In this document: one piece after another, positions 1-64,000 of the stretch
How positions within the stretch are numbered: the first letter of the stretch is position 1
How the letters are laid out: each line of letters opens with the position of its first letter
Assembly (NCBI GenBank): GCA_003104935.1
Contig: PQAE01000002.1
Coordinates: 67,527-131,526 of the forward strand
Length of the DNA: 64,000 nucleotides
Reading direction: 5' to 3'
Source: Parcubacteria group bacterium
GTDB taxonomy: Bacteria > Patescibacteriota > Patescibacteriia > UBA1558 > GWA2-36-10
Notes under the pieces: generated by a model
The model's database searches: none
Seen by the model: only the letters and a program-made list of their open reading frames with translations
Told to the model about the DNA's origin: nothing
Translations under genes and position numbers: made by a program

Positions 1-813
1 TAATCCAGCTGGCACAAATGGTATTAATGCAGCTCCTGTATCAACGCTTAAATCGACAAATGATCCTAGAAAAGCTTTTGATGCATCTGATGCCTGCTGA
101 AGATTTCCAGAAAATAAGGAACCTACAAATTGCCCTCCTTTATACAATGTATTACCAGCATCATAAGTAACAAAACCGACATCTATAGCCGTATCTACTA
201 TCTGCCCATCGGAATCCGTGTTCTTTACTGGATTATTAGCTACATAGCTATAGCTATTAAGGTTCTGTGGATTTGATAAATAATACTCTGCAGAGTAATC
301 GTACTCTTCTTCAAATTGATCACTATCATGGATTTTTAAAACGGCTGGGTCTACGCTCATAAACCTCCCCGTAGTATTATCTAAATACCTGGCTCCATAG
401 TATTGTAGATTGTTTTCTTGGTCTAATTCTTTACCGGTAAACTTCTTGGTATTATCAATAGTAGAGTTAAGAGTCTTGACTTGGCCATAGGGGTCATAAT
501 CATTGGTTTCCAGTATATTTCCCTGCCTATCGGTAATGATAGTAGGAGAACCAAGGTGGTCAGTTAGATTATACTCTGTACTAGTATTACTGAATGTGGA
601 TATCTTTTGATCGCCTAGATAGATATTAACCTTAAAATTACCGTCTTTATCTATTTCAAAGTATTTATCAATGTACTTTGTCTGATCTGTGGTGATGTTT
701 TCATAATGACCAGAGCTAGTAGCGAGTACCGGGTTGATAAAGGAAAAAAATAATAAGCCTAAGCTTATTATAGCAAATATCTTTCTGTTTGTGACTTTTC
801 TTCTGCCAGTCAT
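1..813 (-). CDS. Rhs-core polymorphic toxin paralog. N-terminal ~270 aa only; the C-terminal toxin region runs past the window start.
   Basis: Start codon at 811-813 (cat on the + strand). Nucleotides 361-900 are near-identical to 6640-7186, the 5' part of CDS 5944..7098. The translation keeps the Rhs core-end motifs (YSY..NNPVKNTDSDG) and then diverges. Confidence 0.6.
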   Translation of the reverse strand, partial: MTGRRKVTNRKIFAIISLGLLFFSFINPVLATSSGHYENITTDQTKYIDKYFEIDKDGNFKVNIYLGDQKISTFSNTSTEYNLTDHLGSPTIITDRQGNILETNDYDPYGQVKTLNSTIDNTKKFTGKELDQENNLQYYGARYLDNTTGRFMSVDPAVLKIHDSDQFEEEYDYSAEYYLSNPQNLNSYSYVANNPVKNTDSDGQIVDTAIDVGFVTYDAGNTLYKGGQFVGSLFSGNLQQASDASKAFLGSFVDLSVDTGAALIPFVPAGL

Positions 814-1130
814 ACGCTATATATTAAAGCCGTCGCTTAATTAATAGCCGTCTAATATTTATAGCTTTAATGTAATCCTCTAGATAAAATTTGTCAAATA
901 ACATTCTGACCCCCTGTTCTCCCCCTTCCACTAGAGGCGGACAAGTGGTACGGGAAGGAAATTTTTAGTAAAGAAAAAATCTTTACTTTCGCATTCCCCG
1001 CGAACGCGGGGATCTAGAAATAAAATAGTTTTCTGGACCCCCGATTCTCGCCTCTGGCGAGATCGAGGGATGCCGACTTTTTCTATCTGTTTCACCCTCT
1101 CTTGCTTTACCAGTAGGAGTTGGGTAAATT

Positions 1131-1928
1131 TTAATGTTTCTGCAAAAACCGTAAAATCTTATGGGACACAAAATCGCGGGACACGACTTCGTCCACCCGA
1201 TGATTGCCGTGATCAATGAGATAGAGACTCTTATCCTTTACTTTCAGATTTTGAAATAAATATTGAGAGCTGACCGGATCAGCCACTCGGTCCGCGCGGG
1301 AGTGTCCGATCAGTATTGGTACCCGCAAATGAGGGATATCTCTCTTGGTACAATGGCTGATAAATCTCCGGAACTGCACTAGCGTCGGCACGGGTATATG
1401 AGTATGTTGTCCCAACTCGGGCAACAGTTTGGCCTTCTCCGCCGTGATCCAGTGTTTTTTATAATTCCTCAAAAAAAATCTGGCCAGCGGCAATAAGGCG
1501 CGAATAGTATTTTCTTTATAGAGCGTGATCGGTATGCCCAGGGAAATAATGCCTTTTATTTGCGGATAACATACGCCCAGGTGGATAGCCAAGCTGGCGC
1601 CAAAAGAATAACCTAAAATATATACTTTTTTATAGCGGGCCAGATTTGCCTGCACAGCCGTATCCGCCGACTCTACCCAATCATGAAAAGTGCTACGCCG
1701 CAAATCTGCCAAAGTCGTGCCGTGTCCGGCTAAGAGGATAGTGTCTACATCATAACCGCTGGTGGCCAAAATGTCGGCTATAAAATGCAGTGAATAAGGA
1801 GTACTGCTTACGCCGTGTATAATAATAACTACCTGATCATTGTCCGGACAACTGGTAATAAAAAACGGCTGGGCTTTGGGCGGCACTCCAGTCAGGGCTT
1901 TATAGGTTTTAATCGGATATTCTGACAC
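1131..1928 (-). CDS. alpha/beta hydrolase (esterase/lipase-like)
   Basis: 265 aa with a GYSFG nucleophile elbow, an HG motif and the His/Asp pattern typical of the alpha/beta-hydrolase fold. Confidence 0.7.
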   Translation of the reverse strand: MSEYPIKTYKALTGVPPKAQPFFITSCPDNDQVVIIIHGVSSTPYSLHFIADILATSGYDVDTILLAGHGTTLADLRRSTFHDWVESADTAVQANLARYKKVYILGYSFGASLAIHLGVCYPQIKGIISLGIPITLYKENTIRALLPLARFFLRNYKKHWITAEKAKLLPELGQHTHIPVPTLVQFRRFISHCTKRDIPHLRVPILIGHSRADRVADPVSSQYLFQNLKVKDKSLYLIDHGNHRVDEVVSRDFVSHKILRFLQKH

Positions 1929-2503
1929 TATTTTTTCACTTTAAATTTATTTTTCAGATATTTCTGATATTCAGCATCCGCTTCCATCAACTCCTTGATA
2001 AAGTCGCGGATCCAATCGGCTTTTTTGGTCTGGCTATGCTCGGCTTTCCAATTTAGATAATCGCTCAGCTTACGCGATACCCGTAAAGTATATTTGATAT
2101 TAAAATACTCGGCTAGGCCGCTGGTATCCAGTTTTTCCAAAAAGTCGGCTAACTTTTGTTCCAAATCAGTAACTAAAAAATGGCTGATAGTCAGACGACC
2201 GGATACATTTTTATCCGGCCCCAGATTTTTTATAGCCGGATCAAGCTCACTGCCCTCCGGCAGTAAATACAAAACCGGTTTATTCTGCGATAGTCCCAGA
2301 GCAATCATATAGCCGGCCTGGGCATCAAGTTTTTTACCCAGGACGATTACGGCCTCTACTTGACCTAAGACATTGTCCGCCTTGGCATCACCATTTACTG
2401 TAACACTTTGATTCCAGACCGTAGCCCCCAGATTACGCAGATACTTTTCCGCATTGCGGGCCTCCAAGACACAATCTTTAGTATTATAAAAAAATATTTT
2501 CAT
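1928..2503 (-). CDS. nucleoside 2-deoxyribosyltransferase-like (flavodoxin-like fold) protein
   Basis: 191 aa. The central segment AVIVLGKKLDAQAGYMIALGLSQNKPVLYLL resembles the NDT core (GxELGYAxxxGKxVLLV). The basic C-terminal tail is unassigned. Confidence 0.35.
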   Translation of the reverse strand: MKIFFYNTKDCVLEARNAEKYLRNLGATVWNQSVTVNGDAKADNVLGQVEAVIVLGKKLDAQAGYMIALGLSQNKPVLYLLPEGSELDPAIKNLGPDKNVSGRLTISHFLVTDLEQKLADFLEKLDTSGLAEYFNIKYTLRVSRKLSDYLNWKAEHSQTKKADWIRDFIKELMEADAEYQKYLKNKFKVKK

Positions 2504-2506
2504 AGC

Positions 2507-3499
2507 TTAGGTGTTATTAAATTCGCCGGCAATATTTTGTTTCATTACTTTTTCAAAAGCCGGCAATTTCTTACGATTAGCCACGGCCCAGAGAGTCTTG
2601 GCTACGGCCGTTTCCCAGGTGCAATCCGCCAGGCAGACCAGAGAACCGCTACCAACACTTAACTCGCGGTGATACAAAATTACTGATCGGCCGCTTTTTT
2701 CCAAAAGCAACTGTTTTTCTTTTTCCAATTGGTAATTGCCGGCCAACTTAACTATAATAGCTTCATATTTTAATAAATCATTTTTGTCCAGATTCCAGTC
2801 CACACCGCGGACATCCTGAAGTGTTAATATTTTGGCCGAAATTTTATCATAGATATTTTCTCTGGGCTTAGACGTCTGCAAACCGGATTTGATACTAATG
2901 CCAAAATCTACTCGACCCCAATAATTATTATCCTGGCTGACAAACATATTGGCCCGGTCATTGCTATTTGCTGGGATCGCCTTAACCGCCGGAATAAGTC
3001 GCGTGCCAAACATAATAGCCGGTCCGGGCAAAGTTTGACTGGCCACCTGAATGGCGTTGATCAGATTGGACTTCAGGCCGGAGCCACTGTGCTTGTCACG
3101 CAATTCCTTGATTAGGGCCTTTTTCTGATTATAGTCCGTGCCGCTGATGCTGGCGCCGGTTAAAATAATAGTTTTAGAAAAATTTTGCAGTAAAAAACCA
3201 AGTATTGCTCCTGTTTGCGCCAATTGCTCTACCGGAGCTACTATGACAAAACCATCAGCCTGGCCAGCTTTAACCTTGATAATCCTAGCCATGTTTTCCC
3301 AATGGCTAAACTGCAATACATCATCCTCTCCGGCTAACAATACTGTTTCCATATCAGCCAAAATATTTAGCTCCGGCATTTGGGCTAGCCATAAAGCAAT
3401 ATCTTCTTTTTTTTGTACGGAATAAAAATGCCCTTGTTTGTCTATCAAAACAGTGCCACCGGCTAAAAGTAGATATATTTTTTTGTTATTTTTAGGCAT
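2507..3499 (-). CDS. L-asparaginase/GatD-fold protein with degenerate catalytic motifs
   Basis: 330 aa, collinear with the type I asparaginase architecture (LAGGTV..., GFVIVAPV...ILTGAS...NLINAIQVAS). The TGGT Thr nucleophile is replaced by AGGT and the HGTDT box by APVEQ. Confidence 0.5.
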   Translation of the reverse strand: MPKNNKKIYLLLAGGTVLIDKQGHFYSVQKKEDIALWLAQMPELNILADMETVLLAGEDDVLQFSHWENMARIIKVKAGQADGFVIVAPVEQLAQTGAILGFLLQNFSKTIILTGASISGTDYNQKKALIKELRDKHSGSGLKSNLINAIQVASQTLPGPAIMFGTRLIPAVKAIPANSNDRANMFVSQDNNYWGRVDFGISIKSGLQTSKPRENIYDKISAKILTLQDVRGVDWNLDKNDLLKYEAIIVKLAGNYQLEKEKQLLLEKSGRSVILYHRELSVGSGSLVCLADCTWETAVAKTLWAVANRKKLPAFEKVMKQNIAGEFNNT

Positions 3500-4184
3500 T
3501 GGTTTTTTCTTTGGGAGAGAAGATGAAATAAAATACTACAAAATTTATCAGTAAGGTAGATAATGGCCCTAAATGAGTATATCTCACATCATATGCATAA
3601 ACCAATAAAAGATTAGCGTAAGAGCTGACTAAAGCTCCGATTATAACTGCCGCTAATATAAATTTTAATTGTGACTTGTAAATTCCATCAGTAGTTCTAT
3701 ATTTTTTGACTAATAAAACAATGGACATGAACACTAAGATAAGAAAATTAAGGGTAAATAAAGTATAAGAATACCACTCAAAAGAGGCAATTACATGATC
3801 TGGCGCTATCTCAATATTAGGGACAGAAAACTGATAAAAAAACAAATAAAATACTATTGTCCATAAAACAGAGCTCGCTAAAAATATTTTTGTTCTCTTT
3901 GAAATATCAAAGGATTTATATGGAAAATTTAAAATAAACATGTACAAACAAACAATTATCAACAGCCCTGTTGGGCAACTAAGGGCTTCGGAAAACCTAA
4001 TCAGTTCATAACTAACTCCTAGGTTCGGAATAATCAACACACAGGTCCATAAAAAAGTAAAAAAAGCAACCAAGCTAAAATACAAATTTATCTTACTATT
4101 CTTTACTCCGCGGGACAAAATTATCAAACACATTAGTAAATTTACTGCCGCCGCGATTAAAAGCCAAATGTTTTGCGTATTCAT
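3492..4184 (-). CDS. stand-alone multi-pass membrane protein, histidine-kinase N-terminal 7TM-like (paralog B)
   Basis: 230 aa with 6-7 predicted TM helices. The N-terminus MNTQNIWLLIAAAVNLLM...SRGV.NSKINLYFSL..F.FLW matches the HisKA_7TM-type sensor pattern and the protein is a paralog of 4188..4859. Confidence 0.5.
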   Translation of the reverse strand: MNTQNIWLLIAAAVNLLMCLIILSRGVKNSKINLYFSLVAFFTFLWTCVLIIPNLGVSYELIRFSEALSCPTGLLIIVCLYMFILNFPYKSFDISKRTKIFLASSVLWTIVFYLFFYQFSVPNIEIAPDHVIASFEWYSYTLFTLNFLILVFMSIVLLVKKYRTTDGIYKSQLKFILAAVIIGALVSSYANLLLVYAYDVRYTHLGPLSTLLINFVVFYFIFSPKEKTNA

Positions 4185-4187
4185 ACT

Positions 4188-4859
4188 TTATTCTTTAAAA
4201 AAAGCAAGGCGAAACACCATAAAATTCATAAATAATGTAAATATAGGTCCAAAACCGACTAATTTAAAGTTAGCAAAATAACAAAGAAATAAATCGAAAT
4301 ATATGCCAAAGACTAACCCTATAGATATGGTTACTAACAGCAGCAAAATTTGTTTTTTTAAAATTCCATCTGCCTGCCGAAATTTCACCAGAAAATTTTT
4401 AATGGCTAATATGACGATTGAAATAAAAACAAATGAATATAAAATGTACAGATCTTTCCTAATAAATAAAGTGTATTCCGTTTTTAATAGATCTTTCTCT
4501 GATCCAGTAATATACATATTTCCAAAAATAAAAAAAACAAACATCAGGAGCAGTAGAACGAATAATTTATTAACAAATTTGTTTTGGACAATTTTATAAG
4601 GATAATGTACGGAAAATAAATATAAACTCATAGCAATGGCTAAAGCCGATATATATGCGGCCTGGGCATTAAAAAACCAAAACGCACTGTCTGATGTTCT
4701 GGCGTAAAATAAATTCATGCACCATAGAAAATCAAAAAACGTCAGTAAACTAAAATACAAATTTATCTTATTATTTATGACGCCGCGCGATAGCACCAAC
4801 ACACTCATAAATAAGTTGATGCTGGCCGCTATCAAAAGAATTATATTTTGGGTATTCAT
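4188..4859 (-). CDS. stand-alone multi-pass membrane protein, histidine-kinase N-terminal 7TM-like (paralog A)
   Basis: 223 aa. Shares the MNTQNIxLLIAAxxNLxM...SRGVxNxKINLYFSL N-terminus with the downstream paralog. A 4-bp intergenic gap suggests one operon. Confidence 0.5.
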   Translation of the reverse strand: MNTQNIILLIAASINLFMSVLVLSRGVINNKINLYFSLLTFFDFLWCMNLFYARTSDSAFWFFNAQAAYISALAIAMSLYLFSVHYPYKIVQNKFVNKLFVLLLLMFVFFIFGNMYITGSEKDLLKTEYTLFIRKDLYILYSFVFISIVILAIKNFLVKFRQADGILKKQILLLLVTISIGLVFGIYFDLFLCYFANFKLVGFGPIFTLFMNFMVFRLAFFKE

Positions 4860-4885
4860 AGCCGTCTTTTTTTATTAGCCGTCTA
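4859..4885 (-). promoter_or_regulatory. direct repeat of AGACGGCTA (18-bp period) in the leader, abutting the start codon of the 7TM gene
   Basis: Read on the minus strand, TAGTTATTATAGACGGCTAATAAAAAAAGACGGCTATG. A TTGACA-16-TATAGT promoter lies just upstream, on the minus strand. The same GACGGCT pair occurs in both Rhs toxin leaders. Confidence 0.3.
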
Positions 4886-5045
4886 TAATAACTATACTAT
4901 GAAAACCGGCTTTGTCAACCCCGTTAGACGCCACATAGGCTAGGGAGATGCTATGATACTTGTTCAATGCGTAAGCCATGTATAATAAAAAAACTGCTGT
5001 GATATGGAACAGCGTGTCGAGTCAATAAGTTGATAAAAGTAACAG

Positions 5046-5369
5046 CTAGCCTCCGATAAAAAAAATTTTATCTCTGTCTTCAGGATGAATAACATAACTT
5101 AATAAATCATGCCTCATCGCTCCAGTCTTTTTAAAGTTTAGTTTAGCTTCACGTAAAGTCATATGATTAGGGCCATCTAAATATTCACTATTGTCAATAT
5201 CCAAGTCATTAGCAAACTCATCTTCCCAAAAACAAACTGGACACACTAAATTTTCACCCCTACTTTCCAATGTAATGTAACCGCAGCAAGGGCATGGCTC
5301 TGTAGGATCATAATAATCAACGGATTTCTTTGAACGATACTTAAGTAATAATTCTTTGTCTTTTATCAC
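5046..5369 (-). CDS. CPCC-family cysteine-rich small protein
   Basis: 107 aa with CPCCGY...CPVCFWEDE, the signature of the CPCC cysteine-rich domain family. Confidence 0.6.
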   Translation of the reverse strand: MIKDKELLLKYRSKKSVDYYDPTEPCPCCGYITLESRGENLVCPVCFWEDEFANDLDIDNSEYLDGPNHMTLREAKLNFKKTGAMRHDLLSYVIHPEDRDKIFFIGG

Positions 5370-5385
5370 ACAATCCGATTAAATT

Positions 5386-5616
5386 TTAGTGATCAAATCC
5401 GGATAATTCAATATGTACTAATTTACCGCCTTCAGAAAAGGATAAAATTATGTCAGCCCCCAAGGAATCTAAATATTGGCACCCTTCGTCAGATAATGAA
5501 ACCGTTTTTTTTACTTTATTTTCTGAAAGCGGTATCGCAGTTAAACCGTCTTCATAATCATAGGTCACGTTGATTTTTTTTCTCTCATATATTTCATTAT
5601 TAATTACTCCGGCCAC
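5386..5616 (-). CDS. DUF2283-like small protein
   Basis: 76 aa. The pattern INVTYDYEDGLTAI...ADIILSFSEGGKLVHIELSG resembles DUF2283 (YDxExDxLYI ... IVGIEIL). It overlaps the upstream gene by 13 bp. Confidence 0.45.
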   Translation of the reverse strand: MAGVINNEIYERKKINVTYDYEDGLTAIPLSENKVKKTVSLSDEGCQYLDSLGADIILSFSEGGKLVHIELSGFDH

Positions 5617-5933
5617 CCAGTAATAAATTTTTTTAACTTATCGCGTAGTGCATTTACATCGTCCTTGGTAATATCGTCATAAAGAGCAACAAAGTCCCCG
5701 TTATCATAATATAGCATGTCCAAGGAATTTATTATTATTGACAAATCTTCAAATTTTAAAACATAATCCATTTTCTGCAATCTTTCATTAACCCTCTTGT
5801 ACACTTCACGATCAAATAAAAATTTCACTTTCTTTAATATATATGGATATCCCCACGAATCAATTAAGCTCTTGCCTATAATATATTTTTCCTGTTTACT
5901 TAAAATTAAAAAATGTTGTATTTGCTCTGTCAT
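5604..5933 (-). CDS. hypothetical protein, candidate cognate immunity protein for the upstream Rhs-CT toxin
   Basis: 109 aa with no recognisable motif. It lies immediately downstream (10 bp) of the Rhs toxin on the same strand. Confidence 0.4.
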   Translation of the reverse strand: MTEQIQHFLILSKQEKYIIGKSLIDSWGYPYILKKVKFLFDREVYKRVNERLQKMDYVLKFEDLSIIINSLDMLYYDNGDFVALYDDITKDDVNALRDKLKKFITGWPE

Positions 5934-5943
5934 TTTATAGTTA

Positions 5944-7098
5944 TTATTTTTTAAAAAAATCCCCTAATATATTTTCTTTGACGTATTTATATGCCTTATC
6001 TGGTTGGAATACTGTAGGTTGTTTTGGATTGTCAATAAATAGAATATTATCTTTAATGTTATAAAAATATTTTTTAACTCCCTTAATAGTTGCCTTGATA
6101 TCAAAATTCTTGAATGTATCCTTGGTTATATCTGTCACCTCTTCGATTGTCTTTCCTTTAAAATGACCCTGCTCTAATGCGTGCCTCGCCGCTGAAATGA
6201 ATGTTTTGTCTGCTGTTTCTAAACTTTTCCCAATAACTTTCTCCTCTCCACCCACACTAGTATCAAGAGTCGTTAACAACAAGGAAAATAATCTTGTGTT
6301 TGTCTTTTGTTCAGGGTCATAAAGATTGGCCACGTTATCAACAAAATCACCCAAGCTATTTGTAACAAACCCTGAAGCTTTACTGACGGTGCCACCCTGA
6401 TTACAAGTATAATTAGCCGCATTATGTAGGAATGAAGAAATATCTCTCTGACCACTAGCCATATCTACACCAAACTGACCATAAAATTTTCCATCAGGAT
6501 CCGTATATTTTACCGGATTATCCCCAGCATAACTATAACTATTCAGGTTTTGTGGATTAGCCAGTTGTTCTTGGACACTTCTACCATAGGCCTTGGTAAA
6601 ATCCTGGTCATCATTAAGTATAAAAAGTGCCGGATCTATAGAATAAAATCTCCCTGTAGTATTATCTAAATACCTGGCTCCATAGTATTGTAGATTGTTT
6701 TCTTTATCTAATTCTTTACCGGTAAACTTCTTGGTATTATCAATAGTGGAGTTAAGAGTCTTGGCTTGACCATAGGGGTCATAATCATTGGTTTCAAGTA
6801 TATTTCCTTGACTGTCGGTAATAATGGTGGGAGAACCGAGGTGATCGTTTATGTCATACTGTGTGCTAGTATTACTGACTGTGGATATCTTTTGATCACC
6901 AATATAGATATTGACCTTAAAATTACCGTCTTTATCTATTTCAAAGTACTTATCAATATATTTAGTCTGATCGGTAGTGACATTTTCATAGTGACCAGAC
7001 TCGGTCGCAAAGATTGGTTGTACAAATAAAAAAAATAACAGGAATAATACTATTATAGCAAAAATCCTGTTGTTTGTGACTTTTCTTCTGCCAGTCAT
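5944..7098 (-). CDS. secreted short Rhs-core polymorphic toxin (signal peptide, Rhs repeat-associated core, variable C-terminal toxin domain)
   Basis: 384 aa with an N-terminal hydrophobic signal/TM segment. DINDHLGSP...YDPYGQ...FTGKELDKENNLQYYGARYLDNTTGRFYSIDP...NLNSYSYAGDNPVKYTDPDG is the Rhs/YD core with the terminal DPxG site. About 185 aa of unassigned C-terminal domain follow it. Confidence 0.7.
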   Translation of the reverse strand: MTGRRKVTNNRIFAIIVLFLLFFLFVQPIFATESGHYENVTTDQTKYIDKYFEIDKDGNFKVNIYIGDQKISTVSNTSTQYDINDHLGSPTIITDSQGNILETNDYDPYGQAKTLNSTIDNTKKFTGKELDKENNLQYYGARYLDNTTGRFYSIDPALFILNDDQDFTKAYGRSVQEQLANPQNLNSYSYAGDNPVKYTDPDGKFYGQFGVDMASGQRDISSFLHNAANYTCNQGGTVSKASGFVTNSLGDFVDNVANLYDPEQKTNTRLFSLLLTTLDTSVGGEEKVIGKSLETADKTFISAARHALEQGHFKGKTIEEVTDITKDTFKNFDIKATIKGVKKYFYNIKDNILFIDNPKQPTVFQPDKAYKYVKENILGDFFKK

Positions 7099-7112
7099 AC
7101 GCTATATATTAA

Positions 7113-7143
7113 AGCCGTCGCTTAATTAATAGCCGTCTAATAT
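7113..7143 (-). promoter_or_regulatory. GACGGCT direct-repeat pair in the Rhs toxin leader
   Basis: Read on the minus strand, TTAGACGGCTATTAATTAAGCGACGGCTTTAATATATAGCGTATG. An identical copy lies at 828-853 upstream of the other Rhs paralog. Confidence 0.3.
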
Positions 7144-7240
7144 TTATAGCTTTAATGTAATCCTCTAGATAAAATTTGTCAAGAAAAAATGCCCCTTCAA
7201 CAAGGCCACTTTTGGGTCAACCCTAGTCGCTAAAATGAAA

Positions 7241-7268
7241 CTCCCCCGCGGCAATGCCTACGGGGGAG
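7241..7268 (-). terminator. rho-independent terminator downstream of the tRNA
   Basis: Stem CTCCCCCG/CGGGGGAG with a 12-nt loop, followed on the minus strand by TTTCATTTTA. Confidence 0.5.
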
Positions 7269-7272
7269 AAAT

Positions 7273-7370
7273 TGGAGCCGGTGAGAGGACTTGAACCTCC
7301 AACATATGGTTTAAAACGAAACCAGGGCTTCGTCATCCACCACTGCTCTACCAATTGAGCTACACCGGCC
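7273..7370 (-). tRNA. tRNA-like gene with a ~21-nt insertion in the anticodon loop; anticodon unassigned (possible intron-containing tRNA or pseudogene)
   Basis: Read on the minus strand, G+GCCGGTG TA GCTC-AATTGGTA-GAGC A GTGGT[28 nt]ACCAT ATGTT GGAGG-TTCAAGT-CCTCT CACCGGC T CCA. The acceptor, D and T arms are canonical and CCA is encoded. The anticodon stem GTGGT/ACCAT encloses 28 nt instead of 7. Confidence 0.55.
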
Positions 7371-7493
7371 AGTCTTAGGTATATGTACTCACAGTTGGAT
7401 ATATTAGCAGAAAAGGATTTATTGTCAAGAAAACAAAAATACCCCTAGGCCAAGCACTGTGGTTTTTAGAAAACTTTTTTATAGAAATTAAAA

Positions 7494-8876
7494 CTATAAC
7501 TTTACCTGCACCGCATTTTGTCCCAGCTCGGTATCGCGGATTTCCACTCCCAACTCCGATAATTTATCCCGCAACTTATCGGATTGGGTCCAGTCTTTGG
7601 CTTGCCGGACTAATTTTCTTTGCTCTAATAATTCTTGAGCTCCGGGTGGTAGATTTAAGGCCCGCTCCCTGAGCTCCTTTAAGCCGAGACCTAAGACTTC
7701 ATCCATTTTTAACACCGCACATAATTTGGCATGCGTAGGATTTTCCGATTCAATGGTTTGTTGTAGTACTGCCAGTCCCTTAGCACTATTGATATCGTCA
7801 GCCATCTGCAGATAAAAATCCGCCTCTAGGTCCGGACAGCCCAAAGCCGGCTTATCAAAAAATGCAATTTCTTTTATTATATTGACCAATCCTCTTTGTG
7901 CGGCCTCCAAAGATTCCCAGGTAAAGTTTAAAGTCTTGCGATAATGATTTTGCAATACTAATAATCGGAAAGCCGCCGGTGAAAATCCTTTAGCTTTGAT
8001 ATCTTGTAATGTGATGCCGGTGCCGAGTGACTTTGACATCTTGCCACTGTCAACACGCATAAAGGCATTGTGTAGCCAGTAATTGGCTTGTCGCTTGCCG
8101 GTCACGGCTTGGGACTGGGCCATCTCATTAGGGTGGTGCACGGTCAGGTGGTCTAAGCCGCCGGTATGGATATCAAAAGTATCGCCGAGCGTCATCCGGC
8201 TCATCACCGAGCACTCCAGGTGCCAGCCCGGAAAGCCCTTGCCCCAGGGCGATTCCCACTCCATATCCCTTTTTTCATCCGCCGGAGAAAACTTCCACAC
8301 GGCAAAATCGCTGGGATGTTTTTTGTCCGGATTGACGTCCACCCGACTGCCAGCGCGCTGATCTACGTTTTTCAGATTGCCCAGCTGGCCGTAATTTTTT
8401 GCTTTGGAGGTATCAAAATACATGCCATCGGAAATCCGGTACAAATATCCCTTCTTATCCAAAACCTGGGCAAACTCAATCTGTTCTCTGATCGTATCGG
8501 TAGCGCGCAGATACTTAATCGACGGCAAAATATTTAGCTCATTCATGTTTTCAAAAAATACTGCACTGTATTTTTTGGCCAGATCCCAGGCTGATTCACC
8601 GGTTTTTTGGCTCGCCTTGACCAGTTTGTCCTGGCCGGCATCGGCATCCGAGGTCAGATGCCCCACATCCGTGATATTCATGACATGTTCCACCTGATAC
8701 TTTTGGGAAAGCAGATAACGCTTGAGTACATCCCAAATGATATAGGGCAACATATTCCCTAAGTGGGGATTATCATAGACCGTGGGACCACAGCTATAAA
8801 TACCGACCTTATCTTTAGAAATAGGCTTAAACTCCTCTTTTTTACGAGTCAGGCTGTTATACAAAAGTATGGTCAT
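7494..8876 (-). CDS. cysS: cysteinyl-tRNA synthetase
   Basis: 460 aa with the class I HLGN (HIGH-type) and KMSKS motifs and a CysRS-like overall sequence. Confidence 0.9.
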   Translation of the reverse strand: MTILLYNSLTRKKEEFKPISKDKVGIYSCGPTVYDNPHLGNMLPYIIWDVLKRYLLSQKYQVEHVMNITDVGHLTSDADAGQDKLVKASQKTGESAWDLAKKYSAVFFENMNELNILPSIKYLRATDTIREQIEFAQVLDKKGYLYRISDGMYFDTSKAKNYGQLGNLKNVDQRAGSRVDVNPDKKHPSDFAVWKFSPADEKRDMEWESPWGKGFPGWHLECSVMSRMTLGDTFDIHTGGLDHLTVHHPNEMAQSQAVTGKRQANYWLHNAFMRVDSGKMSKSLGTGITLQDIKAKGFSPAAFRLLVLQNHYRKTLNFTWESLEAAQRGLVNIIKEIAFFDKPALGCPDLEADFYLQMADDINSAKGLAVLQQTIESENPTHAKLCAVLKMDEVLGLGLKELRERALNLPPGAQELLEQRKLVRQAKDWTQSDKLRDKLSELGVEIRDTELGQNAVQVKL

Positions 8877-8969
8877 AGCTATTTTATTTTAACATATCAC
8901 AGACTTTTGTCTAATATAAAAACAATTCCTGATTTAGGAATTGTTTTTATATTTTTTATCCTGACTGAA

Positions 8970-10892
8970 TTAGTCGACCTGATTATCGCCGCCACTCGGA
9001 GTGCTGGTAGCATTGCCACTCACGATGATTGATTGATAGGCCCAATTATTATCTTCGTTGCTTTCCGCTAATTCATTGGCATTGTCAATCTTAATAGATA
9101 AATTCTTAGTGCCGGCAGTGGGCCAATATCCCATAAAAGAAATCTCAAAGGTCTGGCCAGGTAATAACGGACTGCCAGTAGTAATCGTAGGCAAAGATAA
9201 ATTGGTCTGTACAAAATCCCCAAAACCACGGTAATAATTTAGAATTCCCTTGGTATCCGACAAGACGGAATCCCCGCTATTTTTCCCTATAAATCTGACG
9301 ACTGTATTTGCCGTCGTGGTCGCCTGGGGTTGAGCAGGCTCACTGGACAGAGACAGGGCGCTGATATCAATATTATGAGTCGTGGGGCCTAAAACTAGGA
9401 TATCCATACTCATTTCGTTATTTTTTTCGTCCAATTCATCAATAAGACTACCCGGATCGGCCTGAATCGTAATTTTCTTCATTCCACCATTGCCAGTAAA
9501 CGATCCTTTTGCCCGAAAAATCACTGACTCATTCTGGTATAAGGGTCGAGTTTCCGATATTAGGCGGTCAGGAATAAAGTCTGTTTGCCAGACAAATCCG
9601 CTGGGTGTCGCGCTAGATTCTTTGAGAACTGGGCTCGCTTTCAGTGCTTTGCCTAAATTTTTTACGGTCGCGACGATGGTGATGGTGTCGCCGACACTAA
9701 CAGTTTTCGGGGGTAAAAGATATAAATTGTTAATAGTCAAATCCTCCTTAGTCGGTCCAGAACTATTTTTGTCACAGGTTAGGATGCGGTGTGTGTGGTC
9801 GTCAAATAAGGCCCAGACGCGACGAGTGGGGTTATTCCAATCGACATCATCCACGCCCGGTGTAAACCACGGCGACCAATGTCCAGCAAACCACTGAATT
9901 TGGTACTTTTGGATATCGCTATGTTGAGTCATGTCTAATCCTATATCAGTCCAGTGGGTAGTGCGGAAGGGTCCGCGAGTAACTTCTGTCGGATTTTCGC
10001 ACGGCAGTATTTGTGGCGGTTGTGGACCGATCGGAGTGCTGACCGAACACGCTCCCTGCTTATCGCCATGCGCTAGATGAGCCGCTAAAGCTCGGCTTGA
10101 GATCTCAATAGTGTGTTCAGACTCATTACTGGTTTGGGGCTTATGACACACCAGTACTTTCTGATTATCATTTACCGGATCAAACTGCGAAATATGTTTT
10201 TCTTCAATTTCCAAGTCATCCCCAGACTTATAAATAACCGGTATCTTTGACATCTGGACGACGATCTTTTTCTCCAGACCATTGATGCCATAGGCGCTCA
10301 CGTCCACTTTTCTTTTTTGCTGATTATCAATTAGATAGAAATTGCCGCTCTGCCCTTCTTCCACTAGAGTGCCGTCGGGCAATTTATCGCTACTGATGTT
10401 TTGGCCCCGAATATTATAGGCGCTGGCAAAAATACCCGGATCAATATCATCCACTTGCTTTGCCCAATCTTTACCAAAAAGCTCCGCCGCCGTAGTTTCA
10501 TCAGGAATATAAAATAATTCTCCGTCCTTTCCTACGGCATAGACTTTGGCGGTGTTTTGATTGGTTATTAACCTGGCCCCCGGTTGAAAAGTAACTGCCC
10601 CGCCCACGGGAATTTTATCAATTTCAGCTAAAGAGACTTCTTTAACCTGACTAAAATTATTGTACCAGGTGTTATAGGTTTTTTGGTCGGGAAAGACATA
10701 TTTTTTGCCGTCCGGCCCGACCTCATAAACCGGTGCTCCTTTAATCCCCTTGACTTTGAGCAAAGCGCCGTCTTCCACAACGGCGTTAGAGTTATTAACA
10801 GCCTGTGATCTGGCTGTAGTCATAAATATTCCCGCTACTGCCAAAAATACGGCCAAACCTCCAAATTTTAGTAAGTTTTTTGTTCTGAACAT
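8970..10892 (-). CDS. large secreted protein with C-terminal CARDB-like domains
   Basis: 640 aa with an N-terminal signal peptide. The C-terminal segments VSVGDTITIVATVKNLGKA and ...NANELAESNEDNNWAY match the CARDB pattern. Confidence 0.55.
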   Translation of the reverse strand: MFRTKNLLKFGGLAVFLAVAGIFMTTARSQAVNNSNAVVEDGALLKVKGIKGAPVYEVGPDGKKYVFPDQKTYNTWYNNFSQVKEVSLAEIDKIPVGGAVTFQPGARLITNQNTAKVYAVGKDGELFYIPDETTAAELFGKDWAKQVDDIDPGIFASAYNIRGQNISSDKLPDGTLVEEGQSGNFYLIDNQQKRKVDVSAYGINGLEKKIVVQMSKIPVIYKSGDDLEIEEKHISQFDPVNDNQKVLVCHKPQTSNESEHTIEISSRALAAHLAHGDKQGACSVSTPIGPQPPQILPCENPTEVTRGPFRTTHWTDIGLDMTQHSDIQKYQIQWFAGHWSPWFTPGVDDVDWNNPTRRVWALFDDHTHRILTCDKNSSGPTKEDLTINNLYLLPPKTVSVGDTITIVATVKNLGKALKASPVLKESSATPSGFVWQTDFIPDRLISETRPLYQNESVIFRAKGSFTGNGGMKKITIQADPGSLIDELDEKNNEMSMDILVLGPTTHNIDISALSLSSEPAQPQATTTANTVVRFIGKNSGDSVLSDTKGILNYYRGFGDFVQTNLSLPTITTGSPLLPGQTFEISFMGYWPTAGTKNLSIKIDNANELAESNEDNNWAYQSIIVSGNATSTPSGGDNQVD

Positions 10893-11004
10893 ATCAATTT
10901 GTTAATTAATAATTATATAAAAATCACAATATTAATATTTGCCATATTCGCGACAGTAGTTTCTTGAATTATTAATCATAGTGGAGACTTTTTGCTCTTG
11001 ATAT

Positions 11005-12009
11005 TTAATCAAATTCTCTGATCATTTCCACTAGCCGATTGGCATAGCCCCATTCATTGTCATACCAGGCAATGATCTTGACCAGATTGCCGCCGACTAC
11101 ATTGGTCAGACTTAAATCAACTATCGATGACCGCGCATCACCGATAAAATCCGAGGAAACGACCGCATCATTAGTCACACCCAAAATGCCTTTCATCGCC
11201 TGGGAATTACTGGCACTTATTAAGGCATTATTCACTTGCCGGACGGTTACTTTTTTCTTTAGTAAAAAAGTAAAATCAGCCAGGGAAACCACGGCCGTCG
11301 GCACGCGAAGCGATAGGCCGTCAAACAACCCCTGCAGTTCCGGAATCACCGCGCCCAGAGCAGACGCCGCGCCCGTGGTCGTAGGCACTATATTTTGGGC
11401 GGCACTGCGTCCGCGGCGGGCGTCTTTGTGCGGCGCATCGACCAGACGTTGATCGGCGGTATAGCTATGGATGGTGGTCATCATGGCCTTGTCCACGCCA
11501 AATTTATCTACCATTACTTTGGCTACCGGCGCAATACAGTTGGTTGTGCAGGAAGCATTGGAAATTACTTTGTCATTTTTTAGTTTTCTTTCGTTGACAC
11601 CCAGGAGGTAAGTAGCAATATCGCCGCCCTTGACCGGAGCGGATACAATCACGTGTTTAGCGCCGGCCTTAATATGCGCAGCGGCTTTATTGTCTTTGAC
11701 AAAGAGGCCGGTACACTCCAACACTACATCTATCCGCATCTTTTTCCAGGGTAATTTCAAGGGATCAGGCACGGCGGTCACGGCATATTTACGACCACTC
11801 ACCACGATGTTTGACCCGGCACTGCCGACTTTCTTATCATAGCGGCCATAGACCGTGTCATATTTCAATAAATAAGCCAGATTTTCCGCCGGGGCCAGAT
11901 CATTGATGGCCACTACCTGATAACGGGCCGGAGACTCCAGCATTATTTTAAAAGCCGACCGCCCGATACGACCAAAACCGTTGATAGCTACTCTCGTTTT
12001 TTTTGCCAT
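11005..12009 (-). CDS. gap: glyceraldehyde-3-phosphate dehydrogenase
   Basis: 334 aa with the INGFGRIGR NAD-binding motif and the SCTTNCIAP active-site Cys motif. Confidence 0.9.
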   Translation of the reverse strand: MAKKTRVAINGFGRIGRSAFKIMLESPARYQVVAINDLAPAENLAYLLKYDTVYGRYDKKVGSAGSNIVVSGRKYAVTAVPDPLKLPWKKMRIDVVLECTGLFVKDNKAAAHIKAGAKHVIVSAPVKGGDIATYLLGVNERKLKNDKVISNASCTTNCIAPVAKVMVDKFGVDKAMMTTIHSYTADQRLVDAPHKDARRGRSAAQNIVPTTTGAASALGAVIPELQGLFDGLSLRVPTAVVSLADFTFLLKKKVTVRQVNNALISASNSQAMKGILGVTNDAVVSSDFIGDARSSIVDLSLTNVVGGNLVKIIAWYDNEWGYANRLVEMIREFD

Positions 12010-12052
12010 ATTTTTTGATTTATTTGCAAGCTTATTATAGCAAAATATAGGA

Positions 12053-12604
12053 TTATTTCCTATCTTGGCTAATTTTATAAAAATACAAAGGCATTTTGTG
12101 GATGCGCAAGACTTTGTAGGGTTCCACGGTCGGCAGGGGAAAATTATAGCTGACTACCAGCAAGCCGTCTTTGGCTTCGGCTAAAAATTTTTTTTCCAGT
12201 TTCGCCATGCTATCGATATTGAGATAACAATAAATCAGGTCTGCTTGGCTCAAGTCTATTTTATAGAAATTTTTCTTGGTAATTTCTATTCTTTTGTTAA
12301 ATAAAGTAACCAGCTTAGCCAAAACATAAGGCACCAGCGAGTGTTCTACACCCATTGCTCTAGCCTGCGGAAACTTTTTGACTAGCCGGCGTAAAAAAGG
12401 CGCGTCGCCACTGCCTAATTCATAGGCCAATATCGACTCCTGCACCAGATCCAATTCAGCCACGGCCCGCCGGACCGCTTCCGGCTGGGACATGATATAG
12501 GGTGCCTGCCCTTTCAAGACTATGCTGAGAAAATGGAAAATAAAAGAAAGTAAAAAAATAACCAACGCCAGTAATAATGCTATGTTGATAATTAAAAAAA
12601 ACAT
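12053..12604 (-). CDS. class I SAM-dependent methyltransferase with an N-terminal TM helix
   Basis: Contains the motif I-like sequence YELGSGDAPF. The start is moved to the internal Met (MFFLIINIA) to avoid a 61-bp overlap with the upstream gene. Confidence 0.5.
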   Translation of the reverse strand: MFFLIINIALLLALVIFLLSFIFHFLSIVLKGQAPYIMSQPEAVRRAVAELDLVQESILAYELGSGDAPFLRRLVKKFPQARAMGVEHSLVPYVLAKLVTLFNKRIEITKKNFYKIDLSQADLIYCYLNIDSMAKLEKKFLAEAKDGLLVVSYNFPLPTVEPYKVLRIHKMPLYFYKISQDRK

Positions 12605-12609
12605 CGGGC

Positions 12610-13527
12610 TTATTTTTCTTTTTTTGAAGGGTGACAAGACTGGCATTCGCCATGACAATGCCCGTGACAAAGATTACCTTCCAAATAGGGATAACGTACG
12701 ATCACTCCGTCAATATCCAAATCCACCAGGTGATTGAGAGCGTGCACGGCCCGCACCCGGCCTTCCCCGGCCTTGGTGCGAATGATATCGCCTTCTTTGG
12801 GTAGATTGTCTAGATTATATTTATAATTTTCTTCTTCAAAACGCAGGCAACACTTTAGCCGGCCGCAGACGCCGGAGAGTCGGTCCGCCCCGCGATGCAT
12901 CAACTCCTGATCTTTGATAAAATCCGGGCTGACATTGCCGATAGCGGCCAGCCAAGAGTGGCAACAAAGAGGCAAACCGCAGGAGCCGACGTCGCCGGTG
13001 ATCTTGGCCGCGTCGCGCACCCCGATTTGCTGCAATCTTATTTTCTGTCGGTAATTTTTTGCCAGCTCCTTGACTAATTCCCGGAAATCAATGCGGCTAC
13101 TGGCGATAAAGTAAAACGTGAGGTGGTTGCCGTCCAGAGACTGATTAATATCAACCAGTTTCATATCCGACAAATTATATTTATCGACCAAAAACTTAAA
13201 TTCTTTTTTATAGTGCGGATATTTCTTGAGCTGAGCTTGACGCTGCGCCAAATCTTCTTTAGTGGCTTTTCGCAACATCGGCTTGACATCGGACAGTTTG
13301 CTCTGCTGACCCGACTCTTCGCTATTTTTTTTGGTTTTAACTGAAGGCGCCGTTTCCCGGGCCTGCCAATCGTCCCAGCCTGTGACCTGTCCCAAATCCT
13401 GACCCAATGTCGTCTCGACAATCACTCGATCCCCCACTTCCAAGCGACTGTCCGGCTTTTCGCTGAACTCCGGTAAAAAGAAATATTCTTTGTCCGCTTC
13501 GTGAAATTTAACTTTGACGACGCGCAT
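12610..13527 (-). CDS. PSP1 domain protein (RicT/YaaT-like)
   Basis: 305 aa. The N-terminus MRVVKVKFHEADKEYFF..VGDRVIVETTLG is typical of PSP1/YaaT. A C-terminal Cys cluster (CGLPLCC...CGRLKCC) and a Cys/His-rich tail are present. Confidence 0.7.
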   Translation of the reverse strand: MRVVKVKFHEADKEYFFLPEFSEKPDSRLEVGDRVIVETTLGQDLGQVTGWDDWQARETAPSVKTKKNSEESGQQSKLSDVKPMLRKATKEDLAQRQAQLKKYPHYKKEFKFLVDKYNLSDMKLVDINQSLDGNHLTFYFIASSRIDFRELVKELAKNYRQKIRLQQIGVRDAAKITGDVGSCGLPLCCHSWLAAIGNVSPDFIKDQELMHRGADRLSGVCGRLKCCLRFEEENYKYNLDNLPKEGDIIRTKAGEGRVRAVHALNHLVDLDIDGVIVRYPYLEGNLCHGHCHGECQSCHPSKKEK

Positions 13528-14230
13528 TGGATACTTGAGTGCCCAAATTTAGACCACGAACGGCTTTGGCCAGATTCGACGGACTATATTTAAAGACAGT
13601 TAAAGATAAATTATTTTTGGCGGCCATTTTAAAAGCACTGGCATCCATCACCTTTAAATGCTTCTTCATAGCCTGCTGATATGTCAGATTTTTATAAAAC
13701 TTAGCTTTTTTATTTTTCTGCGGATCGCTGGAATATACTCCGGCGACATTGGTAGCTTTAAAAATTTGCTGGGCGCCGATCTGCATCGCCCGCAAAACTA
13801 AGGCGGTGTCCGTGGTAAAGTGAGGTTTTCCCGTACCGCCGGAAAATATCAAAATATTCTTGTAGTCCAATAATTTCTTAGCGTGAGCGGCAGAATATGG
13901 TTCCCAAACGGATGTGCAACCAAAGGGCGACATCACTACGGCTCTTTGCCCTAACTTTTCCAAAACTCCTTTCAGAGCCAAGGCATTCATCATCGTAGCC
14001 AGCATACCCATAAAATCAGCGGTTACCGCAGCGATCTCCATATTTTTTATCATTCGGCCACGAAAAATATTGCCGCCACCGATAACAACTCCGATCTGAT
14101 AATCAGATTCGACTAGTTTTTTTAAAGCTTGCGCCAGAGCCTTTATCTGCTGAAAATCAAAATTAGTCTGGGTCCTGGCTTGGCCCATGACTTCTCCGGA
14201 AAATTTTATAACTATTCTTTTGTTAGGCAT
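13508..14230 (-). CDS. pyrH: UMP kinase
   Basis: 240 aa with RIVIKFSGEV and GGGNIFRG, characteristic of the amino-acid kinase family UMP kinase. Confidence 0.9.
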   Translation of the reverse strand: MPNKRIVIKFSGEVMGQARTQTNFDFQQIKALAQALKKLVESDYQIGVVIGGGNIFRGRMIKNMEIAAVTADFMGMLATMMNALALKGVLEKLGQRAVVMSPFGCTSVWEPYSAAHAKKLLDYKNILIFSGGTGKPHFTTDTALVLRAMQIGAQQIFKATNVAGVYSSDPQKNKKAKFYKNLTYQQAMKKHLKVMDASAFKMAAKNNLSLTVFKYSPSNLAKAVRGLNLGTQVSNARRQS

Positions 14231-14237
14231 GGATAAA

Positions 14238-14804
14238 CTAAACTTTTACCCGTCCCTTGGCGGACGGAAGAAAAATTTTTCCCCTTTTGTGTTTCAGACG
14301 GCTATGATACTCCAGTTTGGAACGCATACCGCTGATATAAAAATGCTGATTGGCAAAATCCCTGAGCAGGATGGAATAATTTATTCTGTTCGGTATGCCG
14401 ATCTTGAGCAACTTATTTTTTCGCTTCAAATATTTGGCCAAGGAATAAAAGTCGCCGTCACCGCTAATAATAATAGCTTTGTCATAATTATTATACTCAA
14501 TCATGCAGTGCAGGACTAACTCGGCATCGACATTGCCCTTAGTTTTCTCAACCGTACCCTGAGTATAGCTGACCGTCGGTTTGAACACTACTGTATAGCC
14601 AATATTTTGCAGATGCGCATAGAGCTCGTCCTGACCGCTCATCTGTCCGATAAAAATAAAAGCCTTACTGACTTTATATTCGTCGTGCAGATAGCGCTGT
14701 AATTTATAAAAATCGAGCTTCCAACCCAAATTTTTTATGGACAGGTGCAGGTTCTGGCTGTCGATAAAAGCATATACCACCTTTCTTCTGGAATTTCTCG
14801 GCAT
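14238..14804 (-). CDS. NYN-domain (LabA-like) predicted ribonuclease
   Basis: 188 aa with AFIDSQNL...DAELVLHCM...IIISGDGDF, matching the NYN/LabA PIN-like pattern. Confidence 0.7.
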   Translation of the reverse strand: MPRNSRRKVVYAFIDSQNLHLSIKNLGWKLDFYKLQRYLHDEYKVSKAFIFIGQMSGQDELYAHLQNIGYTVVFKPTVSYTQGTVEKTKGNVDAELVLHCMIEYNNYDKAIIISGDGDFYSLAKYLKRKNKLLKIGIPNRINYSILLRDFANQHFYISGMRSKLEYHSRLKHKRGKIFLPSAKGRVKV

Positions 14805-14862
14805 ATTTTTTATATATTAATGACCTTATTATGGCAAATAACGCTGATATTAGCAAGGTATT

Positions 14863-14891
14863 TTGACATTACACCAGTCCCGCGATATAAT
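14863..14891 (+). promoter_or_regulatory. consensus sigma70 promoter (TTGACA-17-TATAAT) driving candidate sRNA 1
   Basis: Exact TTGACA at 14863-14868 and TATAAT at 14886-14891. There is no + strand ORF downstream. Confidence 0.5.
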
Positions 14892-14897
14892 ATCGAT

Positions 14898-15046
14898 GAT
14901 AAAAGTTCTTCGACTCTGGTGGGCGTGCTTAGGGGCAGCACTGCTGCGGTTGCCCGCGCTCTTTAGCGCGAATCCTGCGGCCGTTAGCAAACGTCCACCA
15001 GACTTTTTCCCTGAAGCGGCTACTCTCGGAGTAGTCGCTTTTCTTA
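14898..15046 (+). ncRNA. candidate small RNA 1 (unclassified)
   Basis: The promoter above, an 11-bp closing helix (TCTGGTGGGCG/CGTCCACCAGA), internal hairpins, and an intrinsic terminator at 15015-15045 (AGCGGCTACTC/GAGTAGTCGCT + TTTTC). Confidence 0.4.
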
Positions 15047-15081
15047 TTGACCCCATTAGATGCCCGCGGGATTTAACAGGG

Positions 15082-15110
15082 TTGACACAAAATAAATATC
15101 GCTATAGTAT
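15082..15110 (+). promoter_or_regulatory. sigma70-like promoter (TTGACA-17-TAGTAT) with a conserved upstream 20-mer GGATTTAACAGGGTTGACA
   Basis: The 20-mer recurs almost identically at 15307-15327. Confidence 0.45.
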
Positions 15111-15116
15111 ATATCA

Positions 15117-15290
15117 ATTCAGTTCCTTCTTAATCAGGTGGGTGGCCAGCTACCGCTGTTTGCACAAACGAGCTTGAGAGGTTGCGTAATAGTACTTAAA
15201 TCGTAGCTTGCTTGCTCGACGCCTTTGGTGGCCCCACCCATCTGACCATTTCGAAAAGCGGCGACTACCCGGTCCCCGCTTTTTTCTTTT
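15117..15290 (+). ncRNA. candidate small RNA 2 (unclassified)
   Basis: A long closing helix (CAGGTGGGTGGCCA / TGGCCCCACCCATCTG), internal hairpins, and a terminator at 15254-15290 (AAAAGCGG...CCGCTTTTTTC). Confidence 0.4.
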
Positions 15291-15321
15291 CCCTGTGAAA
15301 TATCCATAGGATCTAACAGGG

Positions 15322-15350
15322 TTGACAAAAAAATAACCGGGCGATATTAT
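15322..15350 (+). promoter_or_regulatory. sigma70-like promoter (TTGACA-17-TATTAT), second copy of the GGATYTAACAGGGTTGACA element
   Basis: Duplicate of the promoter at 15082. Confidence 0.45.
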
Positions 15351-15356
15351 TTTTCT

Positions 15357-15526
15357 GTTATGGTTCTTAATGTTGGGCGGCAAGCTGCGGCTTGGTGAGA
15401 TGGTTGACTGAGGAGTCTCCATTTTTGGAGCGCAGGCATTCGCTCCAAAAACCTGGCCTGCGGCCTCTGCCGCCCATTTCTAAAGAAGCACCCTAGGATT
15501 TTCCCGGGGTGCTCTTCTTTTATTTA
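15357..15526 (+). ncRNA. candidate small RNA 3 (unclassified)
   Basis: Closing helix GGGCGGCA...TGCCGCCC, an internal hairpin TTTTTGGAGCG-loop-CGCTCCAAAAA, and a terminator at 15487-15526 (AGCACCC...GGGTGCT + CTTCTTTTATTT). The terminator may also serve the convergent tsf gene. Confidence 0.4.
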
Positions 15527-15536
15527 GATTTAAATT

Positions 15537-16310
15537 TTAGAGAGAATAATAGTAAAATTCTTTGATCTCGGCGCCGGATTCTTTTAGTAAGGTTTCGATG
15601 GTTTTTTTATCATCCTTGATATAAACCTGTTTAAGCAGGCAGACCTCGCTGTAAAATTTTTGCAACTTTCCAGGCAGAATTTTATCCCACATATTTTCCG
15701 GCTTACCTTCGTTCTTTAATTGCTCTCGGTAAATTTCCTGTTCCTTTGTAACGACATCTTGAGGAACATCTCCAGGCCCCAGATATTTGGGAGCGGCCGC
15801 GGCTATCTGCATAGCGATATCTTTGGCTAACTCCACCGAGCCTTTGGCCAGCACTGCTACACCGGCTACTTTTTTATTGGAATGCAAATAAGCGCCGATG
15901 ATATCACCGCTGATTAAATTAAACTTTCCCAAGCGCAGATTTTCGCCGATTTTAACAATCAGATCATTTTTGATCTGGTCGTTGGCCCAGGATTCAAAAT
16001 CACCCTGACCATCCGCCAATAATTTTTGAGCGAGGCTATCCACGGTAGCTATAAAATCTTCGTTGCGGGCCACAAAATCAGTTTCACAGGCCAGCTCTAC
16101 TACGGCCAATTTATCGGCACCGCGCGCTAAAGCAATCACGCCTTCTTTGACTTGGCGTTCGGATTTTTTGGCGGCAATTTTCGAGCCGGACTTGCGCAGT
16201 ATTTCTACAGCCTTGTCTTTGTCACCGCCGGCTTCGTCTAAAGCCTGCTTGACATCCACCATGCCCGCGCCGGTAATTTGCCGAATTTCTTTGATCAATT
16301 CTAAAGACAT
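15537..16310 (-). CDS. tsf: elongation factor Ts
   Basis: 257 aa with the EF-Ts N-terminal UBA-like region IKEIRQITGAGMVDVKQALDEAGGD. Confidence 0.9.
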   Translation of the reverse strand: MSLELIKEIRQITGAGMVDVKQALDEAGGDKDKAVEILRKSGSKIAAKKSERQVKEGVIALARGADKLAVVELACETDFVARNEDFIATVDSLAQKLLADGQGDFESWANDQIKNDLIVKIGENLRLGKFNLISGDIIGAYLHSNKKVAGVAVLAKGSVELAKDIAMQIAAAAPKYLGPGDVPQDVVTKEQEIYREQLKNEGKPENMWDKILPGKLQKFYSEVCLLKQVYIKDDKKTIETLLKESGAEIKEFYYYSL

Positions 16311-16338
16311 ATTTCTTGCACTTTATTTTATTTTTTAT

Positions 16339-17043
16339 TTAAGACTTGACAGTCGCCTGCTTGGCGGCATTGATACAGTCGGCGATCAGATTAACCATTA
16401 GATCGATGGATTTGATAGCATCATCATTGGCCGGAATGGGATAGTTGACCTGTTCCGGATTGACATTTGTATCTACCATAGCGATTACCGGCAAACCGAT
16501 TTTATTTGCCTCGCTAACCGAGGTCTTTTCTTTTTTGATATCAACCACAAAGATGGCTTGCGGCAAACGCTTCATCGTCTTGATGCCGCCCACAGTGTCA
16601 TTGAGCTTGGCCATTTCTTTTTTAAAAGTGACCTGTTCTTTTTTGGTATAAACTTCCCAGGCACCGTCAGCTTGGTCTTTTTCCAATTTTTCCAATTTTT
16701 TGGTCAGTTTGACGATATTTTCAAAATTGGTAAAAGTTCCGCCCAACCAACGTCCGATGATGTATGGCATACCGCATTTGTCGGCCGCCGCCTTGACGAT
16801 TACCTTGGCTTGTTTCTTTGAGCCGATAAATAAAATAACGCCTCCGGCCTTCACGATCTTTTCAATAAACTCCAGGGCTTGTTCCAGTCCTTGGATAGTC
16901 TTTTCTAAATCTATAATGTGAATACCGTTTTTTTCGGCGTAAATGTAAGATGAAGCTTTGGGGTAACGCTTGGCTGTCTGATGGCCAAAGTGTACGCCAT
17001 TCTTCATCAGCTCCTCTAAAGAGGGCAAATTAATGTTGCTCAT
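16339..17043 (-). CDS. rpsB: 30S ribosomal protein S2
   Basis: 234 aa with GVHFGHQTAKRYPK, IIDLEKT and an S2 C-terminus. Conserved rpsB-tsf operon order. Confidence 0.9.
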   Translation of the reverse strand: MSNINLPSLEELMKNGVHFGHQTAKRYPKASSYIYAEKNGIHIIDLEKTIQGLEQALEFIEKIVKAGGVILFIGSKKQAKVIVKAAADKCGMPYIIGRWLGGTFTNFENIVKLTKKLEKLEKDQADGAWEVYTKKEQVTFKKEMAKLNDTVGGIKTMKRLPQAIFVVDIKKEKTSVSEANKIGLPVIAMVDTNVNPEQVNYPIPANDDAIKSIDLMVNLIADCINAAKQATVKS

Positions 17044-17238
17044 ATTTTTCCTTTCTAACCACCGCAGAGTGGTAACCTGCGTCCTGGCCCCAGACCGCCC
17101 ACGTCAGATGCGGGAAGGATGGTTTAGGCCGAAAAGGGACGCTTGTGATTGATTAAAAATAGGTTATAAAACCTAAGTAGCAAGAGTATAGCAGAAAACT
17201 TTGAATAAATCAAGGCCTTTTCTAGCCTAGCAAATAGT

Positions 17239-17268
17239 ATCATTGACAAATAGCCATAAATACTATAT
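17239..17268 (+). promoter_or_regulatory. sigma70-like promoter (TTGACA-17-TATAAA) for the P-loop kinase gene
   Basis: Followed by the AAAAGGAG RBS and a TTG start at 17311. Confidence 0.4.
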
Positions 17269-17310
17269 AAATAGCTGTTCATTCGTACCCTGCCAAAAGG
17301 AGAAATTACC

Positions 17311-17802
17311 TTGACCATCGCTCCCCAGGTCTTTATTTTGCGCGGTTTGTCCGGCTCGGGTAAGAGCACCTTGGCTCGACAGCTCAAGGGTAGTTTGCAC
17401 GGCCGCACGGTGATCATCAGCGCCGATGACTACTTTCAGCAGTCAGGAGAATATTGTTTTGACCCGGAAAAACTGGCCGTTGCTCACCGTCAGTGTTATG
17501 AGCGCTTTGTTGAGCTTGTCGACAGCCACCAGTATTCCGTGATCGTGGACAATACCAATAGTAAGCTCTGGCATTATGCAAAGTTTTACTATCTGGCCCG
17601 AGCCGGTAATCTGCCTGTAACCACTCTGGAAATCCCCTGTTTGGATATGGCCACGGTCTACTTCTATCACAGCCGTAGTCGGCACCAGGTGCCTTTGTAT
17701 GTGATGCGGCGGATGTATTTTAGCTGGGAGCATGATTCACGCGCCACTTTGGTGCTCAACCCCTTTAGCTACATCAAAAAGATGAAGCAAATGACCGCCT
17801 AG
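17311..17802 (+). CDS. P-loop NTPase/kinase (AAA_33-like); GC-rich islet gene
   Basis: 163 aa with Walker A (LRGLSGSGKST), a TTG start and a good RBS. About 54% GC against a ~42% background. Confidence 0.55.
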   Translation: MTIAPQVFILRGLSGSGKSTLARQLKGSLHGRTVIISADDYFQQSGEYCFDPEKLAVAHRQCYERFVELVDSHQYSVIVDNTNSKLWHYAKFYYLARAGNLPVTTLEIPCLDMATVYFYHSRSRHQVPLYVMRRMYFSWEHDSRATLVLNPFSYIKKMKQMTA

Positions 17803-17959
17803 AAATTTCTGGGCGGTTTTCGTTTAAAAAAATAGTGTCGTTTTTAAAACAACAAGAAACGTGCCGGCGGAGTCTGTCCTTTAAATACGATAACCTGGTA
17901 AGGGGTTGACGATAACAATATTTTATGTTATCCTCTGGAGGCATTTATTTGCTATAACT

Positions 17960-18325
17960 ATGAAGAAAAATATCCACCCTACCTATTATCCGGATGCCAA
18001 GATTACTTGCGCCTGCGGACACGTCATGACAGTGGGCTCTACGGTCAAGGAAATTCACGTAGAAATTTGTTCCCACTGCCATCCTTTTTATACTGGCAAA
18101 GAAAAATTAGTGGACACGGCCGGCCGAGTAGACAGATTTAAGAAAATGAAAGAACTGCAAAAACACGCTTCGGCCACCAGAAAAGGTAAGGCAGTAAAAA
18201 AACTAAAATCCGCCGAGCGCAAACTAGCCAAAGAAAGAGCTAAAGTCAAAGCGGAAATTTCCGACAATAGTGTTTCCCTGCGGCATCCCGCCAAAAAAAT
18301 TATCAAAAAACCAGGTAAAAAATAG
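17960..18325 (+). CDS. rpmE: 50S ribosomal protein L31 with a Lys-rich C-terminal extension
   Basis: [11 protein letters not shown]...CACGH...[10 protein letters not shown]. The start is set at the internal Met of the track ORF. Confidence 0.85.
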
Positions 18326-18345
18326 CTGGCCTATTTCTATTTAAA

Positions 18346-18378
18346 AAAGCTCTGATAGTGGTCTAACCCGGAGCTTTT
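18346..18378 (+). terminator. rho-independent terminator after rpmE
   Basis: AAAGCTC..GAGCTTTTTTG hairpin followed by a T-run. Confidence 0.45.
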
Positions 18379-18435
18379 TTGTTATAATGACTTTGCCAGC
18401 GGAGCGGGCAAAGTCACCCCGAGCGCAGTCGAGGG

Positions 18436-19506
18436 GTGTCAAGCAAAAAAAATATGAATCAAATAAACCTGGAACAACTAAAAAATAAAGTCAGCGAACT
18501 GGAATCCGCCATGCAAAATCCGGCCAATGTTTCCGACAATCAGACTATGTCTAGACTGGGCAAGGAGTATAACCTGGCCCGGCAGACTTTTGATTTGGCC
18601 AGCGACTTAGAAAAAACCAAAGCCGAGGTGGCGCACCTCAAGGAATCGATGAGCAGCGAAAGAGATGATGAAATGCTGGCTCTGACCATGGAAGAAATAA
18701 ATATGCTGGAAAGTAAAATCCATGATGATAGTGAAAAATTACAGGAGCTGGTCAGTCCCCAAGATCCCGCTGACGAAAAAGATATTATCCTGGAAATCCG
18801 AGCCGGCACCGGCGGTGACGAATCCTCTCTTTTTGCGGCCGACCTCTTCCGGATGTATAGCCGCTTTGCTGAGAAAAATGGATTTAAACTGAAAATTCTT
18901 TCGGTCAGCAAAACCGAGATGGGTGGCTTTAAAGAAATCATCGCCGAGGTGCATGGTGAAAAAGTCTACAAACATTTCAAGTTTGAAAGCGGCGTGCACC
19001 GGGTCCAGAGAGTGCCGGAAACGGAAAAAGCCGGACGTATTCACACCTCAGCCGCTACGGTGGCGGTCATGCCCGAAGCCGAGGAAATCGATTTGAAAAT
19101 CGATCCCAAAGACATCCGCATCGATACTTTTTGTGCTTCCGGACACGGCGGCCAGTCGGTCAATACTACTTACTCCGCTGTCCGCGTCACTCACCTGCCG
19201 ACCGGCACTATAGTCTCCTGTCAGGATGAAAAACAACAGGGTCAAAACAAGGAAAAAGCTCTGGCTATCTTGCGTTCCCGGCTTTTAGCCAAAGCTCAGG
19301 AAGAAAAGGATGCTAAAGAAGCGGCCAACCGCAAAAACCAAGTCGGTACCGGTGACCGCAGTGAAAAAATCCGTACCTATAACTGGCCTCAGGACCGCGT
19401 CACCGACCACCGCATCAAGCTCACTCTGCATAATATCAACACTGTGATGGACGGCGATCTGATGCCGCTCATCAGCGCCCTGTGGAAAGCTCAGCAAGGT
19501 CAATGA
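18436..19506 (+). CDS. prfA: peptide chain release factor 1
   Basis: 356 aa with the GGQ motif and the RF1-type [23 protein letters not shown] region. Confidence 0.9.
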
Positions 19507-20339
19507 CCATCAAAAAATTAATTCAAAAATACTCGCCGCAACTTGACCCCAACGAAGTGGATGCGGTCTTGGCTTTGGCTTTGCATAAAAACAAAGAATA
19601 TCTTTACAGAAATCCGGAAAAAAAAATGAGTCGTTCCCAGATCAACGCTTTCAAAAAATATCTGCGCTTGCGACGGGAAAATTATCCCTTGGCTTACTTA
19701 AAAAACTCCAAGGATTTTTATAGTTTAGAATTTAGAGTCAGTCCTCAGACTCTGGTACCACGGCCGGAAACCGAGCTGTTGGTTGACCAGGCTTTACTGT
19801 ATCTGAAAGGTAAAAAAGAACAAAAAGTGCTCGATATCGGGACCGGCTCGGGCTGTATCATCATCGCTATCGCTAAAAATGCTCCGGACAATATATTTGT
19901 CGCCGGTGATATCTCGGCCGCGGCTCTGCGCGTGGCCAAGACCAATACCCGCAAAAACGGTCTTAAAAATAATATAAAATTTATCAAATCGGATTTACTG
20001 CAAAACATCCCGACCGAAAAATTTAACGTAGTCGTGGCCAACCTCCCCTATCTGATTCCTCAGCAAGTCCATAAACCCACGCTAATCCAAGAAGAATTAA
20101 GTATCAAAAAAGAGCCGATTTTAGCTCTGGTGGGTGGTGCTGACGGATTAAAACACTATGTCAATTTTTTTGCTGATATAAAAAAATATTTGGCTACTCA
20201 ATATCTGATACTGATTGAGATAGACCCTGATCAAAGCCAAAAAATAAAGGAGATTATAAAAAATAACCTCCCCAAAAGTAAAATAGAAATTATCAAAGAC
20301 TTGGCGGGCTGGGATCGAGTGGTAAAAATATATAATTAA
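19503..20339 (+). CDS. prmC: release factor glutamine N5-methyltransferase
   Basis: Follows prfA with an ATGA overlap. Has the SAM motif LDIGTGSGC and an NLPY (NPPY-type) motif. Confidence 0.8.
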
Positions 20340-20396
20340 AATTGAAGAGCCCTGTACCGTATGGTGCAGGGCTCTTTTTGATTGTGGCCGATGGTT

Positions 20397-20795
20397 CTAC
20401 CACGACCACAATTTTTTGAGGGCGATCCGACCCTTGCGTCTGTAAGTGCGGTAAAGTGCATAGACCGGGACGTCACTGCGAGACGAAAAATCCTCGTACG
20501 CTTCGTCACTAGAGAAGAAATCGCCGAAAACATCAAACTGATCGTTGATGGTGAAGCCCAAGTGCCAAGTAATTGTCGCTTGAAAGTCAAGGGTGCTGAC
20601 ACCATTAGCGGGATGAAAGGCCATCATAAACAACCAGGCGTCAAGCTGGACCTTATTACCGCGAACAAGCACCGTGAGCTTAATATCCCGTGACTGTCCG
20701 AGTGGCACTGGATCAGTCAACGCCAATTCCAAATCGCGCAGCGAAGGCCCATCAACGATGGGAAGATACTTCAAAACCTTATTGGGCTTAGCCAT
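20397..20795 (-). CDS. hypothetical protein (GC-rich islet)
   Basis: 132-aa ORF with no motif. Local GC is ~52%. Confidence 0.35.
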   Translation of the reverse strand: MAKPNKVLKYLPIVDGPSLRDLELALTDPVPLGQSRDIKLTVLVRGNKVQLDAWLFMMAFHPANGVSTLDFQATITWHLGFTINDQFDVFGDFFSSDEAYEDFSSRSDVPVYALYRTYRRKGRIALKKLWSW

Positions 20796-20944
20796 ACGGC
20801 TAGCTCCTTTTTGATGAACACATGTGCCTGATTAGACGCCGGCACCGCGTCCTTATCCGCCATAGCCCAAGGGACCACGGTGGACGATCCTTCTCATCCG
20901 AGAAGGAACAAAGAATGATAAAACTAAATTGGATTTATGTCAAT

Positions 20945-20974
20945 AAAGCGGCCGCACTGAGTGCGGCCGCTTTT
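20945..20974 (-). terminator. rho-independent terminator downstream of the DUF3048 gene
   Basis: Perfect 13-bp stem AAAGCGGCCGCAC/GTGCGGCCGCTTT with loop TGA. Confidence 0.5.
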
Positions 20975-20997
20975 AAATAACTTATTCCGTAAAAAAA

Positions 20998-22017
20998 TTA
21001 ATATTTAACTTCGTCTAAACTATCCACCACCTGCACCCAAGTTTTTCCAGGCACTAATTTTAATTCCTCTTTTTTATCATTATAGAATAAAGTGCGGCCG
21101 TTATTTTCCCAGCTTCCGCTCTGCACGCCAAATTTATTAAAGATGAGGACAGCCCCGCCTTTTTTCACATTCATCTCCCGCCGGCCGAGATTATCTACAA
21201 TTTTTGAGGGTACAATTTGCACAATGATATTATCCGCTCCGGCCTGGTCGCCGCTATCATAGACAAACGGTTGGTCGCCTTGAAAACGCTGATAAACTCC
21301 TATTTTATCATTGTATTTCCAGTCCACTTTATAGATATCGTTATAGTTTATAGTAACATCTTTGATATTTGCTCGCCCTGTAGTAGTTGCTTCTTCAAAA
21401 AGCCAGGAAATTATCATCTGATCTTTTTTTGATAGTCCACGAACCTCTCCTAGGCGTAGCCAACTGGTCTGGGAAGTAAGGACATTATGCGGCGCCTTGA
21501 GTTTTTTTTCTCGCCAAAAATATATTTCACTGACACCAATCTGATCCACATTTTCCAGATTCATCTTCGGTAAGAGCGCCAAAATATCCGGACTGCCGCC
21601 GACATGCAGATAGGCACCGTGATATTCCTCAGCCCAGGAAGCAAAATAGGGACGAGCCGAACGTACCGGACCGACTTTATCTACCTTGGTGTTACTGGAA
21701 TAAATGGCCATCAAACGAGTGATGTTACTTTCGGCCAAAGCTTCGTAGATAATGTCCGCTTGGGACAAACCATATTGCGGACGCACATCCCAACCATTAT
21801 CTACCATTACTGCCACCGGGAAAAAACCAAATTCATTTTCCACGGCTTGGCCGCTGAACGGATTTTTTTTCTCCTCCGGCACCGGACTCGGCAGATGATT
21901 GATTACCGGCTGTGCCGCCGGTTTTTTATTAAAGCCAAAAACCGCTACGCCAATCAAAATAACTGCCGCGAGTACGACAGTTATAGCGACATAGATTTTG
22001 GATCTATGCGATAGCAT
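20998..22017 (-). CDS. DUF3048 domain protein (YerB-like, membrane-anchored/secreted)
   Basis: PVAVMVDNGWDVRPQYGLSQADIIYE... matches the DUF3048 N-terminal signature. The start is moved to MLSHRS, because the track's N-terminal extension overlaps rplY. Confidence 0.7.
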   Translation of the reverse strand: MLSHRSKIYVAITVVLAAVILIGVAVFGFNKKPAAQPVINHLPSPVPEEKKNPFSGQAVENEFGFFPVAVMVDNGWDVRPQYGLSQADIIYEALAESNITRLMAIYSSNTKVDKVGPVRSARPYFASWAEEYHGAYLHVGGSPDILALLPKMNLENVDQIGVSEIYFWREKKLKAPHNVLTSQTSWLRLGEVRGLSKKDQMIISWLFEEATTTGRANIKDVTINYNDIYKVDWKYNDKIGVYQRFQGDQPFVYDSGDQAGADNIIVQIVPSKIVDNLGRREMNVKKGGAVLIFNKFGVQSGSWENNGRTLFYNDKKEELKLVPGKTWVQVVDSLDEVKY

Positions 22018-22027
22018 GAAATAATAT

Positions 22028-22735
22028 TTATTTTTTCTTAGTGTCGGCTGGAGCCGCTTCAGCTTTGCTGTCTTTAGGAGCTTCCGCACCTTCGGCTGGA
22101 GCCGCTTCCGTGCCGGCGTCCGCACCCGGTACGACTTCCGTAGTAGCCGCCGCGGCCGTGGGTTCCTCAATCTTAAATTCTTTGGGCACAACCACGCTGA
22201 CTACCGGATCTCTCGGGTCATTCAAAACCTGCACTCCCAGTTTGGTTTCAATGTCGCCGATCAATACCCCCTGGCCGATCTCGGCTAAGGATGATAAATC
22301 AATCACATATTTACTGGGTAGATTTTCCGGCAGACATTTTACTTTGACCCATTGATTTTTTATGCTTAGCTTAGCGCCTTGTTCTTTGACGGCTTTGGAT
22401 ACGCCAACCAGTTCGATCGGCACCATAGTGGTAAAAGGCTTATCTTTGGATACCGCTAAAAAATCCACATGGCGCAATTTATCAGACACCGGATCCTGTT
22501 GATAACCACGCACAATGGTCATAAAATTATGTCCGTCAACTTTGAGATCAATGATATGGCTGGTACCGGCGCCTTTCATCACTTTTAATAGCTGATTATA
22601 ATCAACATCAATAGTAATCGGTTCGGTGTCCAAACCATAAACCACCGCCGCCACACGGTTATTCTTTATTATATTGGTGAGCAGACTATGTTTACCGATC
22701 TCACGTTTTTTGGCTTCTAATGTAAAATGAGACAT
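22028..22735 (-). CDS. rplY: 50S ribosomal protein L25/general stress protein Ctc with an Ala/Glu/Pro-rich tail
   Basis: N-terminus MSHFTLEAKKREIGKHSLLTNIIKNNRVAAVVYG. Confidence 0.85.
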   Translation of the reverse strand: MSHFTLEAKKREIGKHSLLTNIIKNNRVAAVVYGLDTEPITIDVDYNQLLKVMKGAGTSHIIDLKVDGHNFMTIVRGYQQDPVSDKLRHVDFLAVSKDKPFTTMVPIELVGVSKAVKEQGAKLSIKNQWVKVKCLPENLPSKYVIDLSSLAEIGQGVLIGDIETKLGVQVLNDPRDPVVSVVVPKEFKIEEPTAAAATTEVVPGADAGTEAAPAEGAEAPKDSKAEAAPADTKKK

Positions 22736-22878
22736 ATGCCGTTAGTAATTAACGATTTTTTATATGGTTATTGCTTTATGTCGGCGCTAGTGGTGTAAAT
22801 TTCTAACGGGACATATCTTTTATTGAAAATACAGTGGCTCTATTTAATCATAAAAAAACCATCCCGTCAAGACTGAAA

Positions 22879-23973
22879 CTAGCTATTTCTGATCTGAACG
22901 CTCTGGGCCATGCCTAGGCCCATCAAAACTGCCCATAATGATGAGCCGCCGGCCGAAACTAGAGGTAATGGTATGCCGGTCACCGGCGAAATACCCATAT
23001 TCATGCCCACGTTGATAAATAACTGAACCAACAACATACTAGTCAGACCCAGAACCAGGTAAGAGCCAAAGTCATCCTGGCTTTTTCTAATAATTAGAAA
23101 CAGACGATAAAAAATAAAAACAAAAAGTAGTAAGAAAATAGCGGAGCCTAAAAACCCCAAATCCTCGGCAATAACGGCATAAATAAAATCTGTGCCTGGC
23201 TCAGGCAGAAAACGCAAACTGCTTTGCGAGCCCAAAGCCAATCCCCGGCCCAATACTTGACCGGAACCTACCGCCACCATGGATTGGATGACATTGTAGC
23301 CGCTATGTTTAGGATCGGAACCGGGATTAAAAAAAGTAGTGATGCGGGCCTTTTGATAAGGAGCCAGCAGAAAAAACCAACTTAGCACCGCCACTAGACA
23401 AAAGACTGTCAACATCCACCACAGATACTTTCTCTTCACTCCTGTAAATAGAATCAAAATCACCCAGGTGCCGAACATCACCATGGCCGAGCCTAAATCC
23501 GGCTGAAGTAAGACTAAAAAAATAAAGATAAATGAAAAAAAGGCGGACATAAACAGATAACGAAAAAGCTGAAACTCCCGGGCATGATCGGAAAAAAATT
23601 TAGCCAACCAGATGATCAAAGCCAGCTTGGCGAACTCTACCGGCTGGATATTAAAACCGGCCACAGTCAACCAGCCGGTGGTGCCGCGAAAAGTAGTGCC
23701 GATGATCAGTACGGACGCCAACACTAGGCACGAGACGATAAAAATTAATTTGCTGTAGGTCGACCAGACATTGTAATTTATGCCGGCTACGGCGAAGTAC
23801 AAAACTAAACCGGTCACGGCGAAAAATAATTGTTTTTTAAAAACCAAAAAATCTGAACTGCCGATATTCAGATTTAAGCTATAAAGAATGCTACAACTAA
23901 AAACCAATAAAATAACAACCGCGAAAAATAACAGCCAATCCATTTTTTGCCATCTGGCTAAAAACTTCTTCAT
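22879..23973 (-). CDS. SEDS family cell-wall polymerase (FtsW/RodA)
   Basis: 364 aa with about 10 TM helices and VAVGSGQVLGRGLALGSQ, typical of FtsW/RodA. Confidence 0.85.
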   Translation of the reverse strand: MKKFLARWQKMDWLLFFAVVILLVFSCSILYSLNLNIGSSDFLVFKKQLFFAVTGLVLYFAVAGINYNVWSTYSKLIFIVSCLVLASVLIIGTTFRGTTGWLTVAGFNIQPVEFAKLALIIWLAKFFSDHAREFQLFRYLFMSAFFSFIFIFLVLLQPDLGSAMVMFGTWVILILFTGVKRKYLWWMLTVFCLVAVLSWFFLLAPYQKARITTFFNPGSDPKHSGYNVIQSMVAVGSGQVLGRGLALGSQSSLRFLPEPGTDFIYAVIAEDLGFLGSAIFLLLFVFIFYRLFLIIRKSQDDFGSYLVLGLTSMLLVQLFINVGMNMGISPVTGIPLPLVSAGGSSLWAVLMGLGMAQSVQIRNS

Positions 23974-23997
23974 AAATTAACTCTTTAGCACTGTCAC

Positions 23998-24846
23998 CTA
24001 CTGGCCGGCGGTTTTAAAATTTGACTTATCCAGGCAATTGAGCGCCGGATAAACCAATGCCTTGGAAACGCGTGGCAGGTCACCTAGCCACACTACCTCC
24101 ATGGACCGGCTTTGTAAAGAGTTAAAATTTGGAGTTTGATACTCTTTGACGCCTACAACTTTATCACCGCTCAGTATCACCACCTGCCAACTGACATTCC
24201 AAAAATCATAGAGGGAAATATTTTTGGCTTCCCAACTCACCCGCGGCGAAACCACAAAACTCTTTTTATCAACAGTCTCCCGGGTAACCGGCACATAGAT
24301 AATATTGTTCAGCTCCCAATCAATCACCGGCGCATCATTATCATAATGCCGCCAGCGGACATCGCCTAAAACGACCTTGAGGTCACCCAACGTTTCGCTG
24401 GGGCTATAAGCCGTATGTATCACCACCCGGTCTTCTCCGGGATTAAGAAAACTCTTTTCCTCCGGTAATTCCTGACCATTGGCCACAAATTTGTAGCTAA
24501 ATTCCGGAACCGCCCAGTCAGGGTTCGGATTATTGACGAAAGCGACCAGATCATAACGCCGGTTTCCCAAACTGACAAACTGCGGCGCCGACAAAACAAT
24601 CTCTTGCGGTGCCATTTTTTTATGGTAAGCCGACCAATCAAAGGAACTCTGATTTAGACTACGGGCTAATTGGTTAAAACCGGGACTCTGCAAAAGTTTA
24701 ATCAGGTTAAAAACTACCAGGCCATAGATAACCACGATTACAACCGCAAATAAAACCAGGCCTGCCCGCCGGAAGGTTTCCTTATGGCTGAGAAAAAAAT
24801 AACCACGCTCTAATTCTTTTGGGGTCAAAGGTTGGTAATCATTCAT
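23998..24846 (-). CDS. hypothetical membrane-anchored protein
   Basis: 282 aa with a single N-terminal TM helix and no motifs. Confidence 0.4.
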   Translation of the reverse strand: MNDYQPLTPKELERGYFFLSHKETFRRAGLVLFAVVIVVIYGLVVFNLIKLLQSPGFNQLARSLNQSSFDWSAYHKKMAPQEIVLSAPQFVSLGNRRYDLVAFVNNPNPDWAVPEFSYKFVANGQELPEEKSFLNPGEDRVVIHTAYSPSETLGDLKVVLGDVRWRHYDNDAPVIDWELNNIIYVPVTRETVDKKSFVVSPRVSWEAKNISLYDFWNVSWQVVILSGDKVVGVKEYQTPNFNSLQSRSMEVVWLGDLPRVSKALVYPALNCLDKSNFKTAGQ

Positions 24847-24976
24847 ACATATAAAAAACGGCTAAATATAAAGGGGTCACTTTTATTATACAATAAATAA
24901 CCCAATTAACCAAGATGGCATTTCTCTCCCGGCTATGTTATAATAAGGATGATTTAAAAAAAACTAAAATAAAAAT

Positions 24977-25270
24977 ATGTTAGAAACTTCCAAAGATTTA
25001 TTGTGGCTACTTCTCGGCATATCTATATTCATGATTGCTTGTTTTAGTTCTTGGGTGATCTACCAGATCGGACGCTCGATCAAAGGCATAAATAACATTA
25101 TCCAGAAAGGCCAGAGTATCGCCAACTCGGTCGACCAGGGTGTCAAGGAACTTAAAGATAAAAGCGGTCATGCCGCCGCCTATATCAGTTTGTTTATAAA
25201 GGGCGGTCTGGAAATATTGAAATCGCTGCAAAACCGCCGGGAAAAAAATAAATCCCGTTCCAAAAAATAA
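24977..25270 (+). CDS. hypothetical small membrane protein
   Basis: 97 aa with one TM helix. Confidence 0.3.
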   Translation: MLETSKDLLWLLLGISIFMIACFSSWVIYQIGRSIKGINNIIQKGQSIANSVDQGVKELKDKSGHAAAYISLFIKGGLEILKSLQNRREKNKSRSKK

Positions 25271-25365
25271 AAACAAAAAATCCTCTGCCGGGGAAAATCC
25301 CGATAAATCTATCCTATCATAAACCATAAGATAAAGGTTATCGGGTTTTATTATCTGTTAAATCC

Positions 25366-28300
25366 ATGCTGGTTCACCTCCATACCCACTCCCACTACTC
25401 TTTACTGGACGGACTGGGCACCATCGACCAACTGGTCAACAAAGCCAAGGCCGACGGAGCCACCGCCCTAGCGCTGACCGATCATGGCGTCATGTACGGC
25501 GCTATTGAGTTTTATAAAAAATGCCGCGAGGCCGGGATCAAGCCCATCATCGGCATGGAAGCCTATATCGCTCCCGGTTCCTTGCACGATAAGAGCTCCC
25601 GGGAAAAACCTTATCACCTGATACTACTAGCCAAAGACAACCAGGGCTACAAAAATCTGATGAAGCTGACCAGCCTGGCCCATTTGGAAGGTTTTTATTA
25701 TAAACCGCGGTTGGACTGGGAAACATTGCGCCAATATTGCCAAGGTCTGATCGCCTCTACCGCCTGCCTAAGCGGACCGCTAGACCGCCATATTATATCC
25801 GGCCAGGAAAAGTCGGCCGAACAAAACTTGGAATTGCTCATAGACATTTTTGGCCGCGATAATCTCTGTTTGGAGTTGCATGTCCGCAATATGCCCGAAC
25901 AAACGATCATTAATCCGGGGCTAAAAAAATTATCGGACAAATACCAAGTGCCGTTAATTGTTACTAATGATATCCATTATGTCCACCAGGACGACGATAA
26001 GGCACAGGATGTTTTACTCTGTATTCAGACAAAAAGTAAACAGTCCGACAAGGACCGCCTGACCTACTTGGGCGAAAATTATTCTATGATGACTGACGCT
26101 AAACTGCGTTCTCTACTTCCGGACTATTCTCAGGCTATAGATAATACCCAAAAAATAGCCGACCGCTGTAATTTGGAAATAGAGCTGGGTAAAATTCAAC
26201 TGCCAAAATACGATTTGCCCGAAGGCGTAACCGCCGAAGCCGAAATGCGCCGCCTGGCTATGGAAGGTCTGCAAAAAAGATTTGGTCTGACCGAAAAAGA
26301 AATACCGGCCAACATCTCCGAACGTCTGGAGTATGAATTATCAATCATAGAAAAGACCGGCTTTGCCGCTTACTTTTTAATCGTGCAGGATTTTGTCAAC
26401 TGGGCCAAACAGCAAAAAATAATTGTCGGACCGGGCCGGGGTTCGGCCGCCGGCAGTTTGGTTTCTTATCTGATCGGCATCACCAATATCGATCCACTCA
26501 AATATAATCTGATCTTTGAAAGATTTTTAAATCCGGACCGTATTTCCATGCCCGATATTGATTTAGACTTTGCCGACAACCGCCGCAATGAAGTGATCGA
26601 ATATGTGGAACAAAAATATGGCAAAGATCACGTCGCCCAGATTATCACTTTTGGAACTATGGCCGCCCGGGCCTCGGTACGCGATGTCGGACGGGTACTG
26701 GGCTACAGCTATGCTTACTGCGACCAGATCGCCAAGATGATTCCGATGTTCAGCTCCCTGGAAGAAGCACTAAAAAATGTTAAAGAATTAAAACAGCTTT
26801 GCGAGGAAGACGCGGAGGCCCAACGCCTGGTTGATATGGCTAGAAAACTGGAGGGCCTGGCCCGGCACAGCTCCACCCATGCCTGTGGCGTACTGATCAC
26901 CAGAGATCCGCTGACTGATTACGTGCCGGTGCAATACGCCAGCTCGGACGATAAAACTGTCATCTCTCAATATTCTCTGCATCCTATCGAGGATCTGGGA
27001 CTGTTAAAAATGGATTTTTTGGGCTTAAAAAATCTGACCATCCTGGAACAGGCCATTGAAATCATCGAAGCCACTAAAAAAATTAAAATTGATATTGATC
27101 TCATACCGCTGGACGATAAAAAAACATTTGAACTCTTGCAAAGAGCCGAGACTACCGGCGTCTTTCAGCTGGAATCGGGCGGTATGAAGCGTTATCTCAA
27201 ACAACTCAAACCCACGGAGCTGGAAGACATCATCGCTATGGTTTCACTTTACCGCCCCGGACCTATAGAGTTTATCCCCGAATACATCGCCGGCAAACAA
27301 GGCACTAAAACTATCGCCTACTTGCATCCCAAACTAGAGCCGATACTCAGCCATACATACGGTATTGCTATTTATCAGGAGCAGATCATGACCATTGCCC
27401 GGGACCTGGCCGGCTTTAGTTACGGTCAGGCCGATGTCTTGCGCAAAGCCGTGGGTAAAAAAATCAAAAAATTATTGGACGAGCAAGAAGAAGCGATGGT
27501 AGCCGGTATGGTCCAAAACGGCATTGACCGCAAAACCGCCAACAAAATCTGGGAGTTTATCATCCCTTTTGCCCGCTATGGTTTCAACCGCTCCCACGCT
27601 ACCTGTTATGCTCTGATCGCCTACCAGACTGCTTATCTGAAGAGTAATTATCCCGAGGCTTTTATGGCCGCCTTACTCACTTCCGACCAGGACAACATCG
27701 ACCGCGTTACTATCGAAATCAACGAGTGCCGCAAGATGGGATTGGAAGTGTTGGCGCCGGATGTCAATGAGAGCTTTAGTAACTTTGCCGTAGTGGAAAG
27801 CCGCGATCCCAAACAAAAAAGTAAAATCCGTTTTGGACTCTGCGCCATTAAAAATGTCGGCAAAAATATCGCCAAAGTAATTATCCGCGAACGCAAAGCC
27901 AACGGACCATACCGATCTATGGAAGATTTTTTGCTACGCATCAAGGATAAAGATCTGAATAAAAAATCCCTGGAAAGTCTGATCAAGGCCGGCGCTTTTG
28001 ATAAGTTTATCAGCCGCGGCGCCGCCCTGGGTAACCTCAATACCATCCTGGAGTATCACAAAAAAATCCAAACTGACCATAAGAGCGGACAAAATAATCT
28101 TTTCTCCGATCTGCCTCTGACCAGTACAGTGATGTCCCTCAAACTGGACGAATATGCCGATGCCAGCGCCGAAAAAAAACTATCCTGGGAAAAAGAACTG
28201 CTCGGCCTCTATATCAGCGACCATCCTTTTAAAAAATACGCCAAACTATTGCCTGACAGCGTTGTCAGTTTAAACGCCTTGCGCCAAAAAAACAATCAGA

Positions 28301-28806
28301 CCGTCAAGGTGGCCGGCGTCATAACCAATGTCCATAAAATTATCACTCATCAGGGACAAAATATGCTCTTTGTCACTATTGAAGACTCGCTAAGCAGTAT
28401 TGAGGTAATCGTTTTTCCCCGAACTCTGGAAAAAACCTTTGGCCTTTGGCGCGACGAAAATATGGTTCTGGTCCAAGGCCGAGCCTCGGATAAAGACGGC
28501 CAGATGAAAGTGTTGGTAGAAAGCGCCGAGCTTATCACCGCGGAAACTATCACGGCTCTAGAGAATAAGAAACTGGCTTCCAATAAACTCTGGCTGTCTC
28601 TGCCGGCCGATTTTGATAAGGAGCGTATGAATGAACTCAAGAGTCTGTTGGAAAAATTTCCCGGCCTGACACCGGTTTTTCTGGAGTTGCACAACGGCCA
28701 TGCCCGCAAAATAAAAACTAATCTCAAAGTACTGCCGACTGACGAGCTACAAGGACAACTCGATAAATTTCTCGGGCGGCAGGCCTGGCGGTTGGAGAGC
28801 TATTAA
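25366..28806 (+). CDS. dnaE: DNA polymerase III alpha subunit
   Basis: 1146 aa with an N-terminal PHP domain (HLHTHSHYSLLDG) and a polymerase core (GPGRGSAAGSLVSYLIGIT, PDIDLDF). Confidence 0.9.
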   Translation: MLVHLHTHSHYSLLDGLGTIDQLVNKAKADGATALALTDHGVMYGAIEFYKKCREAGIKPIIGMEAYIAPGSLHDKSSREKPYHLILLAKDNQGYKNLMKLTSLAHLEGFYYKPRLDWETLRQYCQGLIASTACLSGPLDRHIISGQEKSAEQNLELLIDIFGRDNLCLELHVRNMPEQTIINPGLKKLSDKYQVPLIVTNDIHYVHQDDDKAQDVLLCIQTKSKQSDKDRLTYLGENYSMMTDAKLRSLLPDYSQAIDNTQKIADRCNLEIELGKIQLPKYDLPEGVTAEAEMRRLAMEGLQKRFGLTEKEIPANISERLEYELSIIEKTGFAAYFLIVQDFVNWAKQQKIIVGPGRGSAAGSLVSYLIGITNIDPLKYNLIFERFLNPDRISMPDIDLDFADNRRNEVIEYVEQKYGKDHVAQIITFGTMAARASVRDVGRVLGYSYAYCDQIAKMIPMFSSLEEALKNVKELKQLCEEDAEAQRLVDMARKLEGLARHSSTHACGVLITRDPLTDYVPVQYASSDDKTVISQYSLHPIEDLGLLKMDFLGLKNLTILEQAIEIIEATKKIKIDIDLIPLDDKKTFELLQRAETTGVFQLESGGMKRYLKQLKPTELEDIIAMVSLYRPGPIEFIPEYIAGKQGTKTIAYLHPKLEPILSHTYGIAIYQEQIMTIARDLAGFSYGQADVLRKAVGKKIKKLLDEQEEAMVAGMVQNGIDRKTANKIWEFIIPFARYGFNRSHATCYALIAYQTAYLKSNYPEAFMAALLTSDQDNIDRVTIEINECRKMGLEVLAPDVNESFSNFAVVESRDPKQKSKIRFGLCAIKNVGKNIAKVIIRERKANGPYRSMEDFLLRIKDKDLNKKSLESLIKAGAFDKFISRGAALGNLNTILEYHKKIQTDHKSGQNNLFSDLPLTSTVMSLKLDEYADASAEKKLSWEKELLGLYISDHPFKKYAKLLPDSVVSLNALRQKNNQTVKVAGVITNVHKIITHQGQNMLFVTIEDSLSSIEVIVFPRTLEKTFGLWRDENMVLVQGRASDKDGQMKVLVESAELITAETITALENKKLASNKLWLSLPADFDKERMNELKSLLEKFPGLTPVFLELHNGHARKIKTNLKVLPTDELQGQLDKFLGRQAWRLESY

Positions 28807-28913
28807 AGAATACCTGACTTTTTGTCGTTATTTTGTTATAATTAACAAGCTCTTAGCCCGTGGCCCTAACGCCATCAACTATAAGCTATTTGCATTAAGC
28901 ATTAAATAAGTTT

Positions 28914-30044
28914 ATGTCCCCTAATAACCATAATCGTGCCAGCAAAATCTACAGTCGCATTGTCTTTTTTTTCCTAATCCTGACTATTGTCGCCATCGGC
29001 GTAGTATTAAACTTTGCTTTGGCAAAAGCCACTATTAAAATTAAAGGTTATACAGTTGACCAGGAAGCCGATGTCTTGGTAGAAGTGCTTCCCGAGGGTA
29101 GCGAAGCATCTTCCGACCAGGTGCTGGGCAAAATCCTCAACACCTCTTTTGATGCTGAGGTTAGCCAAGAAGTCAGCCAGACCAAGATTGTAGGACAAAA
29201 AGCCGCCGGCTATGTGACGATCTATAATAACTATTCCCAAAACCAGTCCCTGGTAAAAACCACCCGCCTGCTGACCCCGGATAATAAACTTTATCGTCTT
29301 AGTGAATCGATCATGGTGCCGGCCGGCGGAAAAGTAAAGGTTTGGGCCGAGGCCGACCAGGCCGGTGAACAGTTTTTAACTGAGGCGACCAAATTTACTA
29401 TCCCCGGACTCTGGGAAGGACTACAGGATAAAATCTATGGCCAAAGCGATGAGGCTATGCAGATGCAAAGCATACCAAAATATGTGATTACGGAAAATGA
29501 TCTAGCCGAGGCCCAGAAAAAAATAACGGCGACCGCCGGACCGCAAGCTTTACAGACATTTAACGACCTGGTATCGGATAATCTGAAATTAGATCTTACT
29601 AACCTCTCTCTGAAATATGAGGACTTGGCCGGCAACCCGACCATCGGCCAGGAAACAAAAGAGTTTAAGTTTAAACAGACGGTCAAGGCCTACGGTGTAG
29701 TTTTTAACAAAGATGATCTGAATAAAGCCACCCAGGTAAAATTTAAAAATAGCCTGCCGGCCAATGAATCCCTAGTAAGCGCCGATCTGACTAATCTGAA
29801 ATATGCCATTGTCGAGCTGGATGTTGATAAAGGCCGGGCCGTCATCAATGTCAAATTTAACGTCAAAGTAAACGGCAATAACGGCCTGGCTGACATTGAT
29901 AAAAATCGCTTGGCCGGACAGTCTATTGGTGAAGCCCAAAATTATCTGAAAGATGAATTAAAAATTGAGGGTGCAGAAATCAATCTCTGGCCCTTTTGGG
30001 TAAATAAAATCCCCAGCTTCAAAGACCATATTATTATTGAATAA
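28914..30044 (+). CDS. hypothetical secreted/membrane-anchored protein
   Basis: 376 aa with an N-terminal TM helix. Confidence 0.4.
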   Translation: MSPNNHNRASKIYSRIVFFFLILTIVAIGVVLNFALAKATIKIKGYTVDQEADVLVEVLPEGSEASSDQVLGKILNTSFDAEVSQEVSQTKIVGQKAAGYVTIYNNYSQNQSLVKTTRLLTPDNKLYRLSESIMVPAGGKVKVWAEADQAGEQFLTEATKFTIPGLWEGLQDKIYGQSDEAMQMQSIPKYVITENDLAEAQKKITATAGPQALQTFNDLVSDNLKLDLTNLSLKYEDLAGNPTIGQETKEFKFKQTVKAYGVVFNKDDLNKATQVKFKNSLPANESLVSADLTNLKYAIVELDVDKGRAVINVKFNVKVNGNNGLADIDKNRLAGQSIGEAQNYLKDELKIEGAEINLWPFWVNKIPSFKDHIIIE

Positions 30045-30069
30045 ATTTTGTGTTCAGTTTTACTAAATT

Positions 30070-30993
30070 ATGAATCTGCTTTCAGGAATCATTGTCATTG
30101 CCGGGCTCTGTCTATTTGAGATCATCAGTAGCATTGATAATGCCATCATCAACGCCGAGGTCTTAACCACCATGCGGCCCAAAGCGCGCCGCTGGTTTTT
30201 AATCTGGGGACTATTATTTGCTGTTTTCCTGGTACGTGGCCTCCTACCCTGGTTGATCGTCTGGGCCACTACCCCCCAACTAAATGCTTGGCAAGCCCTG
30301 ACCGCCACCTTTACCAGTGATCCCAGAGTGCTGGAGGCGGTAGAACTATCCTCACCTATGTTGCTCATCGGCGGTGGTACCTTCTTAATATTCTTGTTTT
30401 TTCACTGGTTATTTATCGAACCAAAAAACTACGGCTTCCGTGGAGAAAAATTTTTTCACGCCCAATCAGTCTGGTTTTTCGCGATAGTGGCTGTACTACT
30501 GACCCTGATCGTCTGGTTTGCCCTGCAAATTAACCCACTGATGGCTTTTGGCGCCGTTGTCGGTTCTACAGCCTTCTTTATCACTCACGGCTTTAAGCAA
30601 AACGCCGAAGTAGGAGAAAAAAATTTACTGCGCAAAAACATGTCTGATGTCAGTAAAATCCTTTACCTAGAGGTCTTGGATGCCACTTTTTCTATTGACG
30701 GCGTGCTGGGCGCCTTTGCCTTTACTTTGTCGGTGCCCTTAATATTTTTAGGCAACGGCGTCGGAGCTATAGTGGTTCGGCAAATGACCGTCGGTAATCT
30801 AGATAAAATAAAAAAATATATCTACCTCAAAAACGGGGCCATGTATTCTATTCTTTGCCTGGGAATAATTATGCTTTTAGACAGTTTTGGCTTTAACCTG
30901 CCTAGCTGGGCCTCGCCGCTAATAACCTTTGCCTCGGTCGGTTATTTTTTCTATAAATCGAAGCTGCATATTAAACAAAAAGCTGCGGCTTAA
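30070..30993 (+). CDS. TerC/DUF475-family integral membrane protein
   Basis: 307 aa, multi-TM, with EIISSIDNAIINAEVL (the TerC-type SxDN motif). Confidence 0.5.
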   Translation: MNLLSGIIVIAGLCLFEIISSIDNAIINAEVLTTMRPKARRWFLIWGLLFAVFLVRGLLPWLIVWATTPQLNAWQALTATFTSDPRVLEAVELSSPMLLIGGGTFLIFLFFHWLFIEPKNYGFRGEKFFHAQSVWFFAIVAVLLTLIVWFALQINPLMAFGAVVGSTAFFITHGFKQNAEVGEKNLLRKNMSDVSKILYLEVLDATFSIDGVLGAFAFTLSVPLIFLGNGVGAIVVRQMTVGNLDKIKKYIYLKNGAMYSILCLGIIMLLDSFGFNLPSWASPLITFASVGYFFYKSKLHIKQKAAA

Positions 30994-31005
30994 ATGTACC
31001 TTCGT

Positions 31006-31096
31006 TTTTCTGGAACGAAGTCGCGCTCAGCGTGACGAGCGATAGAAACTGGATTCTATCGCCCTGAACCTTACGGTTCATGGCTCCAGAATAGCC
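31006..31096. repeat. MITE-like element with nested inverted repeats, copy A
   Basis: Outer inverted repeat TTCTGGAAC...GGCTCCAGAA and inner inverted repeat CGATAGAA...TTCTATCG. Copy B at 38491-38576 shares both repeats. Confidence 0.5.
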
Positions 31097-31104
31097 AAAA
31101 ATTT

Positions 31105-31133
31105 TGACTTTCCCCTGTTTTTAGAGCTATAAT
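31105..31133 (+). promoter_or_regulatory. sigma70-like promoter (TTGACT-17-TATAAT)
   Basis: TTGACT at 31105-31110 and TATAAT at 31128-31133. Confidence 0.45.
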
Positions 31134-31139
31134 TATTGC

Positions 31140-31400
31140 TGTCCGGTGACTGCTGTTAGCTACCAACTAACTCCGATAATTTGCCGAAAAATTGGCTAAA
31201 TGAGTGCTCTACTTTTCTTCGAGCGAAATCGCGCTGGGCGCGATGAGTCGAGAAGCTGAGTAAAGAATTTGGGTGGAACCACCGAAAGGTGCCCTGTACC
31301 CGAACAACCCTAAAAACCCGAACGAAGTGAGCGGTTTACGGGAAGTGAGTGGTACAGGGCGAACCAATTGGTCCCAAAGCAATCTAGCTTTGGGTTATTT
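31140..31400 (+). ncRNA. structured leader/sRNA with a 3' intrinsic terminator immediately upstream of ORF 31413..31796
   Basis: Long-range helix GCCCTGTACC/GGTACAGGGC, hairpin GGTGGAACCACC, the palindrome CTTCGAGCG..CGAGAAG, and a terminator CCCAAAGC-loop-GCTTTGGG + T-run at 31373-31412. The ORF's ATG follows 12 nt after the T-run. Confidence 0.4.
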
Positions 31401-31412
31401 TAATTTAAAAAT

Positions 31413-31796
31413 ATGTGCACAATTACAAGCTTTTTGGAATTATTAAATAAATACTCTGGTTTAATAACTGCCGTGACATTGATATTTGGCAGTTTATGGG
31501 GAATTGTAAAATTTAGAGAACATATAAAAGACAAACGTTTTAATACATACCATAAATTAATTGATGAATTAGTAAACGAACAAATACAACCCGACAGAAA
31601 AATTAAGCTTGATCGTCAAATAGCGATAATTTATGAATTAAGAAGCTTCACAAATTATTTTGGTGTTTCAGCTAGAATACTAGATGGTTTAAAAAAAGAG
31701 TGGTCAAACGGAAACGAAAGAGTAATGGTTGAGATTGATCTGTCACTTGCTTACATGAGAAAAAATTGGTTGTGTAGACTAATAAAAAATAAATAA
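31413..31796 (+). CDS. hypothetical protein, AT-rich orphan ORF with an N-terminal TM helix
   Basis: 127 aa, ~32% GC, between repeat elements and thrS. No recognised motif. Confidence 0.4.
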   Translation: MCTITSFLELLNKYSGLITAVTLIFGSLWGIVKFREHIKDKRFNTYHKLIDELVNEQIQPDRKIKLDRQIAIIYELRSFTNYFGVSARILDGLKKEWSNGNERVMVEIDLSLAYMRKNWLCRLIKNK

Positions 31797-31839
31797 ACGA
31801 ACTGCGCACAAAACGCTATTATCTTAATCAATTAAAATT

Positions 31840-33597
31840 ATGAATAACTCAAAATTGGACCACATTCGCCACTCGCTCTCCCATATCTTGGCCATGGCCG
31901 TGCTAAAAAAATTTCCCGATGCTAAATTAGGCATTGGGCCGACTATAGATAACGGCTTTTATTATGATTTTCTCTTGCCCGATAAACTGTCCGAGGAAGA
32001 TTTGCCGGAATTGGAAAAATCCATGCGCCAGATCATCGGCCAAAAAATAGACTTTAAGAAATCCGTTTTGTCCCGCGCTGAAGCCCTGAAAAAAGTGTCG
32101 GCGAACAAACAGAACTTCAAAGAGGAATTAATCAATGATTTGCCCGAAAATGAGGAAATAAGCTTTTATGAGTCCGACGATTTTACCGACCTTTGTGCCG
32201 GCCCGCATGTTGAAAACAGCTCGGAAATAAATACGGAGAGTTTTAAACTGACGCATCTGGCCGGAGCTTATTGGCGCGGCGATGACACCAGAGACATGCT
32301 GACCAGAATTTATGGTGTGGCTTTTAACAATAAAAATGAACTGGCTGAACACCTGAAAATGCTGGAGGAAGCCAAGCTACGCGATCACCGCAAACTGGGT
32401 AAAGAATTGGATTTATTTACTTTTTCCGATATGATCGGCGGCGGTCTACCGGTCTGGCTACCCCACGGCACAGTCCTGCGCGATGAGCTGGAAAAACTGG
32501 CCAAAGAAACCGAATTTCAATGCGGCTATGAGCGCGTTTCCACCCCCGTTATTAGCAAAGAAGCCTTGTTTCTGAAAAGTGGCCATCTGCCTCATTATAA
32601 AGAAAGTATGTATGCGCCGATGGATATTGACGGCGAGGATTACTATATCAAGCCGATGAACTGCCCCTTTCACCATGTCGTTTTCCAGAGCAAGATGCGC
32701 AGTTATCGTGAATTGCCTCTGCGTCTAGCCGAATACGGCCTCTGCCACCGCTACGAAAAATCCGGCGAGCTGCAGGGACTGATGCGCGTGCGTAGTATGT
32801 GTATGAATGACGCTCACATCTATGTCCGACCGGATCAGGTCAAAGAGGAAATCAAACAGGTCATCCAGATGCACCAGTATTATTATAATTTGTTTGGCAT
32901 TGATAAGGTCAGTTTCCGCTTGTCCAAGCATGATCCGGCTGATTTGGGCGGCAAATATGTTAATATGCCCCAAGAATGGGCGGACAATGAACAGATCCTG
33001 CGCGAAGTACTGACCGAAATGAAAGTAGACTTTTTTGAAGCGGAAAACGAAGCCTCTTTTTACGGACCAAAGATCGACGTGCAGATTTTCTCCGCCATCG
33101 GCAAAGAATACACTATCGGCACGGTCCAGCTGGACTTTGCTCAGCCGCAAAAATTTGAGCTAAAATATACTGATGAGACTGGTAAAGAAGTAATGCCCTA
33201 TTGTATCCACCGCGCTCCTCTATCAGTACATGAACGGTTTATTGCTTTTCTGATCGAACATTTTGGTGCCAACTTTCCGCTATGGTTATCGCCGGTGCAA
33301 GTCAGAATAAACTCGGTGGCGGACAAACACAGCGAGTTTTGCCAAAATTTAGGCCAAGAATTGAAGAAACATTTTATCCGGGTCCAAGTCGATCTCAGTG
33401 CCGAGACTGTCGGCAACAAAATCCGTAAGAGTGCCAAAGAAAAAATTCCCTATACGCTGGTAATCGGCGACAAAGAAATGGCTTCAGACAAACTAGCCGT
33501 GCGCGTGCGTGGGCAAGAAAAGCTCTGGGAAGTGAGTAAAGATGATTTTATTAGAAACATAAGCGAAAACATCAAACAACGTAAATTAGAATTATGA
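31840..33597 (+). CDS. thrS: threonyl-tRNA synthetase
   Basis: 585 aa with DHRKLGKELDLF and the class II motifs. The N-terminal region is short. Confidence 0.9.
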   Translation: MNNSKLDHIRHSLSHILAMAVLKKFPDAKLGIGPTIDNGFYYDFLLPDKLSEEDLPELEKSMRQIIGQKIDFKKSVLSRAEALKKVSANKQNFKEELINDLPENEEISFYESDDFTDLCAGPHVENSSEINTESFKLTHLAGAYWRGDDTRDMLTRIYGVAFNNKNELAEHLKMLEEAKLRDHRKLGKELDLFTFSDMIGGGLPVWLPHGTVLRDELEKLAKETEFQCGYERVSTPVISKEALFLKSGHLPHYKESMYAPMDIDGEDYYIKPMNCPFHHVVFQSKMRSYRELPLRLAEYGLCHRYEKSGELQGLMRVRSMCMNDAHIYVRPDQVKEEIKQVIQMHQYYYNLFGIDKVSFRLSKHDPADLGGKYVNMPQEWADNEQILREVLTEMKVDFFEAENEASFYGPKIDVQIFSAIGKEYTIGTVQLDFAQPQKFELKYTDETGKEVMPYCIHRAPLSVHERFIAFLIEHFGANFPLWLSPVQVRINSVADKHSEFCQNLGQELKKHFIRVQVDLSAETVGNKIRKSAKEKIPYTLVIGDKEMASDKLAVRVRGQEKLWEVSKDDFIRNISENIKQRKLEL

Positions 33598-35015
33598 TAA
33601 ATATTCCTCAGGCCTTGACCTATGACGACGTGCTTTTGGTCCCGAAAAAATCCACGATCAGCTCACGCAGTCAGGTCAATACCACTACTAAAATATCTCG
33701 AAATCTGGGGCTAAAGATTCCCTTGGTCAGTGCCAACATGGACACCGTTACCGAAAGCCAAATGGCTATAGCCATGGCTCTGTCCGGGGGCCTCGGTGTA
33801 ATTCACCGCTTTTGCGATGTCACCAGGCAGGCGCGAGAAGTAGCTCGGGTTAAACGTAAACAAAATATTGTTATTGATCATCCTTTTACCGTGTCCCCGG
33901 AAGAAAATCTAGCCGCGGTCAAGGCTAAGATTATTGAGCATAATTGCAAAAGTTTTTTGGTCAGCGACCGGGAAAATAATCTCTTGGGAATACTCACCAA
34001 CCGCGACATAAAATTTGTCAAAGACGAACAGACTTTGGTCCGAGATATGATGACAGCAAAAGAAAAGCTGATTACCGCCCGCGATGGTATCAGTCCGGAA
34101 GCGGCCAAGGAACTTTTAACCAAACATAAAATTGAAAAACTGCCATTAGTAGATGAAAATTTTAAAATTAAAGGACTGATTACGGCGGCGGATTTTCTCA
34201 ATCATTTTAATAACAATCAAGCGGCCAAAGATAATAAAGGACGGCTCTTGGTCGGAGCGGCCATCGGCGTACGCGGTGATTATATGGAACGGGTAGATGC
34301 TCTGGTCAAGGCCGAGGTTGATTTATTAGTCTTGGACATTGCTCACGGACATTCCGAAATCGCTATCAAGGCGATCAAAGAAATCAAAACTAAATATCCT
34401 CAAATGGAGCTAGTCGGCGGCAATGTGGCTACTCGCGAAGGCGCGGAAGATTTAATTCAGGCCGGAGTGGATGCCATCAAAGTTGGCATTGGGTCGGGTT
34501 CAATCTGCACCACGCGGACAACTACCGGCTTTGGTGTGCCGCAGCTTACAGCCATTATGAACGCCTCCCAGTCCTGCCGCAAACATAATATTCCTCTGAT
34601 TGCCGACAGCGGCATTCGTAAGCCGGCCGATATTGTAAAGGCCTTAGCCGCCGGCGCGGACACGGTCATGATTGGCGGACAATTTGCCGGCACCGATGAA
34701 GCTCCCGGACCGATTATCACTTACCAGGGAAGACGCTACAAGATATCACGCGGCATGGCTTCTCTGACCGCCGCTCTCTCCCGCCCTGATGCCAAAGAAA
34801 ATCTCAGCCAGATTACTCCCGAGGGTATAGAAGCCCGCGTGCCCTATCGCGGACCGGTACAAAACATTATTGACCTATTTATGGGGGGACTGCGCTCCGG
34901 TATGAGTTATGGCAATGCTCAGACTATCGCCGAACTGCGCGAACACGCCGAGTTTATCCAGATCACGGCCGCGGGATCAATAGAATCCGGTTCGCATGAT
35001 AATGAATTGTTATAA
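33594..35015 (+). CDS. guaB: IMP dehydrogenase
   Basis: 473 aa with SANMDTVTE, the catalytic loop [11 protein letters not shown] and an inserted CBS pair. Confidence 0.9.
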
Positions 35016-35078
35016 TATCCAATAAATATAAAAATTAATCTTCGCCAAAAGCGGAGATTTTTTTATAATATTATACTA

Positions 35079-35107
35079 TTGACAATTCTACTAAAATATG
35101 TTAGTAT
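35079..35107 (+). promoter_or_regulatory. sigma70-like promoter (TTGACA-17-TAGTAT)
   Basis: Upstream of a hairpin-rich leader (CCCTTAGG..CCTAAGAG and CTCTCCCGGCTGGGAGA) and the RBS GGAGGTG. Confidence 0.4.
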
Positions 35108-35187
35108 ATAAAGTCCCTTAGGAAATCCTAAGAGACTCTCCCGGCTGGGAGAATTCACATCCTACGTGGCGTTTGGAGGTGAATAAA

Positions 35188-35397
35188 ATGACACTGACTT
35201 CTCAGCGCAAGGGTGAGATCGCTCTCGCTGCCATCAAGTTGCAGGTGCAACGCGAAGGCATCCGGAACTTCAAACCCCGGGCCATGAGGCGTCGGATGGG
35301 CGAGTTTGCCAAGCTCACCGGATTCTCGGTGGACGAGCTCGAACAGTTCTTTCGGGAAATGTTCCAGGAGGTCCTGGACGAAACTCTCGCGAAGTAA
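35188..35397 (+). CDS. hypothetical small protein (GC-rich islet)
   Basis: 69 aa, ~58% GC, with a strong RBS. Followed by GC-rich hairpins. Confidence 0.4.
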   Translation: MTLTSQRKGEIALAAIKLQVQREGIRNFKPRAMRRRMGEFAKLTGFSVDELEQFFREMFQEVLDETLAK

Positions 35398-35547
35398 GTA
35401 GCGAGATGTAAAGAGGGAGAGGGGTTGAGACCGCCCGGGTCTCGTGAAAGGGTAATTGTGTTCTCCGGCTCACAGGCCGATGGAACCAGAATAAGAACCC
35501 TACCTCCTCCCTCTTTTATGTTTGCTAAAATAGATTTATTAACATAA

Positions 35548-35582
35548 AAACGCTCCCGAGTCTATGACCCGGGAGCGTTTTG
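35548..35582. terminator. bidirectional intrinsic terminator between convergent genes
   Basis: AAACGCTCCCG-loop-CGGGAGCGTTT. Confidence 0.5.
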
Positions 35583-35596
35583 AAAACAGCGCACAG

Positions 35597-36739
35597 CTAG
35601 TTGTTCCGACGGGGAACTTCAGCCGACCGCTTTTTCTCCGCAGCGTAAAGGAACATGATGGCAACTAACAGCAAACCGACGCCTACCCACTCTTCACTCT
35701 TTGGCCAAGGCAGCCCCAAGAGCCAATGAGCCCCCAGCGTAGCTATCACCCCGGCCAACAGCGAGGAGGTCCGATTAGCCACACCGGCGAAAGTCGCCGT
35801 ACGCCCCCGATACATGAAGATGAACACCGAAGTGAAGGCAATACAGCCGTAGAAAACACCGGAGGCGTTTGCCAATAGATTGGCATGGTGAGCCGCTTGC
35901 TGCAAATCAAGCAAGCGCGGGTCCGTCCAGTGGAAAACGCTGGTCGCCCACAAGAGTAGCGGCACGGTCACTATCAGAGTGGCCCAGGCCGCGAACTGCT
36001 CATAGGAGAAGTAACCCTTGTTGTCCTGCTCGCGACCGTGCCGCGTGTTCTTGTAATAGTTCATGCAGTACAGTCGGATCGCATAGGCGATCACATAGGC
36101 AGCCAGCACGATGTAATGGAAGGTGTCTAACCCGGAGGTCGTCAGAGCGACCCCGTTTTTCGGAGTAGCGACCGCTGCTACTGTCGGGAAAAGCCTCGCT
36201 TTTAAAGGCCCGTACAGCATCATCACGGCCACCGCCAGCAAGGCCAGAATCACGGCCCAGCTTTCTTCCGCATAGACGCGCTTGCGCATCAGTCCCTGTC
36301 TGATTTGGATCCAATCCACCAGGCGACTGATAACAATAACACAGCCGCGCATGATGGCCATGGCCACCATCACCGACAAACCGGTGCGCGTGTACATCAA
36401 TGTAGTGCCGGGAATGATGACCGCGGCGCAGATCCCAGACAATACAATGTAAGGAGTCTCCACCGGTGTGCTGAACAGACCGAACCGGCGTCGATCACTG
36501 CCGGGCATGCGGTACCAGCGCCAGACGAGCACCACGGCCAGCGCGACGATCACGCTACCGGTAGTGTTGTAATAGGTGTAGGTCAGCTCCGGCAGGCCGA
36601 GGTTATGGGTGAAGTACTTAGCCGAAATGCCATTAGCGACATAGAGAATACAGTACAACCCACATAACTTGACCAGCGGGCGGATGTCAGGCAAGCCAGA
36701 TGTTTTCATATTATCCCTCGCATTTTTTGCTGCAATCAA
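35597..36739 (-). CDS. multi-pass integral membrane protein (transporter-like), GC-rich islet
   Basis: 380 aa with about 10 TM helices and ~55% GC. No family assigned. Confidence 0.5.
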   Translation of the reverse strand: MIAAKNARDNMKTSGLPDIRPLVKLCGLYCILYVANGISAKYFTHNLGLPELTYTYYNTTGSVIVALAVVLVWRWYRMPGSDRRRFGLFSTPVETPYIVLSGICAAVIIPGTTLMYTRTGLSVMVAMAIMRGCVIVISRLVDWIQIRQGLMRKRVYAEESWAVILALLAVAVMMLYGPLKARLFPTVAAVATPKNGVALTTSGLDTFHYIVLAAYVIAYAIRLYCMNYYKNTRHGREQDNKGYFSYEQFAAWATLIVTVPLLLWATSVFHWTDPRLLDLQQAAHHANLLANASGVFYGCIAFTSVFIFMYRGRTATFAGVANRTSSLLAGVIATLGAHWLLGLPWPKSEEWVGVGLLLVAIMFLYAAEKKRSAEVPRRNN

Positions 36740-36789
36740 GATTGTGACGAACCAAAACTAACCCTTAAAGTTACTCTTCGCCATAAGTC

Positions 36790-36818
36790 TTGTCAAATGT
36801 CCTAAAAAAAGTTAGTAT
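36790..36818 (+). promoter_or_regulatory. sigma70-like promoter (TTGTCA-17-TAGTAT) for miaB
   Basis: It overlaps the first ATG of the track ORF, which is why the miaB start is moved downstream. Confidence 0.4.
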
Positions 36819-36837
36819 AAATCATAAAAGAATTTTT

Positions 36838-38166
36838 ATGTCGTCAAGCAAACCGCTAAAAACTAGACAATTACCGAAAAAAAAATTTCATCTGCTGATA
36901 TTCGGCTGTCAGATGAATATTTCGGATGCCGAACGATTGGCCAAGATATTGACCCAGATCGGTTATGAGCAAACTAAAAATGAATCTGAGGCCGACCTGA
37001 TCGCCGTGGTGGCCTGTGCAGTCCGCCAAAAAGCGGTCGATCGAATACATGGCAAAGTGCGCAACTGGCAGCTGGTTAAGGAAAAACGTCCGCTGGTCAC
37101 CCTGCTTTCCGGCTGTGTCTTGGCCGCTGACCGCAAAAAGCTGGCCGACAAATTTGATTTGTTTATTGATATTAAAAAACTAGACACTCTGCCGGAGCAG
37201 ATTCAGGCTTTGGCGCCCGAGGAAAAACTGGCCCTACCGGATTTTTTTGATATTGAACCGAGCTACTACTCGGCTTACCGGGCCTACGTGCCGATCATGA
37301 CCGGCTGTAATAAATATTGTACTTATTGCGCCGTACCCTACACCCGCGGCAAGGAAATTTCCCGGCCTTCGGCCAATATCTTGGAAGAAATTCAGCATTT
37401 GCTGGAGCACGGCTACAAAGAAATAGTTTTGCTCGGCCAAAATGTAAATAGTTACGGCCTGGATAAAATGGAGGGAATAAAATTTCCCGAATTGTTGCAA
37501 AAAATTGACAAGCTTGGTGATAATTTTTGGCTGAAATTCTTAACCAGCCATCCCTACGACATGTCCGATAAACTGATAAAAGTAATGACCAAAACCAAAA
37601 ACTTGAACGACTATTTGCATTTACCGATGCAGTCCGGTTCTGATGCCCTGCTAAAAAGAATGAACCGTCATTACTCTATCGCCCAATACAAAAAATTAAT
37701 TAGAAAAATAAAAAAATCTTTACCCCAAACCGCTATATCTACAGATACTATTGTCGGATTTTGCGGAGAAACTGAGAAAGAATTTCAGGCCACTGCAAGT
37801 CTGTTAAAAACATTAAAATTTAATATGGCCTACTTGTCCCAATATTCTCAAAGGGCCGGCACCGCCGCCGCTAAGCTTTACAAAGATGATGTGCCTAAGG
37901 CGGTGAAAAAGGAACGCTGGAACAAACTCAATAAAATACTGACAAAAAATTCCCTAGATTTTAATAAAACCATGCTCGGCCAAACCAGAGATGCGCTAAT
38001 CGATTACGTTGACAAAACTGGTAATATTTATAATAATATTGGGAAATTATCAAATTATATTTCAGTGCACATAGCCACAACAAAACCCTTACCTATCGGC
38101 GAATTTACCCAAGTAAAAATTGTTGAGGCCAAAGCCTGGGGCGTCAAGGCGGAAGTGGTAAAGTAA
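36838..38166 (+). CDS. miaB: tRNA-i6A37 methylthiotransferase (radical SAM MTTase)
   Basis: N-terminal MTTase domain (HLLIFGCQMN), a radical-SAM CNKYCTYC motif and a TRAM C-terminus. Confidence 0.85.
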   Translation: MSSSKPLKTRQLPKKKFHLLIFGCQMNISDAERLAKILTQIGYEQTKNESEADLIAVVACAVRQKAVDRIHGKVRNWQLVKEKRPLVTLLSGCVLAADRKKLADKFDLFIDIKKLDTLPEQIQALAPEEKLALPDFFDIEPSYYSAYRAYVPIMTGCNKYCTYCAVPYTRGKEISRPSANILEEIQHLLEHGYKEIVLLGQNVNSYGLDKMEGIKFPELLQKIDKLGDNFWLKFLTSHPYDMSDKLIKVMTKTKNLNDYLHLPMQSGSDALLKRMNRHYSIAQYKKLIRKIKKSLPQTAISTDTIVGFCGETEKEFQATASLLKTLKFNMAYLSQYSQRAGTAAAKLYKDDVPKAVKKERWNKLNKILTKNSLDFNKTMLGQTRDALIDYVDKTGNIYNNIGKLSNYISVHIATTKPLPIGEFTQVKIVEAKAWGVKAEVVK

Positions 38167-38192
38167 AAAATAACAATTTAGGAAGAAAAGCG

Positions 38193-38477
38193 ATGTCACA
38201 AGGATTTGTTTATATTTTGACGAATAAGAATAATGCCGTATTATATACGGGAGCTACTAATGATCTGATTCGGCGCACTTATGAACACAAAAACCGCTTG
38301 GTGGAAGGATTTACCAAAAGGTATAATATAGATAAACTGGTATACCACGAGGTGCTGGAAGATATTTTTCAGGCCTACCAGAGGGAAAAACAAATAAAAA
38401 ATTTACTTCGGACCAAGAAAATCAAATTAATTAACAATTTTAATCCCGAATGGAAAGACTTGTATAATACCTTGTAG
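38193..38477 (+). CDS. GIY-YIG nuclease family protein (stand-alone)
   Basis: 94 aa with GFVYILTNKNNAVLYTGATNDLIRRTYEH, matching the GIY-YIG motifs. Confidence 0.75.
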   Translation: MSQGFVYILTNKNNAVLYTGATNDLIRRTYEHKNRLVEGFTKRYNIDKLVYHEVLEDIFQAYQREKQIKNLLRTKKIKLINNFNPEWKDLYNTL

Positions 38478-38490
38478 TTAATCGAACCGC

Positions 38491-38576
38491 TTTTCTGGAG
38501 CGAAGCGATAGAAACTCCTTACGAATCAACTTGAGATTCTATCGCCCCTCGTCTGCGCTCGGGGCTCCAGAATGGC
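38491..38576. repeat. MITE-like element with nested inverted repeats, copy B
   Basis: TTCTGGAGC...GCTCCAGAA and CGATAGAAACT...ATTCTATCG. Same architecture as copy A. Confidence 0.5.
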
Positions 38577-38584
38577 AAACTATT

Positions 38585-39310
38585 ATGCCTAAAATAAAAC
38601 CAAAACTAATCGTCGTCATCGGTCCCACTGCTTCCGGCAAGTCGGCTTTGGCTGTTAAAATTGCCAAAAAATTTAACGGAGAAATAATTTCCGCCGACTC
38701 CCGGCAAATATATAAAGACCTAGATATCGGCGCCAATAAAACTACACAAAAAGAAATGGCCGGTATCCCCCACCACCTACTCGACATCGCCCGGCCCAAT
38801 CAAAAAATAACCCTCTTCAACTGGCAAAGAAAGGCTTTCGTCACGATAAATAAAATAATTACAAACAAAAAAATTCCGATTCTCTGCGGGGGCACCGGGC
38901 TCTATCTCTGTTCCGTATTGCAAAATTACAAAATGCCCCAGCAGAGCCGTCCCTGTCCTTATGATTTTATTATTTTCGGACTTAGCCCGAATCGCCCCGA
39001 TCTGTACAAAAAAATTGATCAGCGTGTCTTAGCCATGTTGCAGGACGGCCTGATCAAAGAAGTCGACAAAATCTACCGCCAGTATCCGGACAAAAAGCTC
39101 AATGCACTGACCGGCATCGGCTACAAAGAAATTATCGCCTGGTTGGATAATAAAATTAGTTTTCCGGAAGCTGTCCGTCAAATCCAACAAAATACACGCC
39201 ACTATGCCAAACGGCAGATGACCTGGTTCCGGCGCATGGAAAAACAAGGTTTTAAAATTCACTGGAATTTGTCTTGGCCGAAAATACAAAGCGAAATAAA
39301 AAAATTCTAA
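38585..39310 (+). CDS. miaA: tRNA dimethylallyltransferase
   Basis: P-loop VVIGPTASGKSALA followed by ISADSRQIYKDLDIG. The start is set at the internal Met MPKIKPK. Confidence 0.85.
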   Translation: MPKIKPKLIVVIGPTASGKSALAVKIAKKFNGEIISADSRQIYKDLDIGANKTTQKEMAGIPHHLLDIARPNQKITLFNWQRKAFVTINKIITNKKIPILCGGTGLYLCSVLQNYKMPQQSRPCPYDFIIFGLSPNRPDLYKKIDQRVLAMLQDGLIKEVDKIYRQYPDKKLNALTGIGYKEIIAWLDNKISFPEAVRQIQQNTRHYAKRQMTWFRRMEKQGFKIHWNLSWPKIQSEIKKF

Positions 39311-39325
39311 TTTGAAAAGGTAACT

Positions 39326-39356
39326 AAAACGCGCCGCGTCTGACGCGGCGCGTTTT
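39326..39356. terminator. bidirectional intrinsic terminator between miaA and gatB
   Basis: AAAACGCGCCGCG-TCTGA-CGCGGCGCGTTTT. Confidence 0.55.
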
Positions 39357-39363
39357 CAAATGT

Positions 39364-40872
39364 CTATTTCTTCAATTTTTCTTTAAGCAATCTTTCCACT
39401 ATCTGCGGATTAGCTTGGCCACGGCTTTCGGCCATGACTTTACCGATAAAAAATTTTAGCAGGGCCTCTTTGCCGGACTGATAAGCCCGTACTTGTTCTG
39501 GATACGACATGATGATTTTTATGACAAAGTCGCTCAAGGTAGCCTGATCGTCCTCCTGTAATAATTTTAAATCCTCGGCTATATGGCTAGGATCGTCGTC
39601 CACACCCTTGAACATCTCTCTAACGATAGTCCGCCCGGCTGAACTGTTTATTTTTTTTAGATAAATCAAGGATAAAAATTCGGCCATATTTTCGGCACTG
39701 ATTTTAAAATTTTTGTAGTCAAAATCTCCTTTGATCAGGGCAAAAATCTCGGTGCTGATCCAATTATAGGCCAATTTAGCCAGCTTTTCCCGGTGTTCGG
39801 CCCAGAGCTTGTCGGCGGCCGGACTATCCTGGGCTACTTTACGCTCGGCCAGAAGCCAGGCCTGTAGTTCAGACATCACTTCTTCAAAATATCCGGCCCA
39901 TTCTTTTTGGTTAATTAAAACCCGGGCGTCTTTATAATTTAACTGATACTCTCTGACAAAGCGCTCAGCTTTGGCCTGTGGTAATTCAGTCTGTTTGGCT
40001 TTGATCTCGGTCAATAATTCTTTGCTAATAATTAGCGGCGGTAAATCCGGCTCCGGAAAATAACGGTAATCGGAAGAACCCTCTTTAGTCCGCTGTAAAA
40101 CTGTCACGCCTTTATTTTCATCCCAACCTCTGGTCTCCGTGATCTTTGGTGCTTTTTTCTGATCCCAGAGTTTGCTTTGACGATCAATCTCAAATATCAA
40201 AGCCCGCTCTACGGAACGGAAAGAATTTAGATTTTTTATCTCTATCTTGGGATAAAGTTTAGCTTGACCTTGCGGTCGCAGAGAGATATTGGCATCGCAA
40301 CGTAATTGTCCTTTTTCCATGTCCGCATCACTCACTCCCAGATAACGCGCTATTAATCTTAATTCCTGTAAAAATTCTTTGGCTTCGGACGGTGTCCGGA
40401 AATCCGGCCTGGTTACTATCTCCGCTAAGGGCGCTCCCCCGCGATTAAAATCAGTCAGAGTATTTCCGCCTCGGTGGATATTTTTAGCGGCATCTTCTTC
40501 CAGATGCAAGCGCTCAATACCAAAACGTTTTCTTCTACTGTCAATATTTAAAATCAAATGCCCTTCACCGGCCAATGGCTCATCAAATTGGGAGATTTGA
40601 TAACCCTTGGCTAAGTCCGGATAAAAATAATTTTTCCGGTCAAATTTTGACCGCTGATTTATCTTACAGTTTAGTGCCAAAGCCATGGCCAGACCCTGAT
40701 GCACCGCGGCTTGATTAACCGTCGGCAGAGTGCCGGGATGACCCAGACAAATCGGACAAACCAAAGAATTAGGTGCCTGATTATCCCGATTCGCGCAAGC
40801 ACAAAACATCTTGCTCTTAGTCTTGAGCTGTAGGTGGATTTCCAAACCAATAATTGTTTCGTATTTACCCAT
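39364..40872 (-). CDS. gatB: Asp/Glu-tRNA amidotransferase subunit B
   Basis: 502 aa with a GatB N-terminus (YETIIGLEIHLQL) and a GatB/YqeY C-terminal domain. Confidence 0.9.
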   Translation of the reverse strand: MGKYETIIGLEIHLQLKTKSKMFCACANRDNQAPNSLVCPICLGHPGTLPTVNQAAVHQGLAMALALNCKINQRSKFDRKNYFYPDLAKGYQISQFDEPLAGEGHLILNIDSRRKRFGIERLHLEEDAAKNIHRGGNTLTDFNRGGAPLAEIVTRPDFRTPSEAKEFLQELRLIARYLGVSDADMEKGQLRCDANISLRPQGQAKLYPKIEIKNLNSFRSVERALIFEIDRQSKLWDQKKAPKITETRGWDENKGVTVLQRTKEGSSDYRYFPEPDLPPLIISKELLTEIKAKQTELPQAKAERFVREYQLNYKDARVLINQKEWAGYFEEVMSELQAWLLAERKVAQDSPAADKLWAEHREKLAKLAYNWISTEIFALIKGDFDYKNFKISAENMAEFLSLIYLKKINSSAGRTIVREMFKGVDDDPSHIAEDLKLLQEDDQATLSDFVIKIIMSYPEQVRAYQSGKEALLKFFIGKVMAESRGQANPQIVERLLKEKLKK

Positions 40873-41492
40873 TATAATATTTTATCTATGGCTGTTTTGA
40901 TTTCGGCGGCAATATTTTCCACACTACCCACAGCCTTAATCACTGACCAATTTTTATTTTCCTTTGCTTGCCGCAGATAACCCTCGCGCACGGCCAGATG
41001 AAACTCTTTAGCTTCGTTATCTAGCCGGTCTTGTTTGGACTCCCGCCGACGCTCGTCGGCCTGCTCCGGAGTGATGTCTAAATATATGACCAGATCGGGC
41101 TCCAGGTCGTATTTGGCCCACTGATTCATTTCTCTTATTACTGCTAAATCTAACTGCCGCGCCGCACCTTGATAAGCAAAAGTGGACCCATCAAAACGAT
41201 CACATAGTACAATTTTATTCTGGGATAAAGCCGGTTCCACTACTTCCTTGACGTGCTGAGCGCGGGAGGCTAAAAAAAGCAATAATTCAGTGCGGCTGTC
41301 CATAGCCCCGTGTTCTTTATCCAGGATGATTGATCTTATTTTTTCGGCGATAACTGACCCGCTCCCTCCCGGCTCTCTGGTCAGCAGTATATCTTTCCCC
41401 TGGGAAATTAAATACTGCTTGGCCAGTTCAATCTGGGTGCTCTTACCGGACTTATCCCCACCTTCAAAAACTATAAATTTTCCACTGGCCAT
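40872..41492 (-). CDS. tmk: thymidylate kinase
   Basis: FIVFEGGDKSGKST P-loop and a DRF/lid region. Confidence 0.85.
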   Translation of the reverse strand: MASGKFIVFEGGDKSGKSTQIELAKQYLISQGKDILLTREPGGSGSVIAEKIRSIILDKEHGAMDSRTELLLFLASRAQHVKEVVEPALSQNKIVLCDRFDGSTFAYQGAARQLDLAVIREMNQWAKYDLEPDLVIYLDITPEQADERRRESKQDRLDNEAKEFHLAVREGYLRQAKENKNWSVIKAVGSVENIAAEIKTAIDKIL

Positions 41493-41523
41493 GTCTTATT
41501 ATAATAACACAAAAAATGACATT

Positions 41524-42135
41524 TTACTGCTTATTTTTTTCTATGTGACAGTGACGGCAAAGAGGAATATAAGCCTCTGATCCGCCGACCAAGATCTTTT
41601 CCGTTGACTTGACGATGCGATGACTGCGCGAAGCCAGTTTGCCGCAACCACGGCAGACCGGATGTAATTTTTCTACAAACTCGGCTTCGGCCAGGAGCTC
41701 AGGGACTCCGGCAAAAGGCTTACCGGCGTAATCCTGATCTAAGAAAGTAACAATCACTACTTTGCCGCTGTCGGCTAATTTGCGGATATCTCTGGTTAAA
41801 TCGTCTGTTTTTAGAAATTGAGCTTCATCAATAGCTACGATATCTACCTCATTATTTTCCAGCCATCGAAATATGTCCGCCATACTACTGACATTTTGGG
41901 CATTGAAAGAAGAGCCTTTGTGGGTCACTACCTTTTCGTCATCATAGCGGTCGTCCAACTTACTTTTAAAAAGAGCAATTTTTTTTGCCGCGTCTTTTCT
42001 GACTTCATTGGTAATCTCAATACGGTTAAGCTGTTTTAAGAGCTCTTCGCTTTTGCCGGCAAACATGGCTCCGGTAATCACCCAGATAAATCCGCCCCGG
42101 CACATGACCATAGCATTGTCTAAAAAAATTTCCAT
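41524..42135 (-). CDS. tdk: thymidine kinase
   Basis: P-loop GAMFAGKSEEL and a C-terminal zinc ribbon (CxxCG...CRHC). Confidence 0.85.
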   Translation of the reverse strand: MEIFLDNAMVMCRGGFIWVITGAMFAGKSEELLKQLNRIEITNEVRKDAAKKIALFKSKLDDRYDDEKVVTHKGSSFNAQNVSSMADIFRWLENNEVDIVAIDEAQFLKTDDLTRDIRKLADSGKVVIVTFLDQDYAGKPFAGVPELLAEAEFVEKLHPVCRGCGKLASRSHRIVKSTEKILVGGSEAYIPLCRHCHIEKNKQ

Positions 42136-42163
42136 GACCGAAAAATTTAATTATTTAAAATTA

Positions 42164-42586
42164 TTAGTAACCCGAGGAGCCTTCCCGCCCGGCACCACGG
42201 ACGGTCTGGTCCAGCTCTTTTGTTTCCGCAAAAACCGGACTTTCGTGTTTTTCTATAATCAGCTGGGCGATACGGTCGCCGGCTTTGATTTGATAATCTT
42301 CGTCGGACAAATTAATCATCGCCACTACTAATTCACCGCGATAATTGGAATCGACCACGCCGGCCAAAGTATGTAAGCCATGCTTTACCGCCAAGCCGCT
42401 CCGGTCGCGCACATTGCCCCAGTAACCTTCGGGAATGGCTATAGCCACGCCCGTTTTTAGCACTGTCCTCTGCCCGGCAGGCAATAAGACATCGTCTAAA
42501 GAGCTAACATCAAAACCGGCGTCGCCCGGATGCATAGCTTGCGGCATAGTCGCCCGATTGTCTAATTTTTTAATTTTTATCTCCAT
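42164..42586 (-). CDS. dut: dUTP diphosphatase
   Basis: dUTPase motifs AGFDV and GVVDSNYRGEL. Confidence 0.85.
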   Translation of the reverse strand: MEIKIKKLDNRATMPQAMHPGDAGFDVSSLDDVLLPAGQRTVLKTGVAIAIPEGYWGNVRDRSGLAVKHGLHTLAGVVDSNYRGELVVAMINLSDEDYQIKAGDRIAQLIIEKHESPVFAETKELDQTVRGAGREGSSGY

Positions 42587-43076
42587 CTTTTACCAGTTCT
42601 ACAAACTTAAATCTGATTCCATTATACTCCTGTTTTTCTTCTTTTAATACTTGGTTAAACTCTCCGTATTCGGGAAAAAAAGTGTCGGCTGGATACACGG
42701 CATCAATCATCGTCAGATATAATTTGTCGGCATATTTTATAGCCTGACGATAGATGGATGCGCCACCGATAAAAAATATTTCGCTGTCTCCTGATTTTTT
42801 AGACCAGTTCAAGGCCTCTTCGATGGAATGAAAAACCGGACAATCCACCGGTGCAACAAAATTTTTATCCAAAGACAAGATTACATTAATGCGTTTGGGT
42901 AAGGGTTTAGAACCCAGAGACTCAAAAGTAGTCTGCCCCATAATTACTATGTGCCCGCTGGTTATTGCTTTAAAATGCTTCAGGTCATCAGGCAAGTGTA
43001 CTAAAAGCTTATTTTTGTAGCCGATGCCCCGGTCTTTGGCAATGGCGGCGATGATGCTGATAGTTGGTATGTTCAT
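42570..43076 (-). CDS. folA: dihydrofolate reductase
   Basis: ISIIAAIAKDRGIG...LP and a DHFR fold pattern. Overlaps dut by 17 bp. Confidence 0.85.
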   Translation of the reverse strand: MNIPTISIIAAIAKDRGIGYKNKLLVHLPDDLKHFKAITSGHIVIMGQTTFESLGSKPLPKRINVILSLDKNFVAPVDCPVFHSIEEALNWSKKSGDSEIFFIGGASIYRQAIKYADKLYLTMIDAVYPADTFFPEYGEFNQVLKEEKQEYNGIRFKFVELVKDGDKN

Positions 43077-43143
43077 ATTATTTATTTAAACCTTTCTACC
43101 CCCCCCCACCATCTCCACCTTACCAAGGGGGAGGGAGAGGGGG

Positions 43144-44040
43144 TTAAACCGCTATCGGCGCTTTAATACTGGGATAAGGATCATAATTTTCCAAGGTAAA
43201 ATCTTCGTACATAAAATCTTCAATATTTTTAATATCCGGATTTATTTTCATGGTCGGCAAACCGCGCGGTGTCCGGGATAACTGTTCTTTGACCTGATCA
43301 AAATGATTAAGATAAATATGAGTGTCTCCGTAGGTATGGACAAAAGTACCCGGTTGCAGACCGGTCACCTGCGCCACCATCATCAGTAGTAACGAATAGG
43401 AAGCGATATTAAAAGGTACGCCCAAAAAAGTATCACAAGAGCGCTGATACATTTGGACCGATAACTTGCCCTTGGCGACATAAAACTGGAAAAAGCAATG
43501 ACAGGGCGGCAAAGCCGTCAGTGGTACCTCCGGCGGATTCCAGGCGCTCACAATCAGTCGCCGGTCATTAGGTTTAGTTTTTATACGTTCAATAACTTCT
43601 TTGAGTTGATCCACACCGCCAAAATCTCGCCACTGTTTGCCGTAGCCCGGTCCGATGCTCCCCCACTTTTTAGCAAACTCCTCGTCCGCCTTAATATTAT
43701 TTATATATTCCTCCAACTTTTTATCCCAGGCCTCACTGTATTTAGGAAACTCCGTGGTCAAATTATTGAGCTCCAAATATTTTTGAAAAGGCCACTCATT
43801 CCAAATACTGACCCCGTTATCTACTAAATATCTAATATTAGTGTCGCCGTGGATAAACCAAATCAGTTCGTGAATAATTGCTTTAAGAAACATTTTTTTG
43901 GTGGTCAGTAGTGGAAAACCATCAGCCAGATCAAATCTAAGCTGGGCGCCAAAAATACTGCGCGTACCCACGCCGGTGCGGTCGTCTTTATCAACCCCTT
44001 CTTCTATAATCTTTCTTAATAGATCTAGATACTGTTTCAT
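43144..44040 (-). CDS. thyA: thymidylate synthase (ThyA)
   Basis: MKQYLDLL...DRTGVGT and the active-site Cys motif PCH. The start is moved to MKQYL. Confidence 0.9.
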
Positions 44041-44123
44041 AAATTTAATCCTGCACCATCCATAGCCTTGGCGAAGGATGGTCATCCATTATTTTCTTTA
44101 GTAACCGCAAATATTGCCGCATA

Positions 44124-44603
44124 TTATTTCAGACGCTCACAAAATTCACTAAGCTTATTATTCTCAATAAAATTATTAAAATCATGAGCCTTCAAAGTGG
44201 CGGCATTTTTAGTACAATAATAAAATTCACTATAGGTATCTTTTAAAATCAAATCATTTTTATTTTGACTCAGACTATCCCAATCTTCACTAGCCACATT
44301 AGCTAGCACATTTGTTTTATAAAAATCCTTCCGGCAATCATAGTGCGGCATAAAATAATAACCTTGTTCTAATTTTTGTATTGGGCCAAGTTTTCTGGAC
44401 CAACCGTCTATGTTGCCCTGCGCATTTAGCAGAAAAACCGCTTTATCGGAAAAATCATAAGGTCCCTTGAAAACATAATTACAGATTGTGCCCGGACCAG
44501 CCTTAGTATCGTCTACTACCGCCAGCCTGTGAAAACGATTATACAAAAGCCACGCCGTAGCGCTAAGCAGTATAATTATTAATAAAATTTTTAATATTTT
44601 CAT
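44124..44603 (-). CDS. hypothetical secreted/membrane-anchored protein
   Basis: 159 aa with an N-terminal signal/TM helix and several Cys. Confidence 0.4.
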   Translation of the reverse strand: MKILKILLIIILLSATAWLLYNRFHRLAVVDDTKAGPGTICNYVFKGPYDFSDKAVFLLNAQGNIDGWSRKLGPIQKLEQGYYFMPHYDCRKDFYKTNVLANVASEDWDSLSQNKNDLILKDTYSEFYYCTKNAATLKAHDFNNFIENNKLSEFCERLK

Positions 44604-45142
44604 TTCAGTAAATTATCTAATTGCCGATATAACTCTTCCGCTGAACCGTTGTTATCCACGACCACATCGGCTAACTTCATCAGAGGCGGAATATTCACTT
44701 CTGTTTCTAATTGGTGGTCGGCCAAAAACTGTTCCCAGGTCTTATTTTTGTCATCCGGATTTTCCGCACGTCTGGTCAATCTTTCATATCTAATTTTGGG
44801 ATCCGCTTCAATAGATACCAGCTTGAAACCTGCTATTTTTTTTAAATGTTCTACGTCAGCCTGACGCCGCGCGCCGTCTACGACCACGATTTTAGCATCT
44901 GATTTGGCTACATCCGCGGCCATGACCTTGGCAAAAAGGTCTTCGCCAAATCTTTCTCTGAGTAAAGTAGAAAGATTAGACATATTTTCCCGCGAATGTT
45001 CCAGATACAAACGATCCAAGACATCGCGCATAATAGTGGAGAAGCGAAAGGATTGGGCTCCGTATTTTTCTACAAAATATTTAGCCACCGTGCCTTTGCC
45101 GCTGGAAAGTAATCCTACTAATACTATTATTTTTTTAGTCAT
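44600..45142 (-). CDS. P-loop nucleoside/nucleotide kinase (adenylate/dNMP kinase-like)
   Basis: 180 aa with the Walker [10 protein letters not shown]. Its position inside the dNTP-metabolism cluster suggests the substrate class. Confidence 0.45.
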
Positions 45143-45575
45143 TACTAATTATGTTTAAAGCATAAAGACACATCTGGCGGACGGCCTCCGGCATATTGGC
45201 CAAATTTTCAATCTCCTCTTTATCAAACCATTTGATATCCAGGCTCTCGTTGCTTTTTTTTACTTGATCAGTGCTGGCGGTCATTAAATAATACTGACAA
45301 TAGTGGTTATGGTCTCCGACGCTATGGACATCAGCGTGAAAGGGCAAAGGATTACTTTTGATTTCATCAGCTGTCTGCGGCAAAGAACTATAATTTACAT
45401 ATTCCGCACTTATCCCCGCTTCTTCCTGTAATTCGCGAAGCACGGCCTCATCCGGCGTCTCATCTGCTTCGATATGACCACCGGGACACAGCCATTTATT
45501 TAACTTGGTATGCAAAACTAATAATACTTTCTGATTAAAAACTACAACCGCGCCAATGGTTAAATCAGTTTTCAT
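45135..45575 (-). CDS. NUDIX hydrolase
   Basis: Nudix box [24 protein letters not shown]. Confidence 0.75.
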
Positions 45576-45577
45576 AT

Positions 45578-46153
45578 TTATTGAATAGTAAGTTTCTTAG
45601 CCGGCACAAACTGCCTATATTTTATTCCTGCGGCCTCTAACAGTTTTTTGGACGCTACCCACAAGTCAACATCCTTATATTTGTCATCCTGATACACTAC
45701 TTCCGTGATTCTGTTTTGAATTATAGCCTTGGCACAATCATTGCAGGGAAACAAATGACAATAAAGCACACTGCCCTTCACTGACTTATTGGCATTAAAA
45801 ATGGCATTTACCTCGGCATGCACGATGTAGGGATATTTGGTGTTTAGAAATTCTTTCTTTTCATAGCCGCCTTCACGATCCCAGGGAAAAGCATCTTGAT
45901 CCACGCCGCGCGGCCAGCCATTATACCCCATGCCCAAAACGATATGATTTTGATCCACGATCACGGCTCCGGTCTGGGTGCTCGGGTCTTTGGACCTCTG
46001 GGCGATCAGATCCGCCATAAACATAAAAGTTTCATCCCATGATAAGTAATCTTTTCTGGCTTCGGCCTTAGACATATTTTTATAATTTAACTCTCTAATT
46101 TTAGCAAAATAGACTGCTTTAATCAAACTTAAAAATTGGCTTACATTAGCCAA
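45578..46153 (-). CDS. dCMP deaminase
   Basis: Cytidine/deoxycytidylate deaminase zinc motifs HAEVNAI and PCNDCAK. Confidence 0.85.
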
Positions 46154-46234
46154 AAAAACTTAATAATTTTTCCCGACATAGCGCCCAATCACTTTTTATG
46201 GCTTAACCCGCGAGCCCGGAGGGCTTTTACGGGT

Positions 46235-46801
46235 TTAGCCAATATTTTTGAGTATTTTAACCTTATTTTTGTAGTCCGGCACAGTCCGGGCTACGAGCTT
46301 CCAAAAACGCTGGGAATGATTCATCTCACCCAGATGACAAAGCTCATGCACAATGATGTAGTCCGCCAAATCTGCGGGTAATAAACAGAGACGATAATTA
46401 AAATTAAGATTTTTTCTGGTAGAACAAGAGCCCCAGCGTGTACTCTGATTGCGCACTGACACCCGCCGAAAAGTAAAATTATAAGTCCGATTAAAAAGCG
46501 CCAAACGCTGTTCGACCAGTTCCGTTGTTCTTTTTTTATAGATTATAATCTGTTCCGGACTATGGTGTAAACTCATCAGACCAGCGTGCTGTTTTTGTCT
46601 GGTTACATTTTCCAAAATCCACTGCCACTTCTGTTGCAAATAGCGTTGGATCAAAAAAAGTGGATACAACTTTGGCACGGTTATCTGCACCGAGGCATCA
46701 GCGCGCACAGCCAGACGGATATAGCGTAAACGGCGAACCCGCTTGATCCGATAATGAATATTTTGCCCGCCCAGACTGATTTCTTTAATTTCCGGCCCCA
46801 T
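46235..46801 (-). CDS. DUF45/YgjP-like metal-dependent hydrolase
   Basis: HELCHLGEMNHSQRFW matches the HExxH...NHS motif of the family. Confidence 0.7.
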   Translation of the reverse strand: MGPEIKEISLGGQNIHYRIKRVRRLRYIRLAVRADASVQITVPKLYPLFLIQRYLQQKWQWILENVTRQKQHAGLMSLHHSPEQIIIYKKRTTELVEQRLALFNRTYNFTFRRVSVRNQSTRWGSCSTRKNLNFNYRLCLLPADLADYIIVHELCHLGEMNHSQRFWKLVARTVPDYKNKVKILKNIG

Positions 46802-47183
46802 GGTTTTCCAGATTATCCTGTAAAACTAATTGTCCGGCCTGAGTGTAAGCCCGGATCAGCCCCCCTACTCCCAGTTTAGTGCCGCCAAAATAGCGCACTA
46901 CCACTAACAGACAATCCATAATATCTTTTTTCTGCAATAAATATAATAATGGCTGGCCGGCCGAACCGCCGGGTTCGCGGTCATTATGAAATTTTTCCCG
47001 AATGTATCCATCTTCGTCAATACGGTAGGCATAAACAAGATGAGATGCATCACTGTATTTTTTTTCCAATTCAGCCAATTGCGCTTTTGCCTGTTCAATT
47101 GAAGTAATATAAAAAACCAAGCTCAAAAACTTGGACTTTTTTACTATTATTTGTCCTTGGCCCAAACCGATTATTTTCAACAT
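46785..47183 (-). CDS. IMPACT/YigZ family protein
   Basis: KSKF...YAYR...EPGGSAGQP...RYFGGTKLGVGGLIRAY matches the UPF0029 signature. Confidence 0.75.
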   Translation of the reverse strand: MLKIIGLGQGQIIVKKSKFLSLVFYITSIEQAKAQLAELEKKYSDASHLVYAYRIDEDGYIREKFHNDREPGGSAGQPLLYLLQKKDIMDCLLVVVRYFGGTKLGVGGLIRAYTQAGQLVLQDNLENHGAGN

Positions 47184-47196
47184 CCGGTCTGCTGTT

Positions 47197-47343
47197 CTAA
47201 ATCCTATTTTTCCGACGCAACAAGCTAATACCGACTAAAATCAGAAGCACTCCCCAGGAATAACCCCAAAAACTGCCGCTGATCCAACCGGCTTGCTGGG
47301 CAATGGAAAAGGCCCCGAGGACAATAAGCAATACACCAAACAT
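47197..47343 (-). CDS. small hydrophobic peptide (48 aa; below the ORF-track cutoff)
   Basis: MFGVLLIVLGAFSIAQQAGWISGSFWGYSWGVLLILVGISLLRRKNRI. A TTGGAT-18-TATAAT promoter precedes it on the minus strand at 47366-47395. Confidence 0.3.
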   Translation of the reverse strand: MFGVLLIVLGAFSIAQQAGWISGSFWGYSWGVLLILVGISLLRRKNRI

Positions 47344-47740
47344 AGAAAAAAATTAATACTTATAGCTCCATTATACAATATCGGGCTGATAAAATCCAAT
47401 AAAAAATAGTAGCTCTGAGGCTAACGATAAGCACCACGGAATCTGATCAGAAGATCAGAGACTGAGGTTTTGCACTCTGCCCGGCAAAAAGGAGGGGCAT
47501 CGCCGGCCAAAGACTTAACGTTAGCATCAGAGCTACCATTGACTAGGCACTTTATCACCGGATTTTTACTTTGTCAAGAAAATAAGTATACCCTAGTGCT
47601 CCCGCGCTACGGGATTCATTATCTATAGTGGTCAATAGAACCACGTCCCCGCCTGCCATGCCAAGACACTGGCGGGCAGGTCGCCCCGTAGCGACCCCGT
47701 TAGACGCACTGGCGTCTAACAAGGTTAATATAAACAAAAA

Positions 47741-47765
47741 GGGACCCGCCCGAAAGCGAGTCCCC
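47741..47765 (-). terminator. intrinsic terminator downstream of the acidic small ORF
   Basis: On the minus strand, GGGGACTCGC-TTTC-GGGCGGGTCCC followed by TTTTTG. Confidence 0.45.
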
Positions 47766-47789
47766 TAAAAAAGCAGCGATTGACCGCTG

Positions 47790-47978
47790 TTAATCGTCCC
47801 AGTCCTCAGGATAGTCGTCATCTTGTTCCGGCCAACCAAGGTTCAAACCATGTAGCTCGTGGTCTTCGTCGACAGGATCTTCATCGCCGTCAACCGAAGG
47901 AATCTCTAGAGGGATCAACTCGCTGTCTTCCTCATCATCGCCGGGGAAAAAATAGATCCCAAACACAGGGATACACAA
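47790..47978 (-). CDS. hypothetical highly acidic small protein (GC-rich islet)
   Basis: 62 aa with a TTG start preceded by GGAGGTG. About 45% of the residues are Asp/Glu. A terminator follows. Confidence 0.35.
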   Translation of the reverse strand: MCIPVFGIYFFPGDDEEDSELIPLEIPSVDGDEDPVDEDHELHGLNLGWPEQDDDYPEDWDD

Positions 47979-48157
47979 GTGAGCACCTCCATCAGGTTTT
48001 GAAGCCAGTCTGAATCAGGACTTAAGAAAATAACAAACAACACTAATTATTGCTCAAAATGAATACCCTGTCAATTAAAACCGATAATAAAAAACGACAT
48101 TTTTTGCCAAAAAAAACAAATAATGGTATATTCAAAATGGGTTTTTACCCGAAATAT

Positions 48158-48616
48158 ATGCCTATTTTAGCCAAAAACAAAGACCTCGGCTTTAGCTTCA
48201 AGATTCTGGACGAACTTGAAGCCGGTTTGGTTTTAAGCGGCCAGGAAGTCCGCTCGGCTAAACAGGGAAACATCAGTCTCAAAGGCGCCTTTGTTTCCAT
48301 AAAAAACGGCCGGGCCTGGCTGAAAAATATGCATATTACCGCCTATGATAAGGCTAGTCATGATCTGAAAAATTATAACCCCGACCGCGATCGGGAATTA
48401 CTTTTGCACCAGAAGGAACTGCAATATTTAGGGGCTAAAACCCAGGCTGAGGGCTTGACAATCATGCCCATTTCCGTGTATACTACGCGCAGACTTGTTA
48501 AGGTCAAAGTGGCCTTAGTCAAGGGAAAAAAGAAATTTGACAAGCGAGCGGACATCAAAAAACGAGAAATTGATCGTCGCATCGCCCAAAAGTTAAAAGG
48601 TAACTACCGAAGATAA
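48158..48616 (+). CDS. smpB: SsrA-binding protein
   Basis: LAKNK...ILDELEAGLVLSGQEVRS...GRAWLKNMHITAY...RELLLHQKE matches the SmpB signature. A TTGCCA-17-TATATT promoter at 48100-48128 argues for an internal start. Confidence 0.85.
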   Translation: MPILAKNKDLGFSFKILDELEAGLVLSGQEVRSAKQGNISLKGAFVSIKNGRAWLKNMHITAYDKASHDLKNYNPDRDRELLLHQKELQYLGAKTQAEGLTIMPISVYTTRRLVKVKVALVKGKKKFDKRADIKKREIDRRIAQKLKGNYRR

Positions 48617-48656
48617 TGCTTTATACTTGTTACTTTTTACTTTATACTTAGCTTAC

Positions 48657-49040
48657 GGGGATGTCTTTATTCGATGTCAGATGAAGTGATTTGTGGCAAG
48701 CGGAGTCTGCTATCTCCTTAAAAAGGCTAACAAAATAAGTGCCAAAAACTTATTTGCCAAAGTCCAGGGACTGTTCGCAGTTCCGAGACTGGCCCCAGTT
48801 TTAGCATAAATTTGCTGAAACCATCTCTAGCCAGGTTCGCCTGAGACGGGCTACGGGGTGTCATTTATCGGGATAGAAATAATTCGCGCCGACCGGATTA
48901 TTTCGAAACTAAGATCGGCTGGATGATCAGTGTTTTGCTAATTTTTAAGCTGATGATCGAGAACCAAAAAATTAACTAAGCTTGTAGAAATAAATCAGGA
49001 CATTTGTCAGACAGGGGTGTAATACCCCTCATCTCCACCA
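48657..49040 (+). ncRNA. ssrA: tmRNA (transfer-messenger RNA)
   Basis: 5' GGGGATG..TTCGATG and 3' AGGGG-TGTAATA-CCCCT CATCTCC A CCA. The acceptor stem has the G3-U70 Ala identity pair and a discriminator A. A candidate tag reading frame ends ...GCAGTTCCGAGACTGGCCCCAGTTTTAGCATAA (AVPRLAPVLA*). It is adjacent to smpB. The T-loop is atypical. Confidence 0.65.
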
Positions 49041-49140
49041 TCCTTCGCTCGGCGTAGCCGAGCTTCGGATGGCTGAGCCATCCGAACGAGCCGCAGGCTC
49101 GAAGAAGGATGGTGTCGTCCGAAGCCTCTGGCGAAGGACG
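49041..49140. repeat. palindromic multi-hairpin element abutting the tmRNA 3' end
   Basis: Three perfect hairpins: GCTCGGC-GTA-GCCGAGC; TTCGGATGGCT-G-AGCCATCCGAA; CGAGCC-GCA-GGCTCG. They are followed by GAAGGATGGTG, which is inverted relative to the tmRNA 3' end CACCATCCTTC. Related CACCATCC/GGATGG motifs occur at 43097-43140 and 44048-44085. Confidence 0.4.
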
Positions 49141-49218
49141 ATAAATGAATTAACATTTATATTCTCCCACTCCCTACAAGGACAGGGAGAACGCCAAAAA
49201 ATAAATTAATAAAAAACT

Positions 49219-49743
49219 ATACTGAACAAAAAACCAAATTGGCAATCTGCCGGACGCCAATATCGCGTCAACGAGCAGATCCGCAGTGCTCAGGTCGATG
49301 TCATCGACGAAGACGGCACCCGGCTCGGTATCTTGCCCACCAGGCAAGCTATTGATCTGGCTTATGAAAAAAATATCGACCTGGTCGAGGTCTCTCCCCT
49401 GTCCGATACTCCCGTCTGCAAGATTATGGACTACGGTAAATTCCTTTACCAACAGCGCCGTAGCCAGCAAAAAAATAAGGTCCTGGATACCAAGGGAGTG
49501 CGTTTGACCTTTAAGATGGGCCAGCATGACCTGGATATCAGAAAAGCTCAGGCCGAAAAATTTTTATCCAAGGGCCATAAGGTGCGGGTGGAGCTCCGCC
49601 TGCGCGGTCGGGAAAAAGCTTTCCGCAATCAGGCCAAAGAGCTTATAACTAACTTTATCAATCAACTTAGTACTGGCTACAAAGCCGACAAGAGCATCGA
49701 AATTATGGGACCGACCCTGAGCATCCTGATTTATAAAAAGTAA
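49219..49743 (+). CDS. infC: translation initiation factor IF-3, probable non-AUG start
   Basis: The track ORF (49333..) is preceded in frame by RVNEQIRSAQVDVIDEDGTRLGI, the IF-3 N-terminal domain. There is no in-frame ATG after the upstream stops. The candidate start is ATA at 49219 (CTG is an alternative). The C-terminal domain has KGVRLTFKMGQHDLDIRK. Confidence 0.75.
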   Translation: MLNKKPNWQSAGRQYRVNEQIRSAQVDVIDEDGTRLGILPTRQAIDLAYEKNIDLVEVSPLSDTPVCKIMDYGKFLYQQRRSQQKNKVLDTKGVRLTFKMGQHDLDIRKAQAEKFLSKGHKVRVELRLRGREKAFRNQAKELITNFINQLSTGYKADKSIEIMGPTLSILIYKK

Positions 49744-49749
49744 ACTTTT

Positions 49750-49944
49750 ATGAAATTAAAGACCAAGAAATTAGTTGCCAAGAGAGTGCGCATCACCCGC
49801 CGCAAAAAAATTATGATCCGCCCCGGTGGACAGGATCATTTTAATTCCCGCGAAAGCGGCAAGGTCACCCGCAATAAACGGACTGACAAAACTATTGCCG
49901 TGGTCAATGCCCGCAATATCCGTCGGCTTTTGCCTTATTCCTAA
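49750..49944 (+). CDS. rpmI: 50S ribosomal protein L35
   Basis: MKLKTKKLVAKRVRITRRKKIMIRP... Conserved infC-rpmI-rplT order. Confidence 0.85.
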   Translation: MKLKTKKLVAKRVRITRRKKIMIRPGGQDHFNSRESGKVTRNKRTDKTIAVVNARNIRRLLPYS

Positions 49945-49962
49945 TATTAACAATACCAAATT

Positions 49963-50307
49963 ATGCCTAGAGTAAAACGCGGTACCACTCATGTTAAACA
50001 CCGCAAAAACATATTAAAAAAAACCAAGGGCTTTAAATGGGGACGGAAAAATAAAATCCGCGCCGCTAAGGAAGCCATTCTTCATGCCGGGGTCAATGCC
50101 CAGCGCGACCGCCACCGCAAAAAGAGGGTACACCGCGCTCTCTGGCAAACCAAACTTAATGCCGCTCTGCGGCCATTGGGATCCAAATACTCTACTTTTA
50201 TTGATCAGCTTAAGAAAAATAAAATAGCGTTGGACCGCAAAGTGCTTGCCCAACTAGCCGAGCATAACCCCAAAGTGTTTGCGGCTATAGTAAAAGAATT
50301 AAAGTAG
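49963..50307 (+). CDS. rplT: 50S ribosomal protein L20
   Basis: MPRVKRGTTHVKHRKNILKKTKGF... Confidence 0.9.
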   Translation: MPRVKRGTTHVKHRKNILKKTKGFKWGRKNKIRAAKEAILHAGVNAQRDRHRKKRVHRALWQTKLNAALRPLGSKYSTFIDQLKKNKIALDRKVLAQLAEHNPKVFAAIVKELK

Positions 50308-50315
50308 TAAATTAT

Positions 50316-50759
50316 TTAAAAAATCTGTCCTGAGCGAAGTCGATGGGCAGTTTTTTTTATTTTACTTTTTAAACTTAATGGCGCCTGTTTCAAAAAAATA
50401 ACCATACCCAGGTAGACGCCGATAGCATCGATAAAGATATCAATCGGACTGCCCTTCCGGCCGGGTACATAGACCTGATGTTGCTCGTCCGATAGAGAAT
50501 AAGCAATAGCCAGCACTACTGCTCCGGCCACAGCCTCATTTTTGCGGCTGTTTAAACCGCGGGCAATTAAGTAGCTTAAAACAGCATACTCGCTGATATG
50601 GGCCAGTTTGCGGGAAATCAGGTCATAGAGACTGGGTAGGCTACTTTTTAGATCCGGTATTGACGATAAATAAAATATCAAAACCGCCCAGATGATGGCG
50701 CAAATAAAGTATCTATATTTTAACTTGATACTAGGCATAATTGATATAAAGTATAGCAA
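50316..50759 (-). CDS. VanZ-like family membrane protein
   Basis: 147 aa with 4 TM helices and SDEQHQVYVPGRKGSPIDIFIDAIG, matching the VanZ family motif. Confidence 0.65.
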   Translation of the reverse strand: MLYFISIMPSIKLKYRYFICAIIWAVLIFYLSSIPDLKSSLPSLYDLISRKLAHISEYAVLSYLIARGLNSRKNEAVAGAVVLAIAYSLSDEQHQVYVPGRKGSPIDIFIDAIGVYLGMVIFLKQAPLSLKSKIKKTAHRLRSGQIF

Positions 50760-50829
50760 AAAATGACTGATTTTAAAACCCTGTCGCGTCAGACGCGACA
50801 GGGTTTTGTGGGCCGTTGTAAGCCCCTAG

Positions 50830-52161
50830 TTAGAGGACCTCTTGACCCAGAGAGGCCAGAGGAGAACGTACGGTGTCGTGAAAGGTAACAATCCCCACGA
50901 TGCGATTGCCGACCATCTTCTTGATGGCATAGGCCAGACCGCTGGATCGCCGGTCTACGCGAGACCGATCAATCTGGTCCAAATCGCCCGTGAAGACAAT
51001 CTTAGTATCCCTCCCCGCCCTAGTGATGATCGTTTTGATCATGTGGGGCGTCAAGTTTTGAGCCTCGTCGATAATCAAATAGACATGATGATAAGTCATG
51101 CCCCGAATGTAATCCAGGGGTTCCAGGATCAGACCGCCCCGGTTACGCATCTGATCGATCGTCTTTTGGTTGGACCGGCCGTCAACCTGCCCTAAGAAAA
51201 CTAGAGCTTGTTCGATCGGCCGAGCCCAGGGGCTCATCTTTGCTTCTTCATCACCCGGCAGAAAACCCATCCGATCGACATCTTCCAGATGAATCATAGG
51301 CCGCGTGATAACGATGCGTTTGTAGTGTTGCTTCTGCTCCAATCCGGCGGCCAAAGCCAGCAGAGTTTTACCGGTCCCGGCCACCCCTTCCAGGAAGACT
51401 AGTTGGACGTCACGATCCTTGAGTAGCCCCATGGCCGCGTGTTGGGTCCAGTTGGCCCCATTGCCGTTCATGGAAGCCGGCCGCAAACCGACCAGGTCAA
51501 TATCCGGGGGCACGATGTGGAAATTCCTTTCCTTACGGATAGCCACAAAGCGCTGGCCCCAGACACTGCTTTCCTGAACTTCCGGATCGTAGTCACTCTC
51601 GCAGATCACTGCTTCGTTGAGCGCGACACCCTCATGTTCCGCCGAAACAAAGGGGAATGTCTCGCCGTCTTCAGAAATCTGGTCGATCGAGACCCTGACT
51701 ACTTTCATCGGCTCATGGAAAAGAGGCCCTACCTGGTTATGGCGATAGTCGCCTACCTCCATATTATAGCCCAAATCCCTGGCCAACAGACGGAGAGCTG
51801 GGTCGCGAGAAACCAACTTGACGTTGTCGTATCTATGTTTTTCGCTGTTCAGAGATCGGGCGGCCGCTAGGACCTGGTGAGCTGGATCATTTCGGTTGAG
51901 ATATTCCAGACCGGAAAAGTCCGGATTCTTCACCATTTGCAGGCTACTGTCGTTTTTGGTTCGGAGAGCCTCCAATTTTTCGATGGCGGTCAGAGCATCC
52001 AGACTAAAGTCCGGCTTATTTCTGAGCTTACCCAGCTCAATGACGACTGACCAGGGTACGATCAGAGTATTCCGACCGTCTTCCAGCAAAACCTCGATGG
52101 CATCGGGGTCGTGGATCAGCACACTGCTATCCACGATGATCGCGTTTCTGGGCATCCACAC
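50830..52161 (-). CDS. PhoH-family ATPase with an N-terminal PIN domain (YlaK-like); GC-rich
   Basis: 443 aa with an N-terminal PIN-like region and the Walker A GVAGTGKTLLALAAG. About 55% GC. Confidence 0.8.
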   Translation of the reverse strand: MWMPRNAIIVDSSVLIHDPDAIEVLLEDGRNTLIVPWSVVIELGKLRNKPDFSLDALTAIEKLEALRTKNDSSLQMVKNPDFSGLEYLNRNDPAHQVLAAARSLNSEKHRYDNVKLVSRDPALRLLARDLGYNMEVGDYRHNQVGPLFHEPMKVVRVSIDQISEDGETFPFVSAEHEGVALNEAVICESDYDPEVQESSVWGQRFVAIRKERNFHIVPPDIDLVGLRPASMNGNGANWTQHAAMGLLKDRDVQLVFLEGVAGTGKTLLALAAGLEQKQHYKRIVITRPMIHLEDVDRMGFLPGDEEAKMSPWARPIEQALVFLGQVDGRSNQKTIDQMRNRGGLILEPLDYIRGMTYHHVYLIIDEAQNLTPHMIKTIITRAGRDTKIVFTGDLDQIDRSRVDRRSSGLAYAIKKMVGNRIVGIVTFHDTVRSPLASLGQEVL

Positions 52162-52324
52162 ACCTTCCCTTCGTCAGCAGACGGAAAACTGAAAAAACAC
52201 CTGACGTTTTCCTCAAAAATCATTTAAAGGTACCAAAAAGTCTCTATACTTTACTGGCAAACTAATCTTTTGTCAAAAAAAATAAAGGACTTAAAAAATC
52301 CTTTTTCCCGGCTTTTTTCGGATA

Positions 52325-52699
52325 CTACTTTAAGGATCTTTTCACTTTTTGCACTACCTGTTCTAGTGTCCAATCCGTCTTAACCAGATAATCCAAAGTT
52401 TTGTCCTGGCTCAAAGTGGACTCCCGGGGCACGTTGGAGAGATTGGTTAAAATAATGACCTTAGCTTCTTGACCCCAGGAATCTTCCCGGAGCTTGGCCA
52501 GCATGGTCAGACCGTCCATCCGGGGCATGATGATATCCAGCAGAATTATATCCGGATGTTCGGCCAAAGCAATGTTTAGACCGTCTAAGCCATCGTGTGC
52601 CGTCAGTACCTTAAAGTCTTGAGAAAACTTATGCTTTAAAGCCATGAGTTGAGGAGCCTCGTCTTCCACAATTAAAATTTTATTCTTGGTCTTGGCCAT
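52325..52699 (-). CDS. single-domain response regulator (CheY-like receiver)
   Basis: 124 aa with ILIVEDE...DIILLDIIMPRMDG...KVIILT and no output domain. Confidence 0.8.
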   Translation of the reverse strand: MAKTKNKILIVEDEAPQLMALKHKFSQDFKVLTAHDGLDGLNIALAEHPDIILLDIIMPRMDGLTMLAKLREDSWGQEAKVIILTNLSNVPRESTLSQDKTLDYLVKTDWTLEQVVQKVKRSLK

Positions 52700-52706
52700 A
52701 TGAATA

Positions 52707-53090
52707 TTATAAAATACCCTTTATTTCGGAAATAATATCGTCTAACTTATAATTTGCTTTAGTAAAATATTTATTGACACCAAGATTTAAATAGGCCGAA
52801 ACTTTTTGCTCGCTGGCCGTATTGGATACTACAAAAATCGGAATATTTCTAAAGGAGCTGTTTTCTTCCTTGACTTTTACGACAAAATCCAAACCACTTT
52901 CCTTTCCCAGAAGATAGTGATCTACCCACAAACAAGCGATGTCTTTTATAGTTTCAAGGTATTGCCAAGCTTGACCTGCTGAGCGAGCAGTAACGGTATT
53001 AAAACCTTCGTGTTCAAATTTATCTTTGATGATGCGCTGTAGCGCCATCTCGTCTTCTAAAATCAAGATGCTTTTTTTGATATCGGACAT
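52707..53090 (-). CDS. single-domain response regulator (CheY-like receiver, divergent)
   Basis: 127 aa with ILILEDE...LWVDHYLLG...IFVVSN and no output domain. Confidence 0.7.
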   Translation of the reverse strand: MSDIKKSILILEDEMALQRIIKDKFEHEGFNTVTARSAGQAWQYLETIKDIACLWVDHYLLGKESGLDFVVKVKEENSSFRNIPIFVVSNTASEQKVSAYLNLGVNKYFTKANYKLDDIISEIKGIL

Positions 53091-53111
53091 AAAATAATAT
53101 AAATTAATTAT

Positions 53112-55835
53112 CTATTCTCCTTTATATTCTAAAGTCTTACTCCCCTCTTTTTTGGCCACCCCCTTGAGCGGTACGGTCACATAAAAAATACTGCCTTTGT
53201 TTTCGGCGGATTCAAACCAGACTTTGCCGCCAAACTGATCGATGATCGCCTTGACTATATAGAGACCCAGTCCGGTACCGTCTGTCTCTTTGACCCGGGC
53301 ATTATCCGCCCGAAACAATTTTTGAAATATCCGGGCCTGGTCGCTCTTGGGGATACCCATACCATTGTCCGAAACCGCGATCTGCGCCTCGCTACCGGTA
53401 TTTTTTATTTCAACTGTTATCTTTCCTTTTTCCGGGGTGTATTTGACGGCATTGCTGATATAATTTTGCAAAACTATGCGGGCCAGCTTGGGATCGAGAC
53501 TAATCAGGGGCAATTTCGGATCATATTTTTCCGTAATATTTAATTTTTTCTCCACGACCTTGGGCTTCATTTCATTGACCACACTTTTTGCCAAATCAGA
53601 AAGCTTGGTGGGTTCGGGATCAATGGCTAAGGTACCTAGTTCTATACGGGAAACATTGAGCAAGGCATTGACCAAAGCCACCATACGCTGGTTACCCTTA
53701 TAGATTTCTTCCATGTATTCTTTTTGGTTTTTATTGATTTTGCCGGCATCACCGGCCAACAACATCTCGGCATACCAATTAATGGCCGACAAAGGCGTCC
53801 GCAGTTGATGTGATGCCAAAGAAACAAACTCGGTTTTGGCTTTATCAATTGCTTTAAGCACGGTCACATCGCGGGCAATTACCGAGATAAACATTGGTTT
53901 TCCGCCCTTATCGTGAACCGGTGAAACTGTTAGAGTAACGTCAATAACGGTACCATCTTTTTTTAGACGTCTGGTATCAAAATTATCCAAACGAATATTC
54001 CGCTTAGCTTTAGCCAATATTTCATCTAGTTCCTTAAAAAGTTCTTTGGGTATGATAATGTCTTTGATGTCTCTGCCGATTGCCTCTTTAGCGCTATAGC
54101 CATAGATATTTTCCGCTCCTTTGTTCCAAGTAAGTATTTTTCCATTAAAATCTTTGGTAATAATAGCCTCACTGGTATCCCGCACAATACTAGCCAATCG
54201 CTCATTTACTTCGGCGATCTTTTTTTCACTAGTAATATCCTGCTCTATACCCACAAAAAATTTTACCCGTTTTTTTTCATCTAAAACTGGCGAAATACTG
54301 GCTAAGGCAATATAATGTTCTCCATTTTTTCGACGGTTGTTAATCTCCCCACTAAAAGTCCTCTTCTGAGACTTGATCGTCTGCCATAATTTTTTATAAA
54401 AGTCCTGTGACATTAATCCGCCCCACAAATCTTTGGCTCCGGCTTTTTTGCCAATTACGTCATTTGGTTTAAAACCGGTGATTCTCTCCACTGCTTTGTT
54501 AGCATAAAGAATCAGGCCGTCTTCATCTGTAATAACAATATGATCCGAAGCGTCTGCTACCGCTAATTTAAACTTTTCCAAATCTTTGGCCACTTCCACG
54601 TATTTAGCGGTACGCTCGCGCACTTTTTTCTCCAAGCCACGGTACAAGGTTTCCAATTTTTCGGTCATATCGGCGAAGGTCTGCACTAATATTCCGGTCT
54701 CCCCCTCCGAAGCTAATATTTTTTTATCAAAACTTACCCTTAAATTTCCTTTGGAAATATCCGCCGCAATTTTGGTCAGAGCGGTAATCGGGCGAGCTAT
54801 GTTACTGGCAAAAAATATCGCTACTAAAATCAAAAAAATAACAGCAATAAAAGTAATTATGATATCGATACGAGCCAGAGCAACCAACGGCGACATGGCC
54901 TCACTAAGATCAATTTTAGCCACCAAACCCCAATTACGCGAAGGTATAAACCTCCAGGCGGCTAAAACCTCGTGACCGGCATAATCAGTACTCAAACCTG
55001 CTCCCGACCGACCCTGCACCGCTTCCATAGCCGGCTTAGCCGCATTGTTTTCCGCTCCGGAGCTAAAGCTTAGAGCGGCGTTTGGATTATTACGCAAGGG
55101 GCTCAAAAACAGAACCCGGTTACTAAATCCTTCTTTAGCCAAACCATGGGGAGTATCCGTGGCACTATTAAATTTCCGCACTATAAATATTTCTCCGGTT
55201 TGCCCCAACTCGGAAAAAACTTGAATCTTTCTGTAGAGCTCTTTGGCGTTTATCTCAATCACCACGATGCCTATAAAATCACCGTTAAAGTCCTTGACCG
55301 GGGCCCCGACCAGAAAAACGACAGAGTGGTCATATTCCTCGTCGGCAAAAAGGTCAGAAATATAGATATTATCTCGAGCATTTTGAAAAGTCAGGTTTCC
55401 CGGATCAGGCAGGACGCCGTCTAAGAGCTCACTGCTATTCTTTTCGTCGGTGGTATAGACGATGCGGCCTTTAGGGTCAGTCAAAATAATTTCCATGACA
55501 TCGCTACGATTTTTATGCCAGGCAGATAGCTGTTGGTTGAGGATATCCTTGGCCTGCAAATATTCGGCACCGGACCGATCACCAGCTAAGCGGGTGATAA
55601 TGGGTAAATTAACCTTGATATTATAATAATCCTGCACGATAGCTATCTGCGACTGCAAATCTTGTAAATATTCCTTGGTAATATTTACTTTGGTGTCGGC
55701 GATAGTTTCCAGAGTGGCGGTGACCTTATTGGTCAAAACCTGGCGGGAATTAGAATAATTTATATACACTAAAAATATCAGCGGCACTATAGCCACTAAC
55801 AGATAGGATAAAATCAACCGGGTTCTGATTTTCAT
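53112..55835 (-). CDS. sensor histidine kinase (TM-Cache-like periplasmic domain-TM-HAMP-PAS/PAC repeats-HisKA-HATPase_c)
   Basis: 907 aa with two TM helices flanking a ~290-aa extracytoplasmic domain. H-box SHQLRTPLSAI, N-box NYISNAVKYT, G-boxes DNGMGIP and GTGLGLYIV. Confidence 0.85.
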   Translation of the reverse strand: MKIRTRLILSYLLVAIVPLIFLVYINYSNSRQVLTNKVTATLETIADTKVNITKEYLQDLQSQIAIVQDYYNIKVNLPIITRLAGDRSGAEYLQAKDILNQQLSAWHKNRSDVMEIILTDPKGRIVYTTDEKNSSELLDGVLPDPGNLTFQNARDNIYISDLFADEEYDHSVVFLVGAPVKDFNGDFIGIVVIEINAKELYRKIQVFSELGQTGEIFIVRKFNSATDTPHGLAKEGFSNRVLFLSPLRNNPNAALSFSSGAENNAAKPAMEAVQGRSGAGLSTDYAGHEVLAAWRFIPSRNWGLVAKIDLSEAMSPLVALARIDIIITFIAVIFLILVAIFFASNIARPITALTKIAADISKGNLRVSFDKKILASEGETGILVQTFADMTEKLETLYRGLEKKVRERTAKYVEVAKDLEKFKLAVADASDHIVITDEDGLILYANKAVERITGFKPNDVIGKKAGAKDLWGGLMSQDFYKKLWQTIKSQKRTFSGEINNRRKNGEHYIALASISPVLDEKKRVKFFVGIEQDITSEKKIAEVNERLASIVRDTSEAIITKDFNGKILTWNKGAENIYGYSAKEAIGRDIKDIIIPKELFKELDEILAKAKRNIRLDNFDTRRLKKDGTVIDVTLTVSPVHDKGGKPMFISVIARDVTVLKAIDKAKTEFVSLASHQLRTPLSAINWYAEMLLAGDAGKINKNQKEYMEEIYKGNQRMVALVNALLNVSRIELGTLAIDPEPTKLSDLAKSVVNEMKPKVVEKKLNITEKYDPKLPLISLDPKLARIVLQNYISNAVKYTPEKGKITVEIKNTGSEAQIAVSDNGMGIPKSDQARIFQKLFRADNARVKETDGTGLGLYIVKAIIDQFGGKVWFESAENKGSIFYVTVPLKGVAKKEGSKTLEYKGE

Positions 55836-55883
55836 AAAAAATATTTAGCTGAAATATTTTTGACGTTTACCACTATTAACTTC

Positions 55884-56927
55884 TTACGGAGTAACTACGC
55901 CCGGATTATTCTGATCAACTAAATAATTAATAAACGTGGGATCTACCATAGTGTCAGTATTAATCACTTCTACCTTATTACGTTCCTCGGCTACAAAGCG
56001 GCCAATCTTGTCCAGCTGGAGATAGAGCGATTGCGGATCATTTCCCGGAGCAAAGATCGTGGCGTTATCGGTGAGATCCAATAATTTTAATCCCTGAAGC
56101 TGACGCTCTATGTCGCTGGCGCTAATTTTAAATTCTTTGGCTAAGATAACGGCCGCCTGGTCAGGATTATTTTTAACAAAATTAAGGGCTTGAAAATAAG
56201 CCGTCACTATAGCCTGGACAGTTTGCGGGTTGTTTTCAACAAAATCTTGCCGGAAAGTCAAAATGTCGGTGATTAAACCAGGCGCATCTTTTGAAGAGGT
56301 TAAGATGTGCAGATCAGGATCGCTAGCTAATTCGGAAAGAAAAGGCTCGTGGGAAACAGCCACGTCGACCTCACCTCGCTTCAGCATCTGGGCGGCTTCA
56401 TCGGGATTGGCCTCGACCGCGGTGATGTCGGACAGGGTCAGATCAGCTTGTTGCAGAGCCCAACTAATAAAAAACTCTTCCAGCGTCCCTTTTTCGAAAG
56501 CTACTAGTTTGCCGGACAGATCTGTCAAAGCAACGATTTTTTTACTGGCAACTATAGCATCAGCGCCGGCTGAATAATCGATGGCCAGCACGATATTTTG
56601 CTTAAACCCGTCTAGCGATTCATTTACCGCCTCCAGACTGATATTAGCCCGACCCTGCATCTTACCGGCTTGATAATCACCGGATAACTGACTGAGGTCT
56701 TTGTAGAGTTTAACGTCTACATTGAGCCCCTGGTCACGGAAAAACCCCTGGCTCTCTGCCACGTAAAGAGCGACGTAGCCCGGCCAGGTTTCGGTACCGA
56801 TAGTAATAGGTCCTTCAAATAGCCGACTTTTAGTGGCGTTTTTATTTTGTCTAAAATAAACAAATCCGCCCGTTATCAGCGCTATGGCGATAATTATTAT
56901 AATTACTGGTAATAATTTATCACGCAT
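55884..56927 (-). CDS. membrane-anchored periplasmic substrate-binding protein (NMT1/SsuA-like ABC-type SBP fold)
   Basis: 347 aa with an N-terminal TM helix. The size and composition fit the type 2 periplasmic binding fold. It sits immediately upstream of the kinase on the same strand. Confidence 0.5.
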   Translation of the reverse strand: MRDKLLPVIIIIIAIALITGGFVYFRQNKNATKSRLFEGPITIGTETWPGYVALYVAESQGFFRDQGLNVDVKLYKDLSQLSGDYQAGKMQGRANISLEAVNESLDGFKQNIVLAIDYSAGADAIVASKKIVALTDLSGKLVAFEKGTLEEFFISWALQQADLTLSDITAVEANPDEAAQMLKRGEVDVAVSHEPFLSELASDPDLHILTSSKDAPGLITDILTFRQDFVENNPQTVQAIVTAYFQALNFVKNNPDQAAVILAKEFKISASDIERQLQGLKLLDLTDNATIFAPGNDPQSLYLQLDKIGRFVAEERNKVEVINTDTMVDPTFINYLVDQNNPGVVTP

Positions 56928-56929
56928 AG

Positions 56930-57373
56930 TTATCTAGTAGCGCTGATGGTCGCTCCTTGTTCGGCGCTGGGTGCCAGGACCGTTACCCGGTTATTGGCTG
57001 ATTTTTGTATCTTATAGCCGGTACCGTTGGTGGAAGAGCCGGTCGGATCCAACGGAATAGAAGTAATATATTTTTCATTGAGTGTCAGCACCGACAAGTC
57101 AATCAAACCCACACAAGAAGCACTGGTTTTACAAACCTCTACCTGGGCATTTGTAATCGATGCCGGTATTGAGCCGTTATCTATAGAATATTGATAAACG
57201 GCATTGAGAATAGTATTGACATCGGCCCGGCGCTGAGCATTACGCGTCTCCCCTAATTGCTTGGTGGGGTTAATAGCTAAGATAACGATACCGGCCAAAA
57301 TAGAAATGGCCGCTACTACTAAGAGGATCTCAATCAAAGTGAAACCCTTTTTTCCCTGAAGTAATTTTCTCAT
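56930..57373 (-). CDS. type IV pilin (prepilin with class III signal)
   Basis: MRKLLQGKKG|FTLIEILLVVAAISILAGIV... has the canonical G/FTLIE cleavage and methylation site. Confidence 0.8.
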   Translation of the reverse strand: MRKLLQGKKGFTLIEILLVVAAISILAGIVILAINPTKQLGETRNAQRRADVNTILNAVYQYSIDNGSIPASITNAQVEVCKTSASCVGLIDLSVLTLNEKYITSIPLDPTGSSTNGTGYKIQKSANNRVTVLAPSAEQGATISATR

Positions 57374-57411
57374 AAAATAATGTTAAAAATTATTTAAGTA
57401 TTTGTTAAATT

Positions 57412-57852
57412 TTATCTAGTGACGCTGATAGTGATCCCTAGTTCGGCCATGACCGCAGCCACCATCACCCGGCCGCCGGCGGTCTTCATGACCACATAAC
57501 AGGTGCCATTAGGGTTACAGGTAGCACCGGGATCATGGGGGATAGCGGTTAGATATTTTTCATTTGTAGTCAGCACCGAGAGGTCGGCCAGCCCAGCACA
57601 AGTGCCGCCGGTCTTACATATTTCCAACAGCCCGGTAGTGATAGAGCTCGGTAGCGCACCATTGTTATCAATAGCATATTGATAAACCGCGTTGAGGATC
57701 GTATTAACATCGGCCCGGCGCTGAGCATTACGCGTTTCTCCCAGTTGTTTACTGGGATTAATAGCCAAAATAACGATACCGGCTAAAATAGCGATAGTAG
57801 CCACGACTAGTAGGACTTCGATCAAAGTAAACCCCTTTTTATTACAAATAAA
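57412..57852 (-). CDS. type IV pilin paralog (start uncertain)
   Basis: ...NKFICNKKG|FTLIEVLLVVATIAILAGIV... The track ORF extends to 57924 and overlaps the upstream pilin by 47 bp. A 10-aa leader would need an ATA start at 57850-57852. Confidence 0.65.
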   Translation of the reverse strand, partial: FICNKKGFTLIEVLLVVATIAILAGIVILAINPSKQLGETRNAQRRADVNTILNAVYQYAIDNNGALPSSITTGLLEICKTGGTCAGLADLSVLTTNEKYLTAIPHDPGATCNPNGTCYVVMKTAGGRVMVAAVMAELGITISVTR

Positions 57853-57877
57853 TTTATTTATTAAAAATATTAAAATT

Positions 57878-58345
57878 TTACCTGGTAACGCTGATAGTGG
57901 CTCCTTGCTCGGCTGAGGGAGCACAAACTGTTACTCGGCCATTGGCGCTCTTGGACACATAATAACCAGTGCCGTCAGTTGATGAAACTGTAGGATCAAT
58001 CGGCAGAGAAGTTAAGTATTTTTCGTTAGTCGTTAAAACAGTCATCGCCACCCCGGCCGAACAGGTGCCGGAAGCCGCGCCTTTACAAACCTGATTAGCC
58101 GCTACCAAAGCACAGGAACCAGTCGGTATAGTGGGCAAAGTACCGTTATTATCTATAGAGTACTGATAGATGGCGTTTAAAATAGTATTGACATCGGCGC
58201 GGCGCTGAGCATTTCGCGTTTCTCCCAGCTGTTTACTGGGATTGATAGCAATAATGACAATGCCGGCCAAAATACCAATCGCCGCTACGACCAATAGGAT
58301 TTCCAAAAGAGTGAATCCGGATCGTTTTTTAAAAAATTTAGGCAT
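57878..58345 (-). CDS. type IV pilin paralog
   Basis: MPKFFKKRSG|FTLLEILLVVAAIGILAGIV... The N-terminal half is about 80% identical to the two paralogs and the C-terminal half is variable. Confidence 0.8.
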   Translation of the reverse strand: MPKFFKKRSGFTLLEILLVVAAIGILAGIVIIAINPSKQLGETRNAQRRADVNTILNAIYQYSIDNNGTLPTIPTGSCALVAANQVCKGAASGTCSAGVAMTVLTTNEKYLTSLPIDPTVSSTDGTGYYVSKSANGRVTVCAPSAEQGATISVTR

Positions 58346-58374
58346 AATTTTTTTAATTAATTATTTATGTAAAT

Positions 58375-58797
58375 TTATAACTCCCCCGCTTCCTGCCAGG
58401 AAACCACCTGGATCAAGGGGGTGATTTGGTTAATAATAACTTTAGACTTACGGATTATCAGTCCGACCGTGCTGGAAGCTACGATGGTGCGATTAGATCC
58501 ACCCTGGCTAGTCACGGTATAAGTGCAAGTTCCCTGGCCAAGCGACAGATTACCGCTACCGGTATACGCGGTGCTACTGCGAATCTGTTGCAGACCTTCC
58601 TCGGCGCAAGCATTGACCAGAGCCTTGGCCTGATTTGACTGTTCATCGGCAAAACTAGTGCGGGAAGATCCTAAACCCAATAATATCATCGAAGTGACTA
58701 TGGCTATGCCCACGGCGCTCACTACCAAGACACTTAGTAAAGTCACATAGCCGTTACGATTAATATTATACCATATTTTGTACCTATAACGTAGCAT
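58375..58797 (-). CDS. minor pilin-like protein (PilX-like?)
   Basis: 140 aa with a hydrophobic N-terminal helix (NGYVTLLSVLVVSAVGIAIV) and no clean GFTLIE site. Confidence 0.4.
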   Translation of the reverse strand: MLRYRYKIWYNINRNGYVTLLSVLVVSAVGIAIVTSMILLGLGSSRTSFADEQSNQAKALVNACAEEGLQQIRSSTAYTGSGNLSLGQGTCTYTVTSQGGSNRTIVASSTVGLIIRKSKVIINQITPLIQVVSWQEAGEL

Positions 58798-58800
58798 TTT

Positions 58801-59316
58801 TTAAGGTTGCCTCAAGGTTGCTGAGGTTTTAAAAGTTTTCTGATAATTATATTCCTGGCGTCCACTGGTATTAACATAAGTTAGGGTAAAAGTTACGGCA
58901 ATAACTCCGGGCGTGCCAGCTCGCGACAGGTTCTGAAAGCTCAGTCCGCTGATCTGCACTCTAGAATTGGTCAAAAATATTGCAACGGCGGATCCCTCCT
59001 TGATACGCAAAGCAGTGCCACTAAGATCAAATACTGTCGGGTTATTAACTACGACATAAGTGTTTAGTGACAAAGAGGCGGTACTAGCCCCCAGAGTCGG
59101 GGAATTTATGATCGCACTATTTCGTATCGTTTGGGTAATTGTCTGCATCGCTTGCAGGCCCTGTTGCTCCACTTCGGCGATAACCTGGTTTTTTACCCGC
59201 GCCTCCAAGAGAAAAGAAAGAAATATGGAAATAAAAAATAAAAATAGAGCGCTGATACTCACGTAAAGGAGTAGTTCTAGCAAAGTAAATCCTGATTGTT
59301 TGTTTTTATATATCAT
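58801..59316 (-). CDS. pseudopilin/minor pilin (prepilin-type N-terminal domain)
   Basis: MIYKNKQSG|FTLLELLLYVSI... Confidence 0.7.
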   Translation of the reverse strand: MIYKNKQSGFTLLELLLYVSISALFLFFISIFLSFLLEARVKNQVIAEVEQQGLQAMQTITQTIRNSAIINSPTLGASTASLSLNTYVVVNNPTVFDLSGTALRIKEGSAVAIFLTNSRVQISGLSFQNLSRAGTPGVIAVTFTLTYVNTSGRQEYNYQKTFKTSATLRQP

Positions 59317-60704
59317 TGGGGTGCCAAAACTATAAATTCCGCGGCATTGGCATCTCCCACGGCAAATACGCGATCACTTACCGAATCATAAACCACGCCT
59401 TCTAAAGTATCAGCCGCATCATAAAAACCAATTAGTGCCGGGGTAGCCGGCGTAGAAATATCAATCGCCACAAACTCACTTGCCGCGTCGCTGTTAACCA
59501 TGAACACCGAAGAATTGGAACTACCTAAAGACAAGTCATTGGCGGCGCCGGCAACCGGAGAAATCAAGCCGGTCAAACTGGGAATGGCCGGAGCCGTAAC
59601 ATCTATCACATTGACGCTACCGCTGGCCCGCCCAGCTATTATAGTTTGGTTAAAACCGGTAATAGATATGATGTCGCTAGTGCCAGCCAGATTTAGACTG
59701 CCGCTTAGAACCAATGCCGCCGGATTAGAAATATTTACCACCTGTAAATCCTGAGTGTCGTCCGATGAGCCGATAAAAGCATAATTGCCCAGAACCATTA
59801 GCTCGTATGCCCCGCCATTTAACACCAGGCCGCCGGCCAAGACTGGCGCCGCCGGATTAGCCACATTAACTACCGCCAAATCATTGCCGCCGTTTAGACC
59901 CAGATAGGCATAATTACCGACGACATACACCCCCCGAGCATCCTCATTACCGGCATCATTGTAGGCGCTCACCTGACTGGGTGTAGCTGGATTGGATATA
60001 TTAATAATTTGCAGTTCTTCAGTATTACTTGTATTGGTAATATAGGCATAATTTCCGGAAACAAATATATTGGTCGGTGTGCCGGTTAAAATCAACGATC
60101 CCACTATCGTGGGGCTAGCGGGCACGCTAATATCAACTACAATAAAACTGGGACTGGCATTATTTCTCACAATATAAGCATAATTACCCTGTACTTGGAT
60201 TTTGACGGCATTTTGAGCACCGGTAAGATCCAAGCTGGCGGCCAAAACAGGTGTAGCCCAATTATTGCCGGCACTGGCTATCCAATTTGTCAGGCGGCTA
60301 ACCAGAGTGACTGAGCCGGTACGCTGGGGATTTTGTTGCCAAGTAACCTGGGAGATAACGGATTTTCTCTTGCTATCCGCGGAAGCGATGTTTACTTGCC
60401 TGGTAAAAATATCACTCACATCCTGAATACCGGAAAAAGTCCATTGATTACCCGTCACGGCTAGGCCATAATTACCATCGGCCAGATTAGCATAACCGGC
60501 GTCACGGATACTGCGCACGGCTTCCAGACCCTCCTCGGCCAGTAATAATGCCCGCGCTCGATTACCGGCCAACGCGGTCGCTTCCTGACCATAGAGAAAA
60601 GCCCCGACCAGCGCCGTAATCAAAAGACCAAAAATCGCGCCGGCTAAAAGTACTTCTACCAGCGAAAATCCTAGTTTATTAATAGTCAACCATGCCTTTA
60701 GCAT
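59313..60704 (-). CDS. pilin-like N-terminus fused to an LVIVD-repeat beta-propeller domain
   Basis: N-terminus KLG|FSLVEVLLAGAIFGLLITAL. Downstream there are at least five GNYAY(I/V/L)... repeats with (V/I)(V/I)(D/N)(I/V)S(N/V)P, the LVIVD-repeat consensus. The start is set at the internal Met. Confidence 0.6.
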   Translation of the reverse strand: MLKAWLTINKLGFSLVEVLLAGAIFGLLITALVGAFLYGQEATALAGNRARALLLAEEGLEAVRSIRDAGYANLADGNYGLAVTGNQWTFSGIQDVSDIFTRQVNIASADSKRKSVISQVTWQQNPQRTGSVTLVSRLTNWIASAGNNWATPVLAASLDLTGAQNAVKIQVQGNYAYIVRNNASPSFIVVDISVPASPTIVGSLILTGTPTNIFVSGNYAYITNTSNTEELQIINISNPATPSQVSAYNDAGNEDARGVYVVGNYAYLGLNGGNDLAVVNVANPAAPVLAGGLVLNGGAYELMVLGNYAFIGSSDDTQDLQVVNISNPAALVLSGSLNLAGTSDIISITGFNQTIIAGRASGSVNVIDVTAPAIPSLTGLISPVAGAANDLSLGSSNSSVFMVNSDAASEFVAIDISTPATPALIGFYDAADTLEGVVYDSVSDRVFAVGDANAAEFIVLAPQ

Positions 60705-61113
60705 TGATAACAATATTACGCGTTTCATTAATATTGGAGGTAAAAATAATAGCCCCAGTAGTCTGAGGCAAGCCACTAAACTTGGCAAAAACTACTTCCC
60801 CTACTCCCGAGGGCGTGATGCTGGTAGGAACAGCGAAAAATTCATCATAAGTCGCGTCGCGTCCGGCATAACTCAAACCTTTGAAGAGGGTGATGCTACC
60901 CGACTGAACGACCACGCCCCAAGAGGCGTCGTTGTCTCCGGCCTGGGCCAAAAACTGCGCTCGGCGCAAAGACTGCACCGCCGTCACACCGGCGATATCC
61001 AAATCATTGCGTACCTGAAAAGACTGTAAAACAGGGAGAGAAATAGCGGCGATAATAGCTATGGCCGCTAGTGATAACAAAATTTCGATAAAAGTAAAGC
61101 CCCTCTGCTCCAT
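60679..61113 (-). CDS. pseudopilin/minor pilin (prepilin-type N-terminal domain)
   Basis: MEQRG|FTFIEILLSLAAIAIIAAI... Confidence 0.7.
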   Translation of the reverse strand: MEQRGFTFIEILLSLAAIAIIAAISLPVLQSFQVRNDLDIAGVTAVQSLRRAQFLAQAGDNDASWGVVVQSGSITLFKGLSYAGRDATYDEFFAVPTSITPSGVGEVVFAKFSGLPQTTGAIIFTSNINETRNIVINAKGMVDY

Positions 61114-61119
61114 ATTTTT

Positions 61120-62229
61120 TTACGAAGTTTGCAAACCGCCGATCAGACTGTAAATGGGAAGAATAACCGCCAAAGCTACCGTTACTACTCCCAACCAGAC
61201 TATGACCAGTAAAATCGGCTCCAGTATTACCGCCAAATTTTTTGTGGTTAGCTCGGTCTTACCTTCATAGACCCGGCTGATAGATAGCAGGGTGTCCGGC
61301 AGAGTGCCTGATTTTTCTCCGGTGATGACCAACTGCTGGATCGGTGTCGGCAAAAGGCGTTTTATATTTTTATAATTGGCGAAACTTTTTTGAAAAGAAT
61401 TTCCGTCTTCGATATTGCGCACCAAAAATTCATAAAACCTGCGATAAGGCGGAAAAGAAGTGGCCTGAGACAAAGAGCTGATCGCCTGGGTGACGGGCAG
61501 ACCGGCCTGTAGCAGAGTACCCAGTAGAAAACCAAAACGGGAAATTTCTACTTCCTGAACCAGCCGCCCGACTCCGGGTACGATAAAAAGAAAACCCTGG
61601 CCCAATGCCTTGGTTCGGGGAAAATAAAAAATAAAATATATCAGCAGGGCTAAGACAACGATGGTGATAGGCACCACCACGGTTCCGTGTTGCCCCAGAT
61701 ATTTACCCAGGCCGATGATTATCTGGGTAATAAGAGGCAGTTTGACCCGCAACTGGGAAAAAACTACCGCTAGTTTTGGCAAAATAAACCAGGCAATACC
61801 AATACCTATAATGACGGTCAGCGCCAGCACAAAAACCGGATACATCATGGCCGAACGGATCTTGGCCTGAAAATTACGGGATTTTTCCTGCTCCAGACTG
61901 ACCACCCGCAGATTTTCCGCCAGATTACCAGAGTCTTCCCCTACTCTGATGATGGAAATGGTATACTCGGGGAAAAGGCGGGCCGCTTCCAGAGAGCTCC
62001 ACAGCGAGGAACCGGCCTCGATATTTTCTCTAATCTCACCGAGTACTAGGTGCATACGCTGGGAACGCATATCGGTCTGCAAAGCTTCTAGGGCATCTAA
62101 AATATTCATGCCCGATCCCACCAGCAAGCTGAGATTTTCTACAAAGTATTGCTTTTCTTCGCCCACTCTCCAATTTGATAACGTCGACCAAAAAGAAGAA
62201 CGAACTATTTGTTTATTTGGTTTTGGCAT
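61120..62229 (-). CDS. pilC: type IV pilus assembly platform protein (GspF/PilC family)
   Basis: 369 aa with three TM helices and duplicated GspF-like cytoplasmic domains. Confidence 0.85.
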   Translation of the reverse strand: MPKPNKQIVRSSFWSTLSNWRVGEEKQYFVENLSLLVGSGMNILDALEALQTDMRSQRMHLVLGEIRENIEAGSSLWSSLEAARLFPEYTISIIRVGEDSGNLAENLRVVSLEQEKSRNFQAKIRSAMMYPVFVLALTVIIGIGIAWFILPKLAVVFSQLRVKLPLITQIIIGLGKYLGQHGTVVVPITIVVLALLIYFIFYFPRTKALGQGFLFIVPGVGRLVQEVEISRFGFLLGTLLQAGLPVTQAISSLSQATSFPPYRRFYEFLVRNIEDGNSFQKSFANYKNIKRLLPTPIQQLVITGEKSGTLPDTLLSISRVYEGKTELTTKNLAVILEPILLVIVWLGVVTVALAVILPIYSLIGGLQTS

Positions 62230-63940
62230 AAGTATTGGCTCTGACCGGGGGCATGGCGACGCGCAACAGCTCTTCCAAAGTAGTTACTCCTGTCTTGACC
62301 TTGTCGATGCCGTCCTCAAAAAGAGACCGCGAACCCTGACTGCTGGCCAACTGCCATATTTCCTGAGCCGATGGATTTTTCAAAATCAGGTCTTTAAGCT
62401 CCTTGCTAAAATAAATCATTTCAAAGATGGCGGTCCGCCCCTTAAAGCCGGTGTGATTACAGTTATCGCAACCCTTTCCCCGATATAAAGTCATAACTCC
62501 TTTAGGTAAAAAATCATCGGCGGTGGGTAATATATTCTTGGTTTGAACACGGATTTCCTGATAACTATAACGGCATTTTTCACAAATTACCCTGACCAGA
62601 CGCTGAGCCACTACCAGTTCCAAAGTGGATGATAAGAGAAATGGCTCCACACCCATATCTAGGAGCCGCGGCGTGACCGTGGCGGCATCATTGGCGTGAA
62701 AAGTAGAAAGCAATAGGTGGCCGGTCAAAGCGGCGTTAACGGATATTTCCGCAGTTTCATGATCCCGGATTTCCCCCACTAGGATGATGTCCGGATCCTG
62801 TCGAACGATAGAACGCAATCCTTTGGCAAAAGTGAGATTGGTTTGGGAATTAACCTGAATCTGATTGATGCCCTGGATTTTGAACTCGACCGGATCTTCA
62901 ATAGTGGTCACATTTATCTCCGGATGGTTTAATACTTTTAATAAAGTATAGAGTGTGGTGGTCTTGCCGGAGCCGGTCGGTCCGGCAACGATGATCATAC
63001 CAAAAGGTTTTTTGCCGGCCTTGAGAAAACGATCCTGATCGCCGACCGATAAACCGATGTCGCTTAAACTATAATTGCGCACATACTGGGAAAGGATGCG
63101 GATCACCGCTTTTTCGCCGTCAACTACCGGAGTGATGGAAACGCGCATATCAACTGTGCGCCCTTCTTTCAAATAACGAATAGCACCATCCTGGGCGGAG
63201 AAATGCTCATCGATGCGCAGTCGGGATTTGACCTTGATCAAATTTAAAATATTCTGATAATTATCTTTAGGAATCCGGCCGACTTCATTCATCAGTCCGT
63301 CTACCCGGAAACGAATGACCACTTCTTTTTCCTGCGGCTCGAAGTGCACGTCCGAGGCATGGTTAATTAGAGCATCGTCAAAAATCTCGTCGATTATCTC
63401 CGGAGCAATGCGGGTGCTTTTTTGTATGATCTTGATAAAACGAGTCTCCAGGTTTTTTCGGTAATGAACAAAGTTGGCCTGGATATCTTCCGGCAAAGAA
63501 TAGCTGATTTGAACTTTTTTGTTTCTGAAAATTTCGCCTAAAACTGCGGCTAAACCGGCTTGGCTGGGATCATCGGTCGCGACCGTGATCAAATTTTTAT
63601 CCTCGGAAAATAGAATCACCCGGCATTTTTTGGCTAGTTCCTCGGGTATTTTTAAAACCTGTTCTCTGCTGGGCAGATAAGTATTAAGATCAGCATAGGG
63701 AACTTTATAATACTCGGCTAAAGCTTGTCCTAATAGATCATCGCTGATCAGTCCGGCTGAAATCAAATAATCTTTCAGGGGAGAATTATTTTTTTTAGCA
63801 TAATCCAAAGCCTGAGTCATGTCCACCGGACTGACATAGTTGGCTTCGACTAATAATCGGGAGAGGTCGGGTTTATTTTTTGTGGGACCGGTAGGAAGTG
63901 ATGAATTTTGTTTTTTTTGTGTTTTTGTTTGCGCAGACAT
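62213..63940 (-). CDS. pilB: type IV pilus assembly ATPase (GspE/PilB family)
   Basis: 575 aa with an N-terminal GspE_N-like domain, Walker A VAGPTGSGKTTTLYT, Asp/His boxes and a tetracysteine motif (CEKC...CDNC). Confidence 0.9.
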   Translation of the reverse strand: MSAQTKTQKKQNSSLPTGPTKNKPDLSRLLVEANYVSPVDMTQALDYAKKNNSPLKDYLISAGLISDDLLGQALAEYYKVPYADLNTYLPSREQVLKIPEELAKKCRVILFSEDKNLITVATDDPSQAGLAAVLGEIFRNKKVQISYSLPEDIQANFVHYRKNLETRFIKIIQKSTRIAPEIIDEIFDDALINHASDVHFEPQEKEVVIRFRVDGLMNEVGRIPKDNYQNILNLIKVKSRLRIDEHFSAQDGAIRYLKEGRTVDMRVSITPVVDGEKAVIRILSQYVRNYSLSDIGLSVGDQDRFLKAGKKPFGMIIVAGPTGSGKTTTLYTLLKVLNHPEINVTTIEDPVEFKIQGINQIQVNSQTNLTFAKGLRSIVRQDPDIILVGEIRDHETAEISVNAALTGHLLLSTFHANDAATVTPRLLDMGVEPFLLSSTLELVVAQRLVRVICEKCRYSYQEIRVQTKNILPTADDFLPKGVMTLYRGKGCDNCNHTGFKGRTAIFEMIYFSKELKDLILKNPSAQEIWQLASSQGSRSLFEDGIDKVKTGVTTLEELLRVAMPPVRANTYAKTK

Positions 63941-64000
63941 TGCTGATCACATTTTTAGATGTTTTTTGACTGTTTCTACTATTTGATTTATTGGCGTGTC

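Follow-up and report, generated by a model that had tools for sequence, protein, structure and literature searches.

NikR reads GTATGA-N16-TCATAC, and in NikR and its kin two ribbon-helix-helix (RHH) dimers are held together by a ligand-binding domain on short sites more than one helical turn apart, from which they repress their own or a neighbouring operon. MetJ, the repressor of the E. coli methionine regulon, places one RHH dimer on each met-box. The optimal met-box is AGACGTCT and the ribbon of the protein is KKITVSIP (PMC3413123). ParG reads arrays of short repeats, direct or inverted, with AT-rich flanks (PMC3413123).

The locus described here lies in a 64,000-nt stretch of DNA (the window) from an uncultivated Parcubacteria bacterium. 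Its 8-bp boxes have the consensus A-GACGGC-T and occur two, sometimes three, per transcription unit. The near-palindromic box AGACGGCT is one base off the met-box, and as in the MetJ system the boxes are repeated in putative operators overlapping the promoter/start-site region. An RHH dimer may sit on each box, a small-molecule co-factor presumably governs binding, and the candidate regulator, p191, has K and T in the same ribbon register (IKYTLRVS) as MetJ. Unlike met-boxes, which are contiguous with a period of 8 bp, the boxes here have a period of 16-18 bp with a free spacer; they are asymmetric and mostly in one orientation, the p191 sensor is DNPH1/deoxyribosyltransferase-like instead of the MetJ site for its co-repressor S-adenosylmethionine, and the regulon comprises toxins and receptors, not methionine genes. 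The arrangement of NikR-type repressors, in which a ligand-binding domain joins two RHH dimers, the sites are over one helical turn apart and the own or neighbouring operon is repressed, would also apply here. However, NikR sites are inverted and its RHH domain is N-terminal, whereas in the present system most sites are direct repeats, p191 carries its RHH-like tail at the C-terminus and its sensor has another fold. ParG and omega share with the present system the short repeats in AT-rich flanks and the variable number of boxes (two or three here), but their repeat units are adjacent and of 4-7 bp, they have no sensor domain and they belong to plasmid partition.

Box pairs, promoters and genes in the window

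According to the first-pass annotation, a repeated motif is present in the leaders of three minus-strand units, each time between a sigma70-like -10 element and the ATG. We recovered the pairs at 4860-4884, 7113-7138 and 828-853, and the position between the -10 and the ATG was the same in all three (Table 1). The start-to-start spacing is 17 in the leader of the 7TM operon and 18 in each of the two Rhs leaders, instead of the 18-21 bp given earlier. The second Rhs copy reads CGACGGCT and not AGACGGCT; the word common to the boxes of the window is therefore GACGGCT.

Table 1. Coordinates of the box pairs, promoters, terminator-like hairpins and genes of the boxed units
Feature	Position	Strand	Remark
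7TM-operon promoter, sigma-70-like, TTGACA-16-TATAGT	4891..4918	minus	consensus match 11/12
7TM-operon box 1, AGACGGCT	4877..4884 (coding order 4884..4877)	minus	6 nt past the -10 hexamer
7TM-operon box 2, AGACGGCT	4860..4867	minus	directly against the ATG at 4859
Rhs toxin 2 promoter, TTGACA-17-TACATT	7154..7182	minus	consensus match
Rhs toxin 2 leader box 1, AGACGGCT	7131..7138	minus	
Rhs toxin 2 leader box 2, CGACGGCT	7113..7120	minus	ATG at 7098
Rhs toxin 1 promoter, TTGACA-17-TACATT	869..897	minus	consensus match
Rhs toxin 1 leader box 1, AGACGGCT	846..853	minus	duplicate copy
Rhs toxin 1 leader box 2, CGACGGCT	828..835	minus	duplicate copy; ATG at 813
Terminator-like hairpin with T-run	4996..5013	minus	just upstream of the 7TM promoter
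Terminator-like hairpin	7191-7206		precedes the Rhs toxin 2 promoter
7TM protein 1, 223 aa, HisKA_7TM-like	4188..4859	minus	first gene of the boxed operon
7TM protein 2, 230 aa, HisKA_7TM-like paralogue	3492..4184	minus	
Asparaginase-N-domain protein, 330 aa	2507..3499	minus	adjoins p191 in all relatives
p191, candidate regulator, 191 aa	1928..2503	minus	
Alpha/beta hydrolase (Hydrolase_4)	1131..1928	minus	end of the conserved operon
Rhs-like toxin 2, 384 aa, signal peptide	5944..7098	minus	weak RHS match, variable C-terminus
Small immunity-like genes	5046-5933		after Rhs toxin 2
Rhs-like toxin 1	1..813	minus	runs off the window edge

The significance of the pairs was estimated from 300 first-order Markov simulations of the window. 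Three GACGGC pairs at a spacing of 16-18 were observed, against 0.003 expected per simulated window. No further pair was found in the window with one mismatch tolerated, and the remaining seven GACGGCT words are singletons at about the background level. The leaders of other genes do not carry the box; most of them are AT-rich and devoid of a Shine-Dalgarno (SD) sequence, and an SD/anti-SD explanation was rejected on these observations. A resemblance to the Neisseria DNA-uptake sequence (GCCGTCT) was also dropped, the density being at background and the CTG core of that sequence missing.

The two Rhs copies result from one 537-bp duplication (361-897 and 6646-7182, 88% identical). Promoter, leader and the first 28 coding bases are 100% identical, the coding sequence diverges beyond this point, and in the Rhs toxin 1 copy the start of the duplication coincides exactly with the -35 hexamer. 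The promoter of the 7TM operon is the top-scoring promoter-like site across 600-7400, and the hairpin preceding it is predicted to isolate the 7TM transcription unit. In the window and its relatives the distance from the -10 hexamer to box 1 is 6-17 nt, with clusters at about 6-9 or 15-17, while box 2 and the ATG are separated by anything from 0 to about 100 nt. Because the former is constrained and the latter variable, these distances indicate that the boxes are tied to the promoter rather than to the ribosome-binding site. With box 1 starting 6-17 bp past the -10 hexamer and the boxes 16-18 bp apart, they are predicted to cover roughly +1 to +35.

Both 7TM proteins cover the full length of HisKA_7TM (PF16927), a profile of the N-terminal membrane part of histidine kinases, with scores of 22.7 and 27.7 bits under a cut-off of 28.6, and a PF16927 match is precomputed for many of their homologues. 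Neither has any kinase domain. An identical-protein search with the 7TM protein returned matches from the same organism only. In polymorphic Rhs/YD toxins an RHS/YD core precedes a variable toxin domain at the C-terminus, and immunity genes come after. The Rhs-like proteins of the window are short (384 aa) and give sub-threshold RHS matches only (17-22 bits, cut-off 27.9); clear RHS/TEN_YD-shell/SpvB domains were found in a comparably sized protein of the related locus L150 and in the boxed 2285-aa gene of the same locus. The two Rhs-like copies have their N-terminal 200 aa in common (78% identity), differ in their C-termini and are followed by small unrelated genes. Rhs-like toxin 1 directly follows the hydrolase gene, an arrangement also seen in L007, L010 and L019.

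Conservation of the box pair among relatives

The same box pair was found in 15 distinct leaders of 7TM operons of relatives, whose proteins are only 29-64% identical. It follows a near-consensus TTGACA-16/17-TATAnT promoter before the 7TM operon in L001-L004, L006, L010, L012, L014, L017, L019, L022, L023, L026 and L154, where the operon proteins are 34-64% identical to those of the window. Outside the -35 and -10 hexamers and the two boxes, which are kept, orthologous 7TM leaders have diverged. GACGGC is invariant in 41 of the 42 boxes, with free flanks and free, AT-rich spacers. Furthermore, the intergenic GACGGC hexamers present in 278 kb of relatives are nearly all members of such pairs. 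The occurrence of the pair before 7TM operons with such diverged proteins bears out the earlier argument that it is not a mere by-product of the duplication (there given as 540 bp).

The pair is also present at Rhs/SpvB-type toxin genes of L010, L019, L150 and probably L025. Three boxes precede the 2285-aa SpvB/RHS gene of L150, and three were likewise found in L025. Genes for small Cys-rich or membrane peptides carry boxes in L014, L026 and L152, and the boxed gene of L021 is putatively VanX-like, as assigned by eye from its translation. Less favourable to the reading proposed below, the boxes of the 7TM operon have been lost in some lineages encoding p191 (L021, L152), the pair of L150 is half-decayed, and Rhs-like genes devoid of boxes occur in L023 and L150 (an RHS-CHAP gene). 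The islands of the relatives also encode an autoinducer-synthase/FeeM-like acyltransferase, an AMP-ligase and a 7TM histidine kinase. A pattern-only scan of viral contigs gave 160 matches, all in GC-rich or coding repeats and none in an AT-rich, promoter-like context; as all of these were unrelated, pattern-only scans of big collections are uninformative.

These data make it highly probable that the paired GACGGC is a real shared cis-regulatory element. Very likely a single regulator binds there and switches the receptor operon and the toxin genes in concert. Since the pair is common to 7TM operons and toxin genes across relatives, a multimeric, sequence-specific regulator is the natural reading, and in this respect the co-control by a dimeric regulator suggested in the first-pass annotation is retained; its assignment to the response-regulator type is not.

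Recognition on DNA or RNA and alternative readings

Whether the motif is read on DNA or on RNA had been left open, and the evidence leans to DNA. Seventeen leaders folded against shuffled sequences showed no excess stability (z-scores from -1.6 to +2.0). No hairpins were detected around the boxes: pairing of the flanks did not exceed that of shuffled controls, and 34 of 42 boxes had at most one further base pair. Rfam gave no relevant family, either for the 7TM leader at E<=10 or for the whole window at the gathering threshold. In L156, a Komeilibacteria operon, the pair is inverted but occupies its usual place, 8 nt past the sole promoter-like site and with the ATG 27 nt further on. In L010, a third box, inverted (AGCCGTCT), sits between the two promoter hexamers and adjoins the -10, with a chance probability estimated at about 0.003. 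The lack of RNA structure, hairpins and Rfam matches, together with the inverted boxes of L156 and L010, favours recognition on DNA, and the boxes probably act at this level. At spacings of 16-18 bp, successive boxes do not face the same side of the helix; this makes a rigid, cooperative complex on DNA unlikely, and a flexible linker has to be assumed.

Several observations would also suit control of translation or stability at the RNA level, where the two GACGGCU words, single-stranded at the mRNA 5′ end, would be bound by a dimeric RNA-binding protein of the CsrA kind or by a small RNA. Every pair follows a predicted -10 and should thus be part of the transcript; about 40 of the 44 boxes have the sense orientation, and all are in the presumably transcribed leader; the 16-18 nt spacing is flexible, as expected of a single strand; and box 2 is 0-3 nt from the ATG in several 7TM leaders, the genes of this organism mostly having no SD. 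For bridging by one CsrA dimer, a distance near 18 nt between the two sites is optimal, and CsrA/RsmA leaders, like ours, carry two short conserved words about 18 nt apart in an unstructured 5′ leader, one of them near the start codon in some units. CsrA-type sites contain GGA, are frequently displayed in hairpin loops and overlap the ribosome-binding site. Here, however, the core contains no GGA, no structure or hairpin presents it, its spacing is constrained towards the -10 but not towards the ATG, and neither a CsrA gene nor another conserved RNA-binding protein was seen in the neighbourhood. The pair of L156, inverted relative to its sole promoter and the downstream operon, and the third box of L010, located in a non-transcribed promoter spacer, also speak against an RNA target, which we consider unlikely. 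The core G-ACGG-C can in addition be viewed as an ACGR loop closed by G-C, present twice in the 5′ leader near the start codon, as in a guanidine-II (mini-ykkC)-like riboswitch in which the tips of two hairpins would kiss on ligand binding. The two hairpins of that riboswitch each carry the ACGR tetraloop on a stable stem, but the flanks of our boxes pair no better than shuffled controls, the fold energies are not under those of the shuffles, no mini-ykkC match appeared even at E<=10, and the genes that follow encode toxins and receptors instead of carboxylases or transporters of guanidine; the probability of such a riboswitch is close to nil.

A response-regulator site on DNA, for an activator or a repressor partnering, for instance, the HisKA_7TM-GAF histidine kinase of the relatives' islands, would be consistent with the direct orientation of the repeats. 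L026, L150 and L152 have true 7TM histidine kinases in their extended islands, that of L026 lying immediately before boxed genes, and a kinase and two receiver proteins are encoded at 52325-55835 of the window. These receivers (52325-52699 and 52707-53090), however, are stand-alone REC domains devoid of a DNA-binding output, and no receiver with such an output was found among the approximately 40 window ORFs scanned or in the conserved loci. Sites of the OmpR/PhoB or LytTR type are direct repeats, with a period of about 10-11 bp or of about 21 bp, that mostly overlap the -35 or precede it, and their cognate regulator combines a receiver with a DNA-binding domain. A spacing of 16-18 bp past the -10, a repressor position, is unlike these sites; moreover, the near-palindromic box suits a two-fold symmetric reader, and the boxed operon itself contains a better candidate, p191. 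A response regulator is accordingly improbable. The pairs could finally be devoid of function, arising by chance or accompanying either the Rhs duplication or a mobile promoter cassette as a side-product. A single duplication indeed accounts for two of the three copies in the window, and spacing-18 leaders of unrelated genes are alike from the -35 to box 2, so that promoter-leader modules may move along with toxin cassettes. Such mobility nevertheless leaves the invariance of the box unexplained, and the excess of pairs over the simulations, the divergence of orthologous 7TM leaders everywhere but at the promoter hexamers and boxes and the near-exclusive occurrence of intergenic GACGGC in pairs render an absence of function very improbable.

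p191 as candidate repressor

The reading that we favour, with a probability of about 0.55, is that the paired GACGGC words are promoter-proximal operator boxes on double-stranded DNA for a repressor, p191 being the leading candidate. The repressor, specific to the lineage and reading DNA with at least two heads, would occupy the boxes and block open-complex formation, promoter escape or early elongation. Its release would turn on jointly the 7TM operon, the Rhs/SpvB-type toxin cassettes and the genes for small secreted or membrane peptides. In p191, the nucleotide-binding, DNPH1/deoxyribosyltransferase-like N-domain is the presumed ligand sensor and oligomerisation module, and a flexible linker would join it to a putative RHH tail, the ribbon K-Y-T-L-R of which would read the near-palindromic box AGnCGnCT. 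As p191 is encoded inside the boxed operon, negative autoregulation is expected if p191 is the repressor.

Gene regulation in Candidate Phyla Radiation (CPR) bacteria is almost unknown because they are uncultivated. Here, a clean and comparatively validated cis-element defines a small regulon in which putative signal receptors are tied to secreted peptides and to toxins acting between bacteria; the gene of a plausible regulator adjoins it, which makes the hypothesis testable. GACGGC-N10-12-GACGGC past a -10 may also serve as a tag for co-regulated competition genes in Parcubacteria metagenomes. The regulon is undescribed, and a literature search on the motif, HisKA_7TM, fusions of RHH with deoxyribosyltransferase and CPR regulons found nothing relevant; it is ordinary in kind, the concept remaining that of operator boxes of a repressor. 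A wider interpretation is rather doubtful: boxes and p191 might form an undescribed, Patescibacteria-specific switch, in which a nucleotide sensor of deoxyribosyltransferase fold, fused to a met-box-like RHH reader, would autoregulate a kinase-less 7TM operon and gate Rhs/SpvB toxins and secreted peptides. The genes concerned lie in the island that in relatives also carries the acyltransferase, AMP-ligase and kinase genes named above. If true, an uncultivated, episymbiotic lineage would possess a regulon for competition that responds to quorum or to neighbours.

p191 is tentatively proposed to bind the boxes. Its gene adjoins the asparaginase-like gene in every related locus, and all members of the p191 family (124) with an organism given by the source are from Patescibacteria or CPR. 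The N-domain matches DNPH1/MilB folds (Foldseek, E from 7e-5). An RHH domain consists of a beta-strand and two helices and dimerises through a two-stranded ribbon; its assignment to the p191 tail is weak. The p191 sequence gave nothing usable against Pfam and PDB, matches to antibody light chains being spurious, and hhalign of the tail profile with MetJ showed no similarity (probability 0.3%). AF2 turns the isolated tail into a pair of long helices, one of which takes in the 'ribbon', and this model has no Foldseek match; it says little about a domain that would fold only as a dimer. A covariation test between ribbon and box is likewise uninformative, since the K-x-T-x-R ribbon and the GACGGC core are both invariant. 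The full-length AF2 model has a coil at 136-143 and helices at 144-157 and 161-175. The most conserved segment of p191 is IKYTLR.S-helix-helix, in which K-x-T-x-R is invariant in the family down to 29% identity; K-Y-T-L-R-V-S alternates polar and hydrophobic residues in a strand-like manner, and this pattern is also invariant. Of 15 C-terminal tails compared with PHROG, 12 matched 'transcriptional repressor' (best E 1.7e-4) and four matched 'Arc-like repressor', weakly but consistently, and the JGI labels of p191 homologues are 'predicted DNA-binding protein' and 'HicB family'.

Paired GACGGC boxes in the window and its relatives

A word search of the window revealed three tight GACGGCT pairs on the minus strand, one in the leader of the operon encoding HisKA_7TM-like membrane proteins (7TM) and one before each of the two Rhs-like toxin genes. 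The first-pass annotation had pointed out these pairs, and they do not result from chance: GACGGC pairs at a start-to-start spacing of 16–18 were seen three times against 0.003 per simulated window. GACGGCT itself occurs 13 times versus 4.9 expected, an excess wholly due to the six paired words, and no additional box pair appeared in the window if one mismatch was allowed. Every pair is located after a promoter-like site, and two of these promoters (7TM and Rhs 2) have a terminator-like hairpin immediately upstream. The second box of the 7TM leader directly adjoins the ATG of the first 7TM gene, while the two Rhs pairs lie upstream of the genes at 5944–7098 (Rhs 2) and starting at 813 (Rhs 1, which runs off the window). 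The two Rhs copies form one 537-bp duplication of 88% identity that begins exactly at the -35 hexamer; identity is 100% over the promoter, the leader and the first 28 coding bases, and the coding bases after these diverge strongly. The leaders of most window genes are AT-rich and have no recognisable Shine-Dalgarno sequence (AGGAG was found in a few), and the box is therefore not a general ribosome-binding signal.

Coordinates of the boxes and of the other features (positions in the window unless a related locus is named)
Feature	Position	Strand	Detail
7TM-leader pair	4884..4877 + 4867..4860	-	both AGACGGCT, start-to-start 17
Rhs 2 leader pair	7138..7131 + 7120..7113	-	AGACGGCT + CGACGGCT, spacing 18
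Rhs 1 leader pair	853..846 + 835..828	-	identical to Rhs 2 pair
7TM-operon promoter-like site	4918..4891	-	TTGACA-16-TATAGT, 11/12, best in region
Rhs 2 promoter-like site	7182..7154	-	TTGACA-17-TACATT
Rhs 1 promoter-like site	897..869	-	TTGACA-17-TACATT
Box pair, L017	4388-4411	-	canonical, spacing 18, after TATAAT box
12-mer TTAGCGCCGTCG, L157	17862-17873 + 17936-17947		74 bp apart
Extended island, L026	11560-18867
Extended island, L150	11442-18067
Extended island, L152	10579-17342
Rhs/immunity cassette	4900-7270		31.5% GC
tRNA	7273-7369	-	94-97 nt, Rfam 54.9 bits
tRNA-like sequence, L023	~5500-5610		recognised by eye
Kinase and two receivers	52325-55835	-	Cache-HAMP-PAS-HisKA-HATPase
tmRNA	48657-49040	+	full-length, Rfam 124.6 bits
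(Deoxy)nucleotide metabolism cluster	40872-46153	-	dense

The best 7TM homologue is only 52% identical, so there is no close relative and any conservation is informative. Related loci were obtained with the 7TM protein (genome and metagenome scans), by exact look-ups of 7TM homologues, and with homologues of p191, a 191-aa protein encoded in the same operon. Throughout the fetched loci, the gene order 7TM array, asparaginase-like, p191, hydrolase was kept, and the same promoter-box arrangement preceded the first gene of the array in 15 distinct leaders: TTGACA, 16–17 nt, TATAnT, 6–9 nt to the first box (15 in L019), R-GACGGC-K, an AT-rich spacer, a second R-GACGGC-K at 16–17 nt, and the ATG 0–25 nt further on. 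The nearest informative relative (L023, p191 64% identical) retained the -35, the -10 and both boxes, with an altered inter-box spacer and a 19-nt insertion before the ATG. GACGGC was unchanged in 41 of 42 boxes; A predominates at position -1 and T at position +7, the remainder being AT-rich noise. Spacings were 16 (5 cases), 17 (9) and 18 (7). In 278 kb of non-redundant related sequence, nearly all intergenic GACGGC words belong to a box pair. Both boxes are lost from the 7TM leaders of L021 and L152, and only the first remains in that of L150.

Pairs also precede other genes of the same loci, mostly with a spacing of 18 and a second box gCGACGGCT, like those of the Rhs genes of the window. 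These include Rhs-like homologues (L010, and a frameshifted copy in L019), a 2285-aa SpvB/RHS/FG-GAP protein of L150 (three boxes, spacings 18 and 16), a gene after the hydrolase in L025 (three boxes), a Cys-rich 64-aa protein beside a radical-SAM gene (L014), a Cys-rich 66-aa protein encoded immediately behind a HisKA_7TM-GAF-HisKA-HATPase kinase gene (L026), a 77-aa membrane peptide (L152) and a putative D-Ala-D-Ala-dipeptidase (VanX)-like gene assigned by eye (L021). No ORF of at least 40 aa starts within 220 nt downstream of the L017 pair, whose product may be a small RNA or a tiny peptide. No boxes were found at the Rhs-like gene of L023 or the RHS-CHAP gene of L150.

The occurrence of the pairs before many genes, the near-invariant GACGGC and its near-exclusivity to the pairs in intergenic sequence argue that the element is real, old and specific; from these sequence comparisons, we consider the box pair a shared cis-regulatory element with a probability of about 0.9. 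The earlier proposal of a regulator site that toxins and 7TM proteins share, and that links them, thus holds in its core: the pair recurs in 7TM and Rhs-type leaders of relatives, and the link appears in several lineages.

Two further arrangements were also observed. In five loci (L010, L012, L014, L022, L025) the first box is extended to AGACGGC(T/G)GTCT, a 12-bp near-palindrome (AGAC-nGCn-GTCT) that could pair with the second box in RNA; the extension is missing from other leaders. The most distant p191 lineage (L157) carries a repeated 12-mer about 240–310 bp upstream of a 7TM gene, and more single GCCGTCT words after p191; the 12-mers may represent a different architecture of the same box.

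Level of action and nature of the reader

The leaders gave no Rfam match, and their folding energies were not below those of shuffles (z from -1.6 to +2.0). A guanidine-II riboswitch, with G-ACGG-C as an ACGR tetraloop, was rejected: base pairing of the flanks did not exceed that of shuffled controls, and at most one further pair could form in 34 of 42 boxes. Without structure or stems, the boxes are linear words, and their reader would be a protein or, conceivably, an RNA.

Several features make us lean towards DNA. The distance from the -10 hexamer to the box is constrained (about 6–9 or 15–17 nt), whereas the start codon may lie anywhere from 0 to about 100 nt beyond the box. The Komeilibacteria contig L156, whose p191 is only 29% identical, carries its pair inverted (GCCGTCG-N11-GCCGTCG) but in the normal position: it follows the only promoter-like site by 8 nt and precedes the ATG of the asparaginase-like/p191 operon by 27 nt. 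Furthermore, L010 has a third, inverted box (AGCCGTCT) in the promoter spacer, 19 nt upstream of the first box and touching the -10 hexamer; an 8-mer of this kind was estimated to fall by chance within 40 nt of at least one of 21 leaders with a probability of about 0.003. A weaker inverted copy also precedes the L014 peptide leader. Action on RNA would agree with the sense orientation of about 40 of 44 boxes, with their probable transcription in all cases, and with spacings of 16–18 bp, which lose helical phase on DNA; against the constrained -10 distance and the inverted boxes, we regard it as unlikely, and the boxes probably act on DNA. A response regulator, the kind of binder suggested by the first-pass annotation, fits less well and is improbable: the period of 16–18 is wrong for it, the box position is that of a repressor, and the receivers of the window are stand-alone REC domains. 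Neither the conserved islands nor the ~40 ORFs scanned in the window yielded a response regulator with an output domain. The receivers follow a Cache-HAMP-PAS-HisKA-HATPase kinase, and the three genes together span 52325–55835.

p191 as a candidate box-binding protein

Among the conserved proteins of the neighbourhood, p191 (1928–2503, minus strand) alone has a part that could plausibly bind nucleic acids, and it adjoins the asparaginase-like gene even in distant lineages that have their 7TM genes elsewhere. Its family comprises 124 members, from Patescibacteria or CPR wherever the source names an organism. No Pfam or PDB match was obtained by sequence. The AF2 model (18-sequence alignment, pLDDT 74) predicts an N-terminal alpha/beta domain whose best PDB matches are DNPH1/RCL, MilB and BcmB (E from 7e-5), that is, the nucleoside-deoxyribosyltransferase fold of nucleotide N-glycosidases. 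It is followed by a low-confidence linker, residues 136–143 without secondary structure, and two helices. This C-terminal part is the most conserved (NIKYTLR.S..I.DYL.WK......KADW.R), with K-x-T-x-R invariant down to 29% identity. Alternating polar and hydrophobic residues followed by two helices are what is expected of ribbon-helix-helix domains, and the tail is a putative member of this class. Accordingly labelled matches were found: among 15 tails, 12 matched the PHROG family 'transcriptional repressor' (best E 1.7e-4) and 4 'Arc-like repressor', and JGI labels on homologues read 'predicted DNA-binding protein' and 'HicB family'. The isolated tail was modelled as a helical hairpin with no structural neighbours, which is uninformative because a ribbon-helix-helix domain folds only as a dimer. 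Taken together, p191 is a tentative candidate for the box binder.

The ribbon KKITVSIP of MetJ recognises met-boxes, 8-bp elements in tandem with the optimum AGACGTCT (PMC3413123). The box AGACGGCT is a near-palindrome, AGnCGnCT, and the K and T of the putative p191 ribbon IKYTLRVS fall in the same register; the boxes are not contiguous as met-boxes are, and hhalign detected no homology between p191 and MetJ. The resemblance is striking, a lead rather than a test.

We infer a scheme in which a p191 oligomer with two or three ribbon dimers, joined by the DNPH1-like domains through the flexible linker, would sit on the boxes, from roughly +1 to +35, and in L010 on the -10 region as well. Repression would extend to the operon that encodes it and to the toxin and peptide units, and a nucleotide-like ligand at the N-domain would release the oligomer. 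The element is a regulon motif not described before, from an uncultivated lineage; in kind it would be ordinary (operator boxes), and in content it is of moderate interest. One small protein and 70 bp of DNA would suffice for a direct test.

Gene content of the island

The 7TM protein of the window is identical to that of a Parcubacteria group MAG (locus tag C3F02_00480). The unit behind the 4860–4884 pair encodes two 7TM paralogues, both with near-threshold HisKA_7TM matches spanning the whole profile, an asparaginase-N-domain protein, p191 (no Pfam match) and a Hydrolase_4 alpha/beta hydrolase. In the Rhs-like proteins the N-terminus resembles a signal peptide, the RHS match is sub-threshold and the C-termini differ; small genes typical of immunity cassettes lie downstream, in a region with 31.5% GC. 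Relatives have a larger island, in which the hydrolase is followed by an AMP-dependent ligase, a further 7TM protein, a methyltransferase, a FeeM/autoinducer-synthase (Autoind_synth)-like acyltransferase, a HisKA_7TM-GAF-HisKA-HATPase kinase, and then RHS-type toxins or peptide genes. This suggests a module of signal production, signal reception and competition, with possible acyl-signal synthesis and sensing next to toxins.

The window contains a reduced version of this island, with the Rhs/immunity cassette between cysS/tRNA and the 7TM genes, where relatives have other genes. Their operon starts with a 460-aa 7TM protein (faint or weak GAF matches in some copies), that of the window with a short 7TM paralogue instead. 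The tRNA directly upstream of the Rhs 2 promoter could not be assigned an anticodon by ARAGORN, and therefore carries an insertion; a comparable tRNA-like sequence was recognised by eye before the L023 Rhs-like gene. This suggests that an intron-containing tRNA was used as the insertion point of the cassette. Elsewhere in the window, Rfam detected a tmRNA unreported in the ARAGORN scan, and the nucleotide metabolism cluster encodes thymidylate kinase, thymidine kinase, dUTPase, DHFR, a kinase-like AAA protein, NUDIX and dCMP deaminase.

Follow-up and report, generated by a model that had tools for sequence, protein, structure and literature searches.

A small Rhs-type toxin gene cluster in a Parcubacteria-group genome with a likely cognate immunity gene and two probable orphan immunity genes

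Four consecutive genes on the minus strand of a Parcubacteria-group metagenome-assembled genome most probably form a small Rhs polymorphic toxin operon, in which the gene next to the toxin (ORF1, NCBI tag C3F02_00495) encodes the cognate immunity protein and the two genes after it (ORF2 and ORF3) are orphans of two other toxin/immunity modules. The genes lie in a stretch of 64,000 nucleotides, referred to here as the window, in the order mini-Rhs, ORF1, ORF2 and ORF3. The features of the locus are listed below.

7154..7182, minus strand: promoter-like site (consensus match only), preceding the mini-Rhs gene.
7098..5944, minus strand: mini-Rhs gene, 384 aa, with an RHS core (TIGR03696).
5933..5604, minus strand: ORF1, 109 aa, ATG start, without a family match.
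5625..5641, minus strand: recombination crossover, with about 17 nt of microhomology (ATAAGTTAAAAAAATTT), where local DNA alignments end and begin.
5616..5386, minus strand: ORF2, 76 aa, GTG start, PF10049 (DUF2283) at a marginal score.
5369..5046, minus strand: ORF3, 107 aa, GTG start, PF14206 (Cys_rich_CPCC).
4996..5013, minus strand: terminator-like hairpin and T-run, 33 nt past the ORF3 stop (consensus match only).

The genes are tightly packed. The mini-Rhs stop (5944) and the ORF1 start (5933) are separated by a 10-bp gap, ORF1 and ORF2 overlap by 13 bp, and a 16-bp gap lies between ORF2 and ORF3. The four-gene cassette is flanked by the promoter-like and terminator-like sites; promoter-like sites were no more numerous in the region than in shuffled sequence, and the hairpin at 4996..5013 is likely the end of the four-gene unit. 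The GC content of the cassette is 33.5%, against 43.9% for the window, and a tRNA gene (7276-7369) adjoins it. Since ORF1, ORF2 and ORF3 all have conserved protein homologs elsewhere, they are genes and not chance ORFs. A first-pass annotation of this DNA had described three same-strand ORFs at 5046-5933 with 10-bp and overlapping junctions, the first of 109 aa without a motif, the second DUF2283-like and 76 aa long, the third a 107-aa member of the CPCC family. This description held throughout, on the minus strand: ORF1 matched no family, ORF2 passed the PF10049 cutoff narrowly (23.6 bits against 23, E = 5.7e-5), and ORF3 matched PF14206 with E = 1.5e-22 (79.6 bits against a cutoff of 24.5).

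The N-terminus of the mini-Rhs protein is a signal or transmembrane segment, from which we infer export via Sec. The last Rhs repeats precede the core (TIGR03696, E = 3e-17, 62.9 bits against a cutoff of 32.5, residues 106-203), which ends in DPDGKF (...NPVKYTDPDGKF) and gives way to a variable C-terminal domain. A full-length Rhs/YD-repeat shell is absent from this 384-aa protein, with only weak RHS_repeat and RHS matches before the core. The 180-aa C-terminal region consists of a pre-toxin linker of about 90 aa (residues ~204-290) and a domain here called CT-A (~291-384). Over residues 171-290 the protein shares 40% identity with an orphan module of contig L101 that bears a different toxin domain, and the truly variable toxin domain is therefore placed at ~291-384. 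CT-A gave no Pfam match, even at E ≤ 10, no PDB profile match and, when used alone, nothing in a word-indexed search of 5.8 billion proteins; its relatives were seen only on contig L002. For the C-terminal region, AF2 run on the single sequence gave an unusable model (pLDDT 38). The motif AARHALEQGHF had suggested a DUF4258/BECR RNase, and CT-A was rejected as such on the same Pfam (E ≤ 10) and PDB profile searches and on hhalign comparisons with CT-D (see below; 2.9% probability) and with a DUF4258-like C-terminal domain (0.4%). As CT-A and the two domains introduced below, CT-B and CT-D, have no significant family match, they are regarded as putative toxins from their position after an Rhs core.

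ORF1 is likely the cognate immunity gene of CT-A, since its sole homologs sit directly behind CT-A homologs. A search of 5.8 billion proteins returned one homolog cluster (P0002, 66% identity), which on L002 comes after a fragment of a CT-A homolog gene with the same 10-bp gap as in the window. The second module of L002 is a frameshifted orphan made up of an Rhs core end and a CT-A homolog, and is followed by a 98-aa ORF1-like protein (25% identity, with the GYPY and ALxDD motifs in common). CT-A and ORF1-like genes are thus paired three times, once in the window and twice on L002, with junctions of the same 10-bp gap or a 4-bp overlap; the pairing is based on these two contigs. Neither a DUF2283 nor a CPCC gene was found on L002, where the next gene encodes an HTH-Fic protein. 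In this survey, CT-A and ORF1 were found only on the window, L002 and near-identical contigs, all from uncultured metagenomes.

At the ORF1/ORF2 joint the DNA switches from one relative to another. Window positions 5714..5625 align to L002 DNA, a match that ends in ...AAAAATTT; from 5641 on, the window aligns to locus L096, through the CT-D toxin tail, its stop codon, the intergenic region and the ORF2 homolog. The tail and intergenic stretch are identical at 47 of 56 nt between the window and L096. The last six codons of ORF1 (ITGWPE and stop, ~5624-5604) resemble the tail of the L096 toxin (ITGWPK and stop): immediately before the stop codon ORF1 reads ...KLKKFITGWPE and the L096 toxin ...KFKKFITGWPK. 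The ORF1 homolog P0002 ends differently, in ...KLEKFHKDHKVD (...KFHKDHKVD). Given this switch from L002-like to L096-like DNA, the ORF1/ORF2 overlap is a recombination joint. The alignments indicate that recombination removed the toxin gene of a CT-D module and left its immunity gene, ORF2, in place. Nothing is left of CT-D in the window but the six-codon tail, which is fused onto ORF1.

CT-D is the domain behind which relatives of ORF2 are found. The ORF2 subfamily is rare: only eight small clusters of homologs turned up when 1.8 billion representatives were searched exhaustively with HMMER, and a metagenome scan, run with a 4-sequence alignment, returned seven loci. Two of the homologs scored 25.3 and 32.0 bits against PF10049. 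At L096, L097, L098 and L099 the ORF2 homolog lies 15-30 bp behind an Rhs-core-linked CT-D, whose conserved end reads ...GRESFRYxGxxAVLNFNxxxExITGWxK; L100 had the same match statistics as L099, and the two are taken together. At L101 the homolog comes after a truncated CT-D remnant, and at L095 it is itself an orphan behind another toxin/immunity pair. ORF2 homologs (43-66% identity) were thus found 15-30 bp past CT-D or its remnant in five independent loci. L101 also carries a divergent CT-D variant (10180-10905), behind which stands not a DUF2283 gene but an unrelated one of 102 aa. In this survey, CT-D/DUF2283 pairs occurred only on unclassified, uncultured metagenome contigs, and a search for ORF2-like genes on plasmids gave no match. 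CT-A and CT-D are both borne on Rhs proteins or on fragments of the Rhs core. Because homologs of ORF2 follow CT-D elsewhere and CT-D is absent from the window, ORF2 is taken to be an orphan immunity gene.

The start of ORF2 has been altered. In the window, a 1-nt deletion in an A-run (~5575-5582) has put the ATG conserved among its homologs out of frame, so that the 76-aa length depends on the upstream GTG at 5616. A start at GTG 5568 would yield a 60-aa product beginning MTYDYEDG..., which resembles natural homologs starting MTIDHENG; the 60-aa and 76-aa products are equally plausible. The gene, without the conserved ATG frame, may be unexpressed. An AF2 model built from a nine-sequence alignment (pLDDT 83.5) gave a small beta-rich fold, disordered at residues 1-8 and confident from about residue 10; the model had no fold match in the PDB.

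The first-pass annotation had named DUF4258-type toxins as partners of the DUF2283 family, and this was not confirmed for the ORF2 relatives. When CT-D was compared with DUF4258, the best match was E = 0.11, for one of five members, and the others gave none; an hhalign comparison with a genuine DUF4258-like C-terminal domain returned a probability of 18%. Within the window, DUF4258 (PF14076 / Ntox49) had no match. The DUF4258-like domain used in the hhalign comparison lies on L099, where the 115-aa gene behind it is not a DUF2283 member.

ORF3, a CPCC zinc-ribbon protein, belongs to a different module. Its closest relatives, P0004, P0005 and P0006 (75, 68 and 67% identity), each lie 4-7 bp behind an Rhs-core protein bearing CT-B, a domain with the motif ...DHFKRHG...YSKQAKxF...LVKW...IKTYF.... 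Because these relatives follow CT-B and CT-B is absent from the window, where tblastn found no remnant of it, ORF3 is read as an orphan immunity gene. The CT-B/CPCC association comprises three diverged pairs, and CT-B is present in L006-L014 and L102-L105; at L014 a CdiI_3 immunity gene comes after the CPCC gene. Across 38 ORF3 homologs, C26, C28, C29, C43 and C46 are invariant, and ORF3 keeps all the CPCC invariant residues. A possible 14-nt trace of the last codons of a CT-B toxin was seen upstream of ORF3.

A structural precedent is available for the CPCC family. In PDB entry 8EY4, whose two proteins are encoded on pO113-type plasmids, a CPCC protein (chain I) is bound to the C-terminal toxin domain of an E. 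coli CdiA (chain A, 'PT-VENN domain-containing protein'). Both the CPCC profile and ORF3 alone match this chain I as well as 8EY3, under the title 'Cys_rich_CPCC domain-containing protein'. The phmmer match of ORF3 to 8EY4_I had E = 9.7e-10 and covered ORF3 residues 23-87. On plasmid pO113, a CdiA ORF of >2,309 aa abuts the CPCC gene, which starts where that ORF stops; a VENN motif lies 139 residues before this point. The CT-B profile aligned to 8EY4_A at a moderate level (hhalign probability 78.5%, E = 1.7e-5, over 70 columns that include the HxxKHG motif), and hmmsearch with CT-B against the PDB gave no match; CT-B may be distantly related to the E. coli CdiA-CT of 8EY4, for which this evidence is moderate and not decisive. 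ORF3 is thus a putative orphan immunity gene of the CdiI kind represented by 8EY4 chain I. Through the 8EY4 complex the link of CPCC proteins to immunity was already known; the first-pass annotation had held that a toxin/immunity role would be new for CPCC, and both this complex and the cdiA-CPCC adjacency on pO113 speak against that. The literature search found no paper that describes the 8EY3/8EY4 structure, with 8EY4 cited in passing only, and none on CPCC or DUF2283 proteins as immunity proteins.

The family as a whole was surveyed at 77 CPCC loci from GTDB species representatives. Most had unrelated neighbours (MetH, IDH, RelA/SpoT, tRNA synthetases, beta-lactamases). A strict Rhs-core regular expression matched at 2 of the 77 loci, Pfam searches of the immediate neighbours found PT-HINT or Rhs at about 4, and a Rhs or PT-HINT toxin stood directly upstream at only ~4-6 of the 77, among them L053, L061 and L091. 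At L064 the CPCC gene continues in frame from a Rhs-core fragment, and at L088 a Rhs gene is near the CPCC gene. Single loci had Imm32, DUF1963, YoeB, VapB or Fic neighbours, and at L106 the CPCC gene is within an array behind a deaminase-like C-terminal domain. The proposal that CPCC proteins in general are an immunity family was rejected, as most loci are without a toxin, and PF14206 membership alone does not imply immunity for the same reason. What supports the assignment of ORF3 is instead the evidence from its own subfamily, together with the precedent of 8EY4. The closest DUF2283 and CPCC relatives do recur behind Rhs C-terminal domains.

The arrangement of the genes could be read as a single immunity or accessory cassette in which ORF1, ORF2 and ORF3 all serve the upstream toxin, for example as a multi-subunit immunity complex or as an immunity protein with chaperones. 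The close same-strand packing and the promoter-like and terminator-like sites that bracket the four genes would fit such a cassette. Against it, ORF1-like genes at the other CT-A loci (those of L002) come without DUF2283 or CPCC, homologs of ORF2 and ORF3 each stand behind a different toxin domain, and the overlap of ORF1 with ORF2 was itself produced by recombination. The neighbourhood data largely refute the single-cassette reading, and we regard it as very improbable. The first-pass annotation had favoured an immunity cassette of this kind: the toxin/immunity context was upheld, with ORF1 as the cognate gene, and the part in which all three genes serve one toxin was not, since homologs of ORF2 and ORF3 pair with the unrelated CT-D and CT-B, which are absent from the window. 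That ORF3 is instead a small generic zinc-ribbon protein that serves housekeeping or regulation, ORF2 a regulator of the FseA/QseM type or a type II antitoxin, and their adjacency to Rhs incidental, is improbable too. The toxin-free surroundings of most CPCC loci in reference genomes would agree with it, as would PMC4755241, where DUF2283 domains of integrative conjugative elements are described as activators of transcription; among the nearest relatives of both genes, however, the place of an immunity gene after an Rhs C-terminal domain is the rule, and a CPCC protein has been crystallised bound to a CDI toxin.

It also seems unlikely, though it deserves some weight, that ORF2 and possibly ORF3 are decaying relics, unexpressed or non-functional, so that the locus would hold one working toxin/immunity pair and debris. 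The frameshifted ATG of ORF2 points in this direction, and ORF2 and ORF3 both start with GTG where their homologs use ATG. Yet both frames are intact across the whole conserved domain, a start at GTG 5568 would restore a homolog-like N-terminus to ORF2, the ORF2 model is confident beyond its first residues, and ORF3 retains the full set of CPCC invariant residues.

We return to the reading of one cognate gene and two orphans, which would work as follows. The secreted mini-Rhs would deliver CT-A, a variable toxin domain of ~94 aa, and ORF1 would bind CT-A and shield the producer. ORF2 would be an immunity gene left over, or retained by selection, from a CT-D module (tail ...ITGWxK), and ORF3 one left over or retained in the same manner from a CT-B module (HFKRHG motif), the CT-D and CT-B toxin parts having been removed by recombination. 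Each immunity protein would bind its own toxin, and ORF2 and ORF3 would guard the cell against CT-D and CT-B toxins from neighbours.

Rhs/polymorphic toxin loci that carry arrays of orphan C-terminal-domain/immunity modules have been described for Enterobacteria and in comparative genomics of polymorphic toxin systems. The window resembles these loci in its Rhs core, which has a DPxG boundary and leads into a variable C-terminal domain, in the cognate immunity gene next to it, in the toxin-less immunity genes that come after, and in a recombination scar at a module boundary, all in a low-GC island beside a tRNA gene. It differs from them in its host, a Parcubacteria (CPR) bacterium; in an Rhs protein of 384 aa with a Sec-type signal peptide, too short for a full shell; in the almost complete loss of the toxin parts of its orphans; and in that CT-A, CT-D and ORF1 are without a named family. 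The overall layout is ordinary for polymorphic toxin loci, and the known framework is unchanged.

The two orphans can likewise be set beside their nearest described counterparts. ORF3 shares the CPCC...CxxCxWED cysteines with 8EY4 chain I, but it has 107 aa with N- and C-terminal extensions, against ~62 aa for chain I; its partner toxin, present in 8EY4, is missing beside it, and the carrier in the window is a mini-Rhs, whereas the 8EY4 toxin is delivered by CDI through a two-partner-secreted CdiA of >2,300 aa. ORF2 and its relatives (23.6-32 bits) are small, stand-alone proteins like other DUF2283 (PF10049) proteins. As in the putative DUF4258-DUF2283 pairing, the relatives of ORF2 are encoded directly behind a small toxin domain; unlike in that pairing, their partner CT-D is fused to an Rhs core and has no significant DUF4258 match. 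ORF2 also differs from FseA/QseM of ICEMlSym R7A in being without a DNA-binding or regulator context. That DUF2283-fold proteins are an unrecognised immunity family for a novel CT-D, and CT-A and ORF1 an entirely new pair, is a possibility that we put a little short of even.

Comparison of gene neighbourhoods separates the cognate immunity gene from the orphans at this locus, and gives the DUF2283 subfamily a testable function, immunity to a specific Rhs toxin domain. The CPCC/CdiI type of immunity protein would be extended from E. coli CDI systems to the Rhs loci of candidate-phyla bacteria. The six-codon toxin tail kept at the end of ORF1 provides a molecular record of a toxin module deleted and an immunity gene retained. 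If the mini-Rhs is indeed Sec-exported and too short for a Rhs cage, its delivery route would differ from that of classical Rhs effectors. The locus may be a sign that CPR bacteria, ultra-small as they are, compete by means of toxins and accumulate immunity to those of their neighbours.

Features bordering the four-gene cassette (the mini-Rhs toxin gene and ORF1 to ORF3) were as follows:

4854-4879 and 7125-7150, imperfect 26-nt direct repeat (20/26 identical, core ATAGCCGTCT)
7273-7369, (-) strand, tRNA gene directly upstream of the cassette (Rfam tRNA, 54.9 bits)
3492-4184 and 4188-4859, (-) strand, tandem pair of genes for membrane proteins that are paralogs of each other (230 and 223 aa) and match HisKA_7TM
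4918-4891, (-) strand, promoter-like site of the tandem membrane-protein genes

The copies of the direct repeat flank the cassette on both sides, and they could be the mark of an insertion or could have arisen by chance. A low-GC island extends over approximately 3492-7200 (32% GC, vs 44% across the window), with the tRNA gene at its edge. This gene is unusually long; ARAGORN returned 97 nt and 'tRNA-???', with no isotype assigned, and the extra length may come from an intron or from an extended variable arm. The two membrane-protein genes are also of low GC. Both products are similar to the 7TM part at the N-terminus of histidine kinases (HisKA_7TM; E=2.9e-6 and 1e-4, respectively), and neither contains a kinase domain.

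Within the cassette, the ORF2-ORF3 intergenic sequence (AAATTTAATCGGAT; 5370-5386, (-) strand) was compared with positions 790-825 of L014, a CT-B/CPCC locus. The intergenic stretch is similar to the final codons of CT-B toxin genes (AAA TTT AAT CAA AT..) and may represent a second deletion scar. ORF3 starts with GTG, and its homologs with ATG.

Partial or divergent modules were found on two other contigs. In L002, which carries CT-A and ORF1 homologs, an orphan module (588-1267) consists of the end of an Rhs core and CT-A, split by a frameshift into ORFs of 108 and 130 aa; downstream lies an ORF1-like gene that belongs to this module, with an HTH_3-Fic gene after it. In L101, a CT-D/DUF2283 contig, a chimeric ORF (7488-7988) consists of a piece duplicated from the big Rhs protein and the C-terminal ~35 aa of CT-D, and it is followed by a DUF2283 gene; further along, at 10180-11217, a divergent CT-D variant (tail ITAIRTTSK) is partnered by an unrelated 102-aa gene.

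Among CPCC proteins of other genomes, a size of ~183 aa is common (loci L053, L061, L091, L036, L052 and L088; proteins P0018-P0122). This form has a conserved N-terminal domain of ~105 aa, without a family name, with the motif LLDWWSIDxxDPxYxxLP, and in three genomes it follows a giant Rhs or PT-HINT protein after an identical gap of 16 bp. Two tandem CPCC paralogs in a Sericytochromatia MAG (L081, 5054-6234) each carry an extra N-terminal domain containing CxxC, and no toxin was found near them. In a Polyangiaceae MAG (L064, 4990-6237), a two-domain CPCC protein is in frame with the preceding Rhs-core fragment, with ~165 aa and no stop codon between them; this ORF is an apparent fusion of a toxin remnant and an immunity gene.

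Follow-up and report, generated by a model that had tools for sequence, protein, structure and literature searches.

Contact with the tRNA elbow has been described as essential for fast capture of the tRNA by transcriptional T-boxes, and Stem II as essential if Stem I is truncated (PMC7583486). An ultrashort Stem I is found in the T-boxes of actinobacterial ileS genes (Sherwood et al. 2015, as summarized in PMC7583486 and PMC11297988); the elbow-binding motif is absent from these T-boxes and decoding takes place at the specifier end, whereas they act at the translational level by sequestering the Shine-Dalgarno sequence and need the full Stem II S-turn together with the IIA/B pseudoknot. The glyQS T-boxes have neither Stem II nor IIA/B and rely on strong codon-anticodon pairing, but they keep the long Stem I with its elbow platform. 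In staphylococcal glyS leaders a 42-nt stem, Sa, is inserted in the A2 part, is conserved in all staphylococci and affects tRNA selectivity; the T-box that carries it was missed by standard search tools (PMC9177973).

The leader studied here lies at about 31140-31406 of the window (the whole 64-kb stretch of DNA that was analysed) in a Paceibacterota (CPR) genome, and judged from its sequence it is very probably a tRNA-Thr-specific T-box riboswitch that acts by transcription antitermination. Like the canonical transcriptional T-boxes (RF00230; Bacillus thrS, tyrS) it carries a UGGN bulge in its T-box sequence and an antiterminator, A1/A2, whose 3' strand is also part of an intrinsic terminator. 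The specifier fits the downstream aminoacyl-tRNA synthetase (here ACC and thrS), and Stem III has a purine-rich 5' flank, again as in these T-boxes. The leader differs from them in that Stem I is a 5-bp hairpin that carries the specifier in its 7-nt terminal loop. The specifier internal loop, the AG bulge and the distal loop are lacking, so that there is no platform for the tRNA elbow. Furthermore, only about 30 nt are left of the Stem II region, about 82 nt have been added to the A2 arm and the leader scores 15 bits against a family cut-off of 93. With the actinobacterial ileS T-boxes it shares the truncated Stem I without the elbow-binding motif. Unlike in these, there is an intrinsic terminator at the end of the leader as well as of its CPR relatives, and sequestration of the ribosome-binding site was not found; at least one relative (L171) is without Stem II, the amino acid is threonine and the phyla are Paceibacterota and Saccharibacteria. 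The likeness to the glyQS T-boxes is the apparent lack of Stem II and IIA/B, with a presumed reliance on strong codon-anticodon pairing, but the leader in the window has neither their long Stem I nor the platform. As in staphylococcal glyS (PMC9177973), a lineage-specific hairpin has been inserted in the A2 part and the T-box is missed by standard tools; in contrast to the 42 nt of stem Sa, the extension measures about 82 nt and was seen in this genome alone among the sequences available. Thus, the defining features that were tested place the leader in the T-box family, whereas its architecture is unlike the classes in the published descriptions.

Table 1. Coordinates of the leader, its structural elements and the neighbouring genes in the window
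Feature	Position	Strand	Evidence or remark
TerC/DUF475 membrane-protein gene, upstream neighbour of the leader	30070-30993		
Four-hairpin cluster between the TerC/DUF475 gene and the promoter	31000-31092	+	last segment kept in L169:1-30
Sigma-70-type promoter, TTGACT (31104-31109) and TATAAT (31128-31133)	31104-31133	+	11 of 12 consensus matches; 18-nt spacer
Ultrashort Stem I, GUUAG-CUACCAA-CUAAC	31155-31171	+	covariation across six CPR thrS leaders
Short linker: hairpin GCCGA-AAAA-UUGGC (31183-31196), CUAAA, purine-rich AAUGAGUG	31176-31206	+	
Stem III with an additional 47-nt hairpin element (31212-31258)	31206-31262	+	
T-box sequence, AAUUUGGGUGGAACC at 31266-31280	31266-31285	+	RF00230 alignment; best R1 match in the window
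A1 5' strand, UUUGGG	31268-31273	+	
7-nt bulge, UGGAACC	31274-31280	+	UGGA complementary to tRNA 3' end UCCA
A2 5' strand, ACCGA	31281-31285	+	
Apical extension of the A2 arm, about 82 nt	31286-31367	+	missing from orthologue L169
A2 3' strand UUGGU (31368-31372) and A1 3' strand CCCAAA (31373-31378)	31368-31378	+	constrained folding
Intrinsic terminator (DNA), CCCAAAGC-AATCTA-GCTTTGGG (31373-31394), then TTATTTTAATTT	31373-31406	+	
Intrinsic terminator (RNA), CCCAAAGC-AAUCUA-GCUUUGGG, then UUAUUUUAAUUU	31373-31406	+	30 nt identical in L168/L169
127-aa AT-rich ORF	31413-31796	+	21 Patescibacteria homologues, E down to 5e-49
thrS, threonyl-tRNA synthetase	31840-33597	+	T-box target; 43 nt after the ORF
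guaB, IMP dehydrogenase	33594-35015	+	start overlaps thrS stop by 4 nt

A preliminary description of this region had proposed a promoter followed by a structured RNA under transcription-attenuation control. Both promoter hexamers are present, with a spacer of 18 nt instead of the 17 nt given there, and hexamers and spacing are identical in the orthologous leader L169. Transcription would start at about 31140. The RNA is indeed structured: its minimum free energy (MFE) is -91 kcal/mol (z = -4.35) and none of 200 shuffled sequences folded equally well. The last hairpin of the cluster upstream of the promoter, CCCTGAACC-TTAC-GGTTCATGG followed by CTCCAGAA, has arms that recur in a genuine terminator at 20345-20380. 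At the other end of the leader the terminator is an 8-bp GC-rich hairpin with a U-tract, which by itself folds with -12.1 kcal/mol. It was found at 31373-31394 directly before the first gene, as had been described, although the distance to the ATG at 31413 is 18 nt from the end of the stem and 6 nt from the end of the T-run, not 12 nt. This agrees with an attenuation leader, for which a T-box was one of the three options named. No Shine-Dalgarno-like sequence is involved in the expression platform of the leader.

At the gathering threshold no Rfam family matched in the leader region (the cut-off for RF00230 is 93 bits). In a relaxed search the T-box family RF00230 was the single suggestive match (15.2-15.8 bits, E 0.27-0.57), with an alignment that was limited to the discriminator and of which the confident part, AAUUUGGGUGGAACC, fell on the T-box sequence. 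Only three of about 13 evident thrS T-boxes reach the gathering score, and the other CPR thrS leaders score 34-42 bits or worse than E = 1. Failure at the cut-off is therefore uninformative here, because most evident thrS T-boxes, including those of the CPR, fail as well.

A AGGGUGGNACCGCG-like T-box sequence with a 7-nt UGGNACC bulge was found as UUUGGGUGGAACCACC at 31268-31283. The segment 31272-31283, GGTGGAACCACC, had previously been taken for a hairpin. With 2 nt left for a loop this is impossible, and the segment is instead the T-box sequence, including the UGGAACC bulge. The antiterminator in the window was assigned using the orthologue L169 as a guide. L169 has a canonical antiterminator consisting of A1 (UUGGG/CCCAA), A2 (UCCU/AGGA) and an 11-nt loop, and its CCCAA is both the 3' strand of A1 and the first part of the terminator. 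The same overlap exists in the window, where a perfect 6-bp A1, the 7-nt bulge and a 5-bp A2 are formed around the insertion; the sequence of A2 differs from that in L169, but the pairing is kept. Because the 3' strand of A1, CCCAAA at 31373-78, also serves as the 5' arm of the terminator, antiterminator and terminator are mutually exclusive and CCCAAA is the switching segment. An alternative pairing for the 5' half of the terminator, the existence of which the preliminary description had left to be verified, is thus provided by A1 (UUUGGG/CCCAAA). In constrained folding the antiterminator state had -47.6 and the terminator state -54.6 kcal/mol, a difference of 7.0 kcal/mol (range 7.0-7.5); in the other five leaders with a short Stem I the antiterminator costs 8.2-17.7 kcal/mol over the terminator. 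A local 3-bp antiterminator (GGG 31271-73/CCC 31292-94) was rejected, being 9 kcal/mol worse and making no contact with the terminator.

A model of the discriminator (R1) was built on 32 thrS T-boxes, with the window left out. Its A1 and A2 helices covary, and none of 500 shuffles reached the observed score. The best match in the whole 64 kb was at 31260-31314 (19 bits, E 0.006). It closes A1 on CCCUAAA within the insert and not on 31373-78, because the covariance model cannot span an 82-nt loop. A second match at 61657-61697 was considered spurious, as it lies inside a 369-aa ORF and is without UGG. About 50 relatives with GGGUGGAACC(A/G)CG and UGGA just upstream of thrS were found in Chloroflexi, Bacillota, Saccharibacteria and Paceibacterota, and in all of them the bulge is UGGA, as in the window. 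The UGGA bulge predicts that the discriminator base of tRNA-Thr is U73; a tRNA-Thr gene was found neither in the window nor in 17 loci.

The specifier is the Thr codon ACC at 31162-31164, followed by the purine A (ACC-A, 31162-31165), with thrS downstream. It lies in the 7-nt terminal loop CUACCAA (31160-31166) of a hairpin that is preceded by the motif GGUGA (31145-31149). The CUACCAA loop core is common to six leaders, namely that in the window, L169, L170, L171 and L173 of Paceibacterota and L015 of Saccharibacteria, and in the five others it is situated 80-140 nt upstream of the UGGA T-box. The threonyl-tRNA synthetases (ThrRS) of L169, L170, L171 and L173 are 63-76% identical. Among the six leaders 29 of the 30 stem cells are paired, with three to four pair types at four of the five positions, which shows that the stem covaries. 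When a model of this Stem I (R2) was built without the window, its best match in the window was 31155-31171 (13.6 bits, E 0.65). This is not significant alone; the weight of the match rests not on its score but on its position relative to the discriminator match, as it is located 105 nt upstream of the best R1 match on the same strand. Unconstrained MFE folding omits the Stem I hairpin and pairs ACCAA (31162-66) with UUGGU (31368-72). A long Stem I with K-turn, specifier internal loop, AG bulge and distal loop was not found, Stem I spanning at most 31145-31171, and neither a K-turn below Stem I nor the S-turn of Stem II nor a IIA/B pseudoknot could be assigned convincingly when the window was inspected. 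In the order of its bases the CUACCAA loop resembles that of an anticodon, with a pyrimidine at 32, U33, three bases and a purine at 37, and this suggests that the tRNA anticodon may be recognized by loop-loop 'kissing'.

Between Stem I and Stem III a gap of about 34 nt holds one hairpin. This linker occupies the place of Stem II and the IIA/B pseudoknot; CUAAA and AAUGAGUGC, which are part of it, are found again in L169 and L015. Stem III contains the 47-nt hairpin element, which is lineage-specific. Its hairpin at 31217-31254 is likely to be what had been described as a large palindrome. A second copy of the element is present at 31005-31051, 207 nt upstream and outside the transcript (local alignment score 40 against 16.8 ± 2.8 for shuffled sequences, none of 500 scoring as high). 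Since nothing but this one hairpin element is similar, the idea that a second T-box, in tandem or by duplication, precedes the promoter was rejected.

The A2 extension holds the long-range helix of the preliminary description, in which GCCCTGTACC (31291-31300) pairs with GGTACAGGGC (31351-31360) exactly as claimed (GCCCUGUACC/GGUACAGGGC in the RNA). The helix belongs to the extended A2 arm of the antiterminator and is not an independent sensor domain. When the extension was replaced in silico by GAAA the switch energy was 7.4 kcal/mol, compared with 7.0 kcal/mol in its presence, which implies that the extension is energetically neutral for the switch. A BLAST search of the window and of 177 loci detected no second copy of the whole extension. 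Its 10-nt arms alone are found elsewhere, in hairpins that resemble terminators (a genuine terminator at 20345-20380, the one at 31061-31084 and the segment L169:1-21), and a MITE origin of the 82-nt extension is consequently not supported. Derivation of the whole leader from a MITE, without conservation, had been named as the case that would speak against a regulatory leader; the core is conserved and only the two hairpin insertions are lineage-specific.

The closest relative by ThrRS, L168/L169, is 76% identical. L169 matches the window piecewise: the upstream hairpin with GGCTCCAGAA, the promoter TTGACT-18-TATAAT, the short hairpin with the CUACCAA loop, AAUGAGUGC in the linker, the T-box UUGGGUGGAACC and the terminator, which is identical over 30 nt and whose stem is followed by the ATG after 19 nt. 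In L171 the Rfam alignment revealed a textbook K-turn and lower Stem I, in which a 7-nt loop replaces 76 model positions; Stem II is absent, whereas the IIA/B pseudoknot, Stem III and the discriminator are present. The thrS T-boxes L175-L177, also of Paceibacterota, possess a normal long Stem I, likewise with the specifier ACC. This indicates that both forms coexist in the phylum. No thrS leader was found in L001 and L002, the closest ThrRS loci in the species-genome collection, where short AT-rich spacers with TATAAT precede the gene. On that ground the T-box could have been regarded as spurious, but this was overturned by the closer and sister relatives obtained from the protein search. Between T-box and thrS, L169 has Ser-hydrolase-like, RelA/SpoT and unknown genes, L175 has a P-loop kinase-like gene, and L170, L171 and L173 have MITE-like repeats. 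Between the inserted genes and thrS no terminator is present in L169 and L175, and the coupling of thrS and guaB is also seen in L169.

In the window thrS begins 430 bases downstream of the leader, with the small ORF in between. The length of 127 aa given for this ORF was correct, but its GC content is 28.9%, not 32%, compared with 45-46% in the flanking genes. Its protein has a hydrophobic N-terminal helix and then a conserved core, KDKRFxTYHKLIDELVNEQ...KLDRQIAIIYELRNF, and its homologues include the 99%-identical P0001. AlphaFold predicts an all-alpha fold (pLDDT 75), for which there was no match in the PDB, and searches of Pfam, NCBIfam and PADLOC gave no family. On the strength of these homologues the ORF can be considered a real, conserved gene for a small protein. 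At three homologue loci that were examined the ORF follows a radical-SAM gene, a NUDIX gene and lexA, with upstream gaps of 1-73 nt and without a leader, a T-box motif or thrS nearby. The idea that a conserved leader accompanies the ORF, and that the leader controls it, is therefore contradicted at these loci. Because the leader is orthologous to the thrS leaders of relatives and the homologue loci of the ORF are without it, its cognate gene would be thrS at 31840 and not the AT-rich ORF. Given its low GC content, the latter looks like an acquisition between leader and thrS, a co-regulated passenger. In a consensus scan no promoter-like or terminator-like site was detected on the + strand between 31394 and 32282, and T-box, ORF, thrS and guaB consequently are likely to form a single unit.

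From the motifs and pairings above we infer that the leader binds tRNA and switches as follows. Transcription would begin at the TTGACT/TATAAT promoter, and the anticodon GGU of tRNA-Thr would pair with the specifier ACC in the 7-nt loop of the very short Stem I. An uncharged tRNA would in addition pair through its 3' end, UCCA, with UGGA in the T-box bulge and stabilize the antiterminator, formed by A1 (UUUGGG/CCCAAA) and A2 (ACCGA/UUGGU) and topped by the A2 extension of about 82 nt. This would withhold CCCAAA from the terminator and allow RNA polymerase to read through into the 127-aa ORF, thrS and guaB. With a charged tRNA, or with none, the terminator at 31373-31394 would form and transcription would end before the ORF.

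Other explanations were weighed against this reading. The leader might be the relic of a decayed T-box, which has kept its motifs by descent but lost tRNA-dependent switching and is now a constitutive partial terminator or a long 5' UTR. The very low Rfam T-box score, the two lineage-specific insertions in Stem III and A2, the missing K-turn and Stem II in the window and the ability of L001 and L002 to manage without a thrS leader are all compatible with decay. However, the switching elements are all intact (the 6-bp A1, the exact UGGAACC bulge and the 5-bp A2), and A2 has changed its sequence with respect to L169 yet still pairs. The A2 extension is energetically neutral, and the glyS T-boxes of staphylococci tolerate insertions in this arm, which are functional there (PMC9177973). 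Moreover, a strong terminator stands before an essential gene for which no downstream promoter was detected, so that an antitermination route is needed. A relic is thus considered unlikely.

It is still less probable that the T-box governs the inserted ORF only, with thrS and guaB mainly transcribed from a promoter in the AT-rich ORF or in the 43-nt spacer. AT-rich DNA often has promoter-like sequences, a weak promoter could escape a consensus scan, TATTAT occurs at 31811-31816, and L001 and L002 drive thrS from short AT-rich spacers with TATAAT. Yet no site with at least 9 of 12 consensus matches is present on the + strand between 31134 and 32281, the inserted genes of L169 and L175 are likewise not followed by a terminator before thrS, and there is no sensible link between the charging of tRNA-Thr and the ORF. 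The leading idea of the preliminary description was a novel metabolite riboswitch or a protein-dependent attenuator that serves the orphan membrane ORF alone, outside the riboswitch classes known. In its favour are the position of the terminator immediately before the ATG of the ORF and the failure to match Rfam at the gathering threshold. This idea is contradicted by the data and highly improbable: a T-box sequence, a Thr specifier, overlapping antiterminator and terminator and the other T-box hallmarks are all present, homologues of the ORF occur in unrelated contexts with gaps of 1-73 nt and no T-box motif, and orthologous leaders precede different first genes or thrS directly.

The tRNA-Thr T-box is thus a known type of regulator with an unusual minimal architecture that is common to a small CPR clade; an apparent orphan riboswitch before an orphan gene turns out to be a thrS T-box missed by the standard Rfam cut-off. 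In the six CPR thrS leaders a Stem I that consists of a hairpin only occurs together with an intrinsic terminator, and L171, at least, is without Stem II. This combination, with the Stem II region greatly shortened in the window, is unlike the published T-box classes. A paper that links T-boxes with CPR/Patescibacteria was not found within an incomplete coverage of the literature, and TBDB may contain such sequences. Tentatively, the six leaders may represent a minimal class of transcriptional T-boxes in the CPR, with a Stem I that mimics an anticodon stem-loop, no elbow platform or Stem II, and terminators; jointly with this, the extension of about 82 nt in this genome could delay the transcription of the A1 3' strand and of the terminator and so lengthen the kinetic window, offsetting a slower capture of the tRNA. 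Such a class, if true, would contradict the requirement for elbow contact in transcriptional T-boxes (PMC7583486). The six leaders would be natural minimal constructs for the question of how much of a T-box co-transcriptional tRNA sensing needs, and more unannotated T-boxes are probably present in CPR genomes. The spacer between T-box and thrS is a landing site in this phylum for MITE-like elements, kinase-like and RelA/SpoT-type genes and the AT-rich membrane ORF, and through such insertions after the T-box unrelated genes would come under the control of amino-acid starvation.

In the closest ThrRS relative, the tRNA-Thr T-box that is orthologous to the leader described here heads an operon (thrS locus L169), in which it is followed by genes for a Ser-hydrolase-like protein, a RelA_SpoT-domain protein of 252 aa that is small alarmone synthetase-like, an unknown protein of 239 aa, ThrRS (thrS) and guaB. 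Because the RelA_SpoT gene belongs to this operon, a (p)ppGpp-type enzyme would be under predicted direct control by uncharged tRNA.

T-boxes with a long Stem I are also present upstream of thrS in other Paceibacterota (L175 and L177, see Table). In L177 the thrS ATG lies 3 nt past the end of the A1 3' strand and a terminator was not seen; on these sequence grounds the element may be a translational T-box. A P-loop kinase/Zeta-toxin-like gene separates T-box and thrS in L175 and in a further Paceibacterota locus, L176. In three loci with a short Stem I this spacer carries MITE-like palindromes (GTCATTGCG...CGCAATGAC and CTGTCATTCTGAACGG...CGTTCAGAATGACAG). The spacer is an insertion hot spot in the Paceibacterota phylum. 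In several Chloroflexi loci (L006, L030, L064 and L074) the thrS T-box is immediately preceded by a tRNA-Val(GAC) gene, in a region about 250-600 nt upstream of thrS.

A 47-nt hairpin element (CGAA-GC-rich stem-GAG) occurs twice in the window, and alignment of the copies gave a score of 40 versus 16.8 ± 2.8 for shuffles. A second hairpin, with the arms GCCCTGTACC/GGT(A/G)CAGGGC, recurs at several positions. Since the contigs of both L168 and L169, from the closest relative, end in this hairpin, it is suggested to be repeated in that genome as well.

Unconstrained folding paired UUGGU of the A2 3' strand (31368-31372) to the specifier ACCAA (31162-31166), which makes the A2 3' strand similar to the anticodon of tRNA-Thr. 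The pairing could be due to chance, or it could be self-inhibitory in the terminator state.

The anticodon-loop region of one tRNA gene in the window measures 28 nt, and ARAGORN recognized tRNA-Lys(UUU) only after removal of 21 nt (gatgacgaagccctggtttcg) inserted at position 32/33. The inserted segment forms an 8-bp hairpin that lengthens the anticodon arm. Such a short insertion in the anticodon loop is odd for a bacterial tRNA, and is similar to the hairpin insertions of T-box loops.

Table. Positions of the features (bare coordinates refer to the window)
Feature	Position	Strand	Remark
tRNA gene	7273-7369	-	Rfam 54.9 bits
tmRNA gene	48657-49040		Ordinary; Rfam 124.6 bits
47-nt element	31005-31051		Upstream of promoter
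47-nt element	31212-31258		Apical part of Stem III
GCCCTGTACC-arm hairpin	20345-20380		Normal terminator with T-run, 3' of gene
GCCCTGTACC-arm hairpin	31061-31084; 31291-31360; L169:1-21		
L169 operon	L169:230-4278		Closest relative; Logan SRR29748427 contig
Long-Stem-I thrS T-boxes	L177:2790-3005; L175:1700-1890		
MITE-like palindromic elements	L170:2880-2980; L171:2200-2350; L173:2700-2900		Between T-box terminator and thrS

Follow-up and report, generated by a model that had tools for sequence, protein, structure and literature searches.

A candidate small RNA gene with an anti-Shine–Dalgarno-like loop in the gap upstream of smpB in a Parcubacteria group bacterium

In Firmicutes, sRNAs of the RsaE/RoxS type target Shine–Dalgarno (SD) sequences by unpaired C-rich motifs. 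In the alpha-r14/NfeR1 sRNAs, unpaired loops on differing stems display an ultraconserved anti-SD motif, CCUCCUCCC, and these sRNAs silence mRNAs via occlusion of the ribosome-binding site, RBS (PMC10746234). The 6C RNA binds G-rich RBSs of several mRNAs by C-rich apical loops, with neither Hfq nor ProQ being involved (PMC6486639). For the Patescibacteria/CPR, we found no regulatory RNA described in the literature searched. To our knowledge, these bacteria lack Hfq. Their genomes are tiny and contain few regulators.

The window analysed here is a 64-kb stretch of DNA from an ultra-small bacterium of the Parcubacteria group (Patescibacteria), and the segment of interest is the gap between the start of yigZ at 47183 and the likely start of smpB, the ATG at 48158 on the plus strand. 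The ORF listing for 47184-48157 contains no ORF longer than 77 aa (the longest have 77, 62, 60, 52 and 48 aa), which bears out the preliminary description of the gap as lacking a convincing long ORF. The three hairpins quoted in it are also there (GTTAGACGC-ACTG-GCGTCTAAC at 47699-47720, TCTGATC-AGAA-GATCAGA at 47442-47459, and CCTGCC...GGCAGG at 47652-47680), but the GC content of 47400-48010, which it had put at about 57%, is 50.1%, the window mean being 43.9%; only the hairpin cluster (Table 1) reaches 56%. The fold stability of 47395-47740 is far beyond chance (z = -7.2 for the plus strand and -8.2 for the minus strand). A scan of the region yielded nine promoters and nine terminators, as compared to 3.2 and 2.4, respectively, in shuffled sequence, and three near-consensus promoters with matched terminators are among the signals that the region holds.

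A structured stretch of 330 nt within the gap had been suggested to be either an ncRNA or a decayed gene. A strong promoter at 47577-47549 divides this stretch into a hairpin cluster and a separate RNA of about 140 nt. The gap consists of four separate minus-strand units (Table 1), not of a single 330-nt RNA; hence, the ncRNA suggestion holds for the ~140-nt 3' part of 47400-47735 on the minus strand, but not for the stretch as one unit.

Table 1. Features of the gap between yigZ and smpB (coordinates are those of the window).
Feature	Coordinates	Strand	Remarks
lia48, 48-aa small membrane protein, first gene of the lia-yigZ-ygjP operon	47197..47343	minus	PF18917
lia48 promoter, TTGGAT-18-TATAAT	47370..47399	minus	read from sequence; directly after the sRNA U-run
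Candidate sRNA gene, ~140 nt	47401..47543	minus	19-bp closing stem (GGUAGCUCUGAUGCUAACG / CGUUAGCCUCAGAGCUACU), three-way interior, U6 tail
Apical 12-nt loop UGCCCCUCCUUU, anti-SD-like	47488..47499	minus	closed by the 7-bp stem CCGGCGA/UUGCCGG in the predicted fold
sRNA promoter, TTGACA-17-TAAAGT with TGn extended -10	47549..47577	minus	promoter scan: 10/12 plus TG
Lineage-specific cluster of 4-5 GC-rich hairpins (56% GC)	47590..47735	minus	no own promoter or U-tract
Two tandem intrinsic terminators after the acidic ORF	47739..47789 (47789-47774 and 47766-47739)	minus	12-bp stem plus TTTTTGTTTAT; 6-bp stem plus CTTTTTT
Orphan 62-aa ORF	47790..47978	minus	hydrophobic 13-residue N-terminus, then acidic tail
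Acidic ORF promoter, TTGACA-17-AATAAT	48046..48074	minus	promoter scan: 11/12

The sRNA promoter has a perfect TTGACA -35 element, the whole signal being TTGACA-17-TGaTAAAGT. Downstream, the minus strand of 47400-47541 is predicted to form a long hairpin of very high stability that bears a single side branch (MFE -68.3 kcal/mol, z = -9.38, the MFE structure accounting for 32% of the ensemble), and the region folds better by 12.6 kcal/mol on this strand than on the plus strand. The closing stem is an inverted repeat (I1). A cmscan of 47150-48100 against Rfam 15 at E <= 10 produced only sub-threshold terminator-like matches at 47696-47826 and noise; with the gathering threshold, the whole window matched only tmRNA and one tRNA, and neither alpha-r14/ar14, 6C, RsaE nor any other Rfam 15 covariance model matched the sRNA. 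The chances are slightly better than even that the gap contains an independent, constitutively signalled candidate sRNA gene, running from about 47543 to 47401 on the minus strand and predicted to mask SD sequences via its loop.

The lineage of the window has no close relative in the collections (identity reaches 68% for the best YigZ and 66% for the best smpB), and the gap had no match in 21 smpB loci from GTDB species by blastn and nhmmer. In view of this absence of direct similarity, the loci were compared by motif and synteny. A promoter-equipped long-hairpin RNA was observed in the same slot and on the same strand in nine related lineages (L002, L003, L024, L027, L031, L034, L116, L117 and L120), in eight of which it is also equipped with a terminator, L117 being the exception. 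The slot lies between smpB or mfd and lia-yigZ, and the RNA is on the lia strand. In one more lineage, L009, the RNA is present as a tandem pair located elsewhere, after rplT. A TTGACA plus TGn-TAnnnT promoter precedes the counterparts in L002, L003, L009, L031, L034, L116 and L120. In the family alignment, 12 of the 32 pairs show compensatory changes, and 94% of the cells are paired vs 29-49% in slid controls; ten stem pairs (AAGCUAU/AUAGCUU and GUCAG/CUGRC) are the same in all seven lineages, while the adjoining pairs covary. None of the relatives' copies matches Rfam.

The covariance model built from seven family members (R1) recovers both L024 and L027, which are outside the seed (54-55 bits, E 1e-11). 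It does not recover the window's RNA: with the filters off, only model positions 42-61 are aligned, at 47484-47503 (6.4 bits, E 1.2). The family's invariant AAGCUAU/GUCAG lower stems are missing from the window's RNA, and hence it is the position, the strand, the type of promoter and the loop hairpin on which its homology to the family is based: it occupies the smpB-lia slot on the lia strand, and has the same type of promoter, a U-run and the hairpin with the CCCUCCUU loop. The extra side hairpin of the window's RNA is likewise observed in L024 and L027.

It is the apical hairpin that is common to all these loci. The loop core CCCUCCUU is invariant in 12 apical hairpins from 11 loci, the window's included, and the register of the latter is shared by the 11 other hairpins; all eight stem pairs covary in this set (covariation score 0.93 vs at most 0.33, with none of 500 shuffles reaching 0.93). 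In 1.1 Mb of sequence, with about 70 loci of unrelated bacteria among it, nothing else scores higher than 15 bits with the model of the apical hairpin (R2), and the 28.8 bits of the window's own hairpin hold by construction, as the window sits in the seed. A metagenome scan with the YigZ alignment retrieved only distant YigZ genes (at most 52% identity) of unrelated bacteria, which served as the negative control for the RNA models. The ncRNA reading is thus supported, in the form of an RNA that has no Rfam match but has positional counterparts and covarying stems in relatives. Since there is a counterpart at the same spot in related bacteria, the sRNA probably serves to regulate translation, and is probably neither a decayed gene nor a part of a defence island.

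The 12-nt loop, UGCCCCUCCUUU, is a near copy of the general anti-SD sequence of 16S rRNA, CACCUCCUU. The string CCCCTCCT occurs only once in the 64-kb window, in this loop. The loop is exactly complementary to the strong SD (AAGGAGG...), carried by a minority of genes in the clade. The predicted duplexes have energies of -17 to -23 kcal/mol for AAGGAGGUG and AAGGAGGGG, and -13.4 kcal/mol for the RBS of the acidic ORF. The full AAGGAGGGG is absent from every mRNA within the window, where target prediction gives as the best duplex an uninformative one, with a G8 run upstream of folA. In viral contigs, scans with the family pattern and with the window-specific loop pattern produced no matches; the 13 matches of the 16-mer GGCGCCCCTCCTTGCC were rejected as chance occurrences in GC-rich contigs, with no full-length model match.

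None of 17 called genes near the locus has GGAG or GAGG upstream. Similarly, 57 of 64 core genes in the relatives lack GGAG/GAGG, and the exceptions carry the full AAGGAGG. A strong SD is enriched in the variable-slot ORFs adjoining the sRNA (four of eight families vs seven of 64, Fisher p = 0.016, in a post hoc comparison with small numbers). Most genes of these hosts have no SD, yet the SDs of the minority are very strong, which suggests that the SD-led genes could be a class with a regulation of its own. Masking of SDs by loop pairing is the most likely mechanism for the sRNA, by its loop sequence and by analogy with known sRNAs: the loop would base-pair with the SD region of SD-led mRNAs, either in trans or at an ORF that adjoins the sRNA or is transcribed together with it, and 30S binding would be blocked by the pairing. 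The acidic ORF is among the few SD-bearing ORFs of the window and therefore is a candidate local target. A broader possibility, which we regard as unlikely, starts from a clade in which core genes initiate translation with no SD, whereas a perfect AAGGAGG is found in a minority of small ORFs, mostly variable or accessory ones. The sRNA could then be dedicated to repressing the SD-led genes as a class, in competition with the anti-SD of the ribosome, and would be encoded at a hotspot where such ORFs accumulate. If so, accessory or newly acquired genes would be silenced at the level of translation.

The same similarity to the 16S 3' end could have a different meaning. The RNA could be a protein-binding or ribosome-associated decoy, either mimicking the 16S 3' end and titrating a nuclease, a maturation factor or an initiation factor, or binding a protein by the conserved lower stems. 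The ten invariant stem pairs in seven lineages exceed what a scaffold needs and hint at a protein partner, the sRNA gene is situated among translation genes (smpB, ssrA, infC, rpmI, rplT and the IMPACT-family yigZ), and for most genes of the clade there is no SD that could be masked. However, the copies of the window and of L009 lack the conserved stems but retain the loop, and therefore the loop is the common functional element; besides, among the loci compared there is no candidate partner protein co-varying in presence with the RNA. We consider a decoy unlikely.

Alternatively, the structured element could act in cis, as a leader, an attenuator or a transcriptional insulator for lia-yigZ or the variable ORF, with the loop sequestering the SD of the same transcript. 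Two lineages resemble such an arrangement: the L117 RNA, lacking a terminator, runs straight into AAAGGAGGTGAAATC-GTG of a 179-aa ORF, and CACCUCC...GGAGG forms the very terminator of L024, with an SD-led ORF after it. On the contrary, the RNA of the window and those of L002, L003, L027, L031, L034, L116 and L120 end in a terminator, and a separate conserved lia promoter follows; lia48 has no SD to be sequestered; and the L009 copies, located after rplT, have other neighbours. Action in cis seems to us quite improbable.

Downstream of the sRNA, both the 48-aa peptide and its TTGGAT-18-TATAAT promoter reported in the preliminary description are present. The peptide matches PF18917, LiaI-LiaF-like_TM1 (33.8 bits at the cut-off of 27; residues 2-42 correspond to profile positions 3-42 of 42), and relatives have homologues of 61-77 aa at the same position, heading lia-yigZ-ygjP. 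A 24-nt block around and after the -10 element of the lia48 promoter is 92% identical in L027-L030. Thus, lia48 is one of the core genes and encodes a conserved membrane peptide of the LiaI/LiaF type; as a conserved operon gene of relatives, it is ruled out as island cargo.

The 62-aa ORF starts with TTG, seven nucleotides downstream of the GGAGGTG SD; start, RBS and own terminator, in fact two of them, agree with the preliminary description, while the 45% of Asp/Glu given there does not. The measured proportion is 37% (23 of 62 residues), rising to 47% within residues 14-62 only, and there is no Lys or Arg. With an in-frame codon score of 0.37 bits per codon, the ORF ranks at the 64th percentile of fragments taken from real genes and exceeds each of 3000 off-frame fragments. 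The ORF is not annotated as a gene in the identical public contig (from run SRR5381729), a word-indexed search of 5.8 billion proteins yielded no homologues, and a look-up of the exact sequence returned no record. The only HMMER match among 1.84 billion representatives, low-complexity and spread over 14 stretches of a 1249-aa protein, was judged compositional. We also considered a type I toxin-antitoxin pair and rejected it, as the product is mainly acidic, the sRNA does not overlap the ORF and is complementary to its SD only (the duplex of -13.4 kcal/mol), and the sRNA persists in relatives having no such ORF.

A further explanation, offered initially, is that the acidic mini-protein is a DNA mimic or an anti-defence factor, residing on an island integrated beside tmRNA. 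Its acidic composition with no basic residue and its own expression signals would fit this, as would the differences in slot content between relatives; the strong SD of the ORF, in a genome where SDs are scarce, would also agree with a foreign origin. On the other hand, the protein has no match in Pfam, PHROGs, PADLOC or PDB. Ocr and ArdA are folded proteins, whereas the AlphaFold model of the acidic protein, made from the single sequence of an orphan with no alignment, has no secondary structure (pLDDT 56, pTM 0.14). As for the island, the segment is located upstream of smpB and not at the 3' end of ssrA (48657-49040); no integrase-sized ORF, integrase, flanking or att repeats, or phage gene was found nearby. 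This explanation is very improbable.

The hairpin cluster is strongly folded on both strands (z = -4.2 for minus, -5.1 for plus), but the scan revealed no promoter for it, there was no Rfam match, and no similarity was found elsewhere in the window or in any relative's locus compared, including the large structured segment of L031/L115. The whole segment could be regarded as a decayed or frameshifted gene or a neutral spacer, in which the hairpins and the acidic ORF arose by chance: the ORF is uncalled and has no homologue, the cluster has neither promoter nor homologue, and the slot is variable among relatives. However, a six-frame translation of 47400-48050, compared with 8000 word-sharing candidates drawn from 5.8 billion proteins, matched none at E <= 10. 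In the relatives compared, the slot differs in content and does not contain an intact gene. The fold z-scores of -4 to -9, the excess of promoters and terminators over shuffled sequence, the conservation of the loop hairpin across lineages and the codon score of the acidic ORF, typical of real genes, also argue against decay or a spacer, which we hold to be very improbable. For annotation, this means that the seemingly empty 870 bp represent no pseudogene and no island.

The candidate sRNA family described here, which covaries, has a promoter of its own, displays an exact look-alike of the anti-SD in its loop and is missing from Rfam, offers a concrete handle on post-transcriptional control in Patescibacteria. 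From the RsaE/RoxS sRNAs it differs in fold and phylum, and no Rfam match links them. The tandem pair of C-rich loops in L009 is architecturally similar to the 6C RNA of Actinobacteria, but here the loop is a specific anti-SD copy (CCCCUCCUU) and not a run of C, there is no Rfam match, and the scaffold is a single hairpin of about 100-140 nt. The alpha-r14 (NfeR1) and AbcR1/2 sRNAs of alpha-rhizobia belong to another phylum and have no sequence or covariance-model similarity to the RNA described here; a typical Patescibacteria copy has one loop rather than three, the core genes here are largely devoid of SDs, and the function here is a predicted one. What is shared with them is an invariant loop core, here CCCUCCUU, set on covarying stems, with two tandem copies in L009. 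Finally, the window's copy shares with the Komeilibacteria-like Patescibacteria family described by R1 the slot, the strand, the TTGACA and extended -10 promoter, the apical hairpin with its loop, and the terminator or U-run, but it has no AAGCUAU...GUCAG lower stems, and the model fails to recover it.

The window belongs to a Patescibacteria (CPR) genome, and a 10-kb stretch identical to it is present in a Logan assembly; at species level, the nearest genomes are MAGs of Komeilibacteria- and Buchananbacteria-like type, whose smpB is at most 66% identical. In the local order, the minus-strand genes dcd-ygjP-yigZ-lia48 precede the gap and the plus-strand genes smpB-ssrA-infC-rpmI-rplT follow it. 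The gap, as initially described, is real and unusual: between the yigZ start at 47183 and the likely smpB ATG at 48158 the longest ORF is at most 77 aa, and every hairpin quoted in the preliminary description is found in the sequence. Both strands fold well beyond shuffled sequence, and sites resembling promoters or terminators occur about three times as often as in shuffles. The mechanical ORF of smpB opens at TTG 48050; in the public annotation, smpB is called at 185 aa. Because a TTGCCA-17-TATATT promoter lies at 48104-48132, ahead of ATG 48158, and given the alignment to the 150-aa SmpB of relatives, this ATG is likely the true start, and hence the gap is approximately 110 bp longer (48050-48157) than first described. 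Two compositional figures had been set too high: GC of 47400-48010 is 50% (window mean, 44%), with 56% only in 47590-47735, and the acidic ORF contains 37% Asp/Glu. On the minus strand the gap comprises several units, each with its own signals.

Minus-strand features of the gap between smpB and yigZ (window coordinates)
Feature	Position	Strand	Details
Acidic-ORF promoter	48074-48046	-	TTGACA-17-AATAAT
Acidic ORF	47978-47790	-	62 aa; TTG start 7 nt after GGAGGTG
Intrinsic terminators (two)	47789-47774, 47766-47739	-	after acidic ORF
Hairpin cluster	47735-47590	-	four or five GC-rich hairpins; no own promoter or U-tract
sRNA promoter	47577-47549	-	TTGACA-17-TAAAGT, TGn extended -10; upstream of ~140-nt RNA
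sRNA 3' end	47406-47401	-	U6 run; RNA closed by 19-bp stem
lia48 promoter		-	TTGGAT-18-TATAAT; directly after sRNA U6 run

The structured stretch of 330 nt reported earlier turned out to be two things, a hairpin cluster and a separate RNA of about 140 nt with its own promoter; the proposed unannotated ncRNA is indeed present. The alternatives offered alongside it are not supported. A decayed gene was rejected on a six-frame protein search (no similarity) and on the different content of the slot in relatives. For an island integrated at tmRNA, the segment is on the wrong side of ssrA, and neither integrase nor repeats were found. A reading of the 48-aa membrane peptide, encoded by lia48, as cargo was rejected as well: it is a conserved PF18917 protein.

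The minus strand of 47400-47541 folds at -68.3 kcal/mol (z -9.4), the MFE structure accounting for 32% of the ensemble; the plus-strand fold is weaker by 12.6 kcal/mol, which would fit G-U pairing on the minus strand. A long stem closes the fold, which also has a side hairpin (UCUGAUC-UUCU-GAUCAGA) and, at its apex, a 7-bp stem that carries the 12-nt loop UGCCCCUCCUUU. An Rfam 15 search of this region (E <= 10) gave no match.

Direct similarity searches with the gap against relatives found nothing. In the same slot of three relatives' loci (L002, L027, L024) we observed a promoter-equipped RNA carrying GCCCCTCCTT, and a motif scan yielded further copies, the full set being L002, L003, L024/L025, L027-L030, L031, L034, L116, L117-L119 and L120. 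Without exception, these copies are on the same strand as lia and are flanked by the lia-yigZ operon on one side and by smpB, or an mfd inserted there, on the other. The -35 box is a perfect TTGACA in every counterpart checked, the -10 box is TGn-TAnnnT in most of them, 52-64 nt before the loop (115 nt in L031 and L034), and the 3' end is a stem with a U-run or a separate terminator. At the slot of L001, L032 and L115 the RNA is absent. In L009, a locus of a Patescibacteria genome that is more distant and wrongly labelled 'Gammaproteobacteria', two long hairpins stand in tandem downstream of rplT (6300-6560), each with a GCCCCCUCCUUC loop, with one shared TTGACA-17-TAGACT promoter upstream and one terminator downstream; this pair resembles a duplicated or sibling version of the loop module.

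The seven-member MAFFT alignment forms a single long hairpin of 32 pairs with compensatory changes in 12; 94% of cells are paired, compared to 29-49% with the partners slid, and its covariation was reached by none of 500 shuffles. When 12 apical hairpins, including that of the window, were aligned without gaps, CCCUCCUU was invariant, double changes occurred at 8/8 stem pairs, and 82% of cells were paired (34-49% slid; covariation score 0.93 vs at most 0.33). In 1.1 Mb, which took in some 70 unrelated YigZ loci from a metagenome scan, the apical-hairpin model matched the same 12 sites only, and none of 13 viral contigs with the bare 16-mer matched the full model.

The full-length covariance model, built without the window sequence, finds L024 and L027, neither of them in its seed, at E 1e-11; of the window RNA the apical hairpin alone aligns (6.4 bits), with no full-length match. 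Ten lower-stem pairs that are invariant in the family (AAGCUAU/AUAGCUU and GUCAG/CUGRC) give way in the window RNA to a different 19-bp stem, and the collections contain no closer relative. What it has in common with the family is the slot, strand, promoter architecture, long-hairpin design and loop hairpin; its side hairpin resembles that of L024 and L027, and the identical 10-mer, GCCCCTCCTT, has a chance expectation of ~1e-3 in 800 bp, both strands. Since the model aligns the apical hairpin only and the lower stems are replaced, we consider the window RNA a divergent positional counterpart, a family member in part only.

The acidic ORF has complete expression signals, and its codon score is in the range of real genes and above all off-frame controls, although its Asp/Glu content raises this score. 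We found no homologues among 5.8 billion clustered proteins, a single, compositional match among 1.84 billion representatives, and none in Pfam, PHROGs, PADLOC or PDB; AlphaFold predicted no structure, and the ORF is absent from the gene calls of the identical public contig. Charge is the sole link to the DNA-mimic or anti-defence role suggested for it. It is probably a small gene specific to this lineage, in a slot with changing content: in other lineages it contains mfd, a PfkB kinase, or ORFs of 108, 139-153 and 179 aa.

For the hairpin cluster, neither the window nor any fetched locus gave a homologue, and it has no coding similarity and no Rfam match; it could be a read-through 3' UTR of the acidic ORF, a barrier shielding the sRNA promoter, or a relic. 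Separately, L115 (~1690-2160) and L031 (~2400-2745) share, in the interval that separates the lia promoter from the sRNA/smpB side, an ORF-free, GC-richer segment of 330-470 nt, which is probably encoded on the minus strand of the locus and ends in terminators at ~1690-1730 and ~2395-2425, respectively. It has a closing pair GGUGGUU...AACCACC, common blocks GCGGACAAAAGGG..CCCAGACYUGUAGCUAAGGCGGA and AGCCGAAGCUC, both sides changed at 9 pairs, and no Rfam match, and may be a second large unannotated RNA. In a tRNA gene elsewhere in the window, at 7273-7369 (-) (Rfam, 54.9 bits; ARAGORN, 'tRNA-???'), the anticodon stem encloses 28 nt (GGAUGACGAAGCCCUGGUUUCGUUUUAA) instead of a 7-nt loop, resembling a short intron or a lengthened anticodon arm.

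The sRNA loop is complementary to AAGGAGG(G/U)G. The canonical anti-Shine-Dalgarno (aSD) of 16S rRNA is CACCUCCUU, from which the loop differs at one position. The clade is SD-poor: GGAG/GAGG precedes 0/17 genes called around the locus and is lacking in 57/64 core genes of relatives, the exceptions carrying full AAGGAGG or GGAGGTG. SD usage is bimodal: core-gene leaders are AT-rich and SD-less (genes of the window, L022 and L024-L120), and the full motifs are carried by a minority, in many cases small or hypothetical genes such as the window's 69-aa ORF at 35188 (+) and 120-aa ORF at 360 (-). Among variable-slot ORFs beside the sRNA, strong SDs are found in 4/8 families vs 7/64 (p 0.016, post hoc test), namely L024 orf139, L032/L115 orf108, L117 orf179 (corrected start) and the window's acidic ORF. 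The 108-aa Cys-rich ORF, with a perfect SD, is common to L032 (2131-2457) and L115 (~1140-1465) in the slot beside smpB and has no Pfam match.

Predicted duplexes of the loop with canonical strong SDs have energies of -17 to -23 kcal/mol; with the RBS of the acidic ORF the value is -13.4 kcal/mol. The window's strongest predicted partner of the C-rich loop (-18.2 kcal/mol) is a G8 run in the thyA-folA spacer (~43077-43106, -), 23 nt ahead of folA (start, 43076) and not at SD distance. We favour a mechanism in which the loop would pair with the SD of a target mRNA and mask it. The main rival is that the RNA acts as a decoy or protein-binding element, with which the invariant stems of the family and the neighbourhood of translation genes are consistent. 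The RNA may act in cis in L117, which has no terminator between it and the SD-led ORF. If SD-led genes are truly a separately silenced class, the family would gain importance.

What appears new is an aSD-loop sRNA family of Patescibacteria, of which the window carries a divergent copy; it was found neither in Rfam nor in the literature searched. SD masking is preferred because the design matches two known families: alpha-r14/NfeR1 sRNAs, similar in the aSD motif in the loop, have ultraconserved aSD motifs in loops on unrelated stems and occlude the RBS (PMC10746234), and 6C RNA, similar in the C-rich loop, has such loops and is active without a chaperone (PMC6486639). The aSD-loop sRNA would be a regulator type already known elsewhere, in a new form.
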